Part shown: positions 1 to 64,000 of the stretch, piece after piece
How the letters are laid out: every line of letters starts with the position of its first letter
How positions within the stretch are numbered: position 1 is the stretch's first letter
Assembly: GCA_030615625.1 (NCBI GenBank)
Contig: JAUWYX010000002.1
Coordinates: 11,995 to 75,994 of the forward strand
Length of the DNA stretch: 64,000 nt
Source: Dehalococcoidia bacterium
GTDB taxonomy: Bacteria > Chloroflexota > Dehalococcoidia > GIF9 > AB-539-J10
Direction of reading: 5' to 3'
Made by a program: the position numbers and the translations under genes
The notes under the pieces: model-generated
The model's input: the letters and a program-made list of their open reading frames with translations, nothing else
Databases searched by the model: none
What the model was told of the DNA's origin: nothing

Positions 1-2093
1 GCCTGGCTACAGGTCTAAGCTCGTGGTACAAATCCTCCAACAGCATCTGGATAGGATGGGCGGGGATAGGCCGGAAAAAAATAAAAAAAGAAAAAGATAT
101 CATGGCGAGATTGCTATCTGAAAACTGCCACCCGGTTTCTCTCTCACAGCAGGATGTCGAAGCCTACTACCACGGGTTCTGCAATCGAACTATCTGGCCT
201 CTTTTCCACTACTTCCCCCTCTATGCGGAATATAGCGAAGATTTCTGGCAGGCTTATGAACGAGTCAACACAGCTTTCGCCAACGTAGTTGCTGGAATTG
301 CCAGGCCTAATGATATTATCTGGATACACGATTATCACTTAATGCTCCTCCCCAAGCTCTTAAGAGAAAGGTTGCCAAAGGCAACAATGGGTTTCTTCCT
401 CCACATCCCTTTTCCGTCTTTTGAAATATTTCGCTTGTTACCATGGCGTAAACAAATTCTGGAAGGACTTTTAGGCGCAGACCTCGCAGGTTTTCACACC
501 TATGACTACACCGGGCACTTCCTGGACAGCGTGCATCGTCTATTAGGCTACGAAGTGGCTATGGGGCAAATCACCGCGGCCGATCGGGTAGTGAGGGCGG
601 ATGCATTTCCCATGGGAATAAACTATGAACAATTCTCCAGCGTTGCCCAGGACCCAAAAGCGCAAGCAGAGAGAAAAAAGTTTCGCAAAAAACTAGGAGA
701 TTGCCAGGTAATTCTTTCAGTGGACCGTCTGGATTACACCAAGGGCATCCCTGAGCGGTTGGAAGCTTTCAGTGTGTTTCTGGACAGGAACCCGAAGTTC
801 AAGAGGAAAGTAATTCTTGTTTTGCTGGTAGTCCCTTCACGCACAAGAGTGGACCACTATATACAGTTGAAGAAACAGCTAGATGGACTTGTGGGCGAAA
901 TCAACGGAAAACATGGGACTATAGGCTGGATGCCAGTCTGGTATCTATACCGCTTTTTACCCTTCCACTCCCTCGCCGCCCTTTACAGCCTGGCTGATGT
1001 TGCCCTTGTTACCCCTCTCAGAGACGGGATGAATCTTGTAGCAAAAGAATACACGACAACTAAGACGGACGGGAAAGGGGTTTTAATACTTAGTGAGACT
1101 GCCGGAGCTGCTCAAGAGCTGGGAGAGGCGATTATAATAAATGCCAATAACCAGGAAGAGATTGCCCAGGCATTGGCAAAAGCCCTGGAAATGCCAGAAC
1201 AAGAGCAAATAGAGCGCAACCGCACAATGCAGAAACGCCTGCGTCGTTACGACGTGGTGCAATGGGCAAATGAATTTATGGATAAACTGCTTTACACCAA
1301 GAAACTTCAACGGGAGATGGAAGAAAAGGCATTGACCTATGAGATGCAGAAGAAATTAGCCAGCGATTTCCAAGAGAGCGATAAAGCATTACTCCTATTG
1401 GATTATGATGGCACACTTGTCCCTTTTTCACCCAAACCAGCGGAAGCAATGCCGGGAGCCAACCTCTTAAGATTGCTTGAAAGGTTTACCAAGAATCCTC
1501 GAAACGAAGTAGTGCTCATAAGTGGACGCGATAAAGATACCTTGGAGAGCTGGTTTGGCGGTCTCGATGTGGGATTGGTGGCTGAACATGGCGTGTGGAT
1601 TAAAGAAAAGGGTGGAGGATGGGAGACGATAGAGACCCTGACAAGTGAGTGGAAGGAAGAGGTGTATCCGATACTTGAGTCATGGGTGGATAGAACCCCG
1701 GGCTCCTTCATTGAAGAAAAAGAGTTCTCCCTTGTCTGGCATTACAGAAAAGCTAACCCCAAGCTAGGTGAGCTTCGAGCCCGGGAGTTGATAAACAATC
1801 TCTCAAATATAACTGCCAATTTAAACCTTCAGGTGTTGGAAGGAAGCAAGGTAGTGGAAGTGATAAACACCGGCATAAACAAGGGGCGCACGGCTTCAAT
1901 ATGGATTTCGAGAGAGAAATGGGACTTTATATTGGCACTGGGCGATGATTGGACCGATGAGGATACTTTCAAGGTTCTCCCTTCCACAGCGTGGTCTATA
2001 AAGGTGGGGTTTGGGGCTTCGGCAGCTAGATTCAGCCTTAGTTCCCCAAGCAACGCGACTTCTCTGTTAAGAAAAATGGTAGGGGGTCGGTGA
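1..2093 (+). CDS. otsA: Bifunctional trehalose-6-phosphate synthase/phosphatase (OtsA-OtsB fusion); 5' end lies beyond the window start
   Basis: GT20 OtsA motifs (IWIGWAG in frame upstream of the listed ORF start, [35 protein letters not shown]) followed by a HAD trehalose-phosphatase module ([13 protein letters not shown]). The reading frame is open from nt 3, so the gene is 5'-truncated by the window edge. Confidence 0.8.
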
Positions 2094-2137
2094 CAGTTAG
2101 AACAAAATGTAGGGCTTATACCTGATAAATCAGGCAA

Positions 2138-3425
2138 CTACAAGGATTGGTTTCTCTTCCGCTTGCTCAGCTTGAACCAGGGAGAAAAGCTGATTATGAT
2201 GTCAGCATTGGCTTCCTTATTGATAGCCCCACTGACAACCATATTTATAGCCATAAGATAATCAGCAATTCTATCGGGAAGGAGAAAGCGCTGCCCCACA
2301 TACTCTCTGCCCCTTTTGCCCATCGCCTCAGCAGCCTTGGGTTTTTCCAGTAAATAGATTATCCTTTTTGCAGTTTTGCGTGATGTCTGGTAAAAGTATC
2401 CGGTATCGCCGTCCCGAATCTGAAGGGGTATGGCCCCCGCGTCAGCACCTATCACCGGTTTGCCCTTCCACAATGCCTCAGTAATTACCAACCCGAAGCC
2501 TTCTTTGGTAGATGGCTGCATTATAACTCTGGCGGCCCGCTGGAGCGCATTCACTTCCCTCGAATTCTCCAGACGGTCGTCCAGAGACAGATTTAGTACG
2601 TGGATGTCCTCGTCATTCTTTGTGTCTTCATAAACTCGGGCTAGAATTCTCTCTCCTTCCGGGTCATCGCCAGCCAATCCACCCGCTAATATAAGCTGGC
2701 ATTCCTTTTCCTTCCTCACCCGGCGGTAGGTGGCAATAGTCCTGTCTATTCCCTTCCAGGGGTCAAACCTACTAATCTGGGCAATGATTGGGACCTTGGG
2801 GTCTATACGGTATTTGGTGAGAACCCTGTCTATCTCTCCCTGGCTCAATTCCTTATTCTTCTCAGAAAGAGGGTCAATGAAAGGAGGGATTATAAACTTA
2901 GGCAGCGGCCACCGTGGGAGAATGTATTGAGCCGCTGAAAATATGACGGCATCATAGTGCTCAGCCCAGTCGGTCAGGAGATCCCATAAATCAGGGTTAG
3001 CCTCTATAGTCTCTCTATCCATATCTATGTGGCATCTCCACAGCCAGGTTGCCCCCGGTCTTCTAAGATAGTGACTCAAGCCCAGTGGCTGTGGGTCTTG
3101 TACATCTATCACGTCAGGTTCGTAGTCAATAAGATTCTGCTTGGCACACTCCTCGAGGGTAGATAGGTAAGTATGTTGCCGCTCTGGACTGAAGGAGCCT
3201 GTCTTGCCCTGTAGTAAGTTGTGTAGCTCCTTCGTGGACTCGAAATATTCCTTGGAACCACAAATAACCTTCCACTCAGTTTCTACACCCACCATATTCA
3301 AGAACGGGACAGCGCTGTAAAGCATCTCAGCGACACCACCACCCTGGGCGCTAGCATTCAGGGTCAGCATTTTTAAGCCTTTCACTCGCTGAGCTATCTT
3401 CTGCAGTCTCTCCATCCTCTCCTCC
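2138..3425 (-). CDS. treT: TreT-like trehalose glycosyltransferring synthase (GT4 family)
   Basis: Motifs typical of TreT-type GT4 enzymes: GGGVAEML, WLWRCHID, PPFIDPLSEKN, SRFDPWKG, TKEGFGLVITEALWKGKPVIG. The six-frame ORF extends to 3538, but ATG at 3425 (MERLQKIAQ) is preceded by a GGAGGAGAGG SD and matches the family N-terminus. Convergent with otsAB. Confidence 0.6.
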
Positions 3426-3850
3426 CCCAAGATAGGAACATAAGCCTCCGGAGGAGACGTGGAGAAAGGACAAAAGTTCTTTCTCTTACTGTAGACGGTC
3501 CCGTCTGCCAGGATGGAAGAGATGCCTGCTTTCGTCATTCAAAATCCTCGCTTTACAAGTTACACCAAACCAAAGCTACCTTACGCCACATAATTGACTG
3601 ATTTTACACCTGACAGCACACATTGGCAAGTCCTCGATTTAAATCATCTAAACCTAATCGAGATATCGGACGAGGTAGCCTTGAAATTGAAGGTGGTGCG
3701 CCCGGCTACATTAATAAGTCCCACTATTCCGCCTGGAGCCTTAACTTCCCTTTTAAACAGGTGCAGTGAGCTCTTGTAGTGGAGGGCTTGCCCCCTCCCA
3801 GGCTTTTCTCAAGGGGGGAGGGTAACAATCGACCTGCGATTTTCCCTAAT

Positions 3851-4108
3851 TCAGTGAACTTTATAGGTACTGTCTCTGCTCGGGTTGAACTCTGCAAAGA
3901 AGCGAGCGATGTCCTCGCGCTTGAATCTGCGGTCACCACGGGGGGTAATGCGGTATGCCTTTATTCTTCCGCTATTACTCCACCGCCTCAGGGTGTTGGG
4001 ATGGATATGGAGCAGCCTGGCTACCTCCCTCACCGTCAGCATATCATCCATTTGGCCATTATTATCCATACTATCCATATCTTTTCCCATCTCCTCTTTA
4101 GTTAACAT
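3851..4108 (-). CDS. Excisionase/AlpA-family helix-turn-helix DNA-binding protein
   Basis: 85 aa; LTVREVARLLHIHPNTLRRWSNSGRIKAYRI matches the excisionase-family (MerR-superfamily) HTH consensus. Acidic N-terminus. Confidence 0.5.
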   Translation of the reverse strand: MLTKEEMGKDMDSMDNNGQMDDMLTVREVARLLHIHPNTLRRWSNSGRIKAYRITPRGDRRFKREDIARFFAEFNPSRDSTYKVH

Positions 4109-4484
4109 ATCTTAAGGGTAACTCACTTCAATCAACTGCACAATCACCCAAAAGTATCAATTTGATTAGAAAATGGTACTGGGAAAAAAGTCCTGGATTG
4201 GTAAAATTGGTAAGAAAGGTTAAGTTAGGTATATTGACTTCCTTTTGAAAAAGTGCTACTCTTATACATATTATTCCCATAAGTATTATGAATAATCTAC
4301 GCAAAGGAACACTAAGAGAGCGATTGCGTAAGTTCGCGGGAGTGCGAGTTGTGTGGTCGGGGAAAGCTGATGGCGGGCAAATGCATGTGTAAGGGAGGAT
4401 AGGCCGAAAGTTCTGTTGCCGTTTTATGTGTGAGGAGGCAGTGAAGCTGAGCCTGTAGCTGGTCGCTTGGGCTCGGTGGAGCTA

Positions 4485-4527
4485 ATAGCGAAACCGACCT
4501 TAAAGGTTAGTTTCGCTTTTGTGTTTA
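4485..4527 (+). terminator. Hairpin plus U-tract in the leader immediately upstream of the regulator gene (possible attenuator)
   Basis: AGCGAAAC..ACCTT-AAGGT..GTTTCGCT extended stem followed by TTTTGTGTTT, ending about 10 nt before the ATG at 4537. About 400 bp of untranslated leader precedes it. Confidence 0.3.
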
Positions 4528-4536
4528 GTGAAAGGG

Positions 4537-5247
4537 ATGAAAGTTCTGGTTGTTAGCCATTCGCAAGACTTATCGCAAGCTATTTCCCCTATCCTGAGAG
4601 TAAGATGGCCAGACTTAAGTTTAGTCCATGTCAACCAAGCCACGGAAAGCCTGGAGCTGATACATAGAGAACAGCCAGACATCGTTATGTTTTACCTCCC
4701 TGAGCGAAGCGAAGGAGCACCACCCCTGAACTGCTTTGACCTCATAAGCCGGATTCGCAGCTTCTCCGGTGTGCCCCTCATTGTTATTAGCCAGAGCGAT
4801 GATATCATGGACAAGGTAAAAGCTCTGGAGATGGGTGCCGATGACTGGGTGTCCCCATCTTTCAGCCCCATGGAGTTTATTGCCAAGGTCAATGCTATTC
4901 TCCGCCGCCGCTCCCCCCATAAGCCTGGTGTTTCCTTTTTCCTGAATGGCAAGCTATCTATAAATTACGACGCTCGCCAAGTACGCATCTCGGGAAAGCC
5001 AGTGAAGCTAACCCCTATTCAATATAAACTCCTTTGTCATTTAATCAAGAACCAGGGAAGGGTATGCAGCGCCGCCGAGTTGCTCCAGCATATCTGGGGG
5101 CCGAACTATAGTGATGAGAGAGAACTCCTGAAGCTGAGTGTTTATCGTTTGAGGTCTAAAATCGAGGAAAACCCCTCGGCCCCAGAAATCATTTTCAATG
5201 AAAGAGGCATAGGCTACGTCATTAGGGCCTCCAGTTCGAGTGGGTAG
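4537..5247 (+). CDS. OmpR/PhoB-family winged-helix regulator with aspartate-less (pseudo-)receiver domain
   Basis: C-terminal trans_reg_C domain (LTPIQYKLLCHLIKNQGRVCSAAELL...YRLRSKIE). The receiver fold is present but the acidic pocket is degenerate: VVSHSQD instead of DD, DIVMFYLPE puts Tyr at the phospho-Asp position, and DWVSPSF has Ser at the conserved Lys. Start chosen at MKVLVV with an AAGGGA SD; the ORF track starts 18 nt earlier. Confidence 0.7.
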   Translation: MKVLVVSHSQDLSQAISPILRVRWPDLSLVHVNQATESLELIHREQPDIVMFYLPERSEGAPPLNCFDLISRIRSFSGVPLIVISQSDDIMDKVKALEMGADDWVSPSFSPMEFIAKVNAILRRRSPHKPGVSFFLNGKLSINYDARQVRISGKPVKLTPIQYKLLCHLIKNQGRVCSAAELLQHIWGPNYSDERELLKLSVYRLRSKIEENPSAPEIIFNERGIGYVIRASSSSG

Positions 5248-5250
5248 AGA

Positions 5251-5475
5251 CACTCCCCTTGTCATTGTGAAGCTCCTCCCCCTGAGTCCTAAACAAATCC
5301 AAATGTCAAAATCCCAATGACAACCGAAATCTAAATACTGAAATGCCAAAACTACTTCGTTTTGTCATTTAGATTTTGAGCTTGCTTTGATATTTATGCC
5401 TTGTCATTTGTCATTGCTTAGCATTCAGGATTTGGTGTCCGAGATTGCTTCACTTCGTTCGCAATGACATAGAGA
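5251..5475. repeat. Cluster of MITE-like elements/fragments (TTGTCATTGC...GCAATGACA terminal inverted repeats) in the intergenic region
   Basis: CTTGTCATTGTGAAG (5251) ... CCAATGACAAC (5296); TTTGTCATTT (5361); TTGTCATTTGTCATTGCTTAG (5401) ... GAGATTGCTTCACTTCGTTCGCAATGACATAGAG (5440-5475). Same family as 17586-17689 and the array inside mfd. Confidence 0.5.
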
Positions 5476-5590
5476 GTGTGCTGAAACCAAAAAGAAACCT
5501 TTTGTAACCCAAAAACAACCTCTGGTAACTGAGTAGCTACTGACTTCTCTGACGTTCCCCATTACACTGGACTTAAGCACTGGTAGATAA

Positions 5591-5995
5591 GTGTTGGCAT
5601 TTAAGGCCGGGTTGACCGTGGAGAAGATTTTGCTTGTGTGTCCCGACTTAGCGATGATAGATAACTTAACCTTTGTATTACAGCATTCCGGTTTTCAAAT
5701 TGTAAACGCTGCCGAGAGCAAGCAAGCTTTGGCGGAGATGGGTAGAAGCTCTCCTGACCTCGTAGTTTTGCGTGAGAACAGCTGCAGACTGAATGGAGAC
5801 GAGCTTTGTATCCGCATTCGGGAGATATCTGATGTTCCCATCATCGTTCTCGGGCAGGAGCAGGAAGAGGCGGCGGGAATCGAGTTTCTGGAAATGGGCG
5901 CTGATGCCTACCTGACCTCTCCCTTAAGTTTGAGGGAATTGCTTGCCAGGGTTCGCTCCTTGCTGCGCCGCACCCGGGCCTCTCAAGGAACATGA
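5591..5995 (+). CDS. Stand-alone receiver-domain protein lacking the phospho-acceptor Asp (pseudo-receiver)
   Basis: CheY-like fold (KILLVCPD..., PIIVLGQ, LEMGADAYLTSP), but DLVVLRENS has Arg at the D57 position and the conserved Lys is Ser. GTG start at 5591 is uncertain. Confidence 0.55.
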   Translation: MLAFKAGLTVEKILLVCPDLAMIDNLTFVLQHSGFQIVNAAESKQALAEMGRSSPDLVVLRENSCRLNGDELCIRIREISDVPIIVLGQEQEEAAGIEFLEMGADAYLTSPLSLRELLARVRSLLRRTRASQGT

Positions 5996-6040
5996 AAGAG
6001 GATAACTAAGATGGAAACTGGTTACAGGGCCAACAAGAAT

Positions 6041-6265
6041 TTAAAGAAGCTGTGTAAACTCAGCGACCGTGAGGTCAGCCTTGCGGATGAGGGTTCGCAA
6101 TGTGCCTGGCTTGAGTTCTTTTCTTCCCCCGGGAACGCTGAGGTGGCGTCCATCGGGATGATAAAGGATGGCATGCCTTCCTTTCCAGTGGTCAAGAGAG
6201 AAGCCAGTCCTTCCGAAGGCTTTGATAGCATCTTCTCCTCTTACCACCGGGAGCTTTGCCATCAA
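6041..6265 (-). CDS. hicA: HicA-family mRNA interferase toxin
   Basis: 74 aa; KLPVVRGEDAIKAFGRTGFSLDHWKGRHAILYHPDGRHLSVPGGRKELKPGTLRTLIRKADLT is the YcfA/HicA fold consensus. ATGA overlap with upstream hicB. Confidence 0.75.
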   Translation of the reverse strand: MMAKLPVVRGEDAIKAFGRTGFSLDHWKGRHAILYHPDGRHLSVPGGRKELKPGTLRTLIRKADLTVAEFTQLL

Positions 6266-6555
6266 ACTGGCACCTTAGGAGCTACCTCTACCTCGTCGGT
6301 CTCAATCCTGAGGGGAAGTCCATCTGCTTTCCGCTCGCTCAGACACCAGCGTATCTCCTGTGACACAAGTTCCGGTGTCTCTTCTGGGAGGGGCATATTG
6401 TGTTTCTCTCGCAGGGCTAGAATTCCCTCGATAGCCTCCCGAATATTAGCCATGGCTTCCTCTCGAGTGTCGCCCTGGCTGACGCACCCTGGTAGAGCTG
6501 GGCAGTGGATGGAATATCCGATTTTCTCAGGCTCAAGAATAACAGTGAATTTCAT
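6262..6555 (-). CDS. hicB: HicB-family antitoxin
   Basis: MKFTVILEPEKIGYSIHCPALPGCVSQGDTREEAMANIREAIEG is the UPF0150/HicB N-terminal domain. Start taken at MKFTV; the ORF track extends 16 codons further 5'. Confidence 0.65.
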   Translation of the reverse strand: MKFTVILEPEKIGYSIHCPALPGCVSQGDTREEAMANIREAIEGILALREKHNMPLPEETPELVSQEIRWCLSERKADGLPLRIETDEVEVAPKVPV

Positions 6556-6851
6556 AAATAACCTCCACCTAAATAGCATAGCAACAGGAGTTTGAAAATG
6601 CAAAATAGTCTGTGTCTAAGAACCTTTTTGATAATAACGACTGCCGACGCCCTGGATCCATTTCCAGGCAGGTCGATCAGGGCGACCGGGCTTCCTTATC
6701 AAGTCTCCTCTCCCTCGATAGGAGTTCCCTCTCCACTTGCTGGAGAGGGTTAGGGTGAGGTCAAGGTGAGGCTGAGTCCAATAAGGCACGCCTTAAATCA
6801 AAGATGAGGTGGGATGATTAATGAGAAACTCCAAAAAAGGAGGACCATAAA

Positions 6852-7499
6852 ATGAAAAGAATAGGACTTTTATGTCTGGCGCTGGTCCTGGCGCTGGGCG
6901 CGCTCGGCGTGGGCTACGCCATGTGGTCCGATACGCTCCAGATTGAGGGCGAAGTGAACACCGGCGAACTGAGTGTGATTTTTGACAGCCAGTATGACAA
7001 CGACCCCAGTGACAATGACCCCAAGGAAGCGGGCTCGTGGAATCTGACCACACTCGAATGGGAGGGGGCAAGATGGGACAAGAACGTAGCTTCCACTACG
7101 TCGACCTTCGATGACAAGTCTGCTAGGATCGTTGTGACCCTCGGCTATCCTTGCTACTGGGGTAGCGTACTCTGGGACGTGCACAACGTTGGCACCATCC
7201 CGGCAAAACTCCATTCGATAACGCTGACGAAGCTGAGCAAGCAATTGGACGAGTGGCCGATGAATAAGGCCCTCGACATCGACACCCGGTACTACGTTGA
7301 CGTCGAGCAGCTGAGAGTAAACAAAGTGCTCCAGGCCGACGATGATTTCAGCTTCATACTAAGTGCGTTCAACTGCACCCAGATTGATGCGTGTCAGGTG
7401 GGCTACCTGGACGTCACGGTGCACGTGGAGCAGGACGCTGAGCAGAAGAAAACGTACGACTTCGTCATTGACTATGTCTTTGCTAACTGGAATGAATGA
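6852..7499 (+). CDS. Secreted protein with SipW-cognate class signal peptide (TasA/camelysin-like), paralog 1
   Basis: N-terminus MKRIGLLCLALVLALGALGVGYAMWSDTLQIEGEV: hydrophobic core followed by G-x-G-Y-A-x-W-S-D, the hallmark of SipW-cognate signals (cf. TasA GGGTWAAFND). About 190-aa mature domain; the three paralogs share a cysteine pair (GYPCYW here, AYPCYY in the third). Confidence 0.6.
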   Translation: MKRIGLLCLALVLALGALGVGYAMWSDTLQIEGEVNTGELSVIFDSQYDNDPSDNDPKEAGSWNLTTLEWEGARWDKNVASTTSTFDDKSARIVVTLGYPCYWGSVLWDVHNVGTIPAKLHSITLTKLSKQLDEWPMNKALDIDTRYYVDVEQLRVNKVLQADDDFSFILSAFNCTQIDACQVGYLDVTVHVEQDAEQKKTYDFVIDYVFANWNE

Positions 7500-7723
7500 T
7501 GAGTGAAGACTGAGAGGAAGAGTTTTTCGGGGAGGGGGCTCTGTCCCCTCCCCAAAGGAGCCCGCCCTTCGGGGGAAACGTGAATAAAAAGGTCTCGGGA
7601 AAGCCCCACCCCCTCTTCTTGGCAGGGGAAGAGGCAAAGGATTATAATGGTCTTTACCCCTTCCCCTGGAAAGGAGAAAGGAATAGTGAAGCTGCCTTTC
7701 CGGCATAAAGATAAGGTGAGGGC

Positions 7724-8314
7724 TTGAGTATAATGAAAAAGAGAAGAAACAGGTTTTCCCGACTGGGACTGCTGCCCATAGTGCTGCTTTTGGCCCTGTG
7801 TCTCACCGGCGTGGGCTACGGCATGTGGTCGGACGAGGTTTACATCGAGGGCACAATCACCACAGGCACGTGGGATGTGGGCGGCACCATCGGCTTCTGG
7901 AAGAACTGGGACAATCACTATAACGAAGCGGAAATCGTGCCGTGGCTGGTGGCCATTAATTCTAGCTCAGAGTGGCTAGGCCCAACCACGGTGGAGGGAC
8001 TAGATGAACTGTTTGCCGCTGCCACGGGACAGTGTCCCCCTATGAAGAGCAAATTCCTGGTCCACTACATGGCTACCCGCCTGGATATCGCCTCTGGCCG
8101 GCTTGATGTGGGCAATACTCATGACGTTACCGGATGGGATGAAGATAACTATCTCGGTCTCCCCAACCCAGCATTGGCAACGCTGTCCGAGATAATTATT
8201 GCCATTGAAGGTAAGTACCCGGCTGAACCTGAAGACCCCGCAGCCTGGCCCACAACGGAGCAGTACGAGACAATGAAGGATATCTGTGACGCTTTGAACA
8301 ATTTGTGGATCTAG
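7724..8314 (+). CDS. Secreted protein with SipW-cognate class signal peptide, paralog 2
   Basis: LLLALCLTGVGYGMWSDEVYIEGTITTG has the same signal architecture. Divergent mature region. Confidence 0.55.
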   Translation: MSIMKKRRNRFSRLGLLPIVLLLALCLTGVGYGMWSDEVYIEGTITTGTWDVGGTIGFWKNWDNHYNEAEIVPWLVAINSSSEWLGPTTVEGLDELFAAATGQCPPMKSKFLVHYMATRLDIASGRLDVGNTHDVTGWDEDNYLGLPNPALATLSEIIIAIEGKYPAEPEDPAAWPTTEQYETMKDICDALNNLWI

Positions 8315-8375
8315 TTCGTCCTTGGTAGGGCGGGGAGAGGCTTCGCCCCTACGGAGGTTCTGGAAGGTTTAAGGA

Positions 8376-9023
8376 ATGACAAGAAAAAGAGTGATAGCGA
8401 AAGGCAACCTGGGCAGGCTGGGCATGTTGTCTCTGGCGCTGGTGGTGGCGCTGGCGGGGATGGGTGTGGGCTATGCCCAAATGCAGGGCGGCCTGCAGAG
8501 CAATGGCCAGGTGCTGACCGACTGCGCCTTCACCTGGGTGGTCTCCAACGACGATGGCGAGGTGACTAACATATCTCCTTATGGAGACATTGACCCCGGC
8601 GATGATAGCGGCGGCACCAGCTATGACAGGTGGGATGCCCAGAGCAGCGACGACCCCTCGAAAGCGCAGGAAATGGGAATTCCCTGCGCCAGGTATGATA
8701 AAGACGTGGCGCGAACCACCGTCCAGATGTCGGATGGCCAGCGGATAATCACCGTGCTGGTAGAAAACGCCTACCCGTGCTATTACCCGACGGTATTCTT
8801 CGGGCTGAAAAATACGCAGAGTTTTTCTGTCAAAATTAAGAGTATTGATATTAGTTACGACATGCCAGAGCTCACCGTCACGTTTGACGGGATAACTGAA
8901 AATCAGGTGCTCTCCACTGGCGAGGAGGTCATCGGTAGACTGGGAATTCACACTGAGCAGTCTGCTCATCAGAACTCAACCTATAATGTTGAGGTGAAGG
9001 TAGTGCTGGTTCAGAAAGAATGA
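8376..9023 (+). CDS. Secreted protein with SipW-cognate-like signal peptide, paralog 3
   Basis: LALVVALAGMGVGYAQMQGGLQSNGQV: same positional pattern, with WSD degenerated to MQG. Conserved ENAYPCYYPTVFFGL block aligned to paralog 1 LGYPCYWGSVLWDV. Confidence 0.55.
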   Translation: MTRKRVIAKGNLGRLGMLSLALVVALAGMGVGYAQMQGGLQSNGQVLTDCAFTWVVSNDDGEVTNISPYGDIDPGDDSGGTSYDRWDAQSSDDPSKAQEMGIPCARYDKDVARTTVQMSDGQRIITVLVENAYPCYYPTVFFGLKNTQSFSVKIKSIDISYDMPELTVTFDGITENQVLSTGEEVIGRLGIHTEQSAHQNSTYNVEVKVVLVQKE

Positions 9024-9126
9024 GTCGGGCTGCTGTTGGGGGCAGTGGGGACATTGGGGCCATTGGAAGTGGTGGTGGTGAGGGGAGGAACGCCCTGAAT
9101 AACCTTCAGATTTAACTGGCTCCCAC

Positions 9127-10341
9127 TTGACGCGCTGGGAGTTTGTCCCTTATAGTGGCGTTACGGTGGATATAAGCCTTAGAGACAACCCGCGGTATAA
9201 CTGGTTGCTTGTTCTCGGTCTGCTGGCTGCCATATACTTGCTGATAAACCTGGGACTGCCTCGTCTGCCCATCGACCCATTCGCCAAGGCTTATGTCGTC
9301 CAGCCCATACTCTGGGGACTCCTGGCCTGGGCAATTCTGGTCCTGCCCAAGTACAGGACGGCCGGCGGATTGAGGCTCAAGACTGCCATTATCCAACTGG
9401 CGTTGATGATTGGCTTTTTCCAGGTGGTGCTCTATGTCATTGGCGGGCTCTTCTCCAGCTTTGGCAGAAGCCCTAATTCTTTCACCCCGACGGGCATCCT
9501 GACCAACCTGGTCTTTGTCGGCGCAATGCTGGTGGGCATGGAACTCAGCCGCGCCTGGCTCATCAATCGCCTGGGAAAGAAACATACTTTCCTGGCGCTC
9601 GCCTTCGTGGCTGTGCTGTATACTGTGCTGGCTCTCCCCTTAGGCCGCATCACCGGTCTCAGGCCGGAGCTTGCATCCATCACTTATGTGAACTCGACTC
9701 TCCTGCCGACACTGGCCGAGAGCATGCTGGCCTCATTCCTGGCTCTGCTGGGCGGGCCGTTGGCTGCCATTGCCTACCGCGGGATACTCCAGGCGTTCTG
9801 GTGGTTCTGTCCCATCCTCCCCGACCTGGCCTGGGTGTTCAAGGGGCTTATCGGTGTGGTGGTACCCATCGTGGGGCTGGCGGTGGCAAATAGCCTTCGC
9901 GTTTCGCGACGCCGGCCCGGGCAGGCAAGACGAGAGAGGGAGGGCTCTCTGGCCGGCTGGATTGTTACCACAGTTATCGCCGTGGCCATAATCTGGTTCG
10001 CTGTCGGGTTGTTCCCGATGCAGCCGACGACAATAATCAGCGGCAGTATGAGGCCGACCCTGGACGTTGGCGATGTGGTCATCATCGCCAAGGTGTCGGC
10101 GGATACTGTCAAGCCAGGTGATATTATCCAGTTCCGGGAATCGGAAGGGGTTACCACAGTACATAGGGTGGTCGAGATTCAGGAAAGTGAAGGGATAAGA
10201 GTTTTTATAACCCAGGGGGATGCCAACAGTGAGCCAGATGCCAACCCCGTCCTCTTTGCGAATGTGGTCGGCAAAGCGGTTTTTGACATCCCCAAGATAG
10301 GCTGGGCAGCCATAGCGGTTAAGGAATTCTTTATGGGATAG
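9127..10341 (+). CDS. sipW: Archaeal/ER-type signal peptidase I (SipW-like) fused to an N-terminal polytopic membrane domain
   Basis: C-terminal 130 aa: TM anchor then GSMRPTLDVGDVVIIAK...HRVVEI...TQGDAN, the S26B/SipW catalytic core (cf. SGSMEPTxxxGD). N-terminal 270 aa has about 7 predicted TM helices with no recognisable family. A TTGACG-17-TATAGT promoter-like motif at 9124-9155 suggests the true start may be an in-frame GTG near 9166. Confidence 0.65.
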   Translation: MTRWEFVPYSGVTVDISLRDNPRYNWLLVLGLLAAIYLLINLGLPRLPIDPFAKAYVVQPILWGLLAWAILVLPKYRTAGGLRLKTAIIQLALMIGFFQVVLYVIGGLFSSFGRSPNSFTPTGILTNLVFVGAMLVGMELSRAWLINRLGKKHTFLALAFVAVLYTVLALPLGRITGLRPELASITYVNSTLLPTLAESMLASFLALLGGPLAAIAYRGILQAFWWFCPILPDLAWVFKGLIGVVVPIVGLAVANSLRVSRRRPGQARREREGSLAGWIVTTVIAVAIIWFAVGLFPMQPTTIISGSMRPTLDVGDVVIIAKVSADTVKPGDIIQFRESEGVTTVHRVVEIQESEGIRVFITQGDANSEPDANPVLFANVVGKAVFDIPKIGWAAIAVKEFFMG

Positions 10342-10642
10342 GTATGAAAGAGCAAAAGACAAATCCCAACTACAAAATCCCAATGCCCAAAACAGTTTTG
10401 AATAACGTCATCGCCAGGGGCGAAACTCCGATGCAATCTTGGGGGAGGGACAATGAAATTACCAAGCATCGACGAGTCAGAACTCAGAATGACAAAAAAT
10501 GCTTCACAAGTTTAGTGCGCGGGCTTAGCCTCGTGCGGCACGACCCTGAAGGGTCGCACTACAGAAATCTGGCGCGGAGGCTAAAGCAGAAACGAAGATT
10601 GACACCTTGGTTTTTACTCTTTAGAATAGGGAGATAAAGCTG

Positions 10643-12247
10643 ATGAAAGTCTGGAAGGCGTTTGCCGGGTCACGAAGGCTAAGAATAACTTGCTTCGCCC
10701 TGGCTGGTGCTCTGCTGGCGGCTTCAGTGGTTGGGCTCGGGTATTCTGTGGCGGCGCCGACCGAGGAAATACCGGCGAAATACGAGCATAGGGGACAGTT
10801 CGACTACACGGTTTACCTCAAGCCCAGTATCCTTTACGGTGATTTCATACCGACCGAGGAAGAAGAAGAGGAGGAGGTCCCTATGGTTTTCTTCCGAAAT
10901 ATCATTCAAGAGGTGCAACTGTCCTTCAACTACAACTTTAATTCCAGCCAGCCGCTGGCTAATGTTACCAATAAGGTGGTGGTGTCAGTAATTGCCAAGA
11001 ACCCTGGGGTGTGGCAGAAGGAAATGACGCAGTTGGAGGAGATTCATGCGGGAACAGAGTTCAAGGTGGATTTTCCTTTATCCCTTGCCTCACTAGAACA
11101 GGTGGTGGCTGATATCGAGCAAGAGATAGGGATTAGCACTACCCAGAGAAACTTCATCATCAGAGCTGTGGTTCATACCACGGCCGAGACTGCTCTGGGC
11201 AAGACCATCGAGGACGAATTCAGCTATGAGTTTACAGCCATAACCACAGCTAAGAAATTAGAACTGAAAGGCGACCTTGAGGGTAGTGAAGAGGGTTCCA
11301 AGGAGGGAATAAGGTATGAAGGGGAAGGCCGGTTTGACTACGAGGTATATCTCAAGCCGAATCAGCTTTATGAAACAGATGTGCTCAGGTCGGAGGCACC
11401 TCCTGTGGCAGAGCCTCCGGCAGAACCTCCGGCATCTCCCCAAACCCTGGGCCCAGGGCTGTTGTACTTTCCCAGGATAATTAGCAACATCAAAGCAAGT
11501 TTTTCTTATCAGTTTCTCTGCGATAGACCGATAAGCGAGCAGTCACAAGAGGTTGAGATCACCGCCACAATAGAGAACCCAGGACAGTGGAGCAAGAGCC
11601 TTGTCGTGGTGCCCGAAACAAACAAAGCAGGCAGCTTTACTATATCCTTTCCCATAGACATACAATATTTCACAATGGTGATTGATGCCATCGGGCAGGA
11701 GATAGGTGTGCGCGGGAGTTCCCACAAAATAGTGATTAAAGCTGATGTCCGCACCGTTGCCCGCACCGATCTGGGCATGGTAAACGAGGTCTATACTCAG
11801 ACATTAAGCGGTAAGCTGGAGGCAAATACTCTCACCTTTGATAAAGAGCTATCTGGGTCTCAATCGGGTTCCATTGGTGGAGCTGCGATACCTGGGGCTT
11901 CCGGGGAAGGTGGCTCGAGGGCACCCTGGATTATTGGTCTGGTGATAGCCTTGCTGGCTCTGGGCTATTTTGGCTGGAGCCAAACCCAACTTAGATTGGC
12001 GCCGGTTAGTGCTGGTGAAGCTGAAGCTGCTCGGGCTAGAAAGAAATATAGGCAGATGATGGTGGATGTTGAGGAGTTGCCGGGGGTAAAACCAACTGAG
12101 ACAGTTATACCCCTGAATTCACTGGACGATTTGGTAAGAATCGCCGATGACCTGGTCAAGCCCGTACTCCATCAAGCGGAGGAGGGGCGGCATAGTTATT
12201 GCATTATTGATAGCGGCGTAAGATACCTGTACGTCATTGAGACCTGA
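10643..12247 (+). CDS. Bitopic membrane protein with two about 190-aa tandem repeats, Glu/Pro-rich linkers and a cytoplasmic C-terminal tail (operon partner of sipW)
   Basis: N-terminal signal anchor (AGALLAASVVGLGYSVAAP). Repeat 1 YEHRGQFDYTVYLKPSILY...FRNIIQEVQLSFNYNF; repeat 2 YEGEGRFDYEVYLKPNQLY...FPRIISNIKASFSYQF. Then a Gly/Ser-rich stretch, TM (WIIGLVIALLALGYFGW) and a roughly 80-aa tail. Confidence 0.55.
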   Translation: MKVWKAFAGSRRLRITCFALAGALLAASVVGLGYSVAAPTEEIPAKYEHRGQFDYTVYLKPSILYGDFIPTEEEEEEEVPMVFFRNIIQEVQLSFNYNFNSSQPLANVTNKVVVSVIAKNPGVWQKEMTQLEEIHAGTEFKVDFPLSLASLEQVVADIEQEIGISTTQRNFIIRAVVHTTAETALGKTIEDEFSYEFTAITTAKKLELKGDLEGSEEGSKEGIRYEGEGRFDYEVYLKPNQLYETDVLRSEAPPVAEPPAEPPASPQTLGPGLLYFPRIISNIKASFSYQFLCDRPISEQSQEVEITATIENPGQWSKSLVVVPETNKAGSFTISFPIDIQYFTMVIDAIGQEIGVRGSSHKIVIKADVRTVARTDLGMVNEVYTQTLSGKLEANTLTFDKELSGSQSGSIGGAAIPGASGEGGSRAPWIIGLVIALLALGYFGWSQTQLRLAPVSAGEAEAARARKKYRQMMVDVEELPGVKPTETVIPLNSLDDLVRIADDLVKPVLHQAEEGRHSYCIIDSGVRYLYVIET

Positions 12248-12419
12248 AAATAGTGCTAACCCGCGATGTAGACTAGAAGCTACATTGCCCAGTGTATAGC
12301 GACCAAGCAACGCCCAAGGTAACCATGAGATTGCTTCGTCTCGATAAATCGGGACTCGCAAAGACAGAGGGGAATTACCAACTCTATGCAGAGTCAGCTT
12401 TCAGGCAGGTTCAGGCACA

Positions 12420-12540
12420 ATTAGAGCTTAGTATCTCTTCCAGCACCTCTGTCCATCTGTCCCCGAGGAGCCTAGTGTCTAACTTGATTTGCGTGGCGCC
12501 TATTTTAACTGCACCATCAATAGGGTTGTCAGTGGTCAAC
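12420..12540 (-). pseudogene. Orphan diverged duplicate of the mfd 3' end (last ~40 codons plus stop region)
   Basis: About 115 nt at about 90% identity to 13715-13830 (AATTAGA..CAGCACCTCTG.CCATCTGTCCCC.AGGAGCCT.GTGTCTAACTTGAT.TGCGTGGC.CCTATTTTAACTGC.CCATCAA.AGGG). It lies on the far side of the DUF362 gene. Confidence 0.6.
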
Positions 12541-12673
12541 GGAAACTGGGAGAGATGGCACGCTTACGCTTGCTTCGGCTGCCGAATGGTTGTCGAGCCC
12601 CCGCTCCTATGGCAGCCCCATCAGTGATGAGTTTCAGGATTTCTTGCCCGGCTTTCTGCCACTCCTCAACAGT

Positions 12674-13615
12674 TCATTCAACTACAATGTAGCGGTCCTC
12701 CCCTGTCCCCAAGCCATGCCTCAAAGCTGTCCTGACCTGGGGTAACTGCCAGGGGTCCGCCACGAGCTTGTTATTGGCCTCATAAGCCAAGAGCACTTTA
12801 ATCGCTTCGACATCAATAGCCACAAGGTCCCCGGAAGCAAGCACCACTTCAGGCTCCGCCAACTGGCCCTTGGCAGGACCACCTGAAACGAAGGCCTTTC
12901 TGCCATCCATGATTATGAGATTTGGTTGCCAGCACAGGCTGATTTCCGCAATCTTTTGCTCCAAGTGGCGAGCGTGAAGAGCACGCCGTTCGCCAGGGTG
13001 CACAAAGCCTACCGCAAGCTTCAGCGCCCCCGAAAATCGTGCCAAAATATGGGTTTTCAGGCAGGGCAGGTATACTATCTTGTCAGCTTCATAGGCTGAG
13101 CGTGGCATGGAAACAGAGCTCAGATAGTCCCCATTAACCTTGACCCTTACCCAATCATCAGGTTTATCATCGAAAGCAATGAGCTCCACCCCCAGATCAC
13201 GCGCTAACTCAAAAATACCCAGTTTCCTGAACACTTTGCTGGTGGGTCTCCATATCCCACCGGAGCTTTCGCCTATTGTAACTTTTGCTCCCGCTTCCAG
13301 GAGGAGTTCGACTACGGCGCGCAGAAACACCAGGTCGGTAGAGCCAGGATACGGGTCCTGGCTGTTAAAATTTGGCTTAAGCAGAACCCTGTCGCCCTTG
13401 TCTATAACCGGCTCCAGGGAACCCAGCAGTGCGATGGCCCTATCAATAGCAGCCTTGATGTCTCCACCTGCCTTCACCTTAGCCACCAGAGCCTGGCCAT
13501 TTCTGAGCCAGGGGTTGGCAGGGCGAGGCCTGGGGTCAACAAGCGGAATATCCCTGGGCGCCCTATCAGTGAGGAAGTGATAAACCCCGGCAATCTTATC
13601 TCCAAAATCCGTCAT
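12674..13615 (-). CDS. DUF362-family protein (inserted between mfd and an orphan mfd 3' copy)
   Basis: LLKPNFNSQDPYPGSTDLVFLRAVVE and the C-terminal block resemble the DUF362 fold. Start set at ATG 13615 with an AAGGAGG SD; the ORF track extends to 13657. Confidence 0.55.
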   Translation of the reverse strand: MTDFGDKIAGVYHFLTDRAPRDIPLVDPRPRPANPWLRNGQALVAKVKAGGDIKAAIDRAIALLGSLEPVIDKGDRVLLKPNFNSQDPYPGSTDLVFLRAVVELLLEAGAKVTIGESSGGIWRPTSKVFRKLGIFELARDLGVELIAFDDKPDDWVRVKVNGDYLSSVSMPRSAYEADKIVYLPCLKTHILARFSGALKLAVGFVHPGERRALHARHLEQKIAEISLCWQPNLIIMDGRKAFVSGGPAKGQLAEPEVVLASGDLVAIDVEAIKVLLAYEANNKLVADPWQLPQVRTALRHGLGTGEDRYIVVE

Positions 13616-13706
13616 TTGTGTTCCTCCTTGCGAACGGCAACTCTTAAGTCCTGCCATGCTCGTAACAAGTTTTTGGTTTTCAAATATTTGTGCATTTCAG
13701 CAACCT

Positions 13707-16700
13707 CTAATTAGACCTCAGTATCTCCACCAGCACCTCTGACCATCTGTCCCCCAGGAGCCTGGTGTCTAACTTGATCTGCGTGGCACCTATTTTAACT
13801 GCGCCATCAACAGGGCTGGTAACTATCAGCCGGCGGCCATCGGTTTGGGGCTTTATCACAATTTGCCTTCCCTGTGTGGAAATAGAGCTTACCTCGGCCC
13901 ACGTAGCCAGAACCTTGATTTTCACCACGTAAAGAAGATTTTCCACAGGCTTAGGCAAAGGACCAAATCTATCTTTGAATTCTCGAGCCATGTCCTCTAC
14001 TTCCTCGATATGCTCCACCCTGGCCAGTCTGTGGTAAAGGCTTAATCGAGTATTTAGATTGGAAACATACTCTTCCGGTATGTGGGCGGCTAAAGGCAGG
14101 GATATGCTGGGCAATTCCTTCGCTTCGCTCGTAATGACACTCTTCCTCACTTCGCCAGCTTGCTTTGCTTTCAACTCCTCCACTGCCTCAGCCAGTAACT
14201 GGCAATAAAGGTCAAAGCCCAGGGCGGCGATATGCCCGCTTTGCTTGACCCCTAAAAGATTGCCCGCTCCCCGAATTTCCAGGTCCTTCATAGCAATACC
14301 AAATCCCGAACCCAGTTCGGTAGCCTCGAAGATAGTCCTGAGCCTCTTATAAGCCTGGGGGGTTAGCTGCCTCCCCTCGTCAAAGAAGAAATAAGCATAA
14401 GCCTGGTTGATACCGCGGCCCACCCTGCCCCTCAACTGATAAAGCTGAGCCAGGCCGAACCTGTCAGCCCGGTCAATAATCAGCGTATTAACATTAGGCA
14501 TATCCAGACCTAATTGGATAATAGTGGTGGTCACCAGAATATCATACTTGCCAGCGATAAAATCCGTCATGACTTTTTCCAATTGCTCTTCAGGCATTCG
14601 CCCATGAGCTATAGCTATTCGAGCTTCGGGCACTAAATCCTGTAATTTGCTGGCAGCTAAAGCAATGCTCTGAACGCGGTTATGGACAAGGAAGACTTGA
14701 CCATTCCTCTCCAGTTCACGCAATACCACCTGCCTGACCAGAGTGCCATCGTAAACCCCGACATAGGTCTGGACAGACAGGCGTTCTTCAGGAGGCGTTT
14801 CCACAATGCTCATATCCCTGATTCCGGTTAAAGACATGTGAAGGGTGCGCGGGATGGGAGTAGCGCTAAGAGCCAGGGTATCCACTTCCTTCCTTATCTG
14901 CTTGAGTTTCTCCTTCTGCACCACGCCAAACTGTTGTTCTTCATCGATTATTACCACTCCCAGGTCTTTGAATTTGATGTCTTTTTGCAACAGGCGATGA
15001 GTGCCGATACATATATCCACAGTGCCATTGGCTAAGCCTTCAAGGACTTCCCTTTCTTTTTCCGGGGGACAGAAGCGGCTCAGCATTTCTACTCTTAAAG
15101 GAAAGGTTTGCAACCTCTCGGTAAAGGTAATGAAATGCTGTTGAGCCAGCACGGTGGTCGGGACCAGAATAGCTACTTGTTTGTTATCCATAACCGCCTT
15201 AAAAGCAGCACGCAATGCTATTTCGGTTTTGCCATAGCCCACGTCGCCACAGATAAGCCGGTCCATGGGCTTGGCTTTCTCCATGTCCTCTTTAACCGTC
15301 ATGATTGCCTCAATCTGGTCCGGCGTTTCCATATAAGGAAATGATGCCTCTAGCTCCTGTTGCCATAGTGAATCTTCACAGAAGGCGAAGCCGGGAGCTA
15401 CCTCCCGAGCAGCATAAAGGTCAAGTAGTTCCTGAGCAATTTCCGCCACCGATTCTTTAACCCTTTTCTTGGTCCTTTGCCATTCCGGGGTTCTCAAACG
15501 GCTCAAGTGTGGTGCCTGGTCGCCAGCACCGATATAGCGGCTGACGCGGCCTATCCGTTCAGTAGGCACATAGAGCCTGTCACCAGCGGCATACTCTAAA
15601 ACAAGGTATTCTCTCTCTACTCCATCGGAGGACATCCTGGCCAGACCGTGGAACTTGGCGATGCCATGGTCAACGTGGACGACATAATCGCCGGGGGCTA
15701 ACTGAGGAAGAAACCATTGGTGAGGTATTGGCCTCTTCTTGCCCGCTCGCGGCTGCTTCACAAAGCCAAAGAGCTCGGCATCAGTGATAAGGGTCAGCCT
15801 GTCATCCATTACCCAGCCTCCGTCCAGCGAGCCCTGGAGTACGGTGATTGAACCGGGCGGAGGTATCTGTACTATCTCTGATGCCGGCGAAGTATGAATG
15901 TCCTCTTTCTGGAGAAGTTCAGCCAACCGATTTGCTTGATGGCTAATTACGACCACGCGCTGTCTTTGTTCCACCATTTGCTTGGCTGTTTTGAGGAACC
16001 TTTCCAACTGACTGCCATAACTCTGAGCTCTGATGAAGGGCAAAGCCTGTCCATAACTCTGGGCGGCATCCCATGTTGCCAGCGCCAAAAAAAGAGCACC
16101 TTTCCTTCCTCTATCCCCTTCTTTCATCTGAGACTCTAATTCCTCCCAGGTGAGGTAAGGAGAGGGAAAGTCCTCAGGCAACTCGCCTCTTTCCATCTTT
16201 GTGGCTCTTAATTCTTGAGTTTCTTCGTTTAGCCTGGTGACGACAAGTTCAATTCCTTCAGGGTCATCGAGAACGAGCAAGGCCTCACCGCCAAGGTAGT
16301 CAAGGACGCTTCCAGCCACCACCTCAGAGCTATCAGCCATTGGCATAAATTCTCTAGCCGGGGTGACAATCAACGAGGATACGGGGCTGGCTGAGCGTTG
16401 GCTTTCCGGGTCGAAGCATCTCATGCTCTCTATCTGGTCGCCGAAGAACTCTATGCGAACTGGCAACTGGCTGCAAGGGGGAAAGACATCAATAATGCCA
16501 CCCCGTTTGCTTATCTGCCCGGGCAACTCGACAACGTCCTCCATTTCGTAGCCCATGCTTTGCCATCGGCGCAGTAGCTCCAGTGGCTCAGCAGCCACGC
16601 CTGGCTCCAAAATATGACAGGCAGCCACAAAATCCCTTTGCGGGATGGTTTTACTCATGATTGCCAGGGCCGAGGTTACTACCAAGGGAGGTTTTGTCAC

Positions 16701-17201
16701 CCTTTCTTTTCCATCATTGCAAGACTCACCTCCCCCTCCGTCATTGCGAGGCACGCCTTCTTTTTCGTCATTGAAAGCCACCGTTTCCCCTGTCATTGCG
16801 AGTCCCGATTTATCGGGACGAAGCAATCTCGGTGGGGCATGGAGGGGCTGGTAAAGGGCCAAGGTGGCTAATGCCCTCAACCTCTCCAGCATCTGATAGC
16901 TGATAGCTGAGAGCTGAGAGCTATCATAAGGCAGGAAGTCGAGCTCAGGGAGACGATGCAACTCGGCCGAAGGGGAACACCAGGCTCGAAGCTGCTCATG
17001 AAGCTTTCGGGCAGTCTCAGGCTGACCAGTCACCACCATGAGGGGCAAATCGAGCTCTTCGTAAAGAGCGGCAATCAAATAGGGCTTGGCAGCATCGAGT
17101 ATGATTGCCTTATGCTCACCTTTGGCTGTGGACAGCTCCCCCACCAGTTGCCTGTAGGCAGGCATTTCTTTGAGCAAAGAAAGCAAACAAGAGAGATTCA
17201 T
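13707..17201 (-). CDS. mfd: Transcription-repair coupling factor Mfd, carrying an in-frame about 50-aa insertion encoded by a MITE-like repeat array
   Basis: 1164 aa; UvrB-homology N-terminus, RNAP-interaction domain, DEAD/helicase motifs (GDVGYGKTEIALRAAF, DEEQQFGV), TRG motif and C-terminal D7. Residues about 108-160 (RLLRPDKSGLAMTGETVAFNDEKEGVPRNDGGGGESCNDGKERVTKPP) are translated from GTCATTGCGAG repeats. Confidence 0.85.
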   Translation of the reverse strand: MNLSCLLSLLKEMPAYRQLVGELSTAKGEHKAIILDAAKPYLIAALYEELDLPLMVVTGQPETARKLHEQLRAWCSPSAELHRLPELDFLPYDSSQLSAISYQMLERLRALATLALYQPLHAPPRLLRPDKSGLAMTGETVAFNDEKEGVPRNDGGGGESCNDGKERVTKPPLVVTSALAIMSKTIPQRDFVAACHILEPGVAAEPLELLRRWQSMGYEMEDVVELPGQISKRGGIIDVFPPCSQLPVRIEFFGDQIESMRCFDPESQRSASPVSSLIVTPAREFMPMADSSEVVAGSVLDYLGGEALLVLDDPEGIELVVTRLNEETQELRATKMERGELPEDFPSPYLTWEELESQMKEGDRGRKGALFLALATWDAAQSYGQALPFIRAQSYGSQLERFLKTAKQMVEQRQRVVVISHQANRLAELLQKEDIHTSPASEIVQIPPPGSITVLQGSLDGGWVMDDRLTLITDAELFGFVKQPRAGKKRPIPHQWFLPQLAPGDYVVHVDHGIAKFHGLARMSSDGVEREYLVLEYAAGDRLYVPTERIGRVSRYIGAGDQAPHLSRLRTPEWQRTKKRVKESVAEIAQELLDLYAAREVAPGFAFCEDSLWQQELEASFPYMETPDQIEAIMTVKEDMEKAKPMDRLICGDVGYGKTEIALRAAFKAVMDNKQVAILVPTTVLAQQHFITFTERLQTFPLRVEMLSRFCPPEKEREVLEGLANGTVDICIGTHRLLQKDIKFKDLGVVIIDEEQQFGVVQKEKLKQIRKEVDTLALSATPIPRTLHMSLTGIRDMSIVETPPEERLSVQTYVGVYDGTLVRQVVLRELERNGQVFLVHNRVQSIALAASKLQDLVPEARIAIAHGRMPEEQLEKVMTDFIAGKYDILVTTTIIQLGLDMPNVNTLIIDRADRFGLAQLYQLRGRVGRGINQAYAYFFFDEGRQLTPQAYKRLRTIFEATELGSGFGIAMKDLEIRGAGNLLGVKQSGHIAALGFDLYCQLLAEAVEELKAKQAGEVRKSVITSEAKELPSISLPLAAHIPEEYVSNLNTRLSLYHRLARVEHIEEVEDMAREFKDRFGPLPKPVENLLYVVKIKVLATWAEVSSISTQGRQIVIKPQTDGRRLIVTSPVDGAVKIGATQIKLDTRLLGDRWSEVLVEILRSN
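16690..16860. repeat. Array of four GTCATTGCGAG-type repeat units plus a TCCCGATAAATCGGGA hairpin, in frame inside mfd
   Basis: CCATCATTGCAAG / CCGTCATTGCGAG / TCGTCATTGAAAG / TGTCATTGCGAGTCCCGATTTATCGGGACGAAGCAATCTC. A related copy at 12325-12375 (CTTCGTCTCGATAAATCGGGACTCGCAAAGACAGAGGGG). Confidence 0.55.
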
Positions 17202-17233
17202 ACGAAAATACCAATGTCCTCGTTAAGTTAATC

Positions 17234-17533
17234 CTATAACTTCTTCTTGAGCGAATCCACCTTCTCCTTCATGCCCTGGGCCTTGTCTCGCCGGTCGTCA
17301 ATTTTAATCGTAGTCAACACCCTGGCCACCCCTTCCCCAAAAGTCCCTTCGTGCATCTTCTTTACCACTGCTAAAATCCTGTCCAAGTCACCTTCTATAA
17401 TCGTCCCCATTGCGGTCATCTCGTACCTTATGTCCTTTTCCTGCTCCAGGACCTTGACCGCCCGTGCCACGTATTGGCTGAGTGAAGAAGTCTTTGTTCC
17501 TAACGGGACAACGCTTACCTCGGCTATTGCCAT
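17234..17533 (-). CDS. MTH1187/YkoF-family (DUF77) thiamine-binding protein
   Basis: 99 aa; VSVVPLGT...YEMTAMGTIIEGDLDRIL matches the MTH1187 family. Confidence 0.6.
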   Translation of the reverse strand: MAIAEVSVVPLGTKTSSLSQYVARAVKVLEQEKDIRYEMTAMGTIIEGDLDRILAVVKKMHEGTFGEGVARVLTTIKIDDRRDKAQGMKEKVDSLKKKL

Positions 17534-17585
17534 TCTATCACCTCCTTACACATCCAGATTTTTTGTATTTGCCTGATTTATCAGG

Positions 17586-17689
17586 CCCTCCGCTTTTTGT
17601 CATTGCGAGCCCCGACTTGTCGGGGCGTGGCAATCTCATTGCCTTCCCACCCAGATTGCTTCGTCACTTCGCTCCTCGCAATGACAAAG
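17586..17689. repeat. MITE-like element with 14-bp perfect terminal inverted repeats
   Basis: TTTGTCATTGCGAG at the left end and CTCGCAATGACAAA at the right end. Internal hairpin CCCCGAC-TTGT-CGGGGC and a GATTGCTTCGTCACTTCG motif shared with the copy at 5440. Confidence 0.6.
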
Positions 17690-17833
17690 GGGAAGCCCAA
17701 CGAATTGGGCAACTACATTTTTAGACTGCCAATATATTATGTCAACTAAACAGGGGTTCTTTCGCCCCCACTCATCGGAGAACCTCTGTGTTTAGTTCTA
17801 TTTTACCAGCAATGATAAAATAACTAGAAATAT

Positions 17834-18598
17834 ATGAAGGAATTAATTGAAAGCCTGGCCAGAAAGGCTGGCGATACCCTGATGAAGTATTTTCGCCAGG
17901 ACTGGGCTTTGCTTAAAGAGCGAAGCACGGCTAAGGAAGCAGCCACCAAATATGATAAAGAGGTGGACAGGTTAATTGTTGAAGAGATTAAGAGACGTTA
18001 TCCTCACCACAGCCTGCTCACTGAGGAAAGCGGCTTTCTCCAGGATGACCCCGATTGGCTTTGGATTGTAGATTCTTTGGATGGCACAGGCGATTTTGCC
18101 AATTTCAACCCTTTCTTTTCCGTGTGCATAGCTTTAATGCATAAAAATGAGCTTGTTTTAGGGGCAATCTGCGCCCCGGCGATTGATGAGTTTTACTTTG
18201 CTGAAAAGGGCAAGGGTGCTTACTTAAACGGGGTAAAGATTCAAGTATCCGATGTATCAGACCTCAGCCAGAGCTACATTTTCTACTGTGAAGGTGGAGA
18301 GAAAAACCGGGGAAGAACAGGCGAGCTCCTGTATAAGGTTTACCCCCGGGTTATGGACATACGCAAGCTAGGTTCGGCTGGGCTGGAAACAGCCTGGGTT
18401 GCCGCCGGCAAAGGAGAGGCTTACTTCTCCACCAGGATTGAGCCCTGGGATGTTGCCCCCGGTGTCTTATTAGTGCAAGAAGCTGGTGGAAAGGTTAGCG
18501 ACTTTCAGGGCAATTCCTGGAAGCCCCAAACAAGCGACCTTTTATTCTCTAACAAAAAGCTTCACGAGAAGATATTGAGCTTGATTTCTTCCCAGTGA
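17834..18598 (+). CDS. Inositol monophosphatase family protein (SuhB/ImpA-like)
   Basis: EESG, WIVDSLDGTGDF (metal-binding motif), WDVAPG. Confidence 0.7.
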   Translation: MKELIESLARKAGDTLMKYFRQDWALLKERSTAKEAATKYDKEVDRLIVEEIKRRYPHHSLLTEESGFLQDDPDWLWIVDSLDGTGDFANFNPFFSVCIALMHKNELVLGAICAPAIDEFYFAEKGKGAYLNGVKIQVSDVSDLSQSYIFYCEGGEKNRGRTGELLYKVYPRVMDIRKLGSAGLETAWVAAGKGEAYFSTRIEPWDVAPGVLLVQEAGGKVSDFQGNSWKPQTSDLLFSNKKLHEKILSLISSQ

Positions 18599-18613
18599 TA
18601 TAAAGGAGGATGA

Positions 18614-18829
18614 ATGAGCGAGGCGAGAGTTTTCACCGTTGCCCGGTCCCGGGAAAAGGGCTATGCTAAGCTGGCATTCAAACCCGGAATCACGCCTGAC
18701 GAGCTTGAGCCAGAGGGGGCAAGGTTTGGACAGTGGCTATTGGAGAATGGCTCGACTTCGTTCCTCAAAGGTCTGCACCACTTATTCGACGAAGCCGAGA
18801 TAACCAAAAAGATAGGCCTGGGCTATTAA
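18614..18829 (+). CDS. Hypothetical small protein
   Basis: 71 aa; strong SD (AAAGGAGGATGAATG). No recognisable family. Confidence 0.35.
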   Translation: MSEARVFTVARSREKGYAKLAFKPGITPDELEPEGARFGQWLLENGSTSFLKGLHHLFDEAEITKKIGLGY

Positions 18830-18879
18830 GGAAAGGAAGGTTACAGGTAATCCTGGTTAGAAGCCTTCTTGAATCTGCT

Positions 18880-19350
18880 ATGTCAACAGAGAAAGCAATT
18901 ATAAAGACACTGGGAGGAAAAGAAATTACCATAACGGAGCAAACTCCCATCCCCTGTTTTCGCTGTGGCATCTGCTGCGCCTGCTTCCAGGCTCCACTTA
19001 CCCGCAAAGACATAGACAACATTGCTTCAGCCCTGGGAATATCAAGCTCGAAGTGCATCTCCAGATATGCTCTGAAGGTGCCGATAAAGGAAGGTTACCT
19101 GCTCAAGAAAACCAAGAAAGGCTGCATCTTCCTGGCCTGGGATGCGGATGGGAAAGCCCGCTGCGCCATATATCCTTCGCGTCCTAAAGCCTGTCGGGAA
19201 TGGATACCCAGCCTTGCCAAGCCCGAATGCCGCGAAGGATTAGCTAAACTCAAGTCCGAAGGACAAATAATGCTACTGGAGGAACTCTTCAGTTCCCAAA
19301 AAGACAAGCAGGGCCTTTACTCATCTCTGGAAAAAGAACCTCTGCTTTAG
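18880..19350 (+). CDS. YkgJ-family cysteine-cluster (CxxCxxCC) protein
   Basis: CFRCGICCACFQ ... KKGCIFL ... CAIYPSRPKACREW is the UPF0153/YkgJ pattern. Start placed at MSTEK; the ORF track starts earlier, overlapping the upstream ORF. Confidence 0.55.
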   Translation: MSTEKAIIKTLGGKEITITEQTPIPCFRCGICCACFQAPLTRKDIDNIASALGISSSKCISRYALKVPIKEGYLLKKTKKGCIFLAWDADGKARCAIYPSRPKACREWIPSLAKPECREGLAKLKSEGQIMLLEELFSSQKDKQGLYSSLEKEPLL

Positions 19351-19415
19351 CTTCCAAGGCAACATTTTTGAAGAGCACAGACTCTTTCTCAAAATAGATG
19401 ATACCTTTCGACAAC

Positions 19416-19652
19416 CTACAACTTCCGCCCTATAGCTTGCAAAAACTCGTCTTCGCTAATCTCAAGTTGCTTAAGAATGTCCGAGAGTAAATATGGGCTA
19501 ATACTCTTAGCAGGATGGAGAGGGACAGGAGCTCGGCGGCAATCTGAGTGATGAAATATTGCGTGACTCCCCTTTTGCCGAACCTTCTCAAACCCTAATG
19601 CCTGGAGTCCCTTCACCACCTCTCTAGCTTTGAGCGGAGGCAGCTTTGTCAT
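19416..19652 (-). CDS. hicA: HicA-family toxin
   Basis: KLPPLKAREVVKGLQALGFEKVRQKGSHAIFHHSDCRRAPVPLHPAKSISPYLLSDILKQL is the HicA consensus. ATGA overlap with hicB. Confidence 0.75.
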   Translation of the reverse strand: MTKLPPLKAREVVKGLQALGFEKVRQKGSHAIFHHSDCRRAPVPLHPAKSISPYLLSDILKQLEISEDEFLQAIGRKL

Positions 19653-19861
19653 ACCGCTACTGCAACCCAGTTGGTGCCAATTTCGTCAGGGATCTCCTCA
19701 CCACGCTCCTTGCGATATTCAAGGCAAAGCTCAAGCACCTCTTTAATGTTAGCCAAGCATTCCTCGTAAGTCTCACCCTGAGCGTGAGCTTCCGGAATTA
19801 AAGGACAGTTGGCAATATAAAACCCATCAGGTGCTTTCCTAACAATAACGGTATATTGCAT
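19649..19861 (-). CDS. hicB: HicB-family antitoxin
   Basis: MQYTVIVRKAPDGFYIANCPLIPEAHAQGETYEECLANIKEVLELCLE is the UPF0150 domain. Start at MQYTV. Confidence 0.65.
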   Translation of the reverse strand: MQYTVIVRKAPDGFYIANCPLIPEAHAQGETYEECLANIKEVLELCLEYRKERGEEIPDEIGTNWVAVAV

Positions 19862-20013
19862 TTTCTCCCTATCTCCCCAATTATAGCACAATTGCATTAA
19901 AACCACTCTCCAGACTAGAGTGGTCGCTCGCTTGCCGGCGGCTTGGTCGGTTTCTACCCGATATAGCGCCGTGGATTGAGTTTCATGGCCCCATATTGCT
20001 ACACTAACTCGAC

Positions 20014-20376
20014 ATGCCTGAACTGCCTGAGGTGGAGACGATTAAGAACGAGCTTTCGCCCTGGGTCGTGGGGCAAAGCTTCAAACAAGTTACCATCTTT
20101 GATACCGAACTGGTATGCGGTGGTTCTGCTGAAGAAGTCCGCCGCGGATTAATCGGGCAGAAGGTAGAAAGCCTGGAACGCCGGGGGAAGTATCTCATCT
20201 TTCACCTATCAAATGGCAAGTCACTGATTATGCATCTCAGGATGACCGGCGTCCTGCTGTTAAATCCCAAAGAGGTTGACCACTACGCCCGGGCGGTTTT
20301 TCACCTCTCCAACGGGCGCCGCCCATATTGCGGTTGTGCACTCGTCGGTGATAAAGTTGTCCGAAATCAACACTAA
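20014..20376 (+). pseudogene. mutM: Truncated fpg/mutM (formamidopyrimidine-DNA glycosylase N-terminal domain only)
   Basis: MPELPEVETIKNEL (catalytic P2/E3 N-terminus) and the roughly 110-aa N-terminal beta-sandwich. The H2TH and zinc-finger domains are absent; the ORF stops 50 nt before the next gene. Confidence 0.5.
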
Positions 20377-20425
20377 GATGAAACAGAGTCTGACATTAAT
20401 TTAGTTAGCAAAAAGGAGGCCAAAG

Positions 20426-21178
20426 ATGAACACGTTTGCGGGAAAAGTAGCACTGGTAACCGGCGGGAGTTCCGGCATCGGCCGCGCCACGGCAATCAAA
20501 TTTGGAGAACGGGGTGCCAAGGTGATGGTGGCCGCCCGCAGGGAAAAGGAAGGGAAAGAAACGGTGGAGATGATAAAAAAGGCCGGCGGCGAAGCGACGT
20601 TTATTCAAACTGATGTACGGATTGCCTCACAGGTTGAAAACATGGTGCAACAAACCGTAAAAAAATACGGCCGTTTGGATATCGCCTTTAACAACGCCGG
20701 AGTAGGAGGCATAATGGCCCGACTGATACGGACGACCGAGGAAATCTTTGACGAACTGGTGGATACCAACTTCAAGGGCGTCTGGTTGTCCATGAAATAC
20801 GAAATACCGGTGATGCTGGAACAAGGTGGCGGAGTCATTATAAATAATGCCTCCATCGCCGGAGTGTCCACCGCGGAAAGATTGGCCGTCTACAGCGGAA
20901 GCAAACACGCTGTCGTGGCCATTTCCAACGCAGCAGCTAGCGAGTATGGCAGGGACAACATCCGGGTAGTCTCCATCTGCCCCGGGTGGATCAAAACCCA
21001 CATGACTGAAGACCTGCGTGCCCGAAAAGACGCCGATACCATAATGCAGGGCAACATACCTCTGAAGAGATGGGGTGAACCTGAAGAAGTGGCTGAAATG
21101 GTAATCTGGTTGGCCTCGGACGCTGCCTCCTTCGTTAGCGGCGGCGCCTTCATCATCAGCGGAGGGATGAACGCCTAG
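20426..21178 (+). CDS. SDR-family oxidoreductase
   Basis: TGGSSGIGRA (Rossmann), NNAG, YSGSKHAV (catalytic YxxxK). Confidence 0.75.
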   Translation: MNTFAGKVALVTGGSSGIGRATAIKFGERGAKVMVAARREKEGKETVEMIKKAGGEATFIQTDVRIASQVENMVQQTVKKYGRLDIAFNNAGVGGIMARLIRTTEEIFDELVDTNFKGVWLSMKYEIPVMLEQGGGVIINNASIAGVSTAERLAVYSGSKHAVVAISNAAASEYGRDNIRVVSICPGWIKTHMTEDLRARKDADTIMQGNIPLKRWGEPEEVAEMVIWLASDAASFVSGGAFIISGGMNA

Positions 21179-21301
21179 CGCCCTGCCAAAATTATTCTGG
21201 CAAATGTCATCCCCGCTGATACTTTCCCAACAAGGTCAGACTGTCCAACAAAACCCGAATTACCTTGCTGGATAAGAAGGGTTGAGAACTCACACATCCG
21301 C

Positions 21302-22225
21302 TTATTCTGTTAGTCCTAAGATTTTAGCGGCGTTGCCGCCCATTATTCCTTCGATTTCCTCATCTTTAAACTCGATTCCTTGCTCCTTCACCGAGTCGGG
21401 AATTTTGGTAAAGGCTTTGACCCACCTTTCTTGATTAATTAGCAACTTCAGAAAGGGGTAGTCACTGCCGAACAGCACTCTCTGCCAGGGGACCGAGTCT
21501 AACAATGTCCTCAGAGCTCTGTAAAATTCCAGAGGGCTGAGAAGCCGTGGCTGCCATAGAGATAAATCGAGGTAAACATTTGTTGCGTTGTTACAGATTG
21601 CCACTGCTTCCGAGTACCAGCATCCACCGGTATGTGCCAGAATGATGGGCAGGTCAGGAAAGTCCATGGCTACCTCCTGCACATAAATAGGCTGGCAATA
21701 TTTAAAATAAAGTGGTTTCAGCACCTCCCCTGTATGGAGCAGAACAGGGACCCCATATTCCAATGCCTTTTCATAAATAGGATAACATGCCTTATCGTTG
21801 GGATAGAAACCGGCAGCCGAATGCAATTTAATCCCCTTCATACCCCATTCCTTGAGAAATCTTCCAACCATTTCGGCAGCTTTATTTCTTCTAGGGTCTA
21901 TGCCGGCAAAAGCAATTAATCGCTGGGGATATTTTCCCGCCGCATCAGCATAAACCTTGTTTATCTCCTCAATGCTTAGCTTGGGTTCACCAAGGTGGCG
22001 AGCCAGACCCCAATCAATCGCCAACAGCACACTTTTATCAATCCCGGCAGCATCCATATCCTTGACCATCATGTCACCTGAAATATCCAAAAACTCCGGC
22101 AATCGTCTTTGCACTTTTTCCAATGGCCTGTTAATCCTCAGCGCCCCAACCTCTGCCCAACCATCCCAAAAAGGTTGGGCCACACTATCATAATCACAAA
22201 GGTGAGTATGAATATCGATTATCAT
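21302..22225 (-). CDS. Amidohydrolase-2 family (TIM-barrel metal-dependent hydrolase)
   Basis: MIIDIHTHL N-terminal metal-binding motif, HTGG, GSDYPF. Confidence 0.65.
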   Translation of the reverse strand: MIIDIHTHLCDYDSVAQPFWDGWAEVGALRINRPLEKVQRRLPEFLDISGDMMVKDMDAAGIDKSVLLAIDWGLARHLGEPKLSIEEINKVYADAAGKYPQRLIAFAGIDPRRNKAAEMVGRFLKEWGMKGIKLHSAAGFYPNDKACYPIYEKALEYGVPVLLHTGEVLKPLYFKYCQPIYVQEVAMDFPDLPIILAHTGGCWYSEAVAICNNATNVYLDLSLWQPRLLSPLEFYRALRTLLDSVPWQRVLFGSDYPFLKLLINQERWVKAFTKIPDSVKEQGIEFKDEEIEGIMGGNAAKILGLTE

Positions 22226-22318
22226 ATCGTCCCTCTCAAGGTGTGTTGTGTTTTCCTGATTATATCATCACCCATCCGGCAACCTTAATCGGAAAGACTC
22301 CGTCACTCCACCGCTGCC

Positions 22319-22543
22319 TTAACTCCCCTCCTCAGCGGTTTTTCGGTATTCATCCAAGGCTTTCATCATGGCCAGGAAATCCTTCTGCCCTGAGCCTTTC
22401 TTTCCTTCAAGCCACCGCTCCAGTGCCTCGATAACAATTTCTCGAATTGGTTTACCTTGCTCAATAGAGGCAAATTTTATCGCCTTGAGAAGTTCTTTAC
22501 TTCCCAAATCTACAGTTATTCTCGTTCCTTTAGCCATGCTCAC
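22319..22543 (-). CDS. Ribbon-helix-helix (CopG/ParD-like) small DNA-binding protein
   Basis: TRITVDLGSKELLKAIKFASIEQGKPIREIVIEALERWLE fits a beta-strand/helix/helix RHH pattern. No cognate toxin is adjacent. Confidence 0.35.
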   Translation of the reverse strand: MSMAKGTRITVDLGSKELLKAIKFASIEQGKPIREIVIEALERWLEGKKGSGQKDFLAMMKALDEYRKTAEEGS

Positions 22544-22690
22544 CTCCTCTATCCGATTTTATAACATAAAATCACAAAAACATATAACCTTCCCCAATAT
22601 GGTTGATTTTGAGTATGACAAGAGCTATACTCATCATGCCGAATTCAAGATAGTCAGGGATGTGGGGTAGCGAAGTGTTGGCTGATATCT

Positions 22691-24325
22691 ATGCGAGTAT
22701 TACTCCTGAGCACGCCACACCCTCTGGAGGAGAGCCCGCTCCCTCCACTCTCCCTAAGTTATTTAGCCAGTGTCCTTATTAGAGAGGGTATTGAGGTTAA
22801 GATTCTGGATTTCCTGGTGACCCAGTACCATCCCAAGAAACTGAGGCGAGCACTGGAGGAGTACCGACCTCAGCTTGTCGGCGCCACTTGCGTTACCCTG
22901 AACTATCCCATTGCCAGGAGGATGCTCAAGGCATGTAAAACTTTCGACCCCTATATCTTCACCGTTATCGGCGGTCCTCATGTTACCTTTGCCTCAGAAG
23001 AGACACTGCTCCAGTCACCATGGATTGATGCCGTAGTCATCGGTGAGGGGGAGAGAACTCTGGTCGAATTGGTCAGGGCAGTGGAAGAAGACAAAGACAT
23101 CCACCAGGTGCCCGGGATTGCCTTTGCAGATGGAGGCATGGTGGTAAAGACACCCCCCCAAGCTCGCATTGAGAACCTCGACCAGCTACCTTTACCAGCA
23201 CGCGAGTTGTTGCCCATGGCGAGATACCGCGCCCTGGGTACCCCGTGCACGGTAATAACCAGCCGTGGCTGCCCTTATAGCTGCATCTTCTGCTCAGGAC
23301 ATCGGATGTTTGGCCCCAAAGTCCGTTTTCGCAGCCCCGGGCTTGTGGTGGATGAGATTGAGAAACTCCAGCGTGATTTCGGGCTTGCGAAAATCAACAT
23401 TGTTGATGACACCTTTACCCTCAACCATCACCACACCCGAGCAGTGTGCGAAGAAATGCTCAGGCGTAACCTGCAGATAAAATGGAGCGTTTTTGCCCGG
23501 GTGGATAGGATTAGCGAGGACCTCGCTCAGCTAATGAACCAGGCCGGCTGCGAATGGGTACTATTTGGCGTTGAGTCAGCGGATGAGGGAATCCTGAAGA
23601 CCATAAGGAAGGGAATTACCCTCGACGGGGTGCGGCGCGGTGTAAAGATAGCCGCCGAGGCCGGCATCAACGTCTTTAATTCCTTCATTCTCGGACTTCC
23701 CGGGGAAAACCGGGATACAGCCCTCAAGTCTATGGCCTTCGGCGACGAGCTTTATCAGCAATATGGCGCCAAGTATGGCTTCCATATCCTGTCCCCCCTC
23801 CCCGGAACCGAAGTGTACGAGAAAGCTAAGGACTATGGCATTCGCATCCTCAGCCGAAACTGGGCCCGCTATAACGCCAACGAGCCCATCACCGAGACAG
23901 CGACCATGAGCAAAGAGATGATAAAAGAAGCCATGGCTATCTATAATCGGGGGATAGAAGTTGCCTGGGACGATATAAAGCGCCGGGCTAAAGGCGGAGA
24001 TGCCCAGTGCGCTGAGATAATCGAAGGAAAGGAAAGAGAGGAATTCGTGTGGACTCTGCTTCAGGGAGATGTCATCGAGGGGCTCGGGGGGATGGCGTCA
24101 GCCACCGTCCTGAATCCCAGTAACGCCGAGGCCGAACTAGCCCGCCGTGTTTCCCGGAAGTTAGGCCTCGACATCGAGGTAGCCCAGCGGTGGATGGGCG
24201 AATTGATAGGAAAGGGAGTTTTGCGGCTGGAGCCGAGAAGAAATAGCCTGCGGTGGCAGTGGAGCGATACTCAAAAGCTCAAGCTGGCTGGCGAGATTAC
24301 ACCTGCTACATCTTGCCAAGCTTGA
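22691..24325 (+). CDS. B12-binding-domain radical SAM protein with about 150-aa C-terminal extension
   Basis: N-terminal cobalamin-binding-like domain, then GCPYSCIFCS (CxxxCxxC) and a radical SAM core. Confidence 0.7.
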   Translation: MRVLLLSTPHPLEESPLPPLSLSYLASVLIREGIEVKILDFLVTQYHPKKLRRALEEYRPQLVGATCVTLNYPIARRMLKACKTFDPYIFTVIGGPHVTFASEETLLQSPWIDAVVIGEGERTLVELVRAVEEDKDIHQVPGIAFADGGMVVKTPPQARIENLDQLPLPARELLPMARYRALGTPCTVITSRGCPYSCIFCSGHRMFGPKVRFRSPGLVVDEIEKLQRDFGLAKINIVDDTFTLNHHHTRAVCEEMLRRNLQIKWSVFARVDRISEDLAQLMNQAGCEWVLFGVESADEGILKTIRKGITLDGVRRGVKIAAEAGINVFNSFILGLPGENRDTALKSMAFGDELYQQYGAKYGFHILSPLPGTEVYEKAKDYGIRILSRNWARYNANEPITETATMSKEMIKEAMAIYNRGIEVAWDDIKRRAKGGDAQCAEIIEGKEREEFVWTLLQGDVIEGLGGMASATVLNPSNAEAELARRVSRKLGLDIEVAQRWMGELIGKGVLRLEPRRNSLRWQWSDTQKLKLAGEITPATSCQA

Positions 24326-24386
24326 TGTAGCAATTCTTCTTTAAGAGCACTTATGCGCTTGGTTTTGCTGCAAAGACCAAGGAAAT

Positions 24387-25082
24387 TTAAGAAGATATCT
24401 CGTTAACGAAGCCCTCTATGGCTTTATTGACCACTTCCGGCTTCTCAGCGAGGACAAAGTGAGTAGCTTGGGGGATAATCATCACCCTGGAGTTAGCAAG
24501 CTTGGTTCCTAAGTAATTAGCGTATTTCACAGGGGTCATTACGTCCAATTCACCGCAGATAATAAGGACAGGTAGCTTTATCTCTTGAACTTTGTCCATG
24601 AGGTCAAACTTATCACAGCAAAGGAAGTCGCTGAGCATGACGGCAGGACCAATAGCCTTCTGTTTTTCTACGACTTCCATTTTGTAATCCTCCGGGGTTA
24701 AGCGATAGATTTCTGCTATTAGTTGATACCACTCCCGGGGATTGCCCTTAATAGCTTCTTCAATTGGGGCTAAAAACATAGGGTGAACTCTGAGCCGGGC
24801 TCCACTGCCGATGATGATAATCCCTTTCAGTTCCTGGGGGTATCTTAGGGCATACATCAGAGCTATAGCCCCACCAAAGGAGTGTCCAGCCAAGACCACA
24901 TCTTTATATCCCCTCCCTTTGATGTACTTCCTGAGCCAGTCAGCACATTCCTCTACGCTATTAAGGGTTTGACCATTGGGGTGTCCGGGTAAGTTGACAG
25001 CATGGCTATTAGGGAAGTAGTCGGTTTGATAGCGCCAGATGTCTCCATAAGCGCCTGAACCGTGGACAAAAATGATTCTCAT
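24387..25082 (-). CDS. Alpha/beta hydrolase
   Basis: GHSFGG nucleophile elbow; MRIIFVHGSGA. Confidence 0.65.
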   Translation of the reverse strand: MRIIFVHGSGAYGDIWRYQTDYFPNSHAVNLPGHPNGQTLNSVEECADWLRKYIKGRGYKDVVLAGHSFGGAIALMYALRYPQELKGIIIIGSGARLRVHPMFLAPIEEAIKGNPREWYQLIAEIYRLTPEDYKMEVVEKQKAIGPAVMLSDFLCCDKFDLMDKVQEIKLPVLIICGELDVMTPVKYANYLGTKLANSRVMIIPQATHFVLAEKPEVVNKAIEGFVNEISS

Positions 25083-25135
25083 TCCCTTATTTGGTAAGAT
25101 AGTATAACTAAAAAAATGGAGGTGTCAATTCCAAG

Positions 25136-25699
25136 ATGACGGAAATTCAAAGTGTCTATTTTCCTGAATCAGGCAGTGAAAACACTGAGAAAACCTTTGA
25201 GGTAGCTAAGAGGAGAGCCGAGGAGTTAGGGATAAAAACCATAGTGGTAGCCTCTACCAGCGGGGAAACTGGGTTGAAGGCAGTGAAGGCGTTTGCCAGC
25301 TATAAGGTAGTGGTAGTTACTCATACTACAGGGCTTCAAGTCTCCGATGTTCAGGAATTAACCCCGCAAAACAGGGCTAAGATATTGGAGAAGGGAGGAG
25401 TAATTCTGACTGCCACCCATGCCTTTGGCGGAGTGGGCAGGGCAGTTCGCCGTAGATTCAATACCTATCAGGTGGATGAGATTATAGCTCAAACCTTAAG
25501 GGTCTTTGGGCAGGGCACCAAAGTAGGCTGTGAGATAGCCCTTATGGCTGCCGATGCTGGTCTCATAAGGACAGACGAGGAGGTAATCTCTATCGGCGGC
25601 ACAGCGAGGGGAGCAGATACAGCACTGGTCGTTAAGCCAGCTCATACCCACGACTTTTTTGAGTTGAGGGTCAAGGAAGTCCTGTGCAAGCCAAGATGA
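25136..25699 (+). CDS. Pyruvate kinase C-terminal (alpha/beta) domain-like protein
   Basis: IVVASTSGETG...VTHTTG...GTKVGCEIALMAADAGLI pattern. Confidence 0.45.
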   Translation: MTEIQSVYFPESGSENTEKTFEVAKRRAEELGIKTIVVASTSGETGLKAVKAFASYKVVVVTHTTGLQVSDVQELTPQNRAKILEKGGVILTATHAFGGVGRAVRRRFNTYQVDEIIAQTLRVFGQGTKVGCEIALMAADAGLIRTDEEVISIGGTARGADTALVVKPAHTHDFFELRVKEVLCKPR

Positions 25700-25821
25700 T
25701 AGACTGTTTTATTTGCTTTAGTGAATAAATCAAACCACAAACCTGCTAGAGAAAAAATGAATAACGGGTTACAATAAAGGGCTAATTTTAGAATAATCAC
25801 ACTGATGGAGGGAGATAATCA

Positions 25822-26484
25822 ATGATAAAGAGCCAAAATTTGTTAAACGAGGTCGAATCCAAGGAGCTTCTTAAGAAAGCAGGGATACCTGTTGTTGAAG
25901 CGAAGCTCGCCCAAAGCAAAAAGGAGGCTATTTCCATAAGCAAGGAAATGGGCTTTCCTGTAGTATTGAAAATAAGCTCCCCCGATGTGATTCACAAAAG
26001 CGATTCCGGCGGTGTTGAATTAAGACTAGCCAACGCTACTCAGGTAGGCAAGGCTTATAATGAGATTATATCCTCCGTTAAACAGGCATACCCTGAAGCC
26101 CAAATTGAGGGTGTGTCGGTACAACCAATGGCTCCGTCAGGAGTGGAAGTGATTGTGGGCATGAGCAAGGATCCTCAATTCGGTCCTGTACTCATGTTTG
26201 GTCTCGGCGGCATACTGGTAGAGGTGTTAAAGGACGTCTCTTTCAGAATAGTCCCGGTTACCGCAAGGGATGCCAGAGAAATGATTAGAGAAATAAAAGG
26301 ATATCCCATACTGGAGGGGTACAGAGGACAAAAGCCAGCCAGCATCCCGGCATTGGAAAAACTAATAGTCAAGGTGTCTCAGTTTATCGAGAAGAATCCT
26401 CAAATAAAAGAGCTCGACCTTAATCCCATATTCGCCTATCCTGATAAGGCTATAGCTGTTGATGCTCGAATAATCCTGGAATGA
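25822..26484 (+). CDS. Acetate--CoA ligase (ADP-forming) beta/ATP-grasp subunit
   Basis: ATP-grasp pattern: KELLKKAGIPV, GFPVVLKI, SDSGGVEL. Paired with the CoA-binding subunit downstream. Confidence 0.65.
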   Translation: MIKSQNLLNEVESKELLKKAGIPVVEAKLAQSKKEAISISKEMGFPVVLKISSPDVIHKSDSGGVELRLANATQVGKAYNEIISSVKQAYPEAQIEGVSVQPMAPSGVEVIVGMSKDPQFGPVLMFGLGGILVEVLKDVSFRIVPVTARDAREMIREIKGYPILEGYRGQKPASIPALEKLIVKVSQFIEKNPQIKELDLNPIFAYPDKAIAVDARIILE

Positions 26485-26568
26485 TAATCGAAAGGCCACT
26501 GTCCCGATAATCAGAAGTTTGCTAAATTTGGATTTCACCAGACATATTGAGATTTCCGAGGCCTAACT

Positions 26569-27999
26569 TTGTTTGAGGAAAAGCTTAAGGAATTTGAGCC
26601 TATCTTTTACCCCAAATCTGTTGCCATTGTCGGGGCCTCGGCTACCTCGATAAAAGCCGGCTCTTTATGGGTCTGGGCCTTGAGTTCCGCTGGTTTTCCA
26701 GGACTCATTTATCCCGTTGGTTCCAGCGGCGGCCGAATCGCCAACCTCGAGATTTTTCCTAACCTCAGGCTAGTCCCCGGAGAGGTAGATTACGTTATTG
26801 TAGCCATTCCTCGACAATCTGTGTTGGAGATCTTAGATGATTGCGTGACCAAACATGCCAAAGCTGTCCAATTCTTCACCGCTGGATTCAGCGAGATGGA
26901 TGCGCAACAGGGACACAAGCTAGAGGAACAAATGCTCGAGAAAGCACGACAGGGAAATGTTCGCATCATCGGCCCAAATTGCATAGGTGTATATTGCCCG
27001 GAACACAAAATCCCGTTCCTCATGGGGATACTCGGTGAAAGCGGTTCCGTGGGCTTCGTCTCTCAGAGTGGCGGCATTGCTACCAAACTAGTGACAACCG
27101 GGATAGCCCGCCATATCAACTACAGCAAAGGAGTCAGCTTTGGCAACGGTATTGATTTGGATGCCAGCGATTTTTTGCAATACCTGGCTGCCGACTCCAA
27201 AACCAAGGTCATTGGTGCATACCTTGAGGGAACAAGAGACGGAGCTCGTCTTTTCAACACTATGAAAGAAGTAGCCAAGGTCAAGCCTTTAGTTGTCTGG
27301 AAAGGAGGGAGAACAGAGGCTGGCGCTCAGGCTGCCATGTCCCACACTGGCTCCTTAGCTAGTTCAGCAGCCATCTGGTCAGCAATGTTGAAGCAAGCTG
27401 GCGCTATAGAAGTGCATAGTCTAGAGGAATTGACCGACACCCTACTTATCTTCCAACAGCTTAACCACTGGCAAGGTACCAGCACAGCCATTATTGGCGG
27501 TCTGGCTGATGGGGGCGGCGGCAACTCGGTATCCGCTGGCGATGCCTGCATGGAGAATGGGCTCAGAGTCCCACCTCTCTCCCTTGAGACAAAGCAAGAA
27601 CTGAGCGAGCTCCTGGGAGAAGTAGGTAGCATCTTGCGTAATCCGGTAGATGTAAGCCAGGCGCAATTCCGAGGCTTAGCAACTCTATTTCAAGCCATAG
27701 ATTTAGTAGCAAGGGATACCGTTATCGACATCGTCTTAATTCAAGAGGATATGGACATCCTCTTACCAATTTACTCCCAGAAAGGACTGGAAGAAATAAA
27801 TGAATTCTTTATAGAGCTTGGAAGCAGGCAAAATAAGCCCATAATAGTCATTTTACCGCCTGGCTCCGCTGAGCCAGAACGATTGCAGATAGAGCAAAAG
27901 CTCCTTGCCGCTTCCATCCCAGTCTTTTGTTCCATGGAACGTGCAGCTAAAGCTATTTATAAACTTAACCAATATTCTTGCTGGCAGGAGGCTAAATAA
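26569..27999 (+). CDS. Acetate--CoA ligase (ADP-forming) alpha subunit (CoA-binding + succinyl-CoA-synthetase-like flavodoxin domain)
   Basis: SVAIVGASAT, RIIGPNCIG, SQSGG. TTG start. Confidence 0.7.
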   Translation: MFEEKLKEFEPIFYPKSVAIVGASATSIKAGSLWVWALSSAGFPGLIYPVGSSGGRIANLEIFPNLRLVPGEVDYVIVAIPRQSVLEILDDCVTKHAKAVQFFTAGFSEMDAQQGHKLEEQMLEKARQGNVRIIGPNCIGVYCPEHKIPFLMGILGESGSVGFVSQSGGIATKLVTTGIARHINYSKGVSFGNGIDLDASDFLQYLAADSKTKVIGAYLEGTRDGARLFNTMKEVAKVKPLVVWKGGRTEAGAQAAMSHTGSLASSAAIWSAMLKQAGAIEVHSLEELTDTLLIFQQLNHWQGTSTAIIGGLADGGGGNSVSAGDACMENGLRVPPLSLETKQELSELLGEVGSILRNPVDVSQAQFRGLATLFQAIDLVARDTVIDIVLIQEDMDILLPIYSQKGLEEINEFFIELGSRQNKPIIVILPPGSAEPERLQIEQKLLAASIPVFCSMERAAKAIYKLNQYSCWQEAK

Positions 28000-28069
28000 A
28001 GCCAGCCGCAAAAAACTGCGACTCTGTGCAAACTTGATAACCCCGAAATAAGAATCTCTAATCTGAATC

Positions 28070-28867
28070 ATGATACAAAGTCACAATACGGAAAAAATCG
28101 ACTTGAAATGGAGTGACGACGATGTAGTGCCCCCCATAGTCTACCCTAACCTAGAATTCTTATTCCAGCAAATGCTCCATCTAACGCTGGAAGAGGTAGC
28201 CCCCAGCCATGGTGAGCTAATACTGGACGTCGGCTGCGGCAAGGCTATTGATGGTGCACGACTATGGGAAAAGGGAGCGAAGGTTATCGGGCTTGAACCT
28301 TCCCATGTAATGATAGCCCGAGCTAAAGAGTACCTCAGTGAAAGCAATGCCCAAATAATTTTAGCACAAGGCATAGGGGAGAATTTACCTTTTAAGCCAC
28401 ACTCGTTTGGCAAAGTTATGTGTAAGGGGGCATTAGACCATTTTTTCTCCCCCAGCAAAACAATGGAGGAGATTGCCCGCGTGCTTAAACCTGGAGGAGA
28501 GATGATAATCTCCATAGCTAACTTTGACAGTCTAGGTTTCCGCTTGGGGAAGAAGCTATATCCAGTGACAAAATTTCTTTCCCCATCCCTGGCTAAGGAA
28601 AGGAAACCCTGGGAGCCACCACCAGACCACACATATGAATTTGATTACCCATTCCTAACCAGCTTGGTGAAGCAGCATTTTGAAATTAAGAAAACAAAGG
28701 GAATATCCCTCCTTTTTGGACTCCCCCTGTGGGGTAGTTTTCTTTCCAAACTTCCCCATTCTGTTTCCTATGCTATTCTGAAGATATTAGATAAATTAGC
28801 CCGACCTTTTCCCTCTCTGGCAGACGTTATCCTGATGAAATGCACTCCAATTTATAAGCAAAAATAA
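28070..28867 (+). CDS. Class I SAM-dependent methyltransferase
   Basis: LDVGCGKAIDG (motif I), VIGLEPS, LKPGG. Confidence 0.6.
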   Translation: MIQSHNTEKIDLKWSDDDVVPPIVYPNLEFLFQQMLHLTLEEVAPSHGELILDVGCGKAIDGARLWEKGAKVIGLEPSHVMIARAKEYLSESNAQIILAQGIGENLPFKPHSFGKVMCKGALDHFFSPSKTMEEIARVLKPGGEMIISIANFDSLGFRLGKKLYPVTKFLSPSLAKERKPWEPPPDHTYEFDYPFLTSLVKQHFEIKKTKGISLLFGLPLWGSFLSKLPHSVSYAILKILDKLARPFPSLADVILMKCTPIYKQK

Positions 28868-28931
28868 CACTACTTCAGGAAAGTCAATAGACCTTTACAA
28901 TTCCTGCTGCCACAAACTATAATTCGTTGTC

Positions 28932-30575
28932 ATGTCCTCCATAAAAAGCGGCAAGTTGCCTGCCACCCTGGCCAAGATATCCCACCTGTTAGATATCCAG
29001 AAAAAGCAAGGCTATATCGTTGGTGGCTTCATCCGTGATTGGCTTTTGGGGAGGGATACAAATGACATAGATATTGCCGTAAGCGGCGCAGCCATAACCA
29101 TAGCTCGGGAAGTAGCTGGAGAGATAGGAGGCAAATTTGTGCTCCTTGATGATGTCAACGACGTAGCTAGAGTAGTGGTGATTGAAGATGAGCAGCCCGG
29201 AGGGACTTCACAGAACCAAGAATCGCATGGTGCAGAGTGGCATTTTGATTTCTCCCCTTTTACCGGAGACATTGAATCTGATCTTGCCCGCCGCGATTTT
29301 ACCATCAATGCCATGGCTCTGAAACTCAGCCAATTTGTCACCGTCAGTACGGCCCCCGATATGAGTCCCCGAAAATCGGCAAATCTTCTGGCTGAAAAGC
29401 GATCCCCCTTGAAGCTTATCGACCCTTTTTCCGGTAAAGAGGATTTGAGGGATAAAATAGTGCGGGGGGTAAGCGAGCAAATATTTGAAGCCGATGCCGC
29501 AAGACTCTTGCGGGCAGTGAGGTTGGCTGCCGAGCTCGACTTCACCATAGAGCCAGACACAGAATCTTTAATTCGCCGCTATTCTCAGGCTATCACTGAA
29601 GTCCCGGGAGAGAGAGTCAGAGAAGAGTTACTTCGTTTGCTTGCTCTGCCACGGGCTGCTTACTACTTGAGATACTTGGATACACTTGGCCTACTTCTCG
29701 CCCTAATCCCCGAGCTAGCAGAGAGCAAGGGAGTAGAGCAACCAACAGTGCACTTCTGGGATGTCTTCGACCATTCCTTACAGACCGTAGCTGCCATAGA
29801 ATTCCTCATTAGAGAAAGTGATTGGGAGTACAGCAACGACGCTATGCTGTCTACTGTTCCCTGGTCGGACATGATAGACAGGCACTTGTCCCAGGAGGTT
29901 TCCAGCGGAAGTAACCACAAGGTTCTACTCAAGTTAGCTGGGCTATTCCATGATATTGCTAAACCAATGACAAAGTCTATTGATGATACAGGTAGAGCCA
30001 GGTTTTTAGGGCATACCAAGCAAGGAGCAGCTATGACTGCGAACATTTTGGAACGGTTGCGATTTAGCAATCGGGAAATAAGACTGGTGGAAAGCCTTGT
30101 CTATCATCACCTCCGCCCAGTTCAGATGGCAAATGAGGGATTTCCTACCCAACGGGCAATTTATCGCTACTTTCGAGATACCGGCGACGCCGGCATTGAT
30201 ATTCTATTCCTGGCTTTAGCCGATTGTCTGGCCAGCCGCGGTCCCCTGGTATCTATGGAGGATTGGGAAAAACATTGTCAATTAATAAACTACATACTGG
30301 CAGAGCATGACAAGCAGCAAGCCAAAATCTTGCCGGTGAAGCTTATCGATGGCCATGATATAATGGATACCTTTGGCTTAGCACCAGGACCACTGGTTGG
30401 CAAACTCCTCGCTATGGTCAACGAGGCTCATGCCAGCGGTGAGTTAAGCACCAAAGAAGAAGCATTAACCTTGGTTCGAAGGGAACTCCCATCTGTGAGC
30501 AAACAGCAAACAAGAGTTTCTCAAAATTCCCAGAATTCTGGAGTAAAAACAATCCCTAACACAAAGGTAGATTAA
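28932..30575 (+). CDS. cca: CCA tRNA nucleotidyltransferase with HD domain
   Basis: GGFIRDWLLGRDTNDIDIAVSG (PolyA-pol head), RRDFTINAMA, HD domain (LFHDIAKP). Confidence 0.7.
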   Translation: MSSIKSGKLPATLAKISHLLDIQKKQGYIVGGFIRDWLLGRDTNDIDIAVSGAAITIAREVAGEIGGKFVLLDDVNDVARVVVIEDEQPGGTSQNQESHGAEWHFDFSPFTGDIESDLARRDFTINAMALKLSQFVTVSTAPDMSPRKSANLLAEKRSPLKLIDPFSGKEDLRDKIVRGVSEQIFEADAARLLRAVRLAAELDFTIEPDTESLIRRYSQAITEVPGERVREELLRLLALPRAAYYLRYLDTLGLLLALIPELAESKGVEQPTVHFWDVFDHSLQTVAAIEFLIRESDWEYSNDAMLSTVPWSDMIDRHLSQEVSSGSNHKVLLKLAGLFHDIAKPMTKSIDDTGRARFLGHTKQGAAMTANILERLRFSNREIRLVESLVYHHLRPVQMANEGFPTQRAIYRYFRDTGDAGIDILFLALADCLASRGPLVSMEDWEKHCQLINYILAEHDKQQAKILPVKLIDGHDIMDTFGLAPGPLVGKLLAMVNEAHASGELSTKEEALTLVRRELPSVSKQQTRVSQNSQNSGVKTIPNTKVD

Positions 30576-30576
30576 A

Positions 30577-31953
30577 TTGAGAAGGGGAAGCGTTTATTTA
30601 TTAATTTTCATCCTTGCTCTGGTCGGATTCGCCTTATGGTCCATAGTCCCGCTGGATAGGAATGTTTTCGGCAGGGAAGGACTAAGGCTGGGGCTTGACC
30701 TCGCCGGCGGCAGCTACATGGTTTACCAGGCCGATGTCAGCGATATTGAGGCTGGCAACAGGGATGAAATTATGAAGGGTGTGAAGGAAGTTATAGAAAA
30801 GCGTATTAATGCTCTGGGCATAACCGAGTCCACCGTCCAAATCCAGAAACAAGGGGGGGAATATAACATTGTCATCCAAATACCTGGCATTGCTGACATT
30901 GAGAAGGCTAAGGAGATGGTTGGACTCTTCACCGTGCTCGAATTCAGGGAACAGGATGAGGAGGGAATTTGGGTTCCTGCTACCGGGATAGTCACAGTCA
31001 ATGGCGAGGAAAAGGAGTTAGTTCTCAGCAGTAGATATTTTAAGGAAAACACTTACGTTACTGTAGACCAATTAGGCAGTGCGTTCTTAATGTTTGAGTT
31101 AGACGAAACGGGAGCGCAGCTTTTCAAACAAATAAGCACCCGCCTTATCGGAAAACCGCTAGCTATCTACCTTGGTGATGAGCCACTTCGGGATGAAGAT
31201 GGTCATATCATCGCCCCGACAGTCAGGTCGGTGATAGAAGACAAGGGACAAATTGAAGGGCTGCACCTTGTTGATGCTCAAGAACTATCACGGGTGCTCA
31301 ACGCTGGACGGATCAACGTTCCACTGGGAAGGTGGGTAGAAGGAGAATTTGAACCCAGTGTTCCACTCTATGAAAGGACTGTGAAGGCTACCTTGGGGCA
31401 GGATTCCATCCAGAAGAGCATACGGGCGGCAGGAATTGGGATAGTGTTATTGTTGCTATTTATGCTTGTTTACTACCGTCTACCAGGCTTAGTGGCCTGC
31501 CTTAGCTTAGGGATTTACGGTGTCGTGCTTTTAGCCATTTTCAAGCTCGTGCCTATAACCCTGACTTTGCCTGGTGTGGCCGGCTTCATCCTATCGCTGG
31601 GCATGGCCGTAGATGCCAACGTACTTATCTTCGAGCGCATCAAGGAGGAATTACGGGGGGGGCGCAGCCTGGCGGCTGCCGTTGAGGCTGGATTCAACCG
31701 TGCCTGGACCGCTATCAGAGATAGCAACATCACCACCTTTATCGCCTGCCTCGTCCTTTTCTGGCTTGGCGGCGAGCTTGGTGCTCTTATGGTCAGAGGT
31801 TTTGCCTTGACCTTGTTTATCGGCGTTGCTTTATCCATGTTAACAGCCATTGTTGTCACCAGAACCTTCCTCCGCTTGATTATAGGCAGCCGGGCGGTCA
31901 CTAATCTAGCAGCTTACGGAGTAACGCCATTTCCAGCGAAGCGAGGAACCTGA
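30577..31953 (+). CDS. secD: Protein translocase subunit SecD
   Basis: N-terminal TM, GLDLAGGSY, 6-TM SSD C-terminus. Adjacent to secF. Confidence 0.8.
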   Translation: MRRGSVYLLIFILALVGFALWSIVPLDRNVFGREGLRLGLDLAGGSYMVYQADVSDIEAGNRDEIMKGVKEVIEKRINALGITESTVQIQKQGGEYNIVIQIPGIADIEKAKEMVGLFTVLEFREQDEEGIWVPATGIVTVNGEEKELVLSSRYFKENTYVTVDQLGSAFLMFELDETGAQLFKQISTRLIGKPLAIYLGDEPLRDEDGHIIAPTVRSVIEDKGQIEGLHLVDAQELSRVLNAGRINVPLGRWVEGEFEPSVPLYERTVKATLGQDSIQKSIRAAGIGIVLLLLFMLVYYRLPGLVACLSLGIYGVVLLAIFKLVPITLTLPGVAGFILSLGMAVDANVLIFERIKEELRGGRSLAAAVEAGFNRAWTAIRDSNITTFIACLVLFWLGGELGALMVRGFALTLFIGVALSMLTAIVVTRTFLRLIIGSRAVTNLAAYGVTPFPAKRGT

Positions 31954-31954
31954 G

Positions 31955-32908
31955 ATGATAGACTTTGTCGGTAAGAGGCAGTGGTTTTTCCTTATCTCGT
32001 GGATACTCGTAGTTATAGGAATCATTTCCCTGGTCATTTCTCAAATACAGATCAAATCCCCACTGCAGCTTGGAATCGATTTTACTGGTGGCACTTCTAT
32101 GATTCTTCAATTTAGCCCTATAGATAGCCATGAAGTACCCTGGAGCGATTTCCAAAGCCAGTTGCGGCAGGAGATGGCTGAGCTGGGATACGACAAGGCA
32201 CGCATTCAAGACGCTGGCGAAGGCGATTTCATCATCTCCACCAGGGAAATAACCTCAGATGAGGCAAGTGAATTGGCCGAGAAACTCGGGACAGAATTGG
32301 ATTCCCAGGTTGAAATAATCGATTACTACTTTGTTTCGGGAACAGTGGCGGCGAAAACAGCACGCAATGCCGTCATCGCCGTAATAATAGCTGCTGTGGC
32401 TATGATGTTTTACATTGTCTGGGCGTTTCGCCGCATGCCCAGTCCCTTTCGCTGGGGTACCTGCGCCATCATTGCTCTCATCCATGATGTGTTCATAATA
32501 GTGGGCATCTTCTCCATCTTGGGTTGGCTTGGCGGGGTGGCGATTGATGCCCTGTTTATCACCGGACTGCTTGCCGTTGTCGGCTACAGCATCAATAATA
32601 CTGTGGTTGTCTTTGACCGCATTCGGGAAAATGTATCAAGGCACATCAGAGCCGACTTCGCCGAGACTGTAAACGATAGCCTCATAGAAACGCTGGGGAG
32701 GTGTTTAAATACTGCCCTGACCACCATTTTTGTGCTCTTAGCCTTGTTCCTTTTTGGCGGAGCCACCATACACTATTTCGTCCTGGTGTTGATCCTCGGC
32801 GTTATCATCGGCACCTACAGCTCTGTCTGCATCTCCAGCCAGCTTCTGGTGGTGTGGGAAAAGCGAGAGTGGAGGGCACTCTTGCCTTTCGCTAAGAGAC
32901 CAGCCTAG
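31955..32908 (+). CDS. secF: Protein translocase subunit SecF
   Basis: GIDFTGGT, C-terminal 6 TM. 1-nt spacing from secD. Confidence 0.8.
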   Translation: MIDFVGKRQWFFLISWILVVIGIISLVISQIQIKSPLQLGIDFTGGTSMILQFSPIDSHEVPWSDFQSQLRQEMAELGYDKARIQDAGEGDFIISTREITSDEASELAEKLGTELDSQVEIIDYYFVSGTVAAKTARNAVIAVIIAAVAMMFYIVWAFRRMPSPFRWGTCAIIALIHDVFIIVGIFSILGWLGGVAIDALFITGLLAVVGYSINNTVVVFDRIRENVSRHIRADFAETVNDSLIETLGRCLNTALTTIFVLLALFLFGGATIHYFVLVLILGVIIGTYSSVCISSQLLVVWEKREWRALLPFAKRPA

Positions 32909-33081
32909 TCGGAAATATCAAACCGATTTCTAATACCTAAGCTCTAAATCCTAAACAACCTCAAAATTCTAGACTTAAATACCAAAACTCAGATTGCTAC
33001 CCCAGTCTCTGCCAACTCTTCGATATCAGGTACATAACAATGGCATTGCATGAAATAGCGAGCTGTTCGCCGCGTGGGTAG

Positions 33082-33777
33082 TTGACCTGGATGGTACCTG
33101 TTCCGTATCATATTTGGCAACAGGCCTCGGAGACAGACAAAATAGACGGCCATATGATGAACAGTAGTGAGGACGACATAGTGCGATTGAACAGGTCTCA
33201 CGTTAAGCGTGCTACTGAGGCACTAACCAGGGCATTCTGGAATCACCCACCTCTCCAATATTACTTCCCCGACGAGGCGGAGCGGGAAAAGATAGCGCCC
33301 TACTTCTTCTCTTTATCTGTCTTCAATGGCATCCGATATGGTGAAGTGCATGCCACATCTCAAGATTTGGAGGGAATCGCCGTTTGGCTGCCATCCGACA
33401 ACTACCCCGTTACACTGTGGCGACTGTTGCGTTCCGTTCCACCCTCCGAGATTCTTGGCGTTGCGAGATACGGAGGGTCCAGAATGAGGGGTCTTGGCCA
33501 ATATATAGATGCCATGCACGGTCGATTGGCCCCATTTAAGCATTGGTTCCTGCAGGCCATCGGTGTAGACCCTCAGTTTCAGGAAAGAGGCTATGCTAGT
33601 AAGTTGCTCAGGCCAATGCTGGCAAGAATAGATGAAGAGGGTCTGCCATGCTATCTTGAGACGCTCGAAGGACAAAACGTCCGGCTCTACGAGCACTTCG
33701 GCTTCAAAGTGATAGAAGAATCTAATGTTCCTGACACTAGCCTGACTAACTGGGCAATGTTGAGAGACGCTCGGTAG
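33082..33777 (+). CDS. GNAT-family N-acetyltransferase
   Basis: QFQERGYASKLL (acetyl-CoA-binding Q/RxxGxG/A). Start may be the internal MMNSS at 33151. Confidence 0.6.
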   Translation: MTWMVPVPYHIWQQASETDKIDGHMMNSSEDDIVRLNRSHVKRATEALTRAFWNHPPLQYYFPDEAEREKIAPYFFSLSVFNGIRYGEVHATSQDLEGIAVWLPSDNYPVTLWRLLRSVPPSEILGVARYGGSRMRGLGQYIDAMHGRLAPFKHWFLQAIGVDPQFQERGYASKLLRPMLARIDEEGLPCYLETLEGQNVRLYEHFGFKVIEESNVPDTSLTNWAMLRDAR

Positions 33778-33991
33778 TCAAGGCAACTCATTACCGGAAC
33801 GGGGTTCTCATCTGTAGGGCAAGCACAATGGTCATCACCCGATTGCACGATTACTCATTTCGTTTTGAATTTTGGTCATTAGATGAGAGGAACTAAATTT
33901 TTCCTTTCTTTTGTTTAGGATTTCAAATTTTGTGCTTAGAATTTGTCGTATTTTGCCTTGTCATTTTGCATTTTTATTGTTGAATTTTGGT

Positions 33992-35032
33992 TTAGTATCC
34001 CTCTAGGTGGTGTATTCTCTTTATTGCCTCGATATGCTCATCAAATCCCTCGGGCTTTCTTGCCATTGATGCTTTCCCCACGGGGTCATCTATCTCCGAA
34101 TTACCTAGAAGTACATCAAAGACAGCTTTTATGGAAGAAGCGACTACCTGAAGATTATAGCCACCTTCTAGAGTAAAAACGAGACGTCCCTGGCATAGTT
34201 CGGCTGCCAGTTCCTTCAATATCATCGCCATTTGAGTAAAACCTGTGACAGTTGCCTGCATCATAGCCAGGTGGTCAGCCCAATGAGCATCGAAGCCAGC
34301 AGAAACCAGGATGAGCTGTGGCTGAAATTTCCGGGCTACTGGAACCAAGACCTCGTTGAAGGCTCTCAAGTATTCCTCATCGTCCCAACCGGCAGCCATA
34401 GGAAAGTTGGCCGTAGTGCCCTCTCCTTCACCCGTTCCAGTTTCATCCATCCACCCTGTCCCGGGATAAAAGGGATACTGGTGGGTAGAGAAGTAAAGGA
34501 CTCTGGGGTCGGCATAAAAAGCATCCTGAGTCCCATTGCCATGATGGACATCAAAATCAGCGATAAGAACACGGTTGATACTGAACTTGCTTAGGGCAAA
34601 TTTAGCGGCGATTGCCACATTATTGAAAATGCAGAAGCCCATTGCTCGATTATGAATGGCATGGTGTCCTGGTGGTCTAACCAGAGCAAAGGCGTTATCC
34701 ACCTCCCCCTTCATCACCTCTTCTACAGCCACCAGGAGCCCACCGGCAGCATATAAGGCTGCTTCGTAAGACTTCGGAGACATTACGGTATCAGGGTCAA
34801 GCCAGCCACCACCCTTTTCCGCTTTGCTCTTAACGTAGGAGATGTACTCTGTCGTATGTATCATCTCTAGCTCTTCTAGCAAGGCGGGGCGTGGAGGCAG
34901 ACAGGTGAGTTTTTCCTTAATTCCAGTTTCTTTCAAATAAGACACCGCAGCTACCAGCCTGTGAGAATTCTCCACGTGGTCACCGGTATCGTGTTCCAAA
35001 TAGATTGGGTCATAAACCAGGCCGGCTTTCAT
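33992..35032 (-). CDS. Histone-deacetylase-family amidohydrolase (AcuC/acetylpolyamine amidohydrolase-like)
   Basis: YDPIYLEHDTGDHVEN, HHGNG, DFDVHHGNGTQ, FDAHWAD. Confidence 0.7.
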   Translation of the reverse strand: MKAGLVYDPIYLEHDTGDHVENSHRLVAAVSYLKETGIKEKLTCLPPRPALLEELEMIHTTEYISYVKSKAEKGGGWLDPDTVMSPKSYEAALYAAGGLLVAVEEVMKGEVDNAFALVRPPGHHAIHNRAMGFCIFNNVAIAAKFALSKFSINRVLIADFDVHHGNGTQDAFYADPRVLYFSTHQYPFYPGTGWMDETGTGEGEGTTANFPMAAGWDDEEYLRAFNEVLVPVARKFQPQLILVSAGFDAHWADHLAMMQATVTGFTQMAMILKELAAELCQGRLVFTLEGGYNLQVVASSIKAVFDVLLGNSEIDDPVGKASMARKPEGFDEHIEAIKRIHHLEGY

Positions 35033-35121
35033 ACTCGCATCATATCAAAGGTGCTCAAGCAAAAACAATTATGGGCGAGGCTTTCCAGAGCAAGTATTGA
35101 TTTTTATCACGGAAAACATCT

Positions 35122-35955
35122 ATGCTGTGGGATGCACAATTCCGTGAAGGAAAGCTTTGTCCTGTGACCAGAGAAGAGATAAAAGAGTTGCTCAACGAGG
35201 CGGAGAAGAGGTTTGCCTCGGAGGCAAAGTTGATACAGTTGGAGTCAGGCGGAGTCATTTTCGTCGGCGATACTCATGGTGACCTCGAAGCCACGGAGAA
35301 AATTATCCACAGGTATTTCAAATCGGAGAATAAGCTGGTTTTCCTGGGGGACTATGTTGACCGGGGACCAGCTTCCCTGGAGAACATTAACTTTTTGCTT
35401 GGACAAAAAATTGAGCACCCCGATTCTCTTTATCTGCTTATGGGAAATCACGAAGGCCATGCTGTAGTCAGCTTCCACCCCGCCGATTTCTGGGAAGGAC
35501 TGGATGCCGAACTTCGCCAGCGATATAGTGAGGTCCTTTCCATGTTGCCACTGGCCGTGTCCACGCCAAATGGAATCATTGCTCTGCATGGAGCACTCCC
35601 CGACGTATCAGGTTTAGAAGATATAAGTAGGATAAAGCTAGGTAGTGCCGAATGGCACCAAATAACCTGGGGGGACTGGCAGGAAACGGACGGGAAGTTC
35701 CTGGGAATCGATCCCTATACCGGGAGGCCTCAATTCGGGCGAGGCTGGTTCGAGGAAATCATGTCCCGCTTGGGCAAAAATGTCTTGATAAGGTCTCACC
35801 AGCCAGATGCCCCACCCACAATGTATGGCAGAAGATGCCTTACTATATTCACCTCTTCAGCTTATAGACATTATATTTCTGAGCGCACCATAGCCTTGGT
35901 TGATTCGAGAAAAGTGGTTAAGAGCGTGGATGATATAGAGATAGAGATTGTCTAA
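35122..35955 (+). CDS. PPP-family Ser/Thr metallophosphatase
   Basis: GDTHGD, GDYVDRG, GNHE. Confidence 0.7.
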   Translation: MLWDAQFREGKLCPVTREEIKELLNEAEKRFASEAKLIQLESGGVIFVGDTHGDLEATEKIIHRYFKSENKLVFLGDYVDRGPASLENINFLLGQKIEHPDSLYLLMGNHEGHAVVSFHPADFWEGLDAELRQRYSEVLSMLPLAVSTPNGIIALHGALPDVSGLEDISRIKLGSAEWHQITWGDWQETDGKFLGIDPYTGRPQFGRGWFEEIMSRLGKNVLIRSHQPDAPPTMYGRRCLTIFTSSAYRHYISERTIALVDSRKVVKSVDDIEIEIV

Positions 35956-36305
35956 TGTGCTCATCTGGCTTGGCATTTTCTGCTGGGCCTGGGTGCCGCC
36001 TTTGGTAATCTGGCTCAGAAGACGCCGAAGGGCGAAGAGCTAATTCTCAATGCCTTCCTGCTAGGGCTTAGCAATTGCCTGCCCACCCCCACGGGGTTTG
36101 AGGAAGTCAACCAAACAACACGGCTTACTGTGCAATAGTACAAAATTATGTTGCCTTAGATAAATACCCAACGAGTTAGTTATCATTCTCCGTTGTTAGT
36201 TTCGTAATTTACCTCATTGGTATTATCTGAAGATTATGCAACAATCTTGACATGACTTCTTCAGGCATCTACACTATTAAAACCACCTGATGAGGTCTGA
36301 AAGTA

Positions 36306-36725
36306 ATGATATGCCCTGTTTGTAAATACGATATGATAGTCGTTGAGTATCATAATATTGAGCTCGATTATTGTAATAGTTGTAAGGGAGTGTGGTTTGA
36401 CTCTGGAGAGCTTGAGCTTTTGCTTGAGTCGCATGGTCTTGAAGAGACAAAGGTGTTCCTTGATGGCATCCTCAACTCGCAGGAAGCCGTTTCATCAGAA
36501 AAGAAACGGAATTGCCCCATCTGTGGCCATAAGATGAAAAAAACAGCTATAGGCGGACAGCCTAAAATCCTCATTGATATATGCCGTGATGAACATGGAT
36601 TGTGGTTTGACGGGGGTGAGGTTACTCAACTGATAAGACATCTGGCTGGGGAACATCCGCCAAAACATGATTCCAGGGAACAGGTTATCAGTTTCCTGGA
36701 AGAAGTATTCGAAGCCCCGCAGTAA
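36306..36725 (+). CDS. Double TFIIB-type zinc-ribbon protein
   Basis: Two CPxC...(D/N)xCxxCxGxWFDxGE modules. Confidence 0.5.
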   Translation: MICPVCKYDMIVVEYHNIELDYCNSCKGVWFDSGELELLLESHGLEETKVFLDGILNSQEAVSSEKKRNCPICGHKMKKTAIGGQPKILIDICRDEHGLWFDGGEVTQLIRHLAGEHPPKHDSREQVISFLEEVFEAPQ

Positions 36726-36779
36726 GGCAGCGATGACAATTAAGTAACACCCGGAGAATATTAGCTAAGGAGGTTTAAT

Positions 36780-37346
36780 ATGAATGTAGCAGTTTATATC
36801 ATTATCGGTGTTGTTGTGGTTCTTCTTATCATATTCCTAGCTATCTACAACGGCCTGGTCAGGCGGCGTAATCAAGTAAAGAACTCCTGGGCGCAGATTG
36901 ACGTTCAGCTAAAACGACGCTATGACCTCATTCCCAACCTGGTGGAAACTGCCAAGGGCTATATGAAACACGAGCGAGAAACCTTGGAGGCAGTAACCAA
37001 CGCCCGTAATCTTGCCCAGCAACTGTCGTCTGCTGGAGCTGGTGAGCGAGCCAAGGCCGAAGGTGAGCTGAGTTCGGTCCTATCCCGCTTACTGGCTGTA
37101 GTGGAAAACTACCCCGATCTTAAAGCCAATCAGAACTTTCTGGCACTTCAGGAGGAGCTTGCCTCAACCGAGAACAAGATAAGTTTTTCTCGCCAGTTTT
37201 ACAATGATTCAGTCCTGAAATATAACAACCAGACGCAGATGTTTCCGTCTAACATTGTAGCCAGCATGACCGGGTTTAAGGCTAGTGAATTCTTCGAGGT
37301 TACTCTAGCCGCCGAAAGAGAAGCGCCCAAGGTTAGTTTCACTTAG
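36780..37346 (+). CDS. LemA-family protein
   Basis: N-terminal TM and the conserved LemA core (NGLVRRRNQVKNSWAQIDVQLKRRYDLIPNLVETAKGY). Confidence 0.75.
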   Translation: MNVAVYIIIGVVVVLLIIFLAIYNGLVRRRNQVKNSWAQIDVQLKRRYDLIPNLVETAKGYMKHERETLEAVTNARNLAQQLSSAGAGERAKAEGELSSVLSRLLAVVENYPDLKANQNFLALQEELASTENKISFSRQFYNDSVLKYNNQTQMFPSNIVASMTGFKASEFFEVTLAAEREAPKVSFT

Positions 37347-37364
37347 TAAGAAGACACTTCAGCT

Positions 37365-38567
37365 GTGTGGGAACAGATTAGGTCTAATCAAATAAGGTCG
37401 GTAGTGCTGACAATAGGCATGGGAGCATTACTGATCCTTATCGGCTATTTCCTGGGCCTGTACTTCTTTGATAGTGCTATTGTGGGTTTGGTCATTGCCA
37501 TATTAGTATGGGCAGTCCTGAGTTTAATCGGCTATTTCCAGAGTGATAGTATCCTGCTTAGGATGTCGAGGGCGAAGAAAATTAAGCGTGATGACCACCC
37601 TCGCCTATACAATGTGGTTGAGGAAATGAAGATTGCCTCCGGCCTGGAGAAAATGCCCGACATATACATCATTGATGACCCGGCACTAAATGCCTTCGCC
37701 ACTGGTCGTGACCCCAAGCGGGCATCCGTAGCTATCACATCGGGACTGCTACAAAAATTAAACCGCGATGAGTTACAAGGGGTCATCGCCCACGAAATAT
37801 CACACGTCAAGAACCGGGATGTGCTGCTTATGTCAATGTGTAGTATCCTGCTCGGTACTATCGTTATCCTGGCCTGGTATGGGTCACGCATTATGATTTT
37901 TGGCAGCATGACCGGGTCAAGAAGAAGCTCCTCATCAGGTGGGGGTGGGCAGGCTCAGATAATAATTCTGGTCGTGTCACTCGTATTTATGATACTGGCG
38001 CCGATTATGGCGCAGCTCATTTACTTTGCCATCTCTCGGAAGAGAGAGTACCTGGCAGATGCCTCGGCAGCCCTCTACACCAGGTACCCTGAAGGACTGG
38101 CATCAGCCCTGAAAAAGCTGGGTACCTCAACCGGGCAGCTAAAATCAGCCAATAAGGCCACAGCCCCTATGTATATCGTCAATCCCTTCCGCAAGAAAGG
38201 CATGAAAGCCAGTGACCTCTCCAGCACCCACCCCCCTATATCAGAGAGGATACGCATTCTACGTGCCATGGCTGGCGCCTCTTTTAACGATTATGACCAG
38301 GCTTACAGCAAGGTTCACGGAGGTAAGGGAGTTATGCCCGCTGCCAGCATTGCCGCCGGAACAGTCCCATTAGCAACGGTAAAGCTAGAGGGTGGAGCGG
38401 GTGAACCAAACGAGATACAGCGGGCTCGTGAGACCTCAGATGTAATGTGGCGGCTGAGTAACTATAACACCATTACATGTGACTGCGGTGCCAAGTTACG
38501 AGTGCCACCTAAGTTCAAAGAGCCAGTAATCAAGTGCCCGCATTGTGGTAGAACGCATCAGGTTTGA
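37365..38567 (+). CDS. M48-family zinc metalloprotease (HtpX-like) with C-terminal zinc-ribbon extension
   Basis: AHEISHV (HExxH), multiple TMs, C-terminal CDCGAKLR...CPHCG. GTG start. LemA plus M48 is a recurrent gene pair. Confidence 0.7.
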   Translation: MWEQIRSNQIRSVVLTIGMGALLILIGYFLGLYFFDSAIVGLVIAILVWAVLSLIGYFQSDSILLRMSRAKKIKRDDHPRLYNVVEEMKIASGLEKMPDIYIIDDPALNAFATGRDPKRASVAITSGLLQKLNRDELQGVIAHEISHVKNRDVLLMSMCSILLGTIVILAWYGSRIMIFGSMTGSRRSSSSGGGGQAQIIILVVSLVFMILAPIMAQLIYFAISRKREYLADASAALYTRYPEGLASALKKLGTSTGQLKSANKATAPMYIVNPFRKKGMKASDLSSTHPPISERIRILRAMAGASFNDYDQAYSKVHGGKGVMPAASIAAGTVPLATVKLEGGAGEPNEIQRARETSDVMWRLSNYNTITCDCGAKLRVPPKFKEPVIKCPHCGRTHQV

Positions 38568-38689
38568 GAAGATTGATTATTGTTACCCAAATCTCTTCCT
38601 GTACCATCGGTAACTTCAGCACCTATGGTGATGCCGGTTGGGACTTCTTCCAGAATCCTTTGTTAAGCTATCTCAGCTACACAAAATGA

Positions 38690-38915
38690 CGAACTGTTGA
38701 GGCAGGACATAGTGCTTAAAAGGACTCTTAATTTGGTTTTGGGGTTCGCACTTTTACAAGCCCGCTTCTTTTCTCAGGATTTTGGCCTTGTCCGTTCTCT
38801 CCCAGGGCAGGTCGAGGTCTTCCCTGCCAAAATGCCCATAAGTGGCGGTTTGGCGGTAAATGGGGCGTCGCAGGTCCAAAGTCTTTATGATAGCCTCAGG
38901 GCGAAAGTCGCCCTC
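38690..38915 (-). pseudogene. Orphan diverged duplicate of the metK 3' end (last ~55 codons plus ~60 nt downstream)
   Basis: About 220 nt at about 85% identity to 41535-41755 (TGTT.AGGCAGGACATA.TGCT.A.AGGACTCTT.A.TTGGTTTTGG...CCTCAGGGCGAAAGTCG). Confidence 0.6.
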
Positions 38916-38917
38916 TA

Positions 38918-39610
38918 TCAGAAGGTGCTCTTTTTAACTTTTCTCAAGATTAACCATGGAATGGCTAGCGCAATGCCTATGGGGATGAGCAATCGGGCTG
39001 CGACGATAACCCTCTCTTTCGCTACCACCGATGCTATTTCCCTTATCGCCATATTGACTTCCACCACACTAGAGGATGGGTTGGCAATTACGGCCATGAT
39101 GTCAAGGGCATCCGCTGGAAACAACTCGTGGGAAAACGTGCTGCTCGGAGGCGGGTCCCACAAGATAATCTCGGGGTGTGCTTGCAGGCCCTTGTCTAAA
39201 ACGACCACGTTCCACAGCATACTCTGAGTTTGGGGATCGTCTAAATTAGGAAGTGTCTGTTCAGGATACGCCTCGTGGAAAAAAATCAGCGGCATGGCGT
39301 AGAACTCAATAAATATCTCATCTAAATCAGGATATGTCTCCTTAAGCAATGTTCTCCAGTTATCGAGTTCAACTGGGCTTACTCCGAGGAGATAAACATG
39401 GACGTTATCGGTAGACTCCACCGAGATTTGCAATCCAGTTTGAGGCGAGTAAACCCTTAACTCCCTAATCATATATTGTTCAGGCTCGATAGGCTGAATC
39501 CACCCAGATTGGGATCCAGCACCTGAGGGAATGAGAGAGAAGACAAGGAGAGCTAAGCCGATCATCAAAATTACCGCGCCTATTCTTCCGAGAAGAGTTA
39601 TCCACCTCAT
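38918..39610 (-). CDS. Membrane protein of unknown function (third gene of the ABC operon)
   Basis: Start [24 protein letters not shown] with a GGAGAT SD and ATGA overlap with the permease stop. C-terminal TM. Confidence 0.5.
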
Positions 39611-40416
39611 ATCTCCAACCTCCTCTCGAAATAGACGTACCCAACGACGAAAAGCGCAGCCACAATCAGGTATCCAGCCCCCAGGTAAAGGAGGACCTCG
39701 GAAAAGCTTGGAACCCAAGTTTCAGAGGCAAAACCTACTGCGCCCATATGGTAATAATATGTCTGGAGAGCTGAATTAGGGTTGATTACAGCCCAAATTT
39801 TTAGTAGCACATCGGAGCCTGTTCCGTAAGCGGTGAAGGTCACCAATCCAGAGACTACCAACCCCGCAAAGAAAAGAACGACTCCGATGATGAGGGCGAG
39901 TCCCCCTCGTTTCAGCCGTAAAGTCAAAAGCAGCACGAGACCAGCCAGCAAAAGTGCTGGGCTACAGAGCTGAGCAGCATAGGTCAAGAAAACCGTGCTG
40001 GGATAGGTGAGAATGACATCCGGGGCTAACAGAAAGAGACCAAAAATCTGGATTCCCAAGAATAAGAGCAACGCTATGCCTAAACCTGAGAGAAGTTTTG
40101 CCGTGAGAATGTATCGCCTCTTCAAAGGATATGAGAACAGGGTTTGCATCACACCTTTCTCCAAATCGCCACCCAGACCGTAAGCCACATTCTTTAGAAT
40201 TAAGATCACAAAGATGAACAAAAGCGGAAATCCACATAAAGTGCTAACCAAGTTGTACGCGAGGGCTTCTTTAATCTGGCCGCTATATGCTCCTAAATTC
40301 GCGAAGACAAATGTCCCCAGTGCGAAAAGGAAAGCAAAAATCTCCAGGATCGGGAACCTGTAATCTTCATCGAGGGCATAAGTGAAGATTTCTAAGAATG
40401 GTCGGCCTTTTCCCAT
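39607..40416 (-). CDS. ABC-2 family transporter permease
   Basis: 269 aa, about 6 TM. Translationally coupled to both flanking genes. Confidence 0.65.
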   Translation of the reverse strand: MGKGRPFLEIFTYALDEDYRFPILEIFAFLFALGTFVFANLGAYSGQIKEALAYNLVSTLCGFPLLFIFVILILKNVAYGLGGDLEKGVMQTLFSYPLKRRYILTAKLLSGLGIALLLFLGIQIFGLFLLAPDVILTYPSTVFLTYAAQLCSPALLLAGLVLLLTLRLKRGGLALIIGVVLFFAGLVVSGLVTFTAYGTGSDVLLKIWAVINPNSALQTYYYHMGAVGFASETWVPSFSEVLLYLGAGYLIVAALFVVGYVYFERRLEI

Positions 40417-41345
40417 CTACGATCTTCTCCTTGTCCGGACTTGACAGCGAGCCTGAAAAGCTCTTCAAGGGAAGCGGTTCCGGTCTCTATTCCCACAATT
40501 TTAGCCTCTGCTTCCTTAGCAAGTCTGGGAGCATCTTCGAAAAGCCTTGCATCTTCGCCGGCAGGCACGCCTACAGAAACTCCCCTGCTATCTACCTCCA
40601 CCCGGTTAACATATTCCAGTTTTCTTATCGATTCTCCAAGCGCCTCAGGATTATCAGTAGATATCCTCGTAGTTCTGGCTCCAAGCTTCTCCGAAAGTTC
40701 CGTCAAACCTCCCGCGGCCCAAACTTTCCCCTGATTGATTATCGCCACGGATTCACAAACCCTGCTCAGCTCAGGAAGTACATGCGAGGAGATGAGAAAA
40801 GTTACATTTTTGTCGCGACGAAGCTGCAGGATTAAATCTAACAACTCTCTCCTGGCCTCAGGGTCAAGGTTTGATGTAGGTTCATCAGCGATGATGAGAC
40901 GTGGCTCTTTGATCAGGGCATGGGCTACGGCGAATTTTTGGAGCATCCCGGCCGACAATGCCTTTATGGTTCTGTCATGGGCATCCTCAAGCCTCGTCAA
41001 AGCTAAAACTTCACGGGCTCGGGATTCAGGTTTGCCAAAGATCCTGCACACTCTCTTCAGGTAGTCGAATACCTTATGATGGGATGGGAAGTAGGCTCTT
41101 TCATAGATTACTCCTATCTTCGGCTTGATATCCGGGTTGTCCCATGGTTCCTCGTCAAAAACCCTCACAAACCCTCTATTCGGCTTAAGCAAGCCTAAGA
41201 TTATCTTTATTGTGGTGGTTTTTCCAGCGCCGTTGGGACCTATAAGTCCCATAATGCTGCCCTCCTCCACCCTCAGAGAGAGCCCATCCACAGCAACCAC
41301 CCTCCCATAACTCTTGGCTAAATCATCCACCTGTATCAAACTCAT
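40392..41345 (-). CDS. ABC transporter ATP-binding protein
   Basis: Walker A GPNGAGKTT, signature LSAGMLQK, Walker B LIIADEPTSNLD. Start at MSLIQVDDL (AAGGTGA SD) rather than ORF-track 41366. Confidence 0.75.
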   Translation of the reverse strand: MSLIQVDDLAKSYGRVVAVDGLSLRVEEGSIMGLIGPNGAGKTTTIKIILGLLKPNRGFVRVFDEEPWDNPDIKPKIGVIYERAYFPSHHKVFDYLKRVCRIFGKPESRAREVLALTRLEDAHDRTIKALSAGMLQKFAVAHALIKEPRLIIADEPTSNLDPEARRELLDLILQLRRDKNVTFLISSHVLPELSRVCESVAIINQGKVWAAGGLTELSEKLGARTTRISTDNPEALGESIRKLEYVNRVEVDSRGVSVGVPAGEDARLFEDAPRLAKEAEAKIVGIETGTASLEELFRLAVKSGQGEDRRWEKADHS

Positions 41346-41598
41346 GCGACTCACCTTGCCAAACACAAAAACACAAAGTCCGCCTACGAGCAGTTAAGAT
41401 AGGGGCACACTATAACAGCTTTGTTCACACTGGTTCACCCCTTGATTATTCAGGTGCCCACTGAGGTTCTAAGTTAACTTCTTAATTATAGCACAATATG
41501 CTGAAATATAGGTAAGCCTGGAAATGCACAAGTAATGAATTGTTAAGGCAGGACATAATGCTAAGAGGACTCTTGACTTGGTTTTGGAATTCGGCCTT

Positions 41599-42810
41599 TT
41601 ACAAGCCGGCTTCTTTTCTTAGAATTTCGGCCTTATCCGTCCTCTCCCAGGACAGGTTGAGGTCTTCCCTGCCAAAGTGCCCGTAAGTAGCAGTTTGGCG
41701 GTAAATGGGGCGGCGCAGGTCCAAAGTCCTTATGATAGCCTCAGGGCGAAAGTCGAAATGCTTGTTTATGAGATTTAATATGATTTCATCAGAGACTTTT
41801 CCCGTGCTGGATGTCTCGATGGATAATGACAGGGGATGGGCTTTCCCGATAGCATAGGCAACCTGAAGCTCAAGGTAATCAGCAAGTCCGGCAGCCACTA
41901 TATTCTTGACGACATATCTGGCCATATAAGAGGCGGAGCGGTCTACCTTGGTGGGGTCCTTGCCTGAAAAGCAGCCCCCACCATGCCCACAGGCACTGCC
42001 ATAAGTATCAGCAATGATTTTGCGCCCGGTAAAACCGGTGTCGCTCACCGGCCCGCCAATGACAAACTGACCGGCGCTGTTAATGTAGTATTCAGTCTCA
42101 CTATCCAGCAAATTGGCGGGAATGACCTTCTTAATCACTTGCTCTATAAGGTCGTGCTCGATGATTTTACGTTCCACCCCCGGGTCGTGATGAGCACCAA
42201 GAACAACACAGACCACCCTCTTGGGTATGCCATGACTATACTCTATGGTTACCTGAGCTTTGCCATCGGGCCTGAGATAAGGCACGACCCCCTCTTTTCT
42301 TACCTGAGCCAGGCTCCGGCATAGCTTGTGTGCCAGTGTAATAGGCAAAGGCATGAGCTCAGGAGTTTCTCTACAGGCAAAGCCAACCATCATTCCCTGG
42401 TCACCAGCACCAGTTTTGTCTAAAACTTCGTCAGTTGCCTCTCCTATTCTTGTTTCTAAAGATTGACCAACCCCGGCAGCAATGTCGCTTGACTGCTCCT
42501 TCACTGAGACGAGGACTCCACAGGTCCGATAATCAAAGCCATATTCGGGTTTGGTATAGCCTGCCTCTTTGATTACCTGGCGTACCAGGTTGGGAATTTC
42601 CACATAGCAATCACAGGTAATCTCACCGAGAACCATCACCATGCCCATGGCCACAGAGACTTCGCAGGCTACCCGAGCGAAGGGGTCCTGTGCCAGCATG
42701 GCATCAAGGACAGCGTCTGAAATCTGGTCGCATAGCTTATCAGGATGTCCCTCGGTGACGCACTCCGCAGTGGCTAAATAAGAATCCGACTGATTGAAGC
42801 TATTCGGCAT
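41599..42810 (-). CDS. metK: S-adenosylmethionine synthetase
   Basis: [35 protein letters not shown]. Confidence 0.9.
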
Positions 42811-42822
42811 TTTTACTCCTTT

Positions 42823-44097
<1,275 letters not shown>

Positions 44098-44147
44098 CTA
44101 CTTTCTAGTTCTCTCCATTGTATTTTCAGGTTCGACTCCATTGTTTA

Positions 44148-44837
44148 CTAATCGGTCAGTGGCTTCGCCACCACAATTCTCCATGCGGCTATTTTGAGAA
44201 GTATAAACTCCTCAGTTTTGGTTATCTGGTATCCCGCGTCTTCTATCAATTTCTCCACATAAATCGGCCGGCAATTGGCATACTTGGGAACCTTCTGGTG
44301 TAGCCACTCATAGGATCTTATAAACAGCGAACCTTCTCTGCCTTCTTTTGTAAGACTGGCAACACCAAGCCTTCCGCTAGGCTTCAAGACCTTTTTGACT
44401 TCGTTGAGAACTACAGGAATATCCGGTGTATCAAACAGCTCCAAAGTGCTAGCCATGTAAACGGCATCGAATTTGCCATTTTGGTAAGGCATCCTTCTAG
44501 CATCCCCTTCATATAGCTCCACCCTGTCCATAAACCCTGCCTTCTTAAGCCTTTTCCTGGTTAACTCCAACATCTGAGGCGTTACATCAATGCCGTGGGC
44601 TTTGCCATTTTCTCCAACGAAGTTAGCGATTTCCTTTAACGAATATCCTGTTCCTACACCTACCTCAAGAACGACTTCACCCGGCGTGACAGATAGAAGG
44701 TGCAGGCCTTTCCGTCTAAGTCCCTTCTCAAATATTCCCTCTGCGAGAGCATAAAACCGGCTCATTACGCCATAGCTCTTCTTTATATCCTCTAATCTTA
44801 CCGGTACTCCTAACATTTCCCCTTGGTTGTTAATCAT
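44148..44837 (-). CDS. Class I SAM-dependent methyltransferase
   Basis: LEVGVGTGYS, LKPSGRL. Confidence 0.6.
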   Translation of the reverse strand: MINNQGEMLGVPVRLEDIKKSYGVMSRFYALAEGIFEKGLRRKGLHLLSVTPGEVVLEVGVGTGYSLKEIANFVGENGKAHGIDVTPQMLELTRKRLKKAGFMDRVELYEGDARRMPYQNGKFDAVYMASTLELFDTPDIPVVLNEVKKVLKPSGRLGVASLTKEGREGSLFIRSYEWLHQKVPKYANCRPIYVEKLIEDAGYQITKTEEFILLKIAAWRIVVAKPLTD

Positions 44838-44843
44838 GTTCTT

Positions 44844-45743
44844 CTATCGCCTGAACTGCTCAGCAACCCAATCAGGTATGTCCAATGTGCCCATAAGGAG
44901 CGGTTTTTGATGACAATCGCTGCCTCCGGTCATGAGCATATTGTGCTTCCTGGCAAACTCAATATAGTGTGCCGTGGTTTTCTCGTCATGTCTGGGATGC
45001 CAGCACTCGACACCATCGATGTATTGTAGCATATATTTTTCCATGACCTTCGTTTGTTCGTCCAAATCGCGCTTTATGCTTACCAGGGATGTTCCGTGGG
45101 GGTCATTGGGGTGGGCATGTACCAGTACACCCCCGGCATTCCTGATCAGCTTTGATGCCTCAGCCAGAGAGAGCGGGTACTTGGGGACATCGCACTTGAC
45201 CAGATATTTATCGAAGGCCTCTTGCTTATCCTTTACAATCCCCTTTTCCTCCAAGTAGTTCGCTATATGGGGTCGCCCGAACACGCCGTCTACACTATCC
45301 TCTATTTTCCTGAGGTCTTCCTCGGTAAATCTTTCAATACCCTCTTTATCGAACTCAACGTTCAGGTTTTCTAAAATCTGACGCGCCCTTCTTTCCCTAT
45401 GTTCCTTCATCAATTGAATCTTGCTCTTTAGCTCTTGATTACCGATGTCATACCCGTATCCCAGGAAATCCAGGGAGACGGTTTTATCTTCAGTGGGATA
45501 ATGGAAAGTCACGTTTAATTCTACCCCCGTGATGTAAGACATGCCATGCTTTCTCGCCAGGACGATAGCTCTTTCCTGACAATCTATGGAATCGTGGTCA
45601 GTTATCGAGATTAAATCAATGTTTCTATTTTTGGCTTCTTGGAAAACCTCTTCAATAGGGAGATTGCCATCCGAGCCGGTCCTGGTATGGATGTGCAAAT
45701 CGATTTTCACTTCTACTTCTTTTCCATGCCAATGATATACCAA
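44844..45743 (-). CDS. PHP-domain metal-dependent phosphoesterase
   Basis: DLHIHTRTGSDG, ITDHDS. Confidence 0.65.
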   Translation of the reverse strand: MVYHWHGKEVEVKIDLHIHTRTGSDGNLPIEEVFQEAKNRNIDLISITDHDSIDCQERAIVLARKHGMSYITGVELNVTFHYPTEDKTVSLDFLGYGYDIGNQELKSKIQLMKEHRERRARQILENLNVEFDKEGIERFTEEDLRKIEDSVDGVFGRPHIANYLEEKGIVKDKQEAFDKYLVKCDVPKYPLSLAEASKLIRNAGGVLVHAHPNDPHGTSLVSIKRDLDEQTKVMEKYMLQYIDGVECWHPRHDEKTTAHYIEFARKHNMLMTGGSDCHQKPLLMGTLDIPDWVAEQFRR

Positions 45744-46315
45744 TCCTCGGGCGGGTCATATTGGGTATCAACTGTCAGGTGGATGATATTGAGTCTGGGA
45801 TACAATCGCTTCAGGTCATCCATGTCCACTTCTTCAAACTTCTTTTTATTGTTGAGGTAGGCCTGCTCGGTGAGGGCATTCGATTCGTAATCCTCTTGGG
45901 TACGTCTTAGTATCCGGGCGATGGCTACCTCTTGCGGGCAATGGGTCTGAAGGATGACGAATGTCTTATTATGTTTGGCTGCTATCTCAGCAGCCCGTCT
46001 TCTCAACAATTGGCTGACGAAGGTGGCATCGAGTATTACACTATCGCCCTTCTCCAGGGTCTCATCTGCCCGCCGGAATGTCTCATCGTAGACCGCCATT
46101 CGTTTGGTCATATCCGAAGCGACCTTCTCATCGAATATATCCTCATCTTTCAGCACTTCCAGTCTAATCAGGTCGGACCGAAGGATAGGGTAGCCCTTAA
46201 TCCTGGAAATCTCCTCGCTGGTCTCGGTTTTCCAGGTGCCGGGAAGGCCACAGGTAATAAGCAAAACACCAGCGCCCAACTCGCTTTCCACAAATTTGGC
46301 AAACGGCTCTCTCAA
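45713..46315 (-). CDS. P-loop kinase-like (AAA_33) protein
   Basis: CGLPGTWKT Walker A. Confidence 0.55.
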   Translation of the reverse strand: MREPFAKFVESELGAGVLLITCGLPGTWKTETSEEISRIKGYPILRSDLIRLEVLKDEDIFDEKVASDMTKRMAVYDETFRRADETLEKGDSVILDATFVSQLLRRRAAEIAAKHNKTFVILQTHCPQEVAIARILRRTQEDYESNALTEQAYLNNKKKFEEVDMDDLKRLYPRLNIIHLTVDTQYDPPEDWYIIGMEKK

Positions 46316-46336
46316 TCTACGCCTCCTGTACAGCTC

Positions 46337-46469
46337 GACATCGTCGCATTAGATTATAACTGCTCAAATTCTCCTTGTCATTGCGTCCCCTAATTTGACC
46401 GTCTCCCCTAGCTAATGCTAAACTATTTTCGGGCAGCGTAGCTCAGGGGTAGAGCAGAGGACTCATAAT
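46337..46469 (+). repeat. Direct repeat DR1: copy of the tRNA(CAU) upstream region plus tRNA 5' half (through the anticodon)
   Basis: 133 bp, about 98% identical to 53638-53771. 46433-46469 = GGCAGCGTAGCTCAGGGGTAGAGCAGAGGACTCATAA. Identity ends exactly after CATAA in the anticodon loop. Confidence 0.8.
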
Positions 46470-46748
46470 TCTAAGCTAGATGTCCCAAATGGTCCCTTTA
46501 CCTATAAAATAGAGCCTTTGTGTCAATTACCAAAACCCCGTTTTGCTCGTGAAGTCCCGTTATGTCCCAACCCATCCCAAACAATTTAACGCCAAAATAA
46601 CGCCAATTTTTCAGGTATGGCCTGAAGCTAACGGAACGACAATAGCGATAATACCATAGCAATAAAAACAACAATGATGATAACAACGATAATATCTAAA
46701 TGTGATATGAAATTTTCGGCTAGGGATTGACGTAGCGCTAAGTTTTAC

Positions 46749-49700
46749 CTATTTCTTTCTTGAAAGGCCCTTCAGTTCTTTCTCAGCTTTTTCCACCCAC
46801 CCGGCGGCTCCGCATTCTTTGAAGATTTCTATTGCTTGTTTGAGGTTTTCTTTTGCTTTTGGTGTATTGCCTTTGCGTTTGAACAACCCGGCATATGCAG
46901 TATAGTCCTTTCCCAGATGAAACATCATGCCATTTCTCTTGTCCGCTTCGATGGCCTTCTTGACCCAATCCTCCGCCTCGGATATGTGCTTTTCATCGAT
47001 ATTCAACAGAATCTCCCCTATATATCTTGGCATCCAACCATCATAAATTCTCCAATTGTTCTCGGCCTCGTAGCGATACAACGCCTCTAAATCAACGTCC
47101 ATCTCATTGTTTATTACCCTTGTCCGTGCCGAAGCTATTTTGCACATATTCAAGGAAGAGGGAAAAAGTCTATTTTGTTCGAGCCGCGAAATTGCTTTTT
47201 TATAACAATCCTGGGATCTCTCATATTCGCCCATATCAAAGTAGGTATCGCCCAACCATAAATATCCCAGAGAGAACACTGAAGGTAAATCGATACCCTC
47301 AGCAAAATCAATTCCCTTCAAGAGATGCTCTTCAGCCCGTTCCAGAAATCCCTTGCAATAGCAAGAGTAACCATGGAAAGTGTACCCACATGCTCTTGAA
47401 TAGATATCACCACTCTCTTCGGCTAGCCGCAGGGCCTCATCGCTGGTCTGATAACCTAGGCCAATCCTTCCCTGAAAATCATAGACAAAAGCACTTAGCA
47501 TGCTTTTCTGCACTGATATGCCCCAAAGGCTGTTTCCCGCCACATTAATCTGCAGTGTTTTTTCCATATGGTAAAGGGCTCTTTCATATTTGCAACTCCA
47601 AGACAGCGCAAGTCCCAGCCAGAAGTTTGCCTGTGCTAACGAAAGTATATCGCTTAGCTCCTCTGCCATCTTTAGAGCATCCTCCAGATATTTGAAGGCC
47701 TTGGGAAAATCCTCCTCCGCGTGATACCAGTAGGAGCCCATTATGGTGTATATCTGAGATACCCTCCTCTTGTAGCCAAGCTCCAGAGCTAAATCAACTA
47801 TCGGGTCAACAGCCTCTTTTGCCTCAAAAGGATGACCCATTTGAATGTGATAGAGTCCAACAGCCGTCCGGGCAGCTACTATCTTCCGCTGTACATCCTC
47901 CGTCTGAGGTAACTTGTCAAGGCAGTCTATCCTTTTCTCACTGTATGCAATCGCATCGTTAAATGCCCCTGCCCTCTCAGCTTTCCTTCCCACCAGCCGG
48001 CAGTACTCAGCCCCCTTCTCGTAGCTCTCACCTGCGATATAGTGCTCAGCCAGTACTGCATAATGCTGATCTAGATTATCTTTATAGACCTCCTCAATGG
48101 CATCGCCTATGTCCAGGTGAAGCTTCTTCCTCCTTTTGGTCATTATCGAATCATAGACCACCTCGCGGGTCAGGGCATGCTTGAAGATATAGGTCGATTG
48201 GGGATATATCCCTCTTTCATAGAGAAGCTCTGCATCCCTTAAGGCTGACAGGTGGGACAGCAACTCCTGTTCTGATATGCCAGTCACCCGCTTCATCAAC
48301 TCGTAGCTGAACTCTCTCTCAATCGCAGAGCCCGTCTTAAGCACGCCCTTGGCCGCTTCGGGCAACGAATCAACCCTGGCCATGATGACATCTTGAATCG
48401 TACCCGGTATGGTTACATCATTAACATCTCTGGTTAGAAAATATCCACTATCCTTCCTCTCGATTATCTCAAGGTCTTTGAGGGACTTCATAAACTCCTC
48501 GATGAAAAAGGGGATCCCCTCCGTCTTCTGCAAGATCAACTCCTCAAGGTCCCCCGCTATTTCCTCCGTACCCAGGAGATGAGCTACCATCGCCAGGCTC
48601 TCGCGGTTGGAAAGCCGGTTCAAGGTTACCTGGCTGTGATAGGACCTGCCGCCCCAGGTGTGCACGAACTCAGGACGGTAAGTAAATATCAAGAAAACCC
48701 GTGACCCCGATATGGTATCCAGCCAATACTTCAAGGTATCCTCGGTGCTCCTATCAGTCCAGTGGAGGTCCTCAATAGCCATTATCAAGGGCCGTAGCTC
48801 TGCACCCTTCAGGATAACTCGCTTTACTGCCTCGAGAATCCGATCTTTCCTGGCTTCCGGGCTCATGGATATGTTGTCTATTCCGCTGTCCTTGACCGAT
48901 AGCAGCTCCAGAAGATAGGGCAGGGTGTTGGCCTCGTCTGCACCTAATAGCTTCAATCCCTCTTTCACCCTATCCCTGACCCGGTAGTCCTCGTCACTTT
49001 CCCTGATATCAAAGTTTGACTTCAAGAGGTCTATGACTGGATGATAGGCCACGCCCCTGCTGTATGAGAGGCACCTGCCCTCCAAAAAAGTAGCATCCTC
49101 GTTGGCTATGGCCTTTCTGAACTCATACAGCAGCCTGGACTTGCCCACGCCGGCCTCGCCCATGATGGAGAAGGCCTGGCCCCTGCCTGCCTTAGCCCGT
49201 TCGAAGCCATCCAGCAACAGCTCGAGCTCCCTCTCCCGGCCCACAAAGGGGGTCAGGCCCCACTCAGCGCTTACGTCAAACCTCGCCCTTCTGGTGCTGG
49301 TGGCGATCACCCGGTAGGCCTTGACCGGCGCCTCCTTCCCCTTGACCTGCCTCTCCCCCAAGGCCTCAAAGCGGAAAAGGCCCTCGGTGACCTTGAAGGT
49401 CTCCTCGGTAACATAGGTGGTGCCCGGCTCCGCTAGATCTTCCATCCTGGATGCCAGGTTCACCGTATCCCCCATTGCTGTGAACTCCACCCGCAGATCA
49501 TTTCCCAGGCTGCCGACCACAACGGGGCCGGTGTTAATGCCAATCCGTATCTTTATCGGGTCTATCCCGCTTTCGCTCTTTAGACGATTACTAAACCTGG
49601 TCATCTCCCGCTGGATGGCCAGAGCGGAGCGAATGGCCCGCTGGGGGGCATGCTCGAGGGCTCTGGGGGCCCCAAACAGGGCCATGACGCCGTCGCCGGT

Positions 49701-50126
49701 CATTTTGTTGATAGTGCCACCATAGTCGAGAACTTTATGGATTAGGATCTCAAAGACCTCATCCATGATGGAGTAGATTTTCTCGTGGCCGAGTTTCTCG
49801 GAAAGTGGGGTAAATCCCTTCATGTCACAGAACATAACAGTAACCTGCTTGCGCTCACCTTCGATTTTGTCTCTTTGAGCTAGGATCTTCTCGGTGAGCC
49901 CTCTAGGCAGGTAACGCTGGATCTTCTCCAGTTTCTCGTCAAAAGAGAGGCCTCTGGGAGTCTGTTCGAAGGGAACTGTCAGATCGTGGCCGCACTCACC
50001 ACAAAATCTATCCCTGGGAAGGTTTTCAGAGCCACACTGAGGGCATATCTGCAAAAGCTTTGCACCGCACTCGTGGCAAAACTTCCTCGTCTCAGGATTT
50101 TCCGCTTGGCAATTAGGGCATTTCAT
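46749..50126 (-). CDS. Multidomain STAND-type protein: double zinc ribbon + class III adenylyl/guanylyl cyclase + AAA/NB-ARC-like NTPase + TPR array
   Basis: N-terminus CPNCQ..CHECG..CPQCG..CGECG; cyclase core VTVMFCDMKGFT...GDGVMALFGAP; P-loop GEAGVGKSRL; about 500 aa of TPR-like helical repeats. Confidence 0.8.
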   Translation of the reverse strand: MKCPNCQAENPETRKFCHECGAKLLQICPQCGSENLPRDRFCGECGHDLTVPFEQTPRGLSFDEKLEKIQRYLPRGLTEKILAQRDKIEGERKQVTVMFCDMKGFTPLSEKLGHEKIYSIMDEVFEILIHKVLDYGGTINKMTGDGVMALFGAPRALEHAPQRAIRSALAIQREMTRFSNRLKSESGIDPIKIRIGINTGPVVVGSLGNDLRVEFTAMGDTVNLASRMEDLAEPGTTYVTEETFKVTEGLFRFEALGERQVKGKEAPVKAYRVIATSTRRARFDVSAEWGLTPFVGRERELELLLDGFERAKAGRGQAFSIMGEAGVGKSRLLYEFRKAIANEDATFLEGRCLSYSRGVAYHPVIDLLKSNFDIRESDEDYRVRDRVKEGLKLLGADEANTLPYLLELLSVKDSGIDNISMSPEARKDRILEAVKRVILKGAELRPLIMAIEDLHWTDRSTEDTLKYWLDTISGSRVFLIFTYRPEFVHTWGGRSYHSQVTLNRLSNRESLAMVAHLLGTEEIAGDLEELILQKTEGIPFFIEEFMKSLKDLEIIERKDSGYFLTRDVNDVTIPGTIQDVIMARVDSLPEAAKGVLKTGSAIEREFSYELMKRVTGISEQELLSHLSALRDAELLYERGIYPQSTYIFKHALTREVVYDSIMTKRRKKLHLDIGDAIEEVYKDNLDQHYAVLAEHYIAGESYEKGAEYCRLVGRKAERAGAFNDAIAYSEKRIDCLDKLPQTEDVQRKIVAARTAVGLYHIQMGHPFEAKEAVDPIVDLALELGYKRRVSQIYTIMGSYWYHAEEDFPKAFKYLEDALKMAEELSDILSLAQANFWLGLALSWSCKYERALYHMEKTLQINVAGNSLWGISVQKSMLSAFVYDFQGRIGLGYQTSDEALRLAEESGDIYSRACGYTFHGYSCYCKGFLERAEEHLLKGIDFAEGIDLPSVFSLGYLWLGDTYFDMGEYERSQDCYKKAISRLEQNRLFPSSLNMCKIASARTRVINNEMDVDLEALYRYEAENNWRIYDGWMPRYIGEILLNIDEKHISEAEDWVKKAIEADKRNGMMFHLGKDYTAYAGLFKRKGNTPKAKENLKQAIEIFKECGAAGWVEKAEKELKGLSRKK

Positions 50127-50447
50127 TGTTTATCTCCATAAATCAAAAAGGATTCTTTTAATTGGCTTTCCAATAATTTGATTATACTCCCAAGAAACCT
50201 CAAATAGAATACATCACAAGAGAACAAGATGAGAATAGAAGCAATACATCAAAGATAGAATAGACCACCCATACCAATAAAAACAGCAATGACCGATAAT
50301 GGCAAAAGTTGCTCTCTCAGCGACAACCCTAAAAGAATGAAGGGTTTCCAAAATACCTAAAATTGAATGGAAAATCAAAATTAACAGCCTATGGCGGACG
50401 AAGGGGGGGTGAGGTGAATCACTGGATATACCATTACTAATGGGTGA

Positions 50448-50475
50448 TTGACAGCAAAGAAAACGACGCTATACT
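50448..50475 (+). promoter_or_regulatory. Sigma70-like promoter (TTGACA-16-TATACT) upstream of the DUF4382 gene
   Basis: TTGACAGCAAAGAAAACGACGCTATACT. Confidence 0.35.
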
Positions 50476-50576
50476 GTAATCTGGGAGGGAAGTTCAAATA
50501 CCAATATCTGGATTCCAAGTAATCTCCTACGACCAAAATCCACAAGACTAGACAGTTTTGAATTTCAAAAAAGAGC

Positions 50577-51149
50577 ATGCAAATCAAACCATTCCCTTTA
50601 GTGTTGATTATTCTGGCGGTGCTGACTGTAATAGGATTAGTTTATAAGATTCCGGAACAAGCACTGGGAACAGGAACCTTGAAGCTATACCTTTCCGATG
50701 CGCCGCTAGACGCTGAAGATGTTACAGGTGTTTATATCACTATCAATGAAATTCAATACCACCTAGATAGTCAATGGATAACGTGCGAAGAATTTAAAGG
50801 CCCTCAAATATATAACTTATTGGAATTAACCGACGGAAATTCCGCTTTGTTGGGTGAGTTGACATTACCTGCCGGGAATTACAATCAAATTCGCTTTATA
50901 CTGGATATTCCAGAAAAGGGCTCATATCCGGCAAATCCAGGCTGCTATATTGAATTTGCTGATAACTTCACTGCGCCTCTCTTCGTACCGAGTGGTGGAG
51001 ACACAGGGTATAAAGCGATAGGCTACTTCGAAGTACCTGTTAATGGAACTGTGGAGGTTACTGCAGATTTTGATGTTCGTAAAGCTGTGGTTGTAGCTGG
51101 TTCTTCGTACATCCTAAAGCCAACAATCAAGCTGATAGTCAACTACTAA
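50577..51149 (+). CDS. DUF4382-like secreted/lipoprotein
   Basis: Signal/TM then GTGTLKLYLSDAP...NYNQIRFIL pattern resembling DUF4382. Confidence 0.45.
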   Translation: MQIKPFPLVLIILAVLTVIGLVYKIPEQALGTGTLKLYLSDAPLDAEDVTGVYITINEIQYHLDSQWITCEEFKGPQIYNLLELTDGNSALLGELTLPAGNYNQIRFILDIPEKGSYPANPGCYIEFADNFTAPLFVPSGGDTGYKAIGYFEVPVNGTVEVTADFDVRKAVVVAGSSYILKPTIKLIVNY

Positions 51150-51524
51150 GCTGGAAGCATCCGTGGCTTACTCAACTGTAACCTAAAGTTTGGATTTTGT
51201 CTGATTTGGTTTCAGGTATTTTAGCGTGTTTTTAAGTGCTTTTATTCCCTTTAACTGAAGCTAATAAATCTTTTTCTTAAAGTTAAAATGAGGAGTAAAT
51301 TGTGCGGGCCTGGTGATAAGAGCGGGCACCATCGCCCAAACCAAAGGGCACACCCCTTCTTGATATTAGGATACCTGTCTCTGACTTATTTGAATTTTCA
51401 GAGTAATCAAAGGGGTTATCAGGTTCCTGAAGGCTTTCGGAATCCTGAGAAAACACACTTCTACATCTGTGTTAATAGAGTTTAATATGTGAATAGCTGG
51501 CTAGCAAAGATGGTTCTGCTTATT

Positions 51525-51959
51525 TCATTCATACCCGAGCTTCGGTGAAAGTGGGACGGCACTTCGCATGTAGGTTCCACTTCCCCAGGCAATTTCTCGA
51601 CTATCTGAATCAACCAACTTTGATTGTGCGATAAATAGGCGCTGTGAACGGTGAATAACCTGCCCAATCGCCTTTATCTTCCCCTGTGAAATAGGACGAG
51701 TAAGATATATGTTGAAGGAGACGGTTAAGACGAAGACGTCATTCACCAGCGAGTTCACTGCAAAAAAGGCAGCGTCATCGAGAGCCTTAAAATATACCGA
51801 CCCATGCACAGTACCGGCTGAGTGAAAAAAATCTTGGCGCACAACGATAATCACCTCCGCATACCCTTCATCCACGCAAATTGTCGGCATATAATACCTA
51901 TTTGTTGGCGCAAATGCATACATGTGCTCTAGCCTTCGGTAATGTTCTTCTTTGTTCAT
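51525..51959 (-). CDS. PaaI/4HBT-family hotdog thioesterase
   Basis: FFHSAGTVHGSVYFKALDDAA core. Confidence 0.6.
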   Translation of the reverse strand: MNKEEHYRRLEHMYAFAPTNRYYMPTICVDEGYAEVIIVVRQDFFHSAGTVHGSVYFKALDDAAFFAVNSLVNDVFVLTVSFNIYLTRPISQGKIKAIGQVIHRSQRLFIAQSKLVDSDSREIAWGSGTYMRSAVPLSPKLGYE

Positions 51960-52549
51960 CTTCCAGCTATCTTCCCTATCTCATTATCATTATATGGCCT
52001 TTTTGCCTCATATGGAAGAGTTACAAAGCTAGAAGTCGCTTTGATGGATTTATTCCATTTATTCAGTCCTAAAAAAAAGGGGATTTATCGAGTTTCTCAA
52101 GTCTATAAAAAAGGGGAAACAAAGCTGAAATGTCCAAAAAGTTTAATTCCTTGAGTCCATAAAAAAGGGCCTATGGCGATGCAACTGCAGACACTAAAGA
52201 TAAGATAGACCACCATAGCAATAGAATCAAGGCGCTAATAGCAACGACAATATCCTTCCAGAAGTGAAAAACGAAAATCTAACCTAGCTTTGGAATATAT
52301 CGTTTTTATTGGTGAAATATGATGCTTTTATTATGGTCTTATGGGTAAAGATGGCTTGCACCCCAAAGCTAAATAAAAGGATATGTTGTGATAATTGAAG
52401 CTAAAATGAGGGGGGAAATTGTGTTGAGGGAAATTGTTAGACGATTATTCCCCGGTGTCAAGCAAATCTTTGAGTAGAGTTTAGTTTATAGCGATTCGTT
52501 AGTGTCTCTTCAGGGGGCGTGTTTAATGTGGCATGGTCACAATACAACA

Positions 52550-53158
52550 TTACCAGTTTGCGTAGCAGACCACGGGAATCTCCCGAAAGTGTGCGCAGAT
52601 GTAGTAATCACCGTTCATGGTGATGGTGGTTGAGGCAGCATTGACATTGGCAATGGTATCCACATCGCCAGTCCACCTGGCAAACTTATAACCACTATCT
52701 GGTTTTGCCACGAGGTTGACCACTGTTCCCTCTTCATATATGAAGAATCTCCCTTCTCCAGGGGTGGTTACTGAACCATGAGCTGGTCCGATGATGTTCA
52801 GGCTGTACTGGACAGGCGGAAGTACCTCAAAGTCAGCCATTATGGAATAGTCGCCATTCACGGTAATGATGGTCTCGGAGGCACGAACATTGTCAACAGT
52901 GTACACATCTCCAGTCCAGCGTACAAATTGATAGCCACTGTCTGGGGTAACATTCAAGCTTACCACTGTGCCAGCGTCATAGGTAAGAATCGATTTTCCA
53001 GGGATGGTTACATTATTAACGGTAACTACGCCTCCGGCCGTACTGTCGATAGTGAGGGTAAGAGATTCGCCACCATTGCCATCATCACCACTGCCGCCAC
53101 AGCCTACCATCCCGACAATAAAGACTACCGTAATCAAAAAGACGCTAACTCTTTTCAT
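52550..53158 (-). CDS. Lipoprotein with two divergent InlB B-repeat-like domains
   Basis: Lipobox MVGCGG. Two roughly 85-aa repeats each ending ..PDSGYxFxRWTGDV..V.....T.IT.NGDY. Confidence 0.6.
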   Translation of the reverse strand: MKRVSVFLITVVFIVGMVGCGGSGDDGNGGESLTLTIDSTAGGVVTVNNVTIPGKSILTYDAGTVVSLNVTPDSGYQFVRWTGDVYTVDNVRASETIITVNGDYSIMADFEVLPPVQYSLNIIGPAHGSVTTPGEGRFFIYEEGTVVNLVAKPDSGYKFARWTGDVDTIANVNAASTTITMNGDYYICAHFREIPVVCYANW

Positions 53159-53393
53159 CTATATATCCTTCAAGTTTTATTGTATCACTAGCGAAGGAAG
53201 TGTCAATACGCCTCTCCACTCTGCTACCTCATATATGCCGTCTTCACCCGAAATAGAAGAATTCCAAAGCTAGAAGTCGTTTTTGATGGATTTATTCAGT
53301 TTTTTCAGTCCTAAAAAAAGGAAAACAGGGCTAATACCAACGATGATATAATCGTACTTCTACCCATAAGGGTGGAGATATGGGGAAAGTTCA

Positions 53394-53637
53394 ATTCAGG
53401 TCCCAGCCGCCGACATTACACTTCCCGTAATCGTTCCATCCCACGGCGACCACGGTGCCGTCGGACTTAAGCCCCACTGTGTGCTCAATGCTTGCGGCGA
53501 CCTGGATGATGTCTGACCAGCTACCGACATCGCACTGCCCGTAGAGATTGTCTCCCACGGCGACCACCGTGCCGTCGGACCTAAGCCCTACCGTGTGATA
53601 CCCTCCTGCGGCGACCTCGGTAATGTCTGTCCAGCCG

Positions 53638-53650
<13 letters not shown>
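53394..53650 (-). pseudogene. 5'-truncated fragment of an RCC1-like repeat protein gene
   Basis: Minus-strand translation ..DVGGWTDITEVAAGGYHTVGLRSDGTVVAVGDNLYGQCDVGSWSDIIQVAASIEHTVGLKSDGTVVAVGWNDYGKCNVGGWDLN*. There is no start codon; an in-frame stop sits immediately 5' within DR2. Confidence 0.5.
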
Positions 53651-53806
<156 letters not shown>

Positions 53807-54029
53807 CTTATTGTTTCACTCATAGCGATACTGGTAGGGTGAACGCCACAAACCTAAGTCGCTTATTTTATTTGGTTATTAATATTAATGAGATAGACAT
53901 CACTCTCTGTTTTCTAATGCCCCTTTTCATGTCATGGAAAAATTCAAACATTCTAAATGAATTTACAAAACCCCTAATGCTTGCTATAAACTAGTTTTGA
54001 TGATAATGTTGGTTGCTTAAACTTAAATA

Positions 54030-55784
54030 TTGATGAGTAAGAAAATGCTAAAGAAAAGAGTAGCTAATATAATTTTGATTACAATATGTTTCTCTGTATT
54101 ACTCTTTTCTGCCTGTAATGGTGAGATCAAGAATCCTAATACCTTTATCATAGCGGTAACTGCCGATATTGCCAGTTTAGATCCCGCCTATGCCTATGAT
54201 ACTTCAAGTTCTGGGCAACTAGAAAACATTTATGAAACACTAATTAAATTTCATGGCAATAGTACAAGCGAGTTTATTCCATTGCTGGCGACAGATTGGA
54301 CGATTTCTGAAGACGGAAAAACCTATAGATTTAAGATTCGTGATGGAGTAAGTTTTCATAATGGAAATCCATTAACCCCTGAAGATGTGGAATATTCATT
54401 TGAAAGGGGGATGGTTCAAGATTACGCCCTTGGACCACAATGGATGTTTTTTGAACCCCTTTTTGGTTTGGGGAATTACACCTCTCGAACCGACAGTGGT
54501 CTGATCCCGCTTGAAGAGATCAAGAATAAAGTAGAGGTCGATGGCCAATGGGTACAATTCAATCTGGCTACCTCATACGAACCGTTCTTACAGATTCTTG
54601 CCTCTTCTTGGGGTTCTATAGTTGATATGGATTGGTGTATAGAAAATGATGATTGGAATGGAACTGAGGAATCATATGAAGCTTTGAATAACCCTGTCCC
54701 TGGTGGCTCTCCAATCCATTCGATATCCTGCGGTACTGGCCCGTTCATGTTAGAGCTTTGGGAACCAGGAGTTCAAATAATGTTAGTAAGAAATGATAAC
54801 TATTGGGGTGCGCCAGCCAGTTTTGAAAGAGTTATCACCCAAATAATTGACGAATGGGGCACCAGAAGATTGATGCTAGAATTAGGTGACGTTGATTGTG
54901 CTATTGTTCCAAGTGAACAAATCCAACAAATAAAAGAAATGCCAGGAATCTTAGTTTATGAAAATGTATCTACGTTACTCAATCAAGCATTTTTCTTCCA
55001 ATTTGATATTGATTCTACCAGCACATTAATCGGTAGTGGCCAGTTAGATGGCAATGGTATACCCATGAATTTTTTCAGCGATATTGATGTACGCAAGGGC
55101 TTTGCTTTTGCTTTCGATTGGGATACTTATATTGATGATGCAATGGCAGGTTATGGGGAGCAAATATCTTCACCGATGGTCAAAGGCATACCTTACTATA
55201 AACCCGACTGGCCAAGTTATGAACTGGATCTGGTAGAAGCAGAGGAGCACTTGAAAGCGGCTTGGGATGGAGTACTATGGGAAAATGGTTTTGAAATGAC
55301 ACTTGTATATGCATCAGGAGACATCACGGGAAAGATTGCTTGTGAAATATTGCAAAATAATCTATTTGAGATCAATCCACTATTTAAAATAAATATTCAG
55401 TTAATGGGGTGGCCAACCATACTTAGTGAGATGGTGTTAGGACGTTTACCTATGTATGTAAATGGTTGGCAAGCTGACTATCCTGATCCCCACAATTTCG
55501 TCTTTCCTTATATGCATAGTAAAGGTACATTCGCACAAGCACAGCGATATAGTAATGAAGTAGTAGATGATCTTATTGAACAAGCAATCTCCTCAAGTAG
55601 CCATTCAGAAAGGCAAATACTTTATAATCAGATAGCAGAATTATATTATAACGAAGTTCCTAGTATCATGATATCTCAAGTATTGGGTGTCTTTTTCTTT
55701 CGAGACTGGATACAGGGTTTTGTTTACAACCCAATAAGACCAGGATATGAAATGTATGCATATTATTTAAGTAAAGGATACTAG
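54030..55784 (+). CDS. ABC transporter substrate-binding lipoprotein, family 5 (peptide/nickel type)
   Basis: Lipobox LLFSAC. SBP_bac_5-like sequence. Strongly AT-rich relative to the rest of the window. Confidence 0.65.
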   Translation: MMSKKMLKKRVANIILITICFSVLLFSACNGEIKNPNTFIIAVTADIASLDPAYAYDTSSSGQLENIYETLIKFHGNSTSEFIPLLATDWTISEDGKTYRFKIRDGVSFHNGNPLTPEDVEYSFERGMVQDYALGPQWMFFEPLFGLGNYTSRTDSGLIPLEEIKNKVEVDGQWVQFNLATSYEPFLQILASSWGSIVDMDWCIENDDWNGTEESYEALNNPVPGGSPIHSISCGTGPFMLELWEPGVQIMLVRNDNYWGAPASFERVITQIIDEWGTRRLMLELGDVDCAIVPSEQIQQIKEMPGILVYENVSTLLNQAFFFQFDIDSTSTLIGSGQLDGNGIPMNFFSDIDVRKGFAFAFDWDTYIDDAMAGYGEQISSPMVKGIPYYKPDWPSYELDLVEAEEHLKAAWDGVLWENGFEMTLVYASGDITGKIACEILQNNLFEINPLFKINIQLMGWPTILSEMVLGRLPMYVNGWQADYPDPHNFVFPYMHSKGTFAQAQRYSNEVVDDLIEQAISSSSHSERQILYNQIAELYYNEVPSIMISQVLGVFFFRDWIQGFVYNPIRPGYEMYAYYLSKGY

Positions 55785-55977
55785 TAATTTAATAATAGTA
55801 TACAGAAAATTAGTAAACAACCTGATACTTTCCGAATCCACGATAGTTTAGTTTGACACTTCTTCCTTTATAAAATCCGCTCGCTGTCATTTATTTCTTT
55901 AGTGGTTTCCACTCAACAGATTGTGAGTGTTCAGTTAATTGTGTTATTGTTTGGAATAGCATTGTTTCGGAGGGCAA

Positions 55978-56145
55978 GTGAAGTTAGCTAGAATCATTGC
56001 ACCATTTAGTCTTAGCGCATTTCTTTTTATCCTGTCATATGTGTCCCTCAAAGATATTGGAAGTGGCTTTTACTCAATACTGCTAATGGTAATCGGGGTA
56101 GTACTCGTAGTTGTTGGCATTGCAGCTATTTTCTCAAATAAGTGA
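55978..56145 (+). CDS. Small membrane protein (55 aa)
   Basis: GTG start with a GGAGGG SD; two hydrophobic helices. Confidence 0.3.
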   Translation: MKLARIIAPFSLSAFLFILSYVSLKDIGSGFYSILLMVIGVVLVVVGIAAIFSNK

Positions 56146-56175
56146 ACCCTTTTCGAGACTGATCCTCTATCCCCT

Positions 56176-56199
56176 CTGGTTCAAATCCAGCCACTACCA
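56176..56199 (+). repeat. tRNA 3'-end remnant (att-like) a
   Basis: CTGGTTCAAATCCAGCCACTACCA versus tRNA CTGGTTCAAATCCAGCCGCTGCCA (2 mismatches). Confidence 0.65.
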
Positions 56200-56259
56200 G
56201 AAATTCAGTCCACTTGACAACCTGGGGAGATGAAACGTAGTATGCTGGAAAAACAATAA

Positions 56260-56574
56260 TTGGAGGTGTTGAAGATGGTCAATATTATACCGATTACGAT
56301 TGTTGTTATTGGTGTTGCATTGGTAGTTGTAGCATTATTAGTTTGGAGGAGGCAAAAAGAGGAGAAGCTAGAAAGAATAAGCAATGAACAGAAGAAAGCA
56401 TTCTTCGCACAATGGATAATAGGGATTGTTTTAGCATTAACAGCTGCTATTTTTATGTTTGATGGCGATATCCTGGGAGAAAATACCACAGGTATTTCCA
56501 CAGCCCTAGGGATTATTGGAATTTGCCTGATAGCAACTTCCAATGTTAACCTGCTATCTCTCAAGCGTAAATAA
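56260..56574 (+). CDS. Small membrane protein (104 aa, 3 TM)
   Basis: Hydrophobic helices; AGGTG SD. Confidence 0.4.
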   Translation: MEVLKMVNIIPITIVVIGVALVVVALLVWRRQKEEKLERISNEQKKAFFAQWIIGIVLALTAAIFMFDGDILGENTTGISTALGIIGICLIATSNVNLLSLKRK

Positions 56575-56822
56575 AGCAGATTAGCGAACCAAACAAGAAT
56601 CATCCCACAGAACAGCGTCTAAACAACTATTTAAAGTAAAAATCTTGCCCCATTTACTCGTGCCAATTGATATAACTTATAGATAGGGTAAAGATACGGC
56701 TAGATGAACCAAGGGCTTAGCAGACCGTTGGCTAGTTTACCTCCAAAATGCTTAGTATTGATTTTGGTTGTATAATGAAGTAACAACTTTAGAGTAAATA
56801 CTGTAATCTAAGAGAGGGAGCA

Positions 56823-57431
56823 GTGGTTCACAGTACACTTTGCGTAACGGTAGAAAGGGCCGTATCCCAGGTAGTATCTGATTTTCAGAAGTATCCAAAA
56901 CGTTTCTGGAACGAAAGAGACATACACTGGAGTCTCTTTTACTATCTAAAACATCAACGAGTCTCTGAAGAAGCCTATCCGACCGAGTTAATACGTGCTG
57001 AATTACCCACACGTAAGGTATTTCCCGGCAAGAAACCAGCCAGAGGCCATTATGATTTAGTGATATTGGATGCCGAGTCTTACTACAAGCCAGAAGTACA
57101 GAATATGAAAGCCCAGACTCCATGGAAAGAATTCCTTGAATTAGTTGAAATTGCTGTGGCCATAGAGGTCAAATTATGGTTGAACCGACTAAGCCCGGAG
57201 AACATGGCAAAACGAGTAGACTGGGATATAACAAAACTGACTGATAAACCAAACAACGTACAAAATGCATATTTTCTAAACTTCGTTCAGTTAAACTTCA
57301 AATCTGACTATATGATGCAATACTACCAAGAGCTACGTGACTATCTAACCACGAAAAAGCAACCAGGCTTGAGTATTTTGTGTATCCCGAGTGACCCTCA
57401 AATACAATCTGTGTCAGACAACTGGCTCTAG
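56823..57431 (+). CDS. Hypothetical protein, possible PD-(D/E)xK nuclease fold
   Basis: GHYDLVILD ... AIEVK spacing resembles a D..(D/E)xK motif. Confidence 0.35.
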   Translation: MVHSTLCVTVERAVSQVVSDFQKYPKRFWNERDIHWSLFYYLKHQRVSEEAYPTELIRAELPTRKVFPGKKPARGHYDLVILDAESYYKPEVQNMKAQTPWKEFLELVEIAVAIEVKLWLNRLSPENMAKRVDWDITKLTDKPNNVQNAYFLNFVQLNFKSDYMMQYYQELRDYLTTKKQPGLSILCIPSDPQIQSVSDNWL

Positions 57432-57540
57432 TCTCGGCTCGCTCAGTGTTTCCAAAACGAGTGTGGAGATCGATTTAATCCACACTTTTCCTCTGAATAA
57501 ATGCCTTTTTATAGGTGGTCAATTTGACAAAACTGATTAG

Positions 57541-58590
57541 TTAAATATGCTCCTGGTAATTAGCAGTTCCCCCGACTACATTAACAATTAACTTTATCAC
57601 CTTAACCAGTATTGCGATTCCTACCCCAACTGAAATACAAATCAAGAATATCCTGACGCCTAAATAAGTGGCATCAGCTGCAGTAGTGCTAGGTATTACA
57701 CTGAAGTCGAAAGGAAAGACAAATAGAAGGGTTAAAATCGTCCAAAGTGAAAATGCATTTATAACGATATGAATCATTTCACGCAGTATATACCTATCAA
57801 GGATAATCAAAATAATATGACCGATCACAGTTATAATTAGAGTTGTTGTAAGAATCGGTAGCCATAGATTGATGTCTTCTGTAAAGAACGGATATCTTAT
57901 CCATGTAGTAATGCCGCCTACTGTTTCCGAATGATAATAGGCTACGTATTGATTAAAAAAGTTGAAGAATATTAATAAAGCGATACTCCAGGCGATGGCA
58001 AAAGCGGAAGCTGTTATTCTTCCACTTCTACTTTTAAAATGAGCGTCTATTTTATCTCCGATTCGTTTACCTGAATCTGCAGCGGGGGGTGGTGTAGGTG
58101 CCACTGCCTCTGACTCTGCTGTTGGTTCTGAGGGTGGAGGTTCAGAGTATTCACCTGTTACCCCTGATGAAGCGACCATCTTCTCAGCAACATCACCAGC
58201 CCATGGTAGTTTATACCACTCACCACTAGAAGCTTTGACTATCATTATTATCCAAACAATGAACCCTATAATTCCTATAATTGAAGAGAAAGCAACACCG
58301 ACCACCGGTATCAAACCAAGTATAATCCCTGCAGCTGTGAGGGTGCCAAACGCAACAATTGACTGTGCCGCGTGGAAACGAACAAATTTGTTTCTCTGCT
58401 CTAAAACGAGAAAGATGATGCCGCTTATCCATACGCCAACATAGCACAATAATCCGGCAATATTTGGCGATAACCCTGTACTTGTGCCTGCTGGCGCTGT
58501 CAGTTTCTCTCGTTCTATCTTTTCCCGTGCCTCAATCCGCGCCTTCTCTTCCTCATAGATTCTCTTCTTCTCTTCTGGTGTTAATTCCAT
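57541..58590 (-). CDS. DUF4870-like membrane protein with N-terminal coiled-coil and long C-terminal polytopic domain
   Basis: GLLCYVGVWISGIIFLVLEQRNKFVRFHAAQS matches the DUF4870 signature. Pro/Glu-rich linker. Confidence 0.5.
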   Translation of the reverse strand: MELTPEEKKRIYEEEKARIEAREKIEREKLTAPAGTSTGLSPNIAGLLCYVGVWISGIIFLVLEQRNKFVRFHAAQSIVAFGTLTAAGIILGLIPVVGVAFSSIIGIIGFIVWIIMIVKASSGEWYKLPWAGDVAEKMVASSGVTGEYSEPPPSEPTAESEAVAPTPPPAADSGKRIGDKIDAHFKSRSGRITASAFAIAWSIALLIFFNFFNQYVAYYHSETVGGITTWIRYPFFTEDINLWLPILTTTLIITVIGHIILIILDRYILREMIHIVINAFSLWTILTLLFVFPFDFSVIPSTTAADATYLGVRIFLICISVGVGIAILVKVIKLIVNVVGGTANYQEHI

Positions 58591-58781
58591 ATCAACCCCC
58601 TTGATATTGGCGTCGTAGGTTCAGAATAGCCATCCATGCTTTTGTTGTCAATACCACCGTTTAATTCAACATTTCTCATATCAAGAAGATGATATCTTAC
58701 ACCTCTGCAAATGCTACCACATAATTATGGCCATAAATCTTGGCGCACTTGGGGCAGGTTGTGTAATAGAAATAATACCTT

Positions 58782-59189
58782 TTAACTGTTTTTGCCTTTT
58801 TGGTTTACATATTGATCAATTTCTTTAATCCATTTTGGAACGGCGTTATACGAACCATCGAAAACTTTAGTGATATATGTTCCTGATAGTTTGACATTTT
58901 CGGCATTCGGGATTTCTTTTGTCACATTGATATATAGTTCACCTTTCCAGGGTGATGATTCGGTAGCAAGCATGATAAAGTCCTTGATATCTGGATTTGC
59001 TCCTGCGTCTTCAATTTTCTTCCACATCCTTCCGACTGTTTTACCGAATGCTCCGGGTAGCGGCATATGCATGAATTGCATCATAGTGTCTTTGACAAAG
59101 AGCTTGTCTTCCCACGTTATTTCTTTATCATGCCATGGTTCAGGATCAAACTTAGGACAGCATTGCGTTTCACTATCATTCTTTATCAT
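58782..59189 (-). CDS. Hypothetical protein (135 aa)
   Basis: ORF with no confident family assignment. Confidence 0.4.
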   Translation of the reverse strand: MIKNDSETQCCPKFDPEPWHDKEITWEDKLFVKDTMMQFMHMPLPGAFGKTVGRMWKKIEDAGANPDIKDFIMLATESSPWKGELYINVTKEIPNAENVKLSGTYITKVFDGSYNAVPKWIKEIDQYVNQKGKNS

Positions 59190-59210
59190 ATTTCAAGCCC
59201 TCCTTTTATT

Positions 59211-59233
59211 TGGTTCAAATCCAGCCGCTGCCA
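59211..59233 (+). repeat. tRNA 3'-end remnant (att-like) b
   Basis: TGGTTCAAATCCAGCCGCTGCCA, a perfect match to the tRNA T-arm/acceptor 3' strand. Confidence 0.7.
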
Positions 59234-59270
59234 TATTCTGCAATTGGGACAGGATGGATCCCCCCTGTGC

Positions 59271-59693
59271 TCACTGCCCATTGGTCAACCTGGCCTGTAC
59301 TTCTGCAATCAGGTCTTGAACTGTGATACGTAATACTGTTTGGCCTTGCTTTAAGGTGTCAACGAGAACATCATAGTCCTCGTAGAAATAGACTGTCTTC
59401 CCATCCGTGAGCACCACGAAGGATGCTAAAGCCTTGGATTGACCTCGTATAAAGCGGAAGCTCGACCGTATCCGCTGTAGAGGCAGCGAACTATCCAACA
59501 ATTTCATCAGTATCTTTAATTCGAAAATGTCTTCTACGGAATAGAGACGGCGCGAACCTCTTCCGGATGCTGCTCTCAGACTCGGGCTCACCAGGCCTGT
59601 CTTATCCCAATACACAAGCTGGCTATAGGTAGCGCCGACCACATGTGATACCTCTGAAGTACGGAAGGATATAGGTTTTTTTCTACGCGGCAT
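59271..59693 (-). CDS. MerR-family HTH protein
   Basis: FRTSEVSHVVGATYSQLVYWDKTGLVSP is the MerR HTH. About 90-aa C-terminal domain. Confidence 0.65.
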   Translation of the reverse strand: MPRRKKPISFRTSEVSHVVGATYSQLVYWDKTGLVSPSLRAASGRGSRRLYSVEDIFELKILMKLLDSSLPLQRIRSSFRFIRGQSKALASFVVLTDGKTVYFYEDYDVLVDTLKQGQTVLRITVQDLIAEVQARLTNGQ

Positions 59694-59751
59694 TGCGAAT
59701 TCCAGCCAATATAATATGAGTCATATCATTATATCACTTGCAGCTTAGACA

Positions 59752-59775
59752 CTGGTTCAAATCCAGCCGCTGCCA
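59752..59775 (+). repeat. tRNA 3'-end remnant (att-like) c
   Basis: CTGGTTCAAATCCAGCCGCTGCCA, then CTACC as in remnant a. Confidence 0.7.
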
Positions 59776-59792
59776 CTACCGCATTTCTTCTT

Positions 59793-59820
59793 GATAGCTG
59801 GAATTAGAGTCGGAAGGAAG
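59793..59820 (+). repeat. 28-bp perfect repeat (copy 1; copy 2 at 63253-63280)
   Basis: GATAGCTGGAATTAGAGTCGGAAGGAAG at both places, 17 bp after att remnant c and upstream of the flavodoxin gene. Confidence 0.6.
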
Positions 59821-59943
59821 CAGGCGATGATTTCGGTGTCGTGGCCTGCTTCGACGGCATTGATTTGGCACTACTAACAGGCCAAGGCTATGAGGCACTG
59901 CAGAGAGTCGGAGCACGAAATTAGAGTACGCTCTCTTAACTGG

Positions 59944-60114
59944 TCAGCCCAGTGCCCGGCCTAGAAAGTACGGCCAGACTACTATGGCAAGTATAATCTG
60001 CCACCAAACCAGACCGACATAACCGATTGTAAATAGCCAGCCGACGAACCAAATAGTGAATGCCAAAGCCGGGGAGCCGCGGTTTCTCCAATGTTTTCTC
60101 TTTTCCTCTGCCAT
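59944..60114 (-). CDS. Small two-TM membrane protein (56 aa)
   Basis: AAGGAG SD 7 nt upstream of the ATG. Preferred over the overlapping ORF-track 59936..60172. Confidence 0.4.
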   Translation of the reverse strand: MAEEKRKHWRNRGSPALAFTIWFVGWLFTIGYVGLVWWQIILAIVVWPYFLGRALG

Positions 60115-60196
60115 GTTTTTCTCCTTTTCTAAGATAATCTATTCTTGATTTGATGACTTTACTTAATAGCAAAATGGGTTTTTCACGGCCATAACT

Positions 60197-60991
60197 TCAC
60201 GGAGATGATATTTCAGGCTCAGTCGTAGCTGCCCTTTTTCTCCAGCGGAGCCACAGGGCCCAAGCCGTTACCAGCACGGCTAGCACGGCAATATAGATTT
60301 CCACATGAAGGATTGTAAAGCGCCCTGCGTAAAACAAAATTACGCTATAGTTTAGTAAGCCGTGCAGGACAGAGGCTATGAGATAGAACTGCCATCCCCA
60401 GCCCTTAGCCAGGCCGTACCCGGCCAGGGCGGAAAAAGCAATATGAGCGGCTACCGTAAAGAACCTCTCCCAAAATCCACCATAGATCAGTGCCATGAAG
60501 CCGCCACTTTGCACTGCTTCCCAGGTCACCCCTGAGGCGAAGATGTCATTGAGTGCCCACTGCGCTTCGAAGATGCCAAATCCAGCTCCGGCCACAGCGC
60601 CGATAGCGAGTCCCAGCTTGGGGTCAATGTTCTTGCCGCTCCGCCGCCACCAGACGACCACCGGCACCAACTTCGACCCTTCTTGGACCAGTCCGCTAAG
60701 GAGTATTGATGGTATCGCCGCCAGAAGAATCCAGCGCGTCAGGACTTCCTGGCTCCAGAAATGGCTCAGCGCTTGTCCAGCCCAAACCTGGAGGGGAATT
60801 TGAATAAAGCTAGCAGCGGCCAGGGTTAGAAAGGCACTGCTTACGAGGACCGCCCAGAGCCAGGGTTTCTTAAAGAGCGGCGGCCGGTAACCGGCCAGCC
60901 AGACCGCACCGAAGGCTATAGCCAGACCAATCCCCAGGGCGCTGGGGTTTTGAAAGAAAGATTTGAAAAATATGACCATGTAATCTATCAT
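60197..60991 (-). CDS. CPBP-family intramembrane metalloprotease (CAAX protease-like)
   Basis: Polytopic, with a VQEGSKLVP...W block and FxxxH/LHGLLN motifs resembling the CPBP motifs. Confidence 0.5.
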   Translation of the reverse strand: MIDYMVIFFKSFFQNPSALGIGLAIAFGAVWLAGYRPPLFKKPWLWAVLVSSAFLTLAAASFIQIPLQVWAGQALSHFWSQEVLTRWILLAAIPSILLSGLVQEGSKLVPVVVWWRRSGKNIDPKLGLAIGAVAGAGFGIFEAQWALNDIFASGVTWEAVQSGGFMALIYGGFWERFFTVAAHIAFSALAGYGLAKGWGWQFYLIASVLHGLLNYSVILFYAGRFTILHVEIYIAVLAVLVTAWALWLRWRKRAATTEPEISSP

Positions 60992-61141
60992 GGACTTCTC
61001 CTACACTTTAAACTGGTTCTTATCCAATTCATCGTAAGTGTATCCTTCGACGCCATTTAGCATCCACAACATTATACCTGCATGTGAAATAAAAAAATAT
61101 ACCCTTGAGCAGGAACGTCCAGGGGCACATTGCAGGTTCTG

Positions 61142-61179
61142 ATAAGGCTTTGGTCGGTGGTTCAAACCCAGCCGCGGCC
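61142..61179 (+). repeat. tRNA 3'-half remnant (att-like) d, extending from the anticodon loop
   Basis: ATAAGGCTTTGGTCGGTGGTTCAAACCCAGCCGCGGCC versus tRNA ATAAGCCTTTGGTCGCTGGTTCAAATCCAGCCGCTGCC. Confidence 0.65.
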
Positions 61180-61256
61180 GCTTTTATTTTTCACAGTTGA
61201 ATCCTTAACCAAAACAACAAATGCTATTTACAGGCAATTGAACCTTCTTTACCGAT

Positions 61257-62669
61257 TTAAACGAGCTCCACAGTATCTTTGTATTGGGGGACTTTTGTGG
61301 TCCACCCGGTCCTCTCGTTCAGGACATTCGCAAAGCTATTGGCTGCTTTTCCTTCCCCGTGAGTGACAAATACACAGCGCGGCGGGACACGAATGTCAGC
61401 CAGCCAGGTTAGTAATCCATCACGGTCGGTGTGGGCAGAAAAACCATCGATTTTTTCAATGTGTACTTTCACCGGATGTATTTGCCCTAAGAGACGGATT
61501 TTCTTGGCACCATTCAGCAATATTCTGCCCGGCGTTCCCTTCGCTTGATAGCCGACGAATAATATTGTGCTTTCTGCCCTCGTGATGTTGTTGACAATAT
61601 GGTGCTTTACACGGCCGCCGGTTACCATACCGCTACCAGCTATGATGATACTGCTTTCCTTTATGTTGTTAATGGCTTTAGACTCTTCCACACTCTGTAC
61701 CATTTTGAGGTTTTCAAAACTAAAACAGGAATTACCCTGGCGCAGACGTTGCATCATCTCTTTATCAAAGAGTTCAGCGTTGTGTTTAAATACTTTTGTA
61801 ATCCGTATTGCCATAGGGCTATCCAGAAAGACAGTTAAAGGTGGAATTTCTTTACGTAAAAATAATTCGTTCAGGTGATACAGTAGTTCCTGGGACCGCT
61901 CCAAAGCGAAACTGGGAATAATGATGTTGCCCCTGGCGCTTACCGTCCTGTTGATACAATCGCGTAACTGTTTTTGAATGTCAATGTTCTTGTGTTCTTC
62001 GTGAGTACGGTCGCCATAAGTTGACTCTATAACTATATATTCGGCCTCATCGAAAAGAGTCGGGTCGTTTATTATGGGGCGGTCAGGCTCGCCGATATCA
62101 CCGGAAAAAATTACTCTGTGGTTCTTTCCATCCTGCTGGATATTTACACTTATGGCTGCCGCCCCAAGTACATGGCCCGCTTCATAATAACAACCTTCGA
62201 CATTGCTGTTAATTCCGACACAACTCAGATATTCTGTGGCAGAAAAATGCGGCTGGACTGCTTCGGCATCTTCTACGGTATAAAGAGGTATTTCAGGAAA
62301 AGGACCACGGCGACCTTCCCTTTTATGGCGTTTTGCCTTAAATATAGCGTCTTCTTCCTGCAGCTTTGCGGCATCAAGAAGGATAATCTGGGCTATCTCA
62401 GCCGTCGCCTCAGTGCAGTATATCTTGCCTTTGTAACCGTCACGTATCAGTTTAGGTAAAAGCCCACAATGGTCAAGATGGGCATGAGTCAAAAAAACAG
62501 CATCAATTGACTGAGGGTCAAATGGAAATGGCTGCCAGTTTCTCTCCTGGTACTTCCGCTCCTGGTACAGCCCACAATCTATAAGCACACGGGTATCCTG
62601 ACTCTCTAAAAGGTAGCAGGAACCTGTGACATTCCGCGCTGCACCCAGAAATGTCAGCTTAGCCAGCAT
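61257..62669 (-). CDS. MBL-fold beta-CASP RNA-metabolising hydrolase (RNase J/CPSF-like)
   Basis: LTHAHLDHCGLLP (HxHxDH), beta-CASP motifs. Confidence 0.7.
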   Translation of the reverse strand: MLAKLTFLGAARNVTGSCYLLESQDTRVLIDCGLYQERKYQERNWQPFPFDPQSIDAVFLTHAHLDHCGLLPKLIRDGYKGKIYCTEATAEIAQIILLDAAKLQEEDAIFKAKRHKREGRRGPFPEIPLYTVEDAEAVQPHFSATEYLSCVGINSNVEGCYYEAGHVLGAAAISVNIQQDGKNHRVIFSGDIGEPDRPIINDPTLFDEAEYIVIESTYGDRTHEEHKNIDIQKQLRDCINRTVSARGNIIIPSFALERSQELLYHLNELFLRKEIPPLTVFLDSPMAIRITKVFKHNAELFDKEMMQRLRQGNSCFSFENLKMVQSVEESKAINNIKESSIIIAGSGMVTGGRVKHHIVNNITRAESTILFVGYQAKGTPGRILLNGAKKIRLLGQIHPVKVHIEKIDGFSAHTDRDGLLTWLADIRVPPRCVFVTHGEGKAANSFANVLNERTGWTTKVPQYKDTVELV

Positions 62670-62752
62670 AGATGATGCGACTCCTTAATAATTTATTTGA
62701 CCTGCAAATTCCGCACGGCATATTCCCAGCTATTATACCTTAAAGTTTCATT

Positions 62753-62781
62753 ATAAGCCGGTTCGAATCCAGCCGCTGCCA
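62753..62781 (+). repeat. tRNA 3'-half remnant (att-like) e
   Basis: ATAAGCCGGTTCGAATCCAGCCGCTGCCA (anticodon-loop ATAAGCC retained, variable loop deleted). Confidence 0.6.
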
Positions 62782-62794
62782 GTTAGCTTTACTT

Positions 62795-63181
62795 CTAAAT
62801 ATCTTCAACTTTTCTTTTTCTGATTAGAACAATATGTACTGTAACCCCAATAGCAATACAAATTAGCACTATCCTGATAACTATGTTCTGTACTCCAAAA
62901 GTTATACTGAGTCCGATAGTTAGCCAAAGTAGAAGGATGGTAAATACCTTTATTTTTATGGGTATTCCTCTGCCTTCAATGTAGTTCCTGACATAGGCTC
63001 CAAATATTCTGTTGTTTATAAGCCATTGATAAAACCGTTCAGAGCTCCGCATGTAACAAGCAGCGGCGAGTAAGAGAAATGGGGTTGTAGGTAGAATCGG
63101 GATAAAAATACCGATAATCCCTAATCCTGTGCATAAAGTTCCTGCTCCGATTAGAAGCCTTCTCTTTGCTGTTGTCCGCAT
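62795..63181 (-). CDS. YbaN/DUF454-family inner-membrane protein
   Basis: GIIGIFIPILPTTPFLLLAAACY signature. Confidence 0.6.
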   Translation of the reverse strand: MRTTAKRRLLIGAGTLCTGLGIIGIFIPILPTTPFLLLAAACYMRSSERFYQWLINNRIFGAYVRNYIEGRGIPIKIKVFTILLLWLTIGLSITFGVQNIVIRIVLICIAIGVTVHIVLIRKRKVEDI

Positions 63182-63312
63182 CTATATTTATAATACAGCC
63201 CCTTTTGATTTTATGATATCCTCAAACATTCATTTTAGCTATACAATATGTATCACAAGTAGATAGCTGGAATTAGAGTCGGAAGGAAGTAGCATCGTTG
63301 AATGAATCGGGG

Positions 63313-63792
63313 CTAGCTTGAATACTCTTTTATAGCCTCCTTAGCCCTGGCTATGATTTCCTCGTCAGGCACTCTGTACGATGTTATTGCAAAAGAGCCT
63401 ACTACCTTGCCCTGGCTTTTCTCTATTTTAGCCGTTATGTTCTCCAGAGCTTTCTCTGCATTGTTGCCACCCATGGTAAAGAATGGAATAATACTCCGGC
63501 CTTCGAAATTTGTCTTGTATATAAATGAGTTAATAGCCGGTGCCGGTCTTGAAGCCCAGATTGGAGAGCCAATAAATATCCTTTCATATTGTTTTAAATC
63601 GACATCTACGGGATTTATCTTACTCCCCCTGTTCATGAAAGCTGCGAAGCTGCCACTCAAATAGACGAACGGCATGGGTATGGGCCTTCTCTCCTCAATT
63701 TCCAATAGCGTGGCATTCAGGGCTTCGGCGATTACCTGAGATACCAGCCTCGTTTTACCTGTCAAAGAATAATAGACTACCAGCGATTTCAT
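63313..63792 (-). CDS. Flavodoxin-family protein
   Basis: MKSLVVYYSLTGKTR (FMN-phosphate-binding T/SxTGxT). Confidence 0.65.
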   Translation of the reverse strand: MKSLVVYYSLTGKTRLVSQVIAEALNATLLEIEERRPIPMPFVYLSGSFAAFMNRGSKINPVDVDLKQYERIFIGSPIWASRPAPAINSFIYKTNFEGRSIIPFFTMGGNNAEKALENITAKIEKSQGKVVGSFAITSYRVPDEEIIARAKEAIKEYSS

Positions 63793-64000
63793 GCACTCTC
63801 CAAAGTATCTGTTTCTTAATTATACCTCACCGGTGGATAGGCTGATACATTAGGGAGGATATTACTGGGTCGGTCAGTTTTAGGATAGCTTGGGGCTTTA
63901 TCGGGGGATTGAGTGGAAATAGCCAGGAAGGCAGCACAGGCTAGGTGGGGTAAGTAGGTATATCCAAGTAACTGTGATTATGGGTGAGGGGTAATCGCAA

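Follow-up and report, generated by a model that had tools for sequence, protein, structure and literature searches.

What do the five co-directional genes at positions 6,852 to 12,247 of the window encode, and is the system they form a new one? The window is the whole stretch of 64,000 nucleotides of Dehalococcoidia DNA that was analyzed. A sequence-only reading had seen in these genes a dedicated signal peptidase together with its substrates, a module analogous to tapA-sipW-tasA, and at the level of the predicted proteins this core reading holds. The product of the gene cluster is most likely a TasA/AbpX-type extracellular protein fiber, which is matured by a dedicated membrane signal peptidase of unusual size; the cluster is apparently under the control of c-di-GMP. 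We estimate a probability of about three in four that the locus is an AbpX-type fiber (biomatrix pilus) operon of the TasA superfamily that works by the mechanism set out step by step below, taken in its entirety. The locus does not represent a new kind of system but is a real case of one whose first descriptions date from 2025-26. All five open reading frames were confirmed on the + strand, and they and their parts (genes A to E) are as follows.

6852..7499, + strand: A, AbpX-like fiber subunit, candidate major subunit
6852-6920, + strand: signal peptide of A (residues 1-23)
7724..8314, + strand: B, a domain of about 130 residues preceded by a signal peptide and donor strand (MWSDEVYIEGTITTG); likely ATG start at 7733
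8376..9023, + strand: C, AbpX-like paralogue of A (28% identical) with a predicted jelly roll and a degenerate donor strand (QMQGGLQSNG)
9127..10341, + strand: D, polytopic S26B signal peptidase; start TTG at 9127 or GTG at 9166
9166..9912, + strand: membrane domain of D (residues 14-262), about eight transmembrane (TM) helices
9940..10341, + strand: membrane anchor (residues 272-304) and peptidase domain of D (TIGR02228; SEC11A/C alignment)
10045, 10162 and 10219, + strand: catalytic residues Ser307, His346 and Asp365 of D (SEC11A/C alignment)
10643..12247, + strand: E, DUF5305 protein (PF17231), with TM1 at residues 12-39 (hydropathy) and a cytoplasmic tail
10784-11200 and 11318-11776, + strand: repeats of the E ectodomain
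11909-11986, + strand: TM2 of E (residues 423-448; hydropathy)

The profile of the A family matched AbpX, the solved fibril subunit of Pyrodictium abyssi (PDB 9sj2_C; PMC12518558; bioRxiv 10.64898/2026.01.04.697558), with an E-value of 1.7e-11, positions 24-201 of the profile aligning with AbpX residues 1-161; it also matched 9rhp_A (E 1.9e-8), and A as a single sequence reached E 0.12 against AbpX. Residue 1 of mature AbpX (QWSETLSL...) aligned with MWSDTLTI... of the profile, directly past GVGYA, and the predicted mature N-terminus of A, MWSDTLQIEG..., can be read as a donor strand. The AF2 model of A is an all-beta sandwich of about 190 residues (pLDDT 94) in which the N-terminal 10 or so residues are of low confidence. 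The putative substrates are members of the AbpX clade within the TasA superfamily, and the comparisons show A and C to be predicted AbpX-family jelly-roll proteins with SipW-like signal peptides.

The three proteins had been taken for paralogues that share a G-x-G-Y-A/G-x-W-S-D motif. The relationship stands for A and C, which align as paralogues from end to end (28% identity, E 1e-18), but B shares with A only a stretch of 20 residues, GVGY(A/G)MWSDxxxIEGxxTTG, comprising the end of the signal peptide and the next 15 or so residues. The W-S-D part of the motif occurs in A and B and is missing from C (GVGYA-QMQGG). The mature proteins A, B and C are acidic, with pI values of 4.25, 4.07 and 4.28 and Asp plus Glu contents of 17.2%, 16.0% and 14.9%, respectively; the mature sequences of A and B begin M-W-S-D, with W in position +2 and D in position +4, and that of C (Q-M-Q-G) has neither. 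Acidity and a donor strand that is aromatic at +2 and acidic at +4 are family traits listed in the January 2026 preprint (10.64898/2026.01.04.697558). Among related loci, 124 of 206 AbpX-like open reading frames bear the motif GxGxAxWx[DE].

The signal peptides had been called diagnostic of the SipW-cognate class, a word that the family model does not bear out. With TIGR04088, A scored 15.8 bits (cut-off 19), B and C gave no match at E <= 1, and 18 of 57 homologues of A matched weakly (best E 3.8e-4); the resemblance to this class is real but sub-threshold in the predicted signal peptides. Two A-family homologues and one B-family homologue bear the JGI name 'ribosomally synthesized peptides with SipW-like signal peptide'.

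That name would fit a reading in which A, B and C are not fiber subunits but are secreted either as enzymes (M73 proteases of the camelysin type) or as precursors of ribosomal peptides with SipW-like signals, as would the weak match of one of the 57 A-family members to PF12389 Camelysin (E 0.0029). However, the name reflects no more than a TIGR04088 signal-peptide match, no M73 match was found among the proteins of the window, and neither A, B nor C matched PF12389 (TasA/camelysin, Peptidase_M73) at E <= 1. The confident beta-sandwich of A and the full-length match of its family profile to a solved fibril subunit also speak against enzymes or peptides, and we regard this alternative as highly improbable.

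The other two subunit-like proteins have features of their own. B is 193 aa long according to the gene caller in locus L083; its domain of about 130 residues is restricted to Chloroflexota, is unrelated to A, and has no relative that we found in Pfam or PDB. C-type genes form a conserved subclass directly upstream of the peptidase gene in related loci, and C orthologues in loci L003 and L007 have extra DUF7507/DUF11 and CARDB Ig-like domains.

In the mechanism that we favor, Sec would export the pre-subunits and D would cut them after G-V-G-Y-A/G, with small residues at -1 and -3, exposing an N-terminal donor strand (M-W-S-D...) with its aromatic residue at +2 and acidic residue at +4. By analogy with AbpX, the acidic subunits (pI about 4.1-4.3) would then form extracellular polymers through donor-strand complementation, perhaps with calcium. 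A would be the repeating subunit. B would fill the last open groove and cap the acceptor end, a role suggested because it has a donor strand and lacks a jelly roll; C would be the terminal (tip-base) subunit at the opposite end, where its orthologues bear Ig-like adhesion domains, because it has a predicted jelly roll and a degenerate donor strand. Note that the roles of B and C are proposed solely from the presence or absence of these two elements.

The catalytic part of the predicted peptidase is of a well-defined type. The C-terminal 110 or so residues of D scored 91.1 bits with TIGR02228 (cut-off 51.85) and 39.2 bits with PF10502 (cut-off 22.9). Its SGSMRP, VHRV and GDAN segments aligned with SGSMEP, VHRV and GDNN of human SEC11A/C (E 3.5e-9), and the Ser, His and Asp are invariant or nearly so across 40-115 homologues. 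The proposal of an archaeal/ER-type S26B signal peptidase is thereby upheld, and these alignments show D to be such an enzyme with predicted intact catalytic residues. D was also considered as an orthologue of Bacillus SipW and rejected: it scored 72.1 bits with NF046067 against an equivalog cut-off of 190, and is related but not orthologous.

An assembly or frameshift artefact could in principle have joined a membrane-protein gene to a SipW gene in D. Nothing was found in favor of this. D is one unbroken open reading frame in which only the start codon is uncertain (TTG 9127 or GTG 9166), and an independent Logan assembly holds the same gene of 404 residues. The architecture is common to more than 120 full-length homologues with 66-93% identity, and it recurs in hundreds of remoter homologues that come from independent assemblies and different phyla. 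Because of this conservation the fusion is not an assembly artefact; that explanation is refuted for practical purposes, and the fusion originally described is genuine.

The N-terminal 260 or so residues of D are polytopic, as had been claimed, but with about eight helices, not seven: hydropathy gave seven to eight segments, and the low-confidence AF2 model (pLDDT 53) showed eight helices, the peptidase anchor and a short C-terminal helix. This topology, like the role proposed below for the domain, rests on hydropathy, the positive-inside rule and conservation, the AF2 model being poor. The domain family comprises 810 cluster representatives (clusters at 50% identity). Peptidase_S26 accompanied the domain in 96 of 115 representatives, and at least 135 residues extended beyond it in about 102 of 113; the membrane domain hardly ever occurs unfused to S26. 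The residues W63, G107, G113, E139, R142, P194, L205, G210, P229 and P232 are invariant. [quoted passage not shown] A large membrane domain family with an invariant Glu/Arg pair that is uncurated in databases goes beyond the literature that we found, and provides a concrete target for structure-function work on substrate choice by dedicated signal peptidases.

What does this domain do? Most likely it docks the cognate signal peptides within the membrane, although this is the least supported step of the mechanism; such an intramembrane docking site would make D a self-contained, substrate-dedicated peptidase complex. It could instead be a second enzyme, either a protease of the CPBP/Rce1 or signal-peptide-peptidase type, which would degrade the signal peptide once it is freed or cut a second time, or a sortase-like transpeptidase of the exosortase/archaeosortase type, which would anchor the fiber. 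The domain is polytopic, as are exosortases and prepilin peptidases, and E139 and R142, invariant in 115 diverse representatives (within GMELSRAW), loosely recall the CPBP EExxxR motif. The spacing from E to R is unlike that motif, however, and homologues of the domain have no conserved His, Asp pair or Cys, Cys228 of D being replaced by Ser, Thr, Met or Phe. Neither the domain nor its consensus matched any Pfam or NCBIfam model, CPBP and exosortase included, even at E <= 10, nor was there a sequence match in PDB. A second enzyme is unlikely on this evidence. Membership in CPBP/Rce1 (EExxxR, FxxxH, HxxxN/D) was rejected, since only ExxR is conserved and there is no conserved His.

A platform for assembly or anchoring is a somewhat better alternative to substrate recognition, if still a doubtful one. 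The domain would here keep hold of subunits just cleaved and order their donor-strand polymerization at the membrane, as a peptidase-usher, or tether the base of the fiber to a peptidoglycan-less cell. Its obligate fusion to the peptidase is consistent with such a role, as is the placement of the conserved motifs FGxSPY and SPILPD in predicted extracytoplasmic loops on the side of the active site (positive-inside rule and low-confidence model). The Dehalococcoidia loci examined have no SLH or LPXTG anchor proteins, which the Bacillota loci L044 and L060 do have. Yet AbpX and TasA polymerize in vitro platform-free (preprint 10.64898/2026.01.04.697558), Bacillota loci with SLH anchors have this domain as well, and the topology invoked comes from a low-confidence model. 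Docking of signal peptides is still the function we prefer for the domain.

The last gene of the cluster had been left unassigned, a position we rejected when E scored 96.1 bits with PF17231 (DUF5305) against a cut-off of 29. Its description as a bitopic protein with two internal repeats was accurate. E is 534 aa long and has the DUF5305 layout of a TM helix, an ectodomain, a second TM helix and a cytoplasmic tail of 86 residues. The ectodomain is duplicated, residues 48-186 and 226-378 being 31% identical (E 5e-24). DUF5305 proteins are paired with a dedicated peptidase in Tat-fimbriae (Tafi; PMC11821415) and, as an accessory protein, in AbpX loci (10.64898/2026.01.04.697558), and have already been proposed as accessory subunits of signal peptidases, the preprint drawing the analogy with the eukaryotic signal peptidase complex (SPC). 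E would accordingly be the membrane accessory subunit of the peptidase. In a bolder 'peptidase-usher' reading, the eight-helix domain with Glu139/Arg142 would be a new module: D would recognize the signal peptide within the membrane and, together with the DUF5305 protein, hand the new donor strand over to the fiber, with c-di-GMP as the switch. We advance this reading as speculative and improbable as it stands. If it and the riboswitch reading below were true, wall-less Dehalococcoidia would gain a c-di-GMP-regulated matrix fiber.

The gene order supports the module as a whole. The succession of AbpX-like genes, polytopic peptidase and DUF5305 recurs in most of 80 species-level loci, which belong to Chloroflexota, Bacillota, Bathyarchaeia and Thermoplasmata. 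In a scan of 83 sequences (the window and 82 loci, three of these being one genomic region), AbpX-like open reading frames occurred in 69 and DUF5305 after the peptidase gene in 64, with the order of subunits, peptidase and DUF5305 nearly constant. The association of genes for a multi-TM signal peptidase I and DUF5305 with AbpX-like genes, a trait of the AbpX clade, was thus found with the window included. At this Dehalococcoidia locus the AbpX-type module is complete, with its subunits, one paralogue that resembles a cap and one that resembles a tip, the dedicated polytopic signal peptidase, and DUF5305. The claim of a complete module therefore survives in its dedicated peptidase and substrates, whose order is kept in about 80 genomes, but not in the statement that none is described in this lineage: AbpX homologues in Chloroflexota were reported in the preprint (bioRxiv 10.64898/2026.01.04.697558), and TasA-family homologues already in 2022 (PMC9245690).

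The closest known systems are the AbpX loci (PMC12518558; bioRxiv 10.64898/2026.01.04.697558), with which the cluster shares the subunit family (E 1.7e-11 to 9sj2), acidic mature proteins, a donor strand with aromatic +2 and acidic +4, a dedicated signal peptidase of the TIGR02228 family that crosses the membrane about ten times, minor and tip-type paralogues, a DUF5305 accessory gene, and occurrence in Chloroflexota. The present Dehalococcoidia case, not individually described before and with a fiber predicted from its genes, differs in the duplicated ectodomain of E (534 aa versus about 350-390), the lineage-specific putative cap protein B, the lack of an SLH or LPXTG anchor, and a c-di-GMP-II riboswitch and response-regulator pair upstream. 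The tapA-sipW-tasA operon of Bacillus subtilis likewise encodes an S26B-type dedicated peptidase with a jelly-roll fiber subunit and an accessory subunit, and its donor-strand-complementation fiber with a biofilm-matrix role has a predicted counterpart here. In contrast to B. subtilis, D is not a SipW orthologue (NF046067 72 versus 190) and SipW is without the eight-helix domain; the subunits are unmatched by PF12389, and DUF5305 takes the place of a TapA homologue. Haloarchaeal Tat-fimbriae (tafA-G; PMC11821415, PMC12337348) share with the system predicted here a donor-strand subunit fiber, a dedicated signal peptidase (TafD) and a DUF5305 protein (TafG) in the cluster, and TafD was genetically shown to be necessary for processing. 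However, their subunits belong to a different clade and use Tat, whereas the signal peptides here are without a twin-arginine motif, and TafD, with its four TM helices and additional extracellular domain, does not have the N-terminal eight-helix domain of D. Finally, the eukaryotic SPC (SEC11A/C with SPC22/23, SPC12 and SPC25; PDB 7p2p, 7p2q) has the same SEC11-like catalytic domain and, by analogy, a multi-helix membrane assembly and a beta-rich luminal or extracellular accessory domain around the catalytic subunit. The extra helices are fused to the catalytic subunit in D, and homology between them and SPC12 or SPC25 is not detectable. The system here is dedicated to a few substrates, while the SPC is general. 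TasA-superfamily fibers are emerging as a cross-domain route to biofilm matrices, and Dehalococcoidia are important in subsurface and organohalide-respiring communities, their surface structures being poorly known.

How might the cluster be regulated? The region upstream contains the following features.

4425..4508, + strand: c-di-GMP-II riboswitch aptamer heading the regulator genes (Rfam RF01786)
4519..5247, + strand: OmpR-type response regulator; likely ATG start at 4537 (MKVLVVSH)
5591..5995, + strand: receiver-only response regulator (PF00072 recorded in L083 for the identical gene and in L001 for the syntenic one)
6589..6851, + strand: conserved non-coding leader before the first subunit gene
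6782-6798, + strand: palindromic box TAAGGCACGCCTTAAAT within the leader

The aptamer matched RF01786 over model positions 1-84 of 84 with 61.5 bits (gathering threshold 53.5, E 3e-11). In L001, L007, L017 and L018 the same regulator pair is likewise preceded by a c-di-GMP-II aptamer. Of the 81 sequences searched, 17 have a similar aptamer ahead of such a cluster, and these include both Chloroflexota and Bacillota. The OmpR-type regulator, whose syntenic gene in L001 matches PF00072 and PF00486, is kept upstream of the operon in close Dehalococcoidia loci. Because the two regulator genes and an inserted hicAB pair separate the riboswitch from the operon, we infer the putative regulatory link from conserved synteny; expression of the operon is probably tied to c-di-GMP through the riboswitch-led response-regulator pair. 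The preprint (10.64898/2026.01.04.697558) does not mention a riboswitch, and the repeated position of such aptamers at the head of clusters in Chloroflexota and Bacillota goes beyond the literature that we found and offers a directly testable link between c-di-GMP and AbpX fibers. The leader contains the ribosome-binding site AAAGGAGGA and is 81-88% identical in L017, L001 and L006, and in L001, L006, L007 and L017 the palindromic box keeps the same spacing to the first subunit gene.

Five co-directional genes on the plus strand, between positions 6852 and 12247, were found where the sequence-only reading had placed them, and its description of them proved largely right:

6852-7499, plus strand: gene A, an ORF of 215 aa
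7724-8314, plus strand: gene B, an ORF of 196 aa, probably 193 aa from an ATG at 7733, the start used for this gene in an independent assembly
8376-9023, plus strand: gene C, an ORF of 215 aa
9127-10341, plus strand: gene D, an ORF of 404 aa
10643-12247, plus strand: gene E, an ORF of 534 aa

A good ribosome-binding site (AAAGGAGGA) lies 5' of A, and hydropathy profiles give A, B and C a single N-terminal hydrophobic segment apiece. We interpret the genes as a fibre operon of the AbpX type, named after the fibril subunit of Pyrodictium abyssi, and put the probability of this account at about three in four. Under this account, pre-subunits would be exported by Sec and cleaved after GVGY(A/G) by D, a polytopic signal peptidase. 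The donor strands exposed by cleavage would drive extracellular polymerisation, with B and C serving as fibre end subunits, E as an accessory of the peptidase and c-di-GMP signalling upstream of the operon.

AbpX was named, and an adjacent dedicated signal peptidase noted, in 2025 (PMC12518558). A preprint of January 2026 (10.64898/2026.01.04.697558) describes AbpX homologues in Bacillota and Chloroflexota, an AbpX-associated signal peptidase with ten transmembrane helices in bacteria and archaea, and loci that encode minor subunits and tip proteins as well as a DUF5305 protein, the last proposed as a peptidase accessory subunit. It also links bacterial AbpX loci to two-component and c-di-GMP enzymes, and it mentions neither Dehalococcoidia nor riboswitches. 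In the Tafi system, the peptidase TafD is genetically needed for processing of TafA, and TafG (DUF5305) is paired with the peptidase (PMC11821415). The operon is therefore one more member of a kind that was described only recently; the observation holds up and is clearly delimited, but its kind is not new. What still makes it worth attention is a membrane domain that is obligately fused to the peptidase, has an invariant Glu/Arg pair and is absent from curated families, together with the separate roles proposed for A, B and C and the association of AbpX-type clusters with c-di-GMP riboswitches.

The fibre assignment is carried by A. Searched alone against PDB, A barely detected AbpX (E 0.12). 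A profile of 57 A-family proteins matched 9sj2_C, the P. abyssi AbpX fibril subunit, at E 1.7e-11 (profile positions 24-201 against AbpX residues 1-161) and 9rhp_A at E 1.9e-8. Residue 1 of mature AbpX (QWSETLSLSATISTG) pairs with MWSDTLTIEGTVNTG in the profile alignment, so A is predicted to be cleaved after GVGYA23, where positions -1 and -3 hold small residues. AF2 modelled mature A confidently as all-beta (pLDDT 94), with low confidence in its first ~10 residues, as expected of an unpaired donor strand; Foldseek comparison of the model with PDB returned nothing at E <= 1e-3. Mature A, B and C are acidic (pI 4.07-4.28, 15-17% Asp+Glu), and the mature N-termini of A and B carry W at +2 and D at +4. 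Acidity of the mature protein and N-terminal traits of this W/D type are characteristic of the AbpX family (10.64898/2026.01.04.697558). The SipW-cognate character first ascribed to these N-termini was not recovered by the TIGR04088 model, which scored A at 15.8 against a cut-off of 19, matched 18 of the 57 A-family members weakly and gave no match for B or C. PF12389 likewise matched none of the three.

A, B and C had also been read as paralogues sharing one N-terminal motif. Paralogy holds over the full length of A and C (28% identity, E 1e-18), but B has only 20 residues in common with A, GVGY(A/G)-MWSDxxxIEGxxTTG. The C-terminal ~130 residues of B define a small family (52 clusters, all from Dehalococcoidia or Chloroflexi) with the motif GGTIGFWKNW and no Pfam or PDB relative; a weak match to Arf fell below threshold and was taken as chance. 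Because this part of B is a separate family, B would have a donor strand and no acceptor jelly roll. As for the motif, C also carries GVGYA, but its mature start then reads QMQGG in place of xWSD. In loci from Dehalococcoidia and Bathyarchaeia, the subclass to which C belongs is encoded directly 5' of the peptidase gene, and its donor strands are degenerate (e.g., GYA-QMQGG, GYA-RMQGG and YAC-WNG). C itself is a bare 215-aa module of predicted jelly-roll fold, without the Ig-like extension found in two related loci:

L003 1714-3600 and L007 5872-7806: C orthologues with Ig-like domains, 628-644 aa

The orthologue in L003 shares 62% identity with the whole 215-residue C and extends about 410 residues beyond it, with DUF7507/DUF11 and CARDB Ig-like domains; that in L007 is alike. 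Judging from the donor strands and predicted jelly rolls of B and C, A would be the subunit that repeats along the fibre, B would close the end left with an open groove, and C would take the other end. The adhesin-like domains of C relatives would sit at the fibre end occupied by C.

The C-terminal part of D scores above the curated thresholds of two models, TIGR02228 (91.1 bits, cut-off 51.85) and PF10502, in agreement with the S26B peptidase recognised from the sequence. It is related to Bacillus SipW but falls far below the cut-off of the SipW equivalog model (72 versus 190 bits). Human SEC11C and SEC11A are its best solved relatives (E 3.5e-9), and alignment of SGSMRP, VHRV and GDAN with the SEC11 motifs retains the Ser/His dyad as Ser307 and His346 and adds Asp365, all three invariant or nearly so among homologues. 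The fusion of this peptidase to a membrane domain is genuine, since a word-indexed search recovered the same architecture in more than 120 full-length homologues at 66-93% identity, the named members being signal peptidase I of Dehalococcoidia. Hydropathy resolves 7-8 segments within the first 260 residues and an anchor at 272-304. The AF2 model of D, built from a 40-sequence alignment, was too poor for a fold search with the membrane domain (pLDDT 53) and was used solely as a helix count; it gave eight helices, the anchor and a short C-terminal helix. About eight helices thus replace the seven originally proposed.

A profile of the membrane domain only, searched against 1.84 billion cluster representatives, retrieved 810 proteins at E <= 1e-3, of which 209 reached E <= 1e-30. 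Peptidase_S26 was present in 96 of 115 proteins checked, and about 102 of 113 with a complete domain had at least 135 residues after it, the size of a peptidase module; on these counts the domain is an essentially obligate partner of S26. A Pfam/NCBIfam scan of 115 diverse members found no known family over the domain itself (0/115), and the same libraries gave no match at E <= 10 for the domain of D or its consensus. The profile matched no PDB sequence, and hhalign self-comparison revealed no internal repeat. Among diverse members W63, G107, G113, E139, R142, P194, L205, G210, P229 and P232 are invariant, and the recurrent motifs are FGxSPY, GxExxRAY, LAENLLA, AYRG and SPILPD. By the positive-inside rule, the basic loops at 72-83, 146-153 and 261-274 would be cytoplasmic. 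The predicted topology would place the FGxSPY and SPILPD loops on the side of the active site, and E139/R142 would lie toward the cytoplasmic end of helix 4.

We found no paper that assigns a function to this domain. In our preferred reading, the weakest step of our account, it would dock the cognate signal peptide within the membrane, so that D would form a dedicated peptidase complex on its own. That the domain instead serves as a platform for assembly or anchoring seems unlikely to us. A second enzymatic activity is more doubtful still. A CPBP-like identity was rejected for the lack of a conserved His and for wrong motif spacing, and an exosortase-like identity because Cys228 is not conserved.

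Downstream of D, E is a DUF5305 protein (PF17231, 96 bits) in which, by hydropathy, two transmembrane segments (12-39 and 423-448) flank an ectodomain and are followed by a cytoplasmic tail. Its ectodomain occurs twice, and the two copies, residues 48-186 and 226-378, align at 31% identity (E 5e-24). Dehalococcoidia usually have this long form (about 500-570 aa), whereas DUF5305 proteins of Bacillota and archaeal loci have about 350-390 aa. The spacer between D and E (10342-10642) is unusually long, 300 nt. It holds, especially at 10513-10572 and 10407-10498, a short dispersed repeat with a hairpin (GCACGACCCTGAAGGGTCGCAC) that recurs intergenically in related Dehalococcoidia loci, four times in L007 and also in L003, L006 and L019. 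One segment of 93 nt shares 75% identity with 17594-17685 on the minus strand. A 97-aa ORF at 10344-10637 is probably spurious. A sigma-70-like match, TTGACA-17-TAGAAT, occupies 10599-10627; in a promoter/terminator scan of 6400-12800, sites were no more numerous than in shuffled sequence.

When the membrane-domain alignment was run against one genome per species, 224 genomes matched, and 80 of these were retained. The retained genomes belong to Chloroflexota (Dehalococcoidia and others), to many Bacillota (Peptococcaceae, Syntrophomonadaceae, Heliobacterium, Pelotomaculum, Tissierella and others) and, for the rest, to Bipolaricaulota, Bathyarchaeia and Thermoplasmata and to some MAGs labelled Deltaproteobacteria. 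Local HMM mapping took in 83 sequences, the window plus 82 fetched loci; among the latter, L001, L002 and L004 represent one genomic region. Counted in this way, 69 sequences have AbpX-like ORFs and 64 have DUF5305. The neighbourhood is conserved across related loci, the order being almost always subunits, polytopic peptidase, DUF5305. A 596-kb Dehalococcoidales contig has the flanks of the window, with the response-regulator pair upstream and mfd downstream. In two Bacillota loci (L044 5144-6289 and L060 4810-6105), proteins encoded near the subunit genes end in repeats judged by eye to be SLH-like, and c-di-GMP-II-like aptamers lie 5' of their genes; no SLH-like anchor was seen in Dehalococcoidia loci.

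The region upstream of the operon, and the related loci, contain the following elements:

4425-4508, plus strand: c-di-GMP-II riboswitch (Rfam RF01786, 61.5 bits against a gathering score of 53.5)
6041-6265 and 6262-6603, minus strand: hicA/hicB-like toxin-antitoxin pair (HicB_lk_antitox on the identical gene in L083, an independent assembly)
6589-6851: non-coding leader of A, ~260 nt, 81-88% identity in close relatives
6782-6798: palindromic box TAAGGCACGCCTTAAAT in this leader, 54-70 nt before the start codon
L001 5382-5465, L007 1464-1547, L017 2508-2591 and L018 4052-4135: further aptamers
L020 6756-6839, minus strand: further aptamer, with others in L048, L060 and elsewhere

The riboswitch lies 11-29 nt 5' of an OmpR-type response-regulator gene, which is followed by a receiver-only regulator, the minus-strand hicAB pair and the operon. 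Rfam placed the same aptamer class 5' of this regulator pair in loci L007, L017 and L018; it also detected another copy in L006 and, in L053, an aptamer of the c-di-GMP-I class. Five aptamer copies were used to build a covariance model, which yielded 20 matches in 17 of the 81 sequences searched. Aptamers stand 5' of the regulator pair in Dehalococcoidia (including L001), 5' of a HisKA_3-type sensor kinase in several Bacillota, and directly 5' of a subunit gene in L020, L048 and L060. This recurrent position at clusters of AbpX and polytopic peptidase supports control by c-di-GMP and a role in matrix or adhesion, and synteny suggests that riboswitch and operon are linked in the window. The leader box (TAAGGCACGCCTTA), which keeps a fixed distance from the first subunit gene in L001, L006, L007 and L017, may be an operator or a 5'-UTR hairpin.

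The hicA/hicB-like pair is inserted between the regulator pair and the operon leader, and is missing there in L001 and L017. A small HTH (MerR/excisionase-like) ORF at 3851-4108 on the minus strand is divergent from the riboswitch-regulator unit; since L001 has a gene with HTH_17/MerR matches at the equivalent place, this ORF may be part of the regulatory region. Elsewhere in the window, between 50000 and 58000, GC content drops from about 0.50 to 0.38-0.44 around a tRNA-Met (53735-53807), a low-GC region that may be an integrated element.

Follow-up and report, generated by a model that had tools for sequence, protein, structure and literature searches.

Genes and repeats behind mfd

The window, meaning the whole 64-kb stretch of Dehalococcoidia DNA that was analyzed, contains mfd, a single DUF362 gene, a second and orphaned copy of the mfd 3′ end, and a block of variable gene content that extends to a treT-like gene. 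Genomes in which the DUF362 gene stands behind mfd are called carriers here. Read from mfd toward position 1, the features are as follows.

13707–17201, minus strand: mfd (transcription-repair coupling factor), 1164 amino acids, ending ..RSN* with stop codon TAG; from ORF and Pfam
13709–13818, minus strand: resident repeat copy, the functional last ~36 codons of mfd
12674–13657, minus strand: DUF362 gene, 327 amino acids (PF04015, E = 8e-46), between both repeat copies and in the same orientation
12530–12673, minus strand: spacer 3′ of the DUF362 gene (“beta-long”), the truncated DUF362–HTH_17 intergenic region of the carrier haplotype
12526–12533: illegitimate joint at which carrier-haplotype sequence (on the left when read in mfd orientation) meets sequence of the DUF362-less haplotype (on the right)
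12411–12528, minus strand: orphan mfd tail with native final codons ..SSNCA, then a TGA stop (12411–12413)
12248–12410, minus strand: native mfd 3′ flank, in which a REP-like element occupies 12327–12370; collinear with relatives
3851–12247, plus strand: variable block with HTH_17, riboswitch, two response regulators, signal peptidase, DUF5305 and four ORFs without a Pfam or NCBIfam match
10643–12247: DUF5305 gene, within the block
9127–10341: SipW/archaeal-type signal peptidase gene, within the block
4425–4508: c-di-GMP-II riboswitch (Rfam), within the block
3851–4108, minus strand: BldC/excisionase-type HTH_17 gene, 85 amino acids, within the block
2138–3700, minus strand: treT-like gene, with the right-hand conserved border at about 3650–3750

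The first-pass annotation of this DNA had noticed that the end of mfd recurs beyond one DUF362 gene of the same orientation, and this was confirmed. Positions 12419–12528 and 13709–13818 form a gapless direct repeat with 98 of 110 nt identical (89.1%; E-value 4e-37 for the pair in an in-window BLAST), and the longest identical run between resident and orphan copies is 14 nt. A third copy of the 110-nt unit was not found within the 64-kb window, and the repeat is therefore not dispersed; a REP or MITE was rejected as a candidate because the unit occurs only twice in the window. Across 160 related loci the unit was seen only as mfd tails or as orphans of such tails, so that a dispersed repeat unrelated to mfd, one of the ways in which the original observation might have been undone, did not materialize.

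The mfd product carries the Pfam domains DEAD, Helicase_C, TRCF, CarD_TRCF_RID and UvrB_inter, and its C-terminal 400 amino acids share 98% identity with those of L001. The nearest alleles to the resident copy are those of carriers L001 and L089, with 2 differences in 99 nt, suggesting vertical descent of the resident copy in this lineage. The match between the two copies ends precisely at ...TCTAATT. After this point the resident copy has AG, giving the stop codon TAG and the protein end ..RSN*, and the orphan has GT GCC TGA, giving ..SSNCA*, the same ending as in most relatives that lack DUF362. In its old frame the orphan is open for 38 codons, with a stop 12 codons upstream of the homology, and its translation is the family consensus. 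Its nearest functional tails, those of carriers L003, L002 and L081 and of the non-carrier L004, differ from it at 6–7 of 99 nt, nearly all of these differences being synonymous, and it differs from its own resident copy at 10 of 99 nt (6 synonymous, 4 non-synonymous). The orphan is undecayed, and its differences from the functional alleles are nearly all synonymous; it was part of a coding sequence until a fairly recent time. Among window-type orphans about 8 synonymous and 7 non-synonymous changes were counted by eye; purifying selection on the orphan among these loci was accordingly rejected as at most marginal, and later exchange with functional alleles explains it. The spacer and orphan together yielded no RNA structure (fold z = 0.48), promoter or terminator, and the Rfam matches in the window were a tRNA and the c-di-GMP-II riboswitch.

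Relatives with and without the DUF362 gene

Close homologues of the DUF362 gene were found on 55 related contigs, and the segment behind mfd in all carriers is the DUF362 gene with its leader from 13708. The mfd/DUF362 junction in carriers reads …TCTAATT and then AG, and the form TCTAATTA[G/A] is common to nearly all of the 42 contigs that show the mfd end. The orphan is absent from 42 of the 51 carriers with enough downstream sequence. It is present in the other nine, with a DUF5305/SipW-type cluster right after it in every case (9/9). The carriers without an orphan have resident-type mfd ends and not the orphan-type end that the first-pass annotation had named as a sign of local duplication. 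More distant DUF362 orthologues (68–82% amino acid identity) are not adjacent to mfd. Since the junction is common to nearly all 42 contigs and the orphan is missing from 42 of 51 carriers, DUF362 is neither a recent cargo nor the cargo of the event that made the orphan. A simple insertion of the DUF362 segment would show DUF362 followed directly by GTGCCTGA and the native flank, with no orphan.

Relatives that lack DUF362 provide the empty site. In L012, L009 and L014 an uninterrupted mfd is followed directly by the flank and DUF5305 gene that lie behind the orphan in the window, so that the comparison proposed at the outset, a search of related genomes for an intact mfd next to this neighbor, gave a positive answer. 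L012 is collinear with window positions 12512 to 11535 without a break, and the native flank at 12248–12410 matches the sequence after intact mfd in L004, L006, L010, L030 and L012. The orphan thus marks an older junction of mfd and its neighbor. The first-pass reading of the locus is supported in part, by the empty site in these three genomes, by the native ..SNCA* end and native flank retained with the orphan, and by the distant DUF362 orthologues that do not adjoin mfd.

The spacer behind DUF362 tells a second part of the history. In alignments it is collinear with carrier L081 up to ...CCGTTGACCACTG, and L099 aligns by BLAST as far as this very point, window position 12531. Beyond ~12530, L081 and L099 run on into the 3′ flank of an inverted HTH_17 gene, like other carriers. 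The spacer is therefore a truncated carrier intergenic region, and the mfd–DUF362 arrangement is older than the joint. The same joint is common to seven independent assemblies (the window, L092, L094, L095, L101, L123 and L153), although all sequences compared are metagenome assemblies. To the left of ~12530 these window-type loci match carriers L081 and L099, and to the right they match DUF362-less genomes, namely L012 for the window and L009 for L092 and L153. Several haplotypes occur together in a single metagenome, Ga0315543, the source of L082, L094, L098 and L106. Comparison with L081/L099 and with class-1 mfd alleles places the joint, at ~12530, to a precision of a few nt. Microhomology at the joint is patchy, with GTTGA..CCAC against the class-1 mfd allele of L008, GTTGATGGCCACCAG followed by CCCTATT; the bases shared are the 4-nt CCAC and the nearby GTTGA only, and 3–4 nt are left over. 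The HTH_17-side continuation of the L081/L099 spacer is missing from the window type, a loss of recipient DNA such as characterizes homology-facilitated illegitimate recombination (HFIR). A comparison of the 50 nt just upstream of the orphan with mfd and with REP-like cassettes gave no more than weak and unconvincing similarity; this stretch is carrier intergenic spacer.

At the other side of the locus, all locus types are collinear with the window from about window 3634–3750 downward, and carriers are collinear with it from window ~3650 to position 1. Between mfd and this border, the variable block stands directly after intact mfd in L009 and L014, is absent in L002, L003 and L004, and is replaced by other genes in many loci. 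The flanks of the window are closest to carriers on both sides: the upstream flank is 93–94% identical to carriers vs. 90–91% to DUF362-less genomes, and otsAB, adjoining treT, is 94–96% identical to carriers, inside the carrier range, vs. ≤90% to DUF362-less genomes. An argument from carrier background is weak, as only three clear DUF362-less genomes bearing the DUF5305 cluster were sampled. The treT gene itself is 88–91% identical to carriers that are mostly 92–99% identical among themselves, and its first 300 nt are 94% identical to several carriers. Sliding identity shows a step up from 88–91% in the treT body to 94–98% in otsAB that is suggestive but not clean.

Trees of the left flank and of the block disagree. 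The 10-taxon mfd tree splits carriers from the three A-types with 100% bootstrap. In the tree of DUF5305, monophyly of the A-types receives 0% support and L012, an A-type, joins L117 and L093 with 99%; the DUF5305 cluster has therefore crossed the boundary between carriers and non-carriers. In a larger neighbor-joining tree without bootstrap, a few DUF362-less loci (L004, L009 and L030) fall among carriers, which points to heavy recombination or to presence/absence polymorphism. It had been suggested that a phylogeny of the tail segments would reveal the ancestral copy. This was rejected for tails alone, which at 99–110 nt are too short and too recombined; the informative features are the stop codon and flank. 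The joint, the two-sided collinearity, the distribution among relatives and the conflict between trees are direct results of these comparisons.

Orphan tails of at least six different constructions occur behind mfd in Dehalococcoidia: that of the window type and those of L093, L124, L015, L023 and L076. Orphan lengths are about 118 nt in the window type and at least 390 nt in L093, and in L124 a cassette plus tail is present. The orphans stem from different mfd alleles, a class-1 edge in the window type (D-type), a long class-3 cassette in L093 and a short class-3 cassette in L124; the last is a deep-branching carrier with DUF362, a decayed orphan (61% amino acid identity) and DUF5305. A hypervariable in-frame REP-like cassette lies ~110 nt before the mfd stop, and two of the orphans begin there. 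Cargo next to orphan tails ranges from a toxin-antitoxin-like pair to a 9-kb cluster. There is some small chance that the mfd tail is a recurrently used recombination arm, as opposed to the site of a one-off scar. If REP-associated breakage or pairing at the cassette drives the events, the result would be a recombinase-free, repeat-guided stacking of blocks behind a housekeeping gene, and a kept orphan would allow later block swaps without loss of DUF362.

Origin of the orphan tail

The orphan may well be the scar of a recombination event that brought ~9–10 kb into a carrier at the left edge of a hypervariable locus, and we hold this explanation with moderate confidence on the basis of the sequence comparisons. 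The hypervariable locus extends from mfd (plus DUF362 in one clade) to treT and exists as two haplotypes. The carrier haplotype has DUF362 directly behind mfd, then variable content and often an inverted small HTH gene, and the DUF362-less haplotype has mfd with its native ..SNCA* end, which the DUF5305/SipW-type cluster can adjoin directly. An L081/L099-like carrier chromosome would have taken up roughly 9–10 kb from a DUF362-less relative, in a piece that began about 118 nt before the end of the donor mfd and continued through native flank, cluster and HTH gene towards treT. The right end of the imported piece would have recombined by homology, presumably through a crossover in treT and the right-hand border or further right, and on the left an illegitimate joint would have formed near 12530, within the spacer 3′ of the DUF362 gene, displacing resident DNA. 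The event would then have had the character of HFIR, with the donor mfd tail as a passenger on the imported piece, and the orphan would later have become a homology arm for further exchange with DUF362-less genomes. Which way the DNA moved, how it was taken up and where the right-hand crossover fell are inferred.

The direction could also have been the reverse, which we consider somewhat unlikely. A DUF362-less genome with mfd next to the cluster would have received the 3′ part of a carrier mfd together with DUF362 and spacer, anchored on the left by mfd homology and joined illegitimately on the right 118 nt before the recipient mfd stop, or, in a variant, one crossover in the tail would have integrated a circularised fragment. 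The working 3′ end would come from the incoming DNA and the recipient end would become the orphan, which is the topology originally proposed, minus the integrase. Such a transfer yields exactly the structure seen, with the same joint, and it agrees with the native end and flank of the orphan; linear DNA has, moreover, been documented to circularise and then integrate through a single crossover (PMC3240628). The larger mfd tree has some DUF362-less loci among the carriers, which makes a closely related recipient conceivable. However, both flanks, mfd and otsAB are closest to carriers and no sampled DUF362-less genome is as close, and the divergence of treT and the conflict between DUF5305 and mfd trees would need further exchanges.

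It is improbable that the window arrangement is the original product of the first DUF362 insertion, an event at the base of the carrier clade that would also have duplicated the mfd tail, and that later deletions gave rise to all carriers without an orphan. The deep-branching L124, with its DUF362, decayed orphan and DUF5305, is consistent with such an origin, which would also explain why homology stops exactly at TCTAATT. But the spacer is a truncated DUF362–HTH_17 intergenic region, which was needed beforehand, and the D-type, L093 and L124 orphans come from different mfd alleles with different joints. Further, the window orphan is undecayed despite a divergence of up to about 15% among carriers, the phylogeny of DUF5305 does not follow vertical descent, and no shared derived substitutions unite all orphans apart from functional tails.

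Site-specific integration into the mfd 3′ end, as the first-pass annotation read the locus, is very improbable. A small DUF362 element would have been inserted by an integrase, its attP supplying the replacement end, and the recombinase would later have been lost. Direct repeats around a single same-strand gene and an empty site in relatives are what such an element predicts, and the locus does contain a small gene of the excisionase-family HTH type. That recombinases are gone had been said from the start, and indeed none was found by Pfam or NCBIfam in the main ORFs of window 102–18598 or in the neighbors in L089, L084, L015 and L023; the only excisionase-like match in this search was the 85-aa BldC/excisionase-type HTH. 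This gene scores best as BldC-family, below the cut-off of that model, and it lies 8 kb away beside the cluster, from which it is transcribed divergently. Moreover, DUF362 occurs without a second repeat in 42 of 51 carriers, there is no constant att-like boundary, orphan lengths and joints vary between lineages, the interval from DUF362 to the orphan is a truncated host intergenic region, and the identical run between copies is 14 nt at most. Compared with site-specific integration, a combination of homologous and illegitimate recombination is the better fit. A tandem duplication of the mfd tail within this genome with subsequent divergence, or a chance or dispersed repeat, accounts for the existence of the repeat and nothing more and is effectively refuted: the differences between copies are those between functional alleles of different lineages, functional tails of other genomes are nearer to the orphan (6–7 differences) than the resident copy is (10), the alleles of L001/L089 are 2 differences away from the resident copy, no third copy is in the window, and the orphan has the stop and flank of the other haplotype.

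Comparison with known systems

A gene end, one gene and an orphan end can be produced by integration of a mobile element or by recombination between chromosome versions that differ by an older insertion. At this locus the gene between the repeats is probably not what moved, a warning against calling integration sites in scans that look at nothing but repeats. The event is of an ordinary kind, well documented here, and no new kind of system. Its value is as a well-sampled natural case, from a slow-growing and uncultured lineage, of joining that was probably homologous on one side and illegitimate on the other, with the region from mfd/DUF362 to treT as a hotspot for swapping blocks of secreted and cell-surface genes.

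HFIR depends on RecA and integrates linear DNA that a cell has taken up. It accompanies the uptake of related DNA, is described for Streptococcus pneumoniae, Acinetobacter baylyi and Pseudomonas stutzeri, and is defined by one homologous end, one illegitimate end with 3–10 bp of microhomology and loss of recipient DNA, with laboratory imports usually of about 1 kb (PMC3240628). The event proposed here would agree in that one end would lie in continuous homology and the other would be a homology-free joint with few microhomology bases at most; in addition, resident DNA was lost where the HTH_17 side of a spacer like that of L081/L099 would have continued beyond the joint. In contrast to laboratory HFIR, the inferred block is about 9–10 kb, the microhomology is patchy, and the process is reconstructed from comparative data alone in an uncultured lineage.

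At rhs, CDI and T6SS effector-immunity loci, C-terminal displacement leaves orphaned 3′ regions, for which HFIR is a proposed mechanism, with no involvement of integrase (PMC5361080). There, too, a full-length gene is followed by orphaned 3′ fragments, one or several, from the same gene family, left when the older end gives way to an incoming module that is anchored in conserved sequence. Unlike those loci, mfd is a conserved housekeeping gene and not a polymorphic toxin, no immunity gene is present, and the orphaned tail is the conserved part instead of a variable toxin tip, the variable content lying outside the gene.

The e14 element and phage 21 integrate in the 3′ end of icd in E. coli and carry a replacement end; elements of this type encode an integrase, and their att core and ends are fixed. 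The order of gene, cargo and orphan 3′ end is the same in the window, as are the intact host gene and the divergence of copies mostly at silent sites. Unlike such elements, the locus yielded no recombinase, its ends vary, and a second copy is missing from most genomes that have the “cargo”.

Capsule and O-antigen loci are hypervariable surface-structure loci that are swapped by homologous recombination in conserved flanking genes. In the same way, the conserved mfd/DUF362 and treT enclose content that close relatives have, lack or have replaced; it consists of secreted and cell-surface genes, and its phylogeny conflicts with that of the flanks. Unlike those loci, one flanking gene here has left a duplicated fragment of itself, which is now an internal second arm.

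The two mfd ends and the empty site

The repeat behind mfd comprises 12419-12528 and 13709-13818, 110 nt aligned gap-free with 98 identical (89.1%), at most 14 of them in a row, and an in-window BLAST E-value of 4e-37; the same search found no third copy in the 64-kb window. The diverged second mfd tail beyond DUF362 described by the first-pass annotation was therefore borne out. The copy at 13709-13818 is the true 3' end of mfd, and a single gene lies between the copies:

13707-17201, minus strand: mfd, 1164 aa, with DEAD, Helicase_C, TRCF, CarD_TRCF_RID and UvrB_inter domains
12674-13657, minus strand: DUF362 gene, 327 aa (PF04015, E=8e-46)

Homology stops exactly at ...TCTAATT, beyond which the resident (functional) copy has AG, forming a TAG stop and the protein end ..RSN*, and the orphan, the extra copy beyond DUF362, has GT GCC TGA, ending ..SSNCA*.

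Related loci comprised 80 from Dehalococcoidia species-representative genomes scanned with the Mfd C-terminus (L001-L080) and 80 from a metagenome scan with DUF362 (L081-L160). An uninterrupted mfd was found in L012, L009 and L014, followed directly by the same flank and convergent DUF5305 gene as behind the window orphan, and the L012 alignment to window positions 12512..11535 was unbroken. Most DUF362-less relatives also had an orphan-like mfd end, ..SNCA* or similar, and the orphan and its flank therefore represent the older junction of mfd with its neighbour.

In its 33 conserved codons the orphan encodes the family consensus. Its 6-7 nt differences from the functional tails of L003, L002, L081 and L004 are nearly all synonymous (5:1, 6:1, 6:1 and 5:2), so that it was coding until relatively recently. 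Against its own resident copy there are 10 differences (6:4), and the resident has 2 against L001/L089, so the copies are alleles of different lineages, the orphan being nearer to tails of other genomes than to its own. Local duplication is refuted by these counts.

Carriers, orphans and the joint

There were 55 close DUF362 homologues (at least 84% amino acid identity), and in the 42 with a visible adjacent mfd end nearly all had the junction TCTAATTA[G/A]AGG.TGCTG. Carriers, with DUF362 directly behind mfd, diverge by up to about 15% in nucleotide sequence, and distant orthologues (68-82% amino acid identity) do not adjoin mfd. A junction so widely shared, with distant orthologues elsewhere, means that DUF362 moved behind mfd once, far in the past.

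Orphans were absent from 42 of the 51 carriers whose downstream sequence reached 400 nt or more; there DUF362 was followed by an inverted small HTH gene, the treT flank or other cargo. All nine orphan-bearing carriers had the DUF5305/SipW-type cluster directly behind the orphan, whose company is thus the cluster, not DUF362. In one metagenome (Ga0315543; L082, L094, L098, L106) three carrier haplotypes occurred together, namely orphan plus cluster, inverted HTH gene and a direct DUF362-treT junction, so that recombination partners are physically in one place.

One joint was common to seven independent assemblies (the window, L092, L094, L095, L101, L123 and L153). In mfd orientation its left side runs through DUF362 and a 144-nt spacer up to ...CCGTTGACCACTG, collinear with carrier L081, and the L099 BLAST alignment stops at the same point; beyond it L081 and L099, like other carriers, run on into sequence flanking the inverted HTH_17 gene on its 3' side. 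The spacer is therefore truncated carrier intergenic region, and the mfd-DUF362 arrangement thus predates the joint. From its start, ACA[A/G]CCCTATTGATGG..., the right side follows a class-1-type mfd allele collinearly through its final ~118 nt, native stop and native flank and on into the cluster. Microhomology at the joint was patchy only (GTTGA..CCAC against GTTGATGGCCACCAG followed by CCCTATT in L008), and no RNA-structure, promoter or terminator signals were found in spacer or orphan.

The DUF362 3' untranslated region (12578-12628) exists in two unrelated versions that part at 12628: AATAATGACTGAAAAAG..GGAGGAAAAG in most carriers including deep L124, and TCACTGATGGGGCTGCC..CATTCGGCAGC in the window type, L081, L093 and carriers running straight into treT. 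Three distinct continuations begin at the same base after ..CATTCGGCAGC (12578).

The L093 orphan is at least 390 nt long with a different (long class-3) cassette, and its joint lies ~48 nt closer to DUF362, at the equivalent of 12578. Deep-branching carrier L124 has a short class-3 cassette and tail decayed to 61% amino acid identity, and L117 has the cluster without an orphan tail. Three DUF362-less loci had further independent arrangements of mfd, unrelated cargo and orphan tail:

L015:1652-6264: amidohydrolase and MBL-fold genes over 4 kb, followed by a ~320-nt orphan
L023:11242-12447: one GATase-like gene, then an orphan
L076:6089-6880: putative toxin-antitoxin pair, then an orphan

Behind the L023 orphan lies an NADH dehydrogenase gene, which in L018 sits directly next to an intact mfd. 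The L076 cargo reads in translation like a RelE/AbrB-type pair. No recombinase was found among the scanned cargo genes of L015 and L023. Orphan length, joint and cargo all vary between loci.

The variable block and repeats within mfd

The block behind the window orphan (3851-12247) contains:

3851-4108: BldC/excisionase-type HTH gene, divergent from the ORF run
4425-4508: c-di-GMP-II riboswitch (61.5 bits), ahead of the ORF run
Same-strand ORF run behind the riboswitch: OmpR-type response regulator, second receiver protein, four ORFs of 194-215 aa, signal peptidase, DUF5305

The four ORFs had no Pfam or NCBIfam match. The signal peptidase, of SipW/archaeal type, has a long N-terminal region that we guess to be membrane-spanning. 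The block resembles a secreted-fibre or matrix cluster under c-di-GMP control. Many relatives have the small HTH_17 gene, with its upstream region, right behind mfd or DUF362, turned one way or the other relative to mfd (L007, L010, L021, L081-L089 and others versus window 3851-4242, L020, L025 and L029), suggesting repeated inversion or re-insertion.

Directly before its ~36 conserved final codons, mfd has a hypervariable in-frame cassette (13819-13851; homologous spot in L001-L030 and L081-L124). It reads DGRRLIVTSPV in the window, L001, L002, L008, L019, L020 and L023; the hairpin-containing SPLKIRGxGGVMSKYL (tcccctcttaagataagagggg) in many relatives; and ETVIASxAKQS.. (GTCATTGCGAGCG.AGCGAAGCAATCTC) in others, and in longer form in L007, L009, L017 and the L093 orphan. 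The cassettes have the look of REP/MITE-type repeats that a housekeeping protein tolerates in frame. In the N-terminal part of Mfd, 16695-16851 (..RLLRPDKSGLAMTGETVAFNDEKEGVPRNDGGGGESCNDGKERV..) is 157 nt against ~13 nt in L001 and most relatives, an in-frame surplus of 144 nt (48 codons) across which L013, L081, L093 and L118 align; it includes a REP-like copy (16787-16830), others lying at 12327-12370, 17598-17639 and 17653-17694.

Proposed recombination between haplotypes, and known systems

The arrangement fits best with recombination of a carrier haplotype and a DUF362-less haplotype, joined illegitimately at one end and by homologous crossover at the other. Among 10 taxa, the mfd tree (1361 nt) gave 100% bootstrap to the split between carriers and three genomes that have the cluster without DUF362; in the DUF5305 tree (701 nt) the grouping of those three had 0% support and DUF362-less L012 fell with carriers L117 and L093 (99%), so that the cluster has been exchanged across the carrier/non-carrier boundary. 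Right of the orphan the window matches L012, L004 and L093, and the L092-L153 flank matches L009; the region was exchanged again after the shared joint formed, the orphan thus serving as a homology arm.

Window mfd is closest to L001/L089 (95.5%), genes upstream have 93-94% identity to L002 versus 90-91% to DUF362-less loci, and otsAB has 94-96% to carriers and at most 90% to non-carriers. The surroundings are thus carrier-like on both sides. Adjoining the block, treT is only 88-91% identical to carriers that mostly share 92-99% among themselves, which hints at a right-hand crossover near the treT/otsAB boundary, in an identity profile that is not clean. Flanks that resemble carriers, the anomaly in treT and the conflict between cluster and mfd trees lead us to favour import of a block of tail, cluster and HTH gene, possibly with treT, into a carrier, to which we give about an even chance.

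The mirror-image event, in which a genome lacking DUF362 receives a carrier fragment made up of the 3' part of mfd, DUF362 and the spacer, is possible but rather unlikely. It yields the same joint and keeps the topology of the first-pass annotation without an integrase; few DUF362-less genomes were sampled, and in a larger, unbootstrapped neighbor-joining tree some of them lie among carriers. That annotation had proposed site-specific integration of DUF362 into the mfd 3' end, displacing the older end. The orphan as older junction, with its empty site in L012, L009 and L014, stands; integration itself is disfavoured by the lack of a recombinase in the window block and the relatives inspected, by inconstant ends and by the missing second repeat in most carriers (42 of 51). 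Ancestral insertion-duplication is disfavoured because the spacer is truncated, orphans differ in allele and joint, and the orphan is undecayed. Beyond the import into a carrier, we think it improbable that the mfd tail and its in-frame REP-like cassette form a recurrent, repeat-guided stacking site for gene blocks.

The mfd locus has the same topology as e14/phage 21 at icd. It lacks the traits that define an integrative element. In mechanism the proposed event resembles homology-facilitated illegitimate recombination, which PMC3240628 defines by a homologous end, an illegitimate end sharing 3-10 bp of microhomology and the loss of DNA from the recipient. It also resembles the "C-terminal displacement" by which 3' regions become orphaned at rhs, CDI and T6SS loci (PMC5361080). 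The event is ordinary and known in kind; this new, well-documented case lies at a housekeeping gene of an unusual host lineage.

Follow-up and report, generated by a model that had tools for sequence, protein, structure and literature searches.

The mfd gene in the 64,000-nucleotide stretch of Dehalococcoidia DNA analysed here (the window) contains, within its coding sequence and in frame, a palindromic repeat of which most other copies are intergenic. It is very probably a selfish element, tolerated by a permissive loop of the Mfd protein, variable in length by slippage of a 27-nt unit and polymorphic in the population, a passenger and not an adaptation. The features on which this interpretation is based are listed in Table 1.

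The host gene was identified as mfd because its product contains the Pfam domains UvrB_inter (residues 198-285), CarD_TRCF_RID (501-557), DEAD (626-787), Helicase_C (826-929) and TRCF (1035-1119), all above the cut-offs and in the order UvrB-homology module, RNAP-interacting domain, SF2 translocase motifs and C-terminal TRCF (D7); PDB entries matched include the Mfd proteins of mycobacteria (E 4e-223) and E. coli (E 5e-200). As predicted, the gene has neither a stop codon nor a frameshift and is translated without interruption through the peptide RLLRPDKSGLAMTGETVAFNDEKEGVPRNDGGGGESCNDGKERVTKPP, exactly as originally quoted. It is extremely improbable that the repeat was misassembled into the mfd gene of a repeat-rich metagenome bin, or that mfd is truly disrupted: the sequences analysed are metagenome assemblies throughout, and the many near-identical copies of the family can confuse assemblers, but related inserts occur in frame at one and the same codon position in independent assemblies from JGI, ENA and NCBI, and unique mfd sequence flanks the intact reading frame of the insert on both sides. 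Removal of the segment after transcription or translation in the manner of an intron or intein, such that it never appears in mature Mfd, is scarcely conceivable: the strong palindrome could form an RNA hairpin, but no intron or other RNA family of Rfam matched the element at gathering or permissive thresholds, no intein or other extra domain of Pfam was found, the length and sequence of the insert vary freely, and non-coding copies dominate the family.

The insert consists of 52 stop-free residues, a net addition of 48 relative to the empty alleles. The array originally placed at 16690-16880 is present, but the segment that is extra to the empty alleles is 16695-16850. Four tandem units and a perfect hairpin had been predicted, and motifs of the GTCATTGCGAG type are indeed found on the + strand at 16713 (2 mismatches), 16740 (0), 16767 (2) and 16792 (0), spaced by 27, 27 and 25 nt, with the hairpin at 16803-16818, but only one unit is complete: the insert is composed of one palindromic unit of ~40 nt and three truncated copies, of 25-27 nt, of the unit end. 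Each truncated copy is preceded on the + strand by a pyrimidine-rich tail (a purine-rich tail after it, as read in mfd). In the interval 16500-17000, Tandem Repeats Finder reported nothing but an unrelated heptamer array; the divergence among the 27-nt units is too great for them to be called. The complete unit is predicted to fold with an outer stem ATTGC/GCAAT and an inner stem of 7 bp around a 4-nt loop (z = -3.2). The inner hairpin extends to GTCCCGAT-TT-ATCGGGAC (16802-16819), by sequence an 8-bp palindrome around TT, and the variants of its stem stay complementary, being GAT/ATC in the window and GAC/GTC in the relative L004 and in the copy at 17610-17625. The mfd copy comprises a single arm and end fragments only, in contrast to the dimer bounded by terminal inverted repeats (TIRs) that is found in an intergenic region; it also retains a remnant of the dimer's central loop, and the sequence ccccaccgAGATTGC of this loop recurs in many metagenome copies of the repeat. 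An example of a tryptic peptide derived from the insert is SGLAMTGETVAFNDEK.

Table 1. Features of the mfd gene, its insert and related repeat copies, by position in the window.
Feature	Position	Strand	Evidence and remarks
Short-spacer unit, intergenic; degenerate partner end at 5261-5271	5442..5468	-	Motif and unit-pattern matches
Degenerate dimer of the repeat family	10407..10498	.	73% complementary to 17594-17685
Singleton hairpin-bearing unit, intergenic	12328..12365	-	Complementarity, unit pattern
mfd (transcription-repair coupling factor), intact, 1164 aa	13707..17201	-	ORF and translation, Pfam, PDB matches
Candidate unit relic in the D6-D7 linker of mfd, GTCATTACGAG-TGAAGC-..., read VITSEAKE (aa 1022-1029)	14112..14138	-	One-mismatch motif match
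Repeat-derived in-frame insert, codons Q118-T169	16695..16850	-	Absent at the same site in 88/120 orthologues; empty/filled DNA comparison; AF2 coil
Three truncated end units ATCATTGCAAG, GTCATTGCGAG, GTCATTGAAAG	16713..16791	+	Motif matches; read CNDG.., RNDG.., FNDE..
Sole complete palindromic unit, GTCATTGCGAG + hairpin + C + GAAGCAATCT; opposite strand reads RLLRPDKSGLAMT	16792..16829	+	Exact unit-pattern match, fold
Inner perfect hairpin TCCCGATTTATCGGGA	16803..16818	.	Sequence, fold
Remnant of dimer central loop CGGTGGGGCATGGAGGGGCTG, read QPLHAPP	16830..16850	+	20 nt, 95% complementary to 17646-17665 in the intergenic dimer
Composite insertion: dimer flanked by two inverted REP-like hairpins with GTAG/GTAT tags (17565-17586, 17695-17716)	17565..17735	.	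Thiamine_BP/Inositol_P intergenic alignment
Intergenic inverted dimer of the unit	17596..17688	.	Units 17599-17636 (+) and 17653-17685 (-); sequence, self-complementarity, unit pattern

When the composite unit was defined as GTCATTGCGAG, 3-32 nt and GAAGCAATCT, with up to 2 mismatches per motif, six were found in the window, compared with 0.33 in shuffled sequences (maximum 2). Copies had been predicted at 5251-5475 and 12325-12375, and both regions contain one: the unit at 5442-5468 (-) in the former, and in the latter the copy at 12327-12370, which is 93% complementary to 16787-16830 in mfd. The element predicted to be a 104-bp MITE at 17586-17689 does have perfect 14-bp TIRs (17596-17609 and 17675-17688), but these bound a dimer of 93 bp (17596-17688), predicted to fold into a single long hairpin (-24.6 kcal/mol, z = -5.9). 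The composite insertion that encloses this dimer is absent from relatives L003 and L004 in an alignment of the Thiamine_BP/Inositol_P intergenic region of six genomes. Within mfd itself, a second segment, in the D6-D7 linker, is probably a relic of the same repeat unit as the insert, judging by its motif match; in Mfd orthologues the linker reads VIASEAKQ, and some of them have an extra hairpin there (VIAVSQSPEHGEGEAKQ).

The original prediction of a mobile-type palindromic repeat in frame in mfd, forming a loop of ~50 residues specific to a lineage or strain, is upheld by comparison of close orthologues. In a set of 120 Mfd clusters with 80-100% identity, the insert is absent from 88, which read LALYE-xSDKPPL, and present at exactly the same site in 32. 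These 32 have at least twelve architectures of 26-79 residues, all in frame, and outside the repeat cores no peptide is conserved among them; the number of units among orthologues ranges from one to four. Alignment of empty and filled alleles at the DNA level shows a modular grammar of repeat pieces, in which the window differs from its closest relative, L002, by a clean 27-nt (9-codon) unit. One sample yielded both the filled L002 and the empty L007. The state of the insert is scattered over a distance tree, in which the nearest neighbour of the window allele, P0003, is empty; this scatter could be explained equally well by repeated insertion at a hotspot, by precise deletion or by recombination. 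Presence of the insert is linked to essentially no flanking residues beyond those of the junction, and this favours neither a single origin nor recurrent insertion. Repeat-type indels are found at six or more further sites in other Mfd orthologues.

Comparison with distant homologues identifies the short loop as ancestral and the insert as specific to this lineage or its strains. The loop segment is 36-45 residues long in distant Mfd homologues and 88 here, and nearly all distant Mfd proteins (30-57% identity) have the short loop, with no segment homologous to the insert. The predicted compactness of this region of Mfd holds for these proteins, but in several further lineages this loop holds repeat-like inserts unrelated to the present one, which argues that the site is permissive. 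It is very unlikely that the segment is an old domain of the Mfd of this clade, with the empty alleles arising by deletion. Insert alleles do have common edge residues (YQPLHSPP... and ...RVTK/IKVDK), and therefore most of them may descend from one event, and their presence is scattered over the tree; however, the empty alleles are uniform and without any remnant of the insert, distant Mfd proteins almost all have short loops, and the segment is built from a repeat that has many non-coding copies.

The structure predicted by AlphaFold2 (AF2) agrees with the surface loop originally proposed. The model, which rests on a shallow alignment, has a mean pLDDT of 86.5, and residues 117-171 form a coil (pLDDT 46-59) between helix H102-116 and strand E172-177 of D1a, the flanks of which have pLDDT of 85-97. 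The insertion site maps between residues 82 and 114 of E. coli Mfd, at about 98-104. The insert is thus predicted to be a disordered surface loop at a fold-compatible position of D1a. Domains D1a-D2-D1b constitute the UvrB-homology module of Mfd, in which D1a is next to D2, the UvrA-binding domain.

An alternative is that the loop is adaptive, its residues tuning Mfd (in UvrA recruitment, autoinhibition or interaction with RNA polymerase) or partly crippling it to give a mutator or altered-repair phenotype, a speculation made before about REPs located in repair genes. In favour of this, D1a is next to D2; mfd is a repair gene, as are the REP-tagged uvrA, uvrB, uvrD and recBCD (PMC3733652); among ten intragenic metagenome matches of the hairpin-bearing unit, four are in mfd and one in an MrfA-like repair helicase; and insert alleles are common and always in frame. 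However, the last point is subject to ascertainment bias, since only in-frame alleles could be retrieved as full-length matches. The diversity of lengths and architectures without a peptide conserved outside the repeat cores, the predicted disorder, the lack of an insert in the allele's nearest tree neighbours and in most of the clade, the unrelated repeats in the same loop of other lineages and the same repeat in unrelated enzymes all speak against adaptation. So do the codon changes inside the insert, which are mostly nonsynonymous (6 nonsynonymous to 2 synonymous, against 86 to 122 in the remaining gene), a contrast of eight changes that is not significant alone. Adaptation is therefore improbable. 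A functional effect of the insert on Mfd is unlikely, no support was found for the original suggestion that it may modulate Mfd interactions, and the pattern looks neutral; Mfd with the insert is most likely still functional, and the repeat is probably harmless.

A selfish repeat in a permissive loop could have arisen as follows. A non-coding palindromic repeat with a ~40-nt unit, (T/C)GTCATTGCGAG, a variable hairpin and GAAGCAATCT, would have landed between the last helix and the last strand of D1a. The core motifs are free of stops in five of the six reading frames and, with a net length divisible by three, the element is simply translated. Selection would purge only the disruptive copies, leaving those in a solvent-exposed, disordered loop that tolerates extra residues. 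The 27-nt end unit, equal to nine codons, may have been expanded and contracted via slippage or unequal exchange, while further repeats (the inner hairpin as well as another family, GTCATTCTGAG...GAAGAATCT) may have nested into the insert and parts of it been deleted. Filled and empty alleles coexist today and would be shuffled either through recombination or through gains and losses that recur. Mobilisation might be due to an enzyme acting in trans, or to recombination or gene conversion from other copies.

Beyond the window, exact 21-base cores were found at no fewer than 120 genomic loci in at least 15 phyla, ranging from Patescibacteria to Bacteroidota, Proteobacteria and Chloroflexota. 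An exact match to the unit is located in a Candidatus Tisiphia (Rickettsiaceae) genome (L079). In 115 copies whose flanks were compared, conservation ends at +/-1 nt and the preceding base is T in at least 70%. An inverted partner accompanies 51 of 152 copies, and 46 of the 115 (40%), the other 60% being singletons; the inner spacer is 6-30 nt across phyla. Most copies are intergenic and about 8% intragenic, with the family also occurring in frame in GMP synthase (GuaA), an ATP-dependent DNA ligase, a PfkB kinase, a PD-(D/E)XK nuclease, TilS and the MrfA-like helicase; for GuaA, the DNA ligase, PfkB, TilS and the MrfA-like helicase, relatives lack the repeat at the same position. Insertion of this kind had been called uncommon, which is so only in relative terms, given these genes and the published precedents of in-frame palindromic repeats in repair genes, both RPEs and REPs (PMC3733652, PMC10969869). 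Beside the 120 cross-phylum loci, neither a transposase nor a recurrent neighbour family was found, only generic ABC ATPases and histidine kinases being shared; an apparent cluster of UvrA neighbours (11 loci) was rejected as generic ABC ATPases, and the presence of RecG at variable distances from four loci is probably due to chance. Literature searches with exact DNA and peptide strings returned unrelated primer matches only and no description of the 21-base core, and a search of the PMC3733652 supplements for the motifs and peptides of this family was likewise negative. It is possible, and put forward tentatively, that (T/C)GTCATTGCGAG-hairpin-GAAGCAATCT is an undescribed pan-bacterial REP-like element that repeatedly writes itself into proteins, and into the Mfd of this Dehalococcoidia clade at several sites. 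If so, 21 invariant bases across so many phyla would imply a conserved recognition system, perhaps a host factor or an enzyme of wide distribution acting in trans, or else the element could be spreading horizontally at present; the mfd alleles, filled and empty side by side, would in that case be a natural system in which to study its mobility and its effect on transcription-coupled repair.

The mfd insert shows, in a clean and well controlled natural case, how a selfish palindromic repeat gives rise to new protein sequence: among close, co-occurring strains, one codon position of an essential-type repair factor is found in empty, filled, expanded and compound states. The conservation of the 21-base core across phyla is of wider interest. 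The loop between helix and strand of D1a (about 98-104 in E. coli) and the D6-D7 linker are permissive sites that could be useful for tagging and engineering of Mfd. In annotation, inserts of this kind account for odd variation in length and for spurious 'hypothetical' peptides (LAMT, RNDG, VIASEAKQS, CHSE...).

As to its class, the repeat behaves as an element of REP/RPE type rather than a classic MITE, and 'bona fide MITE' was too strong a description. It resembles bacterial MITEs such as Correia, ERIC, Nezha and the QMITEs of Coxiella (PMC10969869, PMC5896051) in being small, non-coding, multi-copy and polymorphic between strains, with perfect 14-bp TIRs on the dimer and occasional in-frame fusions to ORFs. 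In contrast to MITEs, the ~40-nt hairpin is mostly present as single arms and not TIR pairs, no parent IS or transposase with matching ends was found beside the 120 copy loci, and no target-site duplication is seen in empty/filled alignments at the two polymorphic sites, mfd and the Thiamine_BP/Inositol_P spacer. The boundaries of the element at both sites are blurred by pyrimidine-rich microhomology; at mfd, where neither a target duplication nor a clean boundary was found, transposition is a putative mechanism.

CGTC-tagged REPs (Di Nocera et al. 2013) are defined by a CGTC (or TGTC/CCTC) end and a stem starting with A-T pairs, their families have a single stem of 8-9 bp, a 4-5-nt loop and a 3-nt tail, and intragenic copies are known in uvrA, uvrB, uvrD, recBCD and polA (PMC3733652). 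The unit described here likewise begins with (C/T)GTC followed by an AT-starting stem (ATTGC...GCAAT), as in cCGTCATTGC (16738-), tTCGTCATTG and cTGTCATTGC (16790-) and tTGTCATTGC (17597-), and has a short unpaired end tail; it also forms inverted dimers, has no transposase among the neighbours of the copies surveyed and is found in frame in DNA-repair genes, and peptides of alphaproteobacterial CGTC-3 (VIAGLDPAIH, ...PAMT) resemble VIAS...EAKQS and ...LAMT. In contrast to those REPs, its stem is split in two, with an outer part of 5 bp separated by an internal loop from an inner hairpin that varies between 6 and 30 nt, and Chloroflexi are not listed among CGTC hosts (PMC3733652). The relation is one of resemblance, not demonstrated membership.

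The Rickettsia palindromic elements (Ogata et al., reviewed in PMC10969869) are larger, at ~100-150 bp compared with ~40 nt for the unit and ~93 nt for the dimer, and their hosts are obligate intracellular bacteria, in contrast to a free-living member of the Dehalococcoidia; the repeat described here is mostly intergenic and spans many phyla, and is taken to be a different sequence family likened to RPEs by its behaviour. In both cases, short selfish palindromes with many non-coding copies are translated in frame at fold-compatible sites within conserved proteins and are polymorphic between relatives. The event in mfd is real and of a kind already familiar from Rickettsia, and it extends the phenomenon of RPEs and REPs in repair genes to free-living Chloroflexota and to Mfd.

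The mfd gene is read without a stop as a complete Mfd (Pfam order UvrB_inter, CarD_TRCF_RID, DEAD, Helicase_C, TRCF; best E value against solved Mfd structures 4e-223), and the peptide quoted in the original prediction of a MITE-like array is present in this translation. Palindromic units, defined as GTCATTGCGAG and GAAGCAATCT separated by a spacer of 3-32 nt with up to two mismatches per motif, occur six times in the window versus a mean of 0.33 (maximum 2) in shuffled sequence; therefore, the repeat array is real and non-random. In the mfd sense, the 52-residue insert (Q118-T169) consists of a loop remnant read QPLHAPP, a single complete unit (GAGATTGCTTCG, hairpin, CTCGCAATGAC) translated as RLLRPDKSGLAMT, and three extra copies of the terminal motif only (FNDE.., RNDG.., CNDG..), each bearing a purine-rich tail of 14-16 nt; the encoded peptides include SGLAMTGETVAFNDEK and EGVPR. 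The four motifs predicted as four tandem units are thus present, but they are not equivalent, being one palindromic unit plus an array of its end.

Features of the window and indel sites of its Mfd (window coordinates in nucleotides unless marked aa)
Feature	Position	Strand	Description
mfd	13707..17201	-	stop-free, 1164 aa
GTCATTGCGAG-type motifs	16713, 16740, 16767, 16792	+	spacing 27, 27, 25 nt
Perfect hairpin TCCCGATTTATCGGGA	16803-16818		inside mfd insert; from sequence
Palindromic unit copies	5442-5468, 10407-10439, 12328-12365, 16792-16829, 17599-17636, 17653-17685		pattern scan
Intergenic dimer	17596-17688		last two units as inverted pair, perfect 14-bp ends
Mfd indel site	aa ~285		DPALNLVECWA
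Mfd indel site	aa ~365-383		heptamer-type LLNAVSYQLSA, alternative allele in some orthologues
Mfd indel sites	aa ~484 and ~556		orthologue alignment
Mfd indel site	aa ~1015-1026		SSLNLSLEGRGIGEG; VIAVSQSPEHGEGEAKQ
Mfd indel site	aa ~1120		ETVIAVSRSPEHGEGEAKQSLS, palindromic unit read in its third frame
SVITSEAKE stretch	14128-14138 (aa 1021-1029)		encoded by GTCATTACGAG...
Heptanucleotide tandem repeat	16893-16922 (aa ~93-103)		CTGAGAG/CTGATAG, 4.3 copies, inside mfd
mfd 3'-end duplicate	12419-12528		110 nt, 89% identical to 13709-13818
DUF362 gene	12674-13657	-	downstream of mfd
GTAG/GTAT-tagged REP-like hairpins	17565-17586, 17695-17716, 2121-2143		GTAGTTGCC-loop-GGC
AAATCC(C)AAA-type short repeats	5290-5330, 10360-10395		…caaatcccaactacaaaatcccaatg…
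Cyclic-di-GMP-II riboswitch aptamer	4425-4508	+	Rfam RF01786, 61.5 bits, above gathering score
Response-regulator ORF	4519-5247		Response_reg + Trans_reg_C
tRNA-Met gene	53735-53807		3' end GGTTCAAATCCAGCCGCTGCCA
tRNA-Met 3'-end copies	within 56169-62783		five more copies of a 33-nt stretch, 0.5-3 kb intervals
155-nt repeat	46336-46490, 53639-53793		92%, 7.3 kb apart
194-nt direct repeat	38717-38910, 41562-41755		89%, 2.85 kb apart

In the predicted fold of the unit (z = -3.2), an outer ATTGC/GCAAT stem leads through an internal loop to a 7-bp inner stem, and the intergenic dimer is predicted to form a single long hairpin (z = -5.9). By inspection, five of six reading frames through the core motifs are free of stops, the sole stop arising in the frame ..TCG CAA TGA.., so the element is easily translated through. 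The insert itself is frame-compatible and stop-free and is therefore taken to be translated; the notion that it is removed afterwards, from the transcript or from the protein, is scarcely credible.

A protein search yielded 120 Mfd orthologue clusters with 80-100% identity, belonging, where named, to Dehalococcoidia or Chloroflexota. The site is empty in 88, which read LALYE-(E/G/K)(S/N/G)(D/G)KPPLVVTSA uninterrupted, and filled in 32, with extra sequence at exactly the position of the window's insert. The filled orthologues display at least 12 insert architectures of 26-79 aa: a half element without the hairpin (LLRHAVPRNDKQEG), hairpin-bearing forms with two, three or four end units, compounds with a second repeat family (GTCATTCTGAG...GAAGAATCT, read CHSE...EES...FRVTK), and this second family alone. 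The four-unit allele of the window is the longest single-family form retrieved. When the DNA of seven related contigs was compared, both filled versions and empty sites (CTTTATGA joined directly to AGGGAGCGATAAACC) were seen; between the window and L002, the closest of these relatives (91% protein identity), the difference is one clean unit of 27 nt (9 codons), and L002, which is filled, shares its sample of origin with L007, which is empty. That the insert is a misassembly is highly improbable.

In a distance tree of Mfd from which the insert columns were left out, filled and empty alleles are scattered, the nearest neighbour of the window allele (P0003) being empty, and the association of insert presence with flanking residues is gone beyond the junction. 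When 50%-identity representatives were searched exhaustively with residues 1-420 of Mfd as the query, almost all distant Mfds (30-57% identity) proved to have 36-45 aa in the segment that spans 88 aa in the window. Therefore, the short loop is ancestral and the insert derived, as the original prediction held; an ancestral domain at this site, which would have told against that prediction, is very unlikely. Codon changes between the window and L002 number 6 nonsynonymous and 2 synonymous in the insert, and 86 and 122, respectively, in the remainder of mfd; these counts, though small, are suggestive of relaxed constraint on the insert peptide, and little probability is given to the alternative that the insert serves adaptive or mutator tuning of Mfd.

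An AlphaFold2 model of residues 1-420 (mean pLDDT 86.5, pTM 0.85) places residues 117-171 in a predicted coil (pLDDT 46-59) between a helix (102-116) and a strand (172-177), with both flanks confidently modelled. Alignment pairs residues 96 and 182 with residues 82 and 114 of E. coli Mfd, which span 85 aa in the window Mfd versus 31 aa in E. coli, and thereby locates the insert in the helix-strand loop of D1a, at about E. coli residues 98-104, just before D2; the strand that follows aligns with UvrB residues ~132-136. In several unrelated lineages (P0135, P0175, P0178, P0186, P0189 and P0216) this loop is occupied by other inserts that resemble repeats, which argues that it is permissive rather than a specific target.

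At the protein level, the 120 orthologues (P0002-P0120) show six or more other sites with polymorphic in-frame indels, several of them clearly repeat-derived, such as ETVIAVSRSPEHGEGEAKQSLS and SSLNLSLEGRGIGEG. The SVITSEAKE stretch is probably an old, fixed repeat copy in the D6-D7 linker. The heptanucleotide repeat, read as SSQLSAISYQ, is kept in all orthologues and resembles the alternative peptide LLNAVSYQLSA at aa ~365-383. Beyond the DUF362 gene, the duplicated mfd 3' end codes for the final ~40 residues of Mfd in another allelic form (…TEVLEEILSSN); it is absent in seven related loci, and the gene content at the end of mfd differs in every relative. This arrangement suggests that the DUF362 cassette was brought in at this end of mfd by recombination or integration.

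When one genome per species was scanned for GTCATTGCGAG-N(6-30)-GAAGCAATCT, at least 120 loci were detected, and the matches listed include Chloroflexota, Patescibacteria, Bacteroidota (Pedobacter, Chryseobacterium, Hymenobacter), Alpha- and Gammaproteobacteria, Planctomycetota, Omnitrophota, Desulfobacterota, Atribacterota, Bacillota, Ignavibacteriota and others. The spacer varies and in many cases is itself a hairpin, and for one third of the cross-phylum matches listed an inverted partner lies no more than 110 nt away. Among the listed metagenome matches to the hairpin-bearing unit, 115 copies with full flanks showed no conservation past the first base of each flank; 46 had an inverted partner and 14 had extra upstream end motifs like those of mfd. 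The repeating entity is therefore the hairpin unit of ~40 nt, which is frequently dimerised; this behaviour is REP-like, unlike that of a TIR-plus-TSD transposon. Neither polymorphic site (mfd or the intergenic dimer) shows a target duplication, and neither a transposase nor any other specific gene family was found to recur beside the copies at the loci listed. A cluster of UvrA beside the copies was rejected as generic ABC ATPases. In four of the 120 cross-phylum loci listed (L080, L082, L106, L110), recG lies in the same 8-kb locus, ~0.1 to 4.4 kb from the unit, apparently split into three ORFs in L080; this exceeds the expectation for a single-copy gene, the distance and orientation vary, and the proximity is probably chance.

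About 8% of the copies (12/150 and 10/122 among the matches listed) lie in long open frames, the identifiable hosts being GMP synthase, ATP-dependent DNA ligase, PfkB kinase and PD-(D/E)XK nuclease in other phyla, and TilS, an MrfA/Hrq1-like helicase and, four times, mfd itself in related metagenomes. In-frame residence is thus a general habit of the family.

Two of the GTAG/GTAT-tagged hairpins, which form a second repeat family, are inverted and bracket the intergenic dimer; in relatives, neither is found in L003 and L004, one in L007, and both in L002 and L006. The AAATCC(C)AAA-type repeats adjoin palindromic units in the window and in metagenome loci L135, L138 and L157, and may be a third associated repeat. 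Elsewhere in the window, the riboswitch lies directly upstream of the response-regulator ORF, a 33-nt repeat (82%) precedes the 194-nt direct repeat, and the 155-nt repeat overlaps the 5' region of tRNA-Met, where the repeated sequences look like serial integration of mobile elements.

Taken as a whole, the evidence is quite probably best explained by a selfish REP/RPE-like palindromic repeat that would have inserted, once or repeatedly, into a disordered and permissive loop in D1a of Mfd. It may have been moved by a trans-acting enzyme, for which IS200/IS605-type Y1 transposases (RAYTs) would be the foremost candidates, or brought in from copies elsewhere by recombination or gene conversion. 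Being frame-compatible and stop-free, the element would be translated, and it may then have diversified by slippage of the 27-nt unit, nested insertion and deletion, so that filled and empty alleles would segregate in the population and Mfd with the insert would most likely still function.

A palindromic repeat in frame in a protein gene is a phenomenon already known. Mildly new are the host, Mfd in free-living Dehalococcoidia; the multi-site, multi-allele repeat picture inside one gene; and the 21-base core of the family across many phyla, of which no description was found. Rfam has no family matching the repeat, and no description of the exact repeat or peptide strings was found in the literature. 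The in-frame habit agrees with that of Rickettsia palindromic elements (RPEs) and of intragenic REPs (PMC10969869, PMC3733652), the latter described in uvrA/uvrB/uvrD/recBCD/polA (PMC10969869, PMC3733652). The unit and the REPs of the CGTC-tagged superfamily (Di Nocera et al., PMC3733652) have in common a (C/T)GTC tag, a stem that starts with AT, inverted dimers, the lack of a dedicated transposase and presence inside repair genes; because the unit lacks the superfamily's single stem of 8-9 bp closed by a 4-5-nt loop, the likeness is best read as resemblance, not membership.
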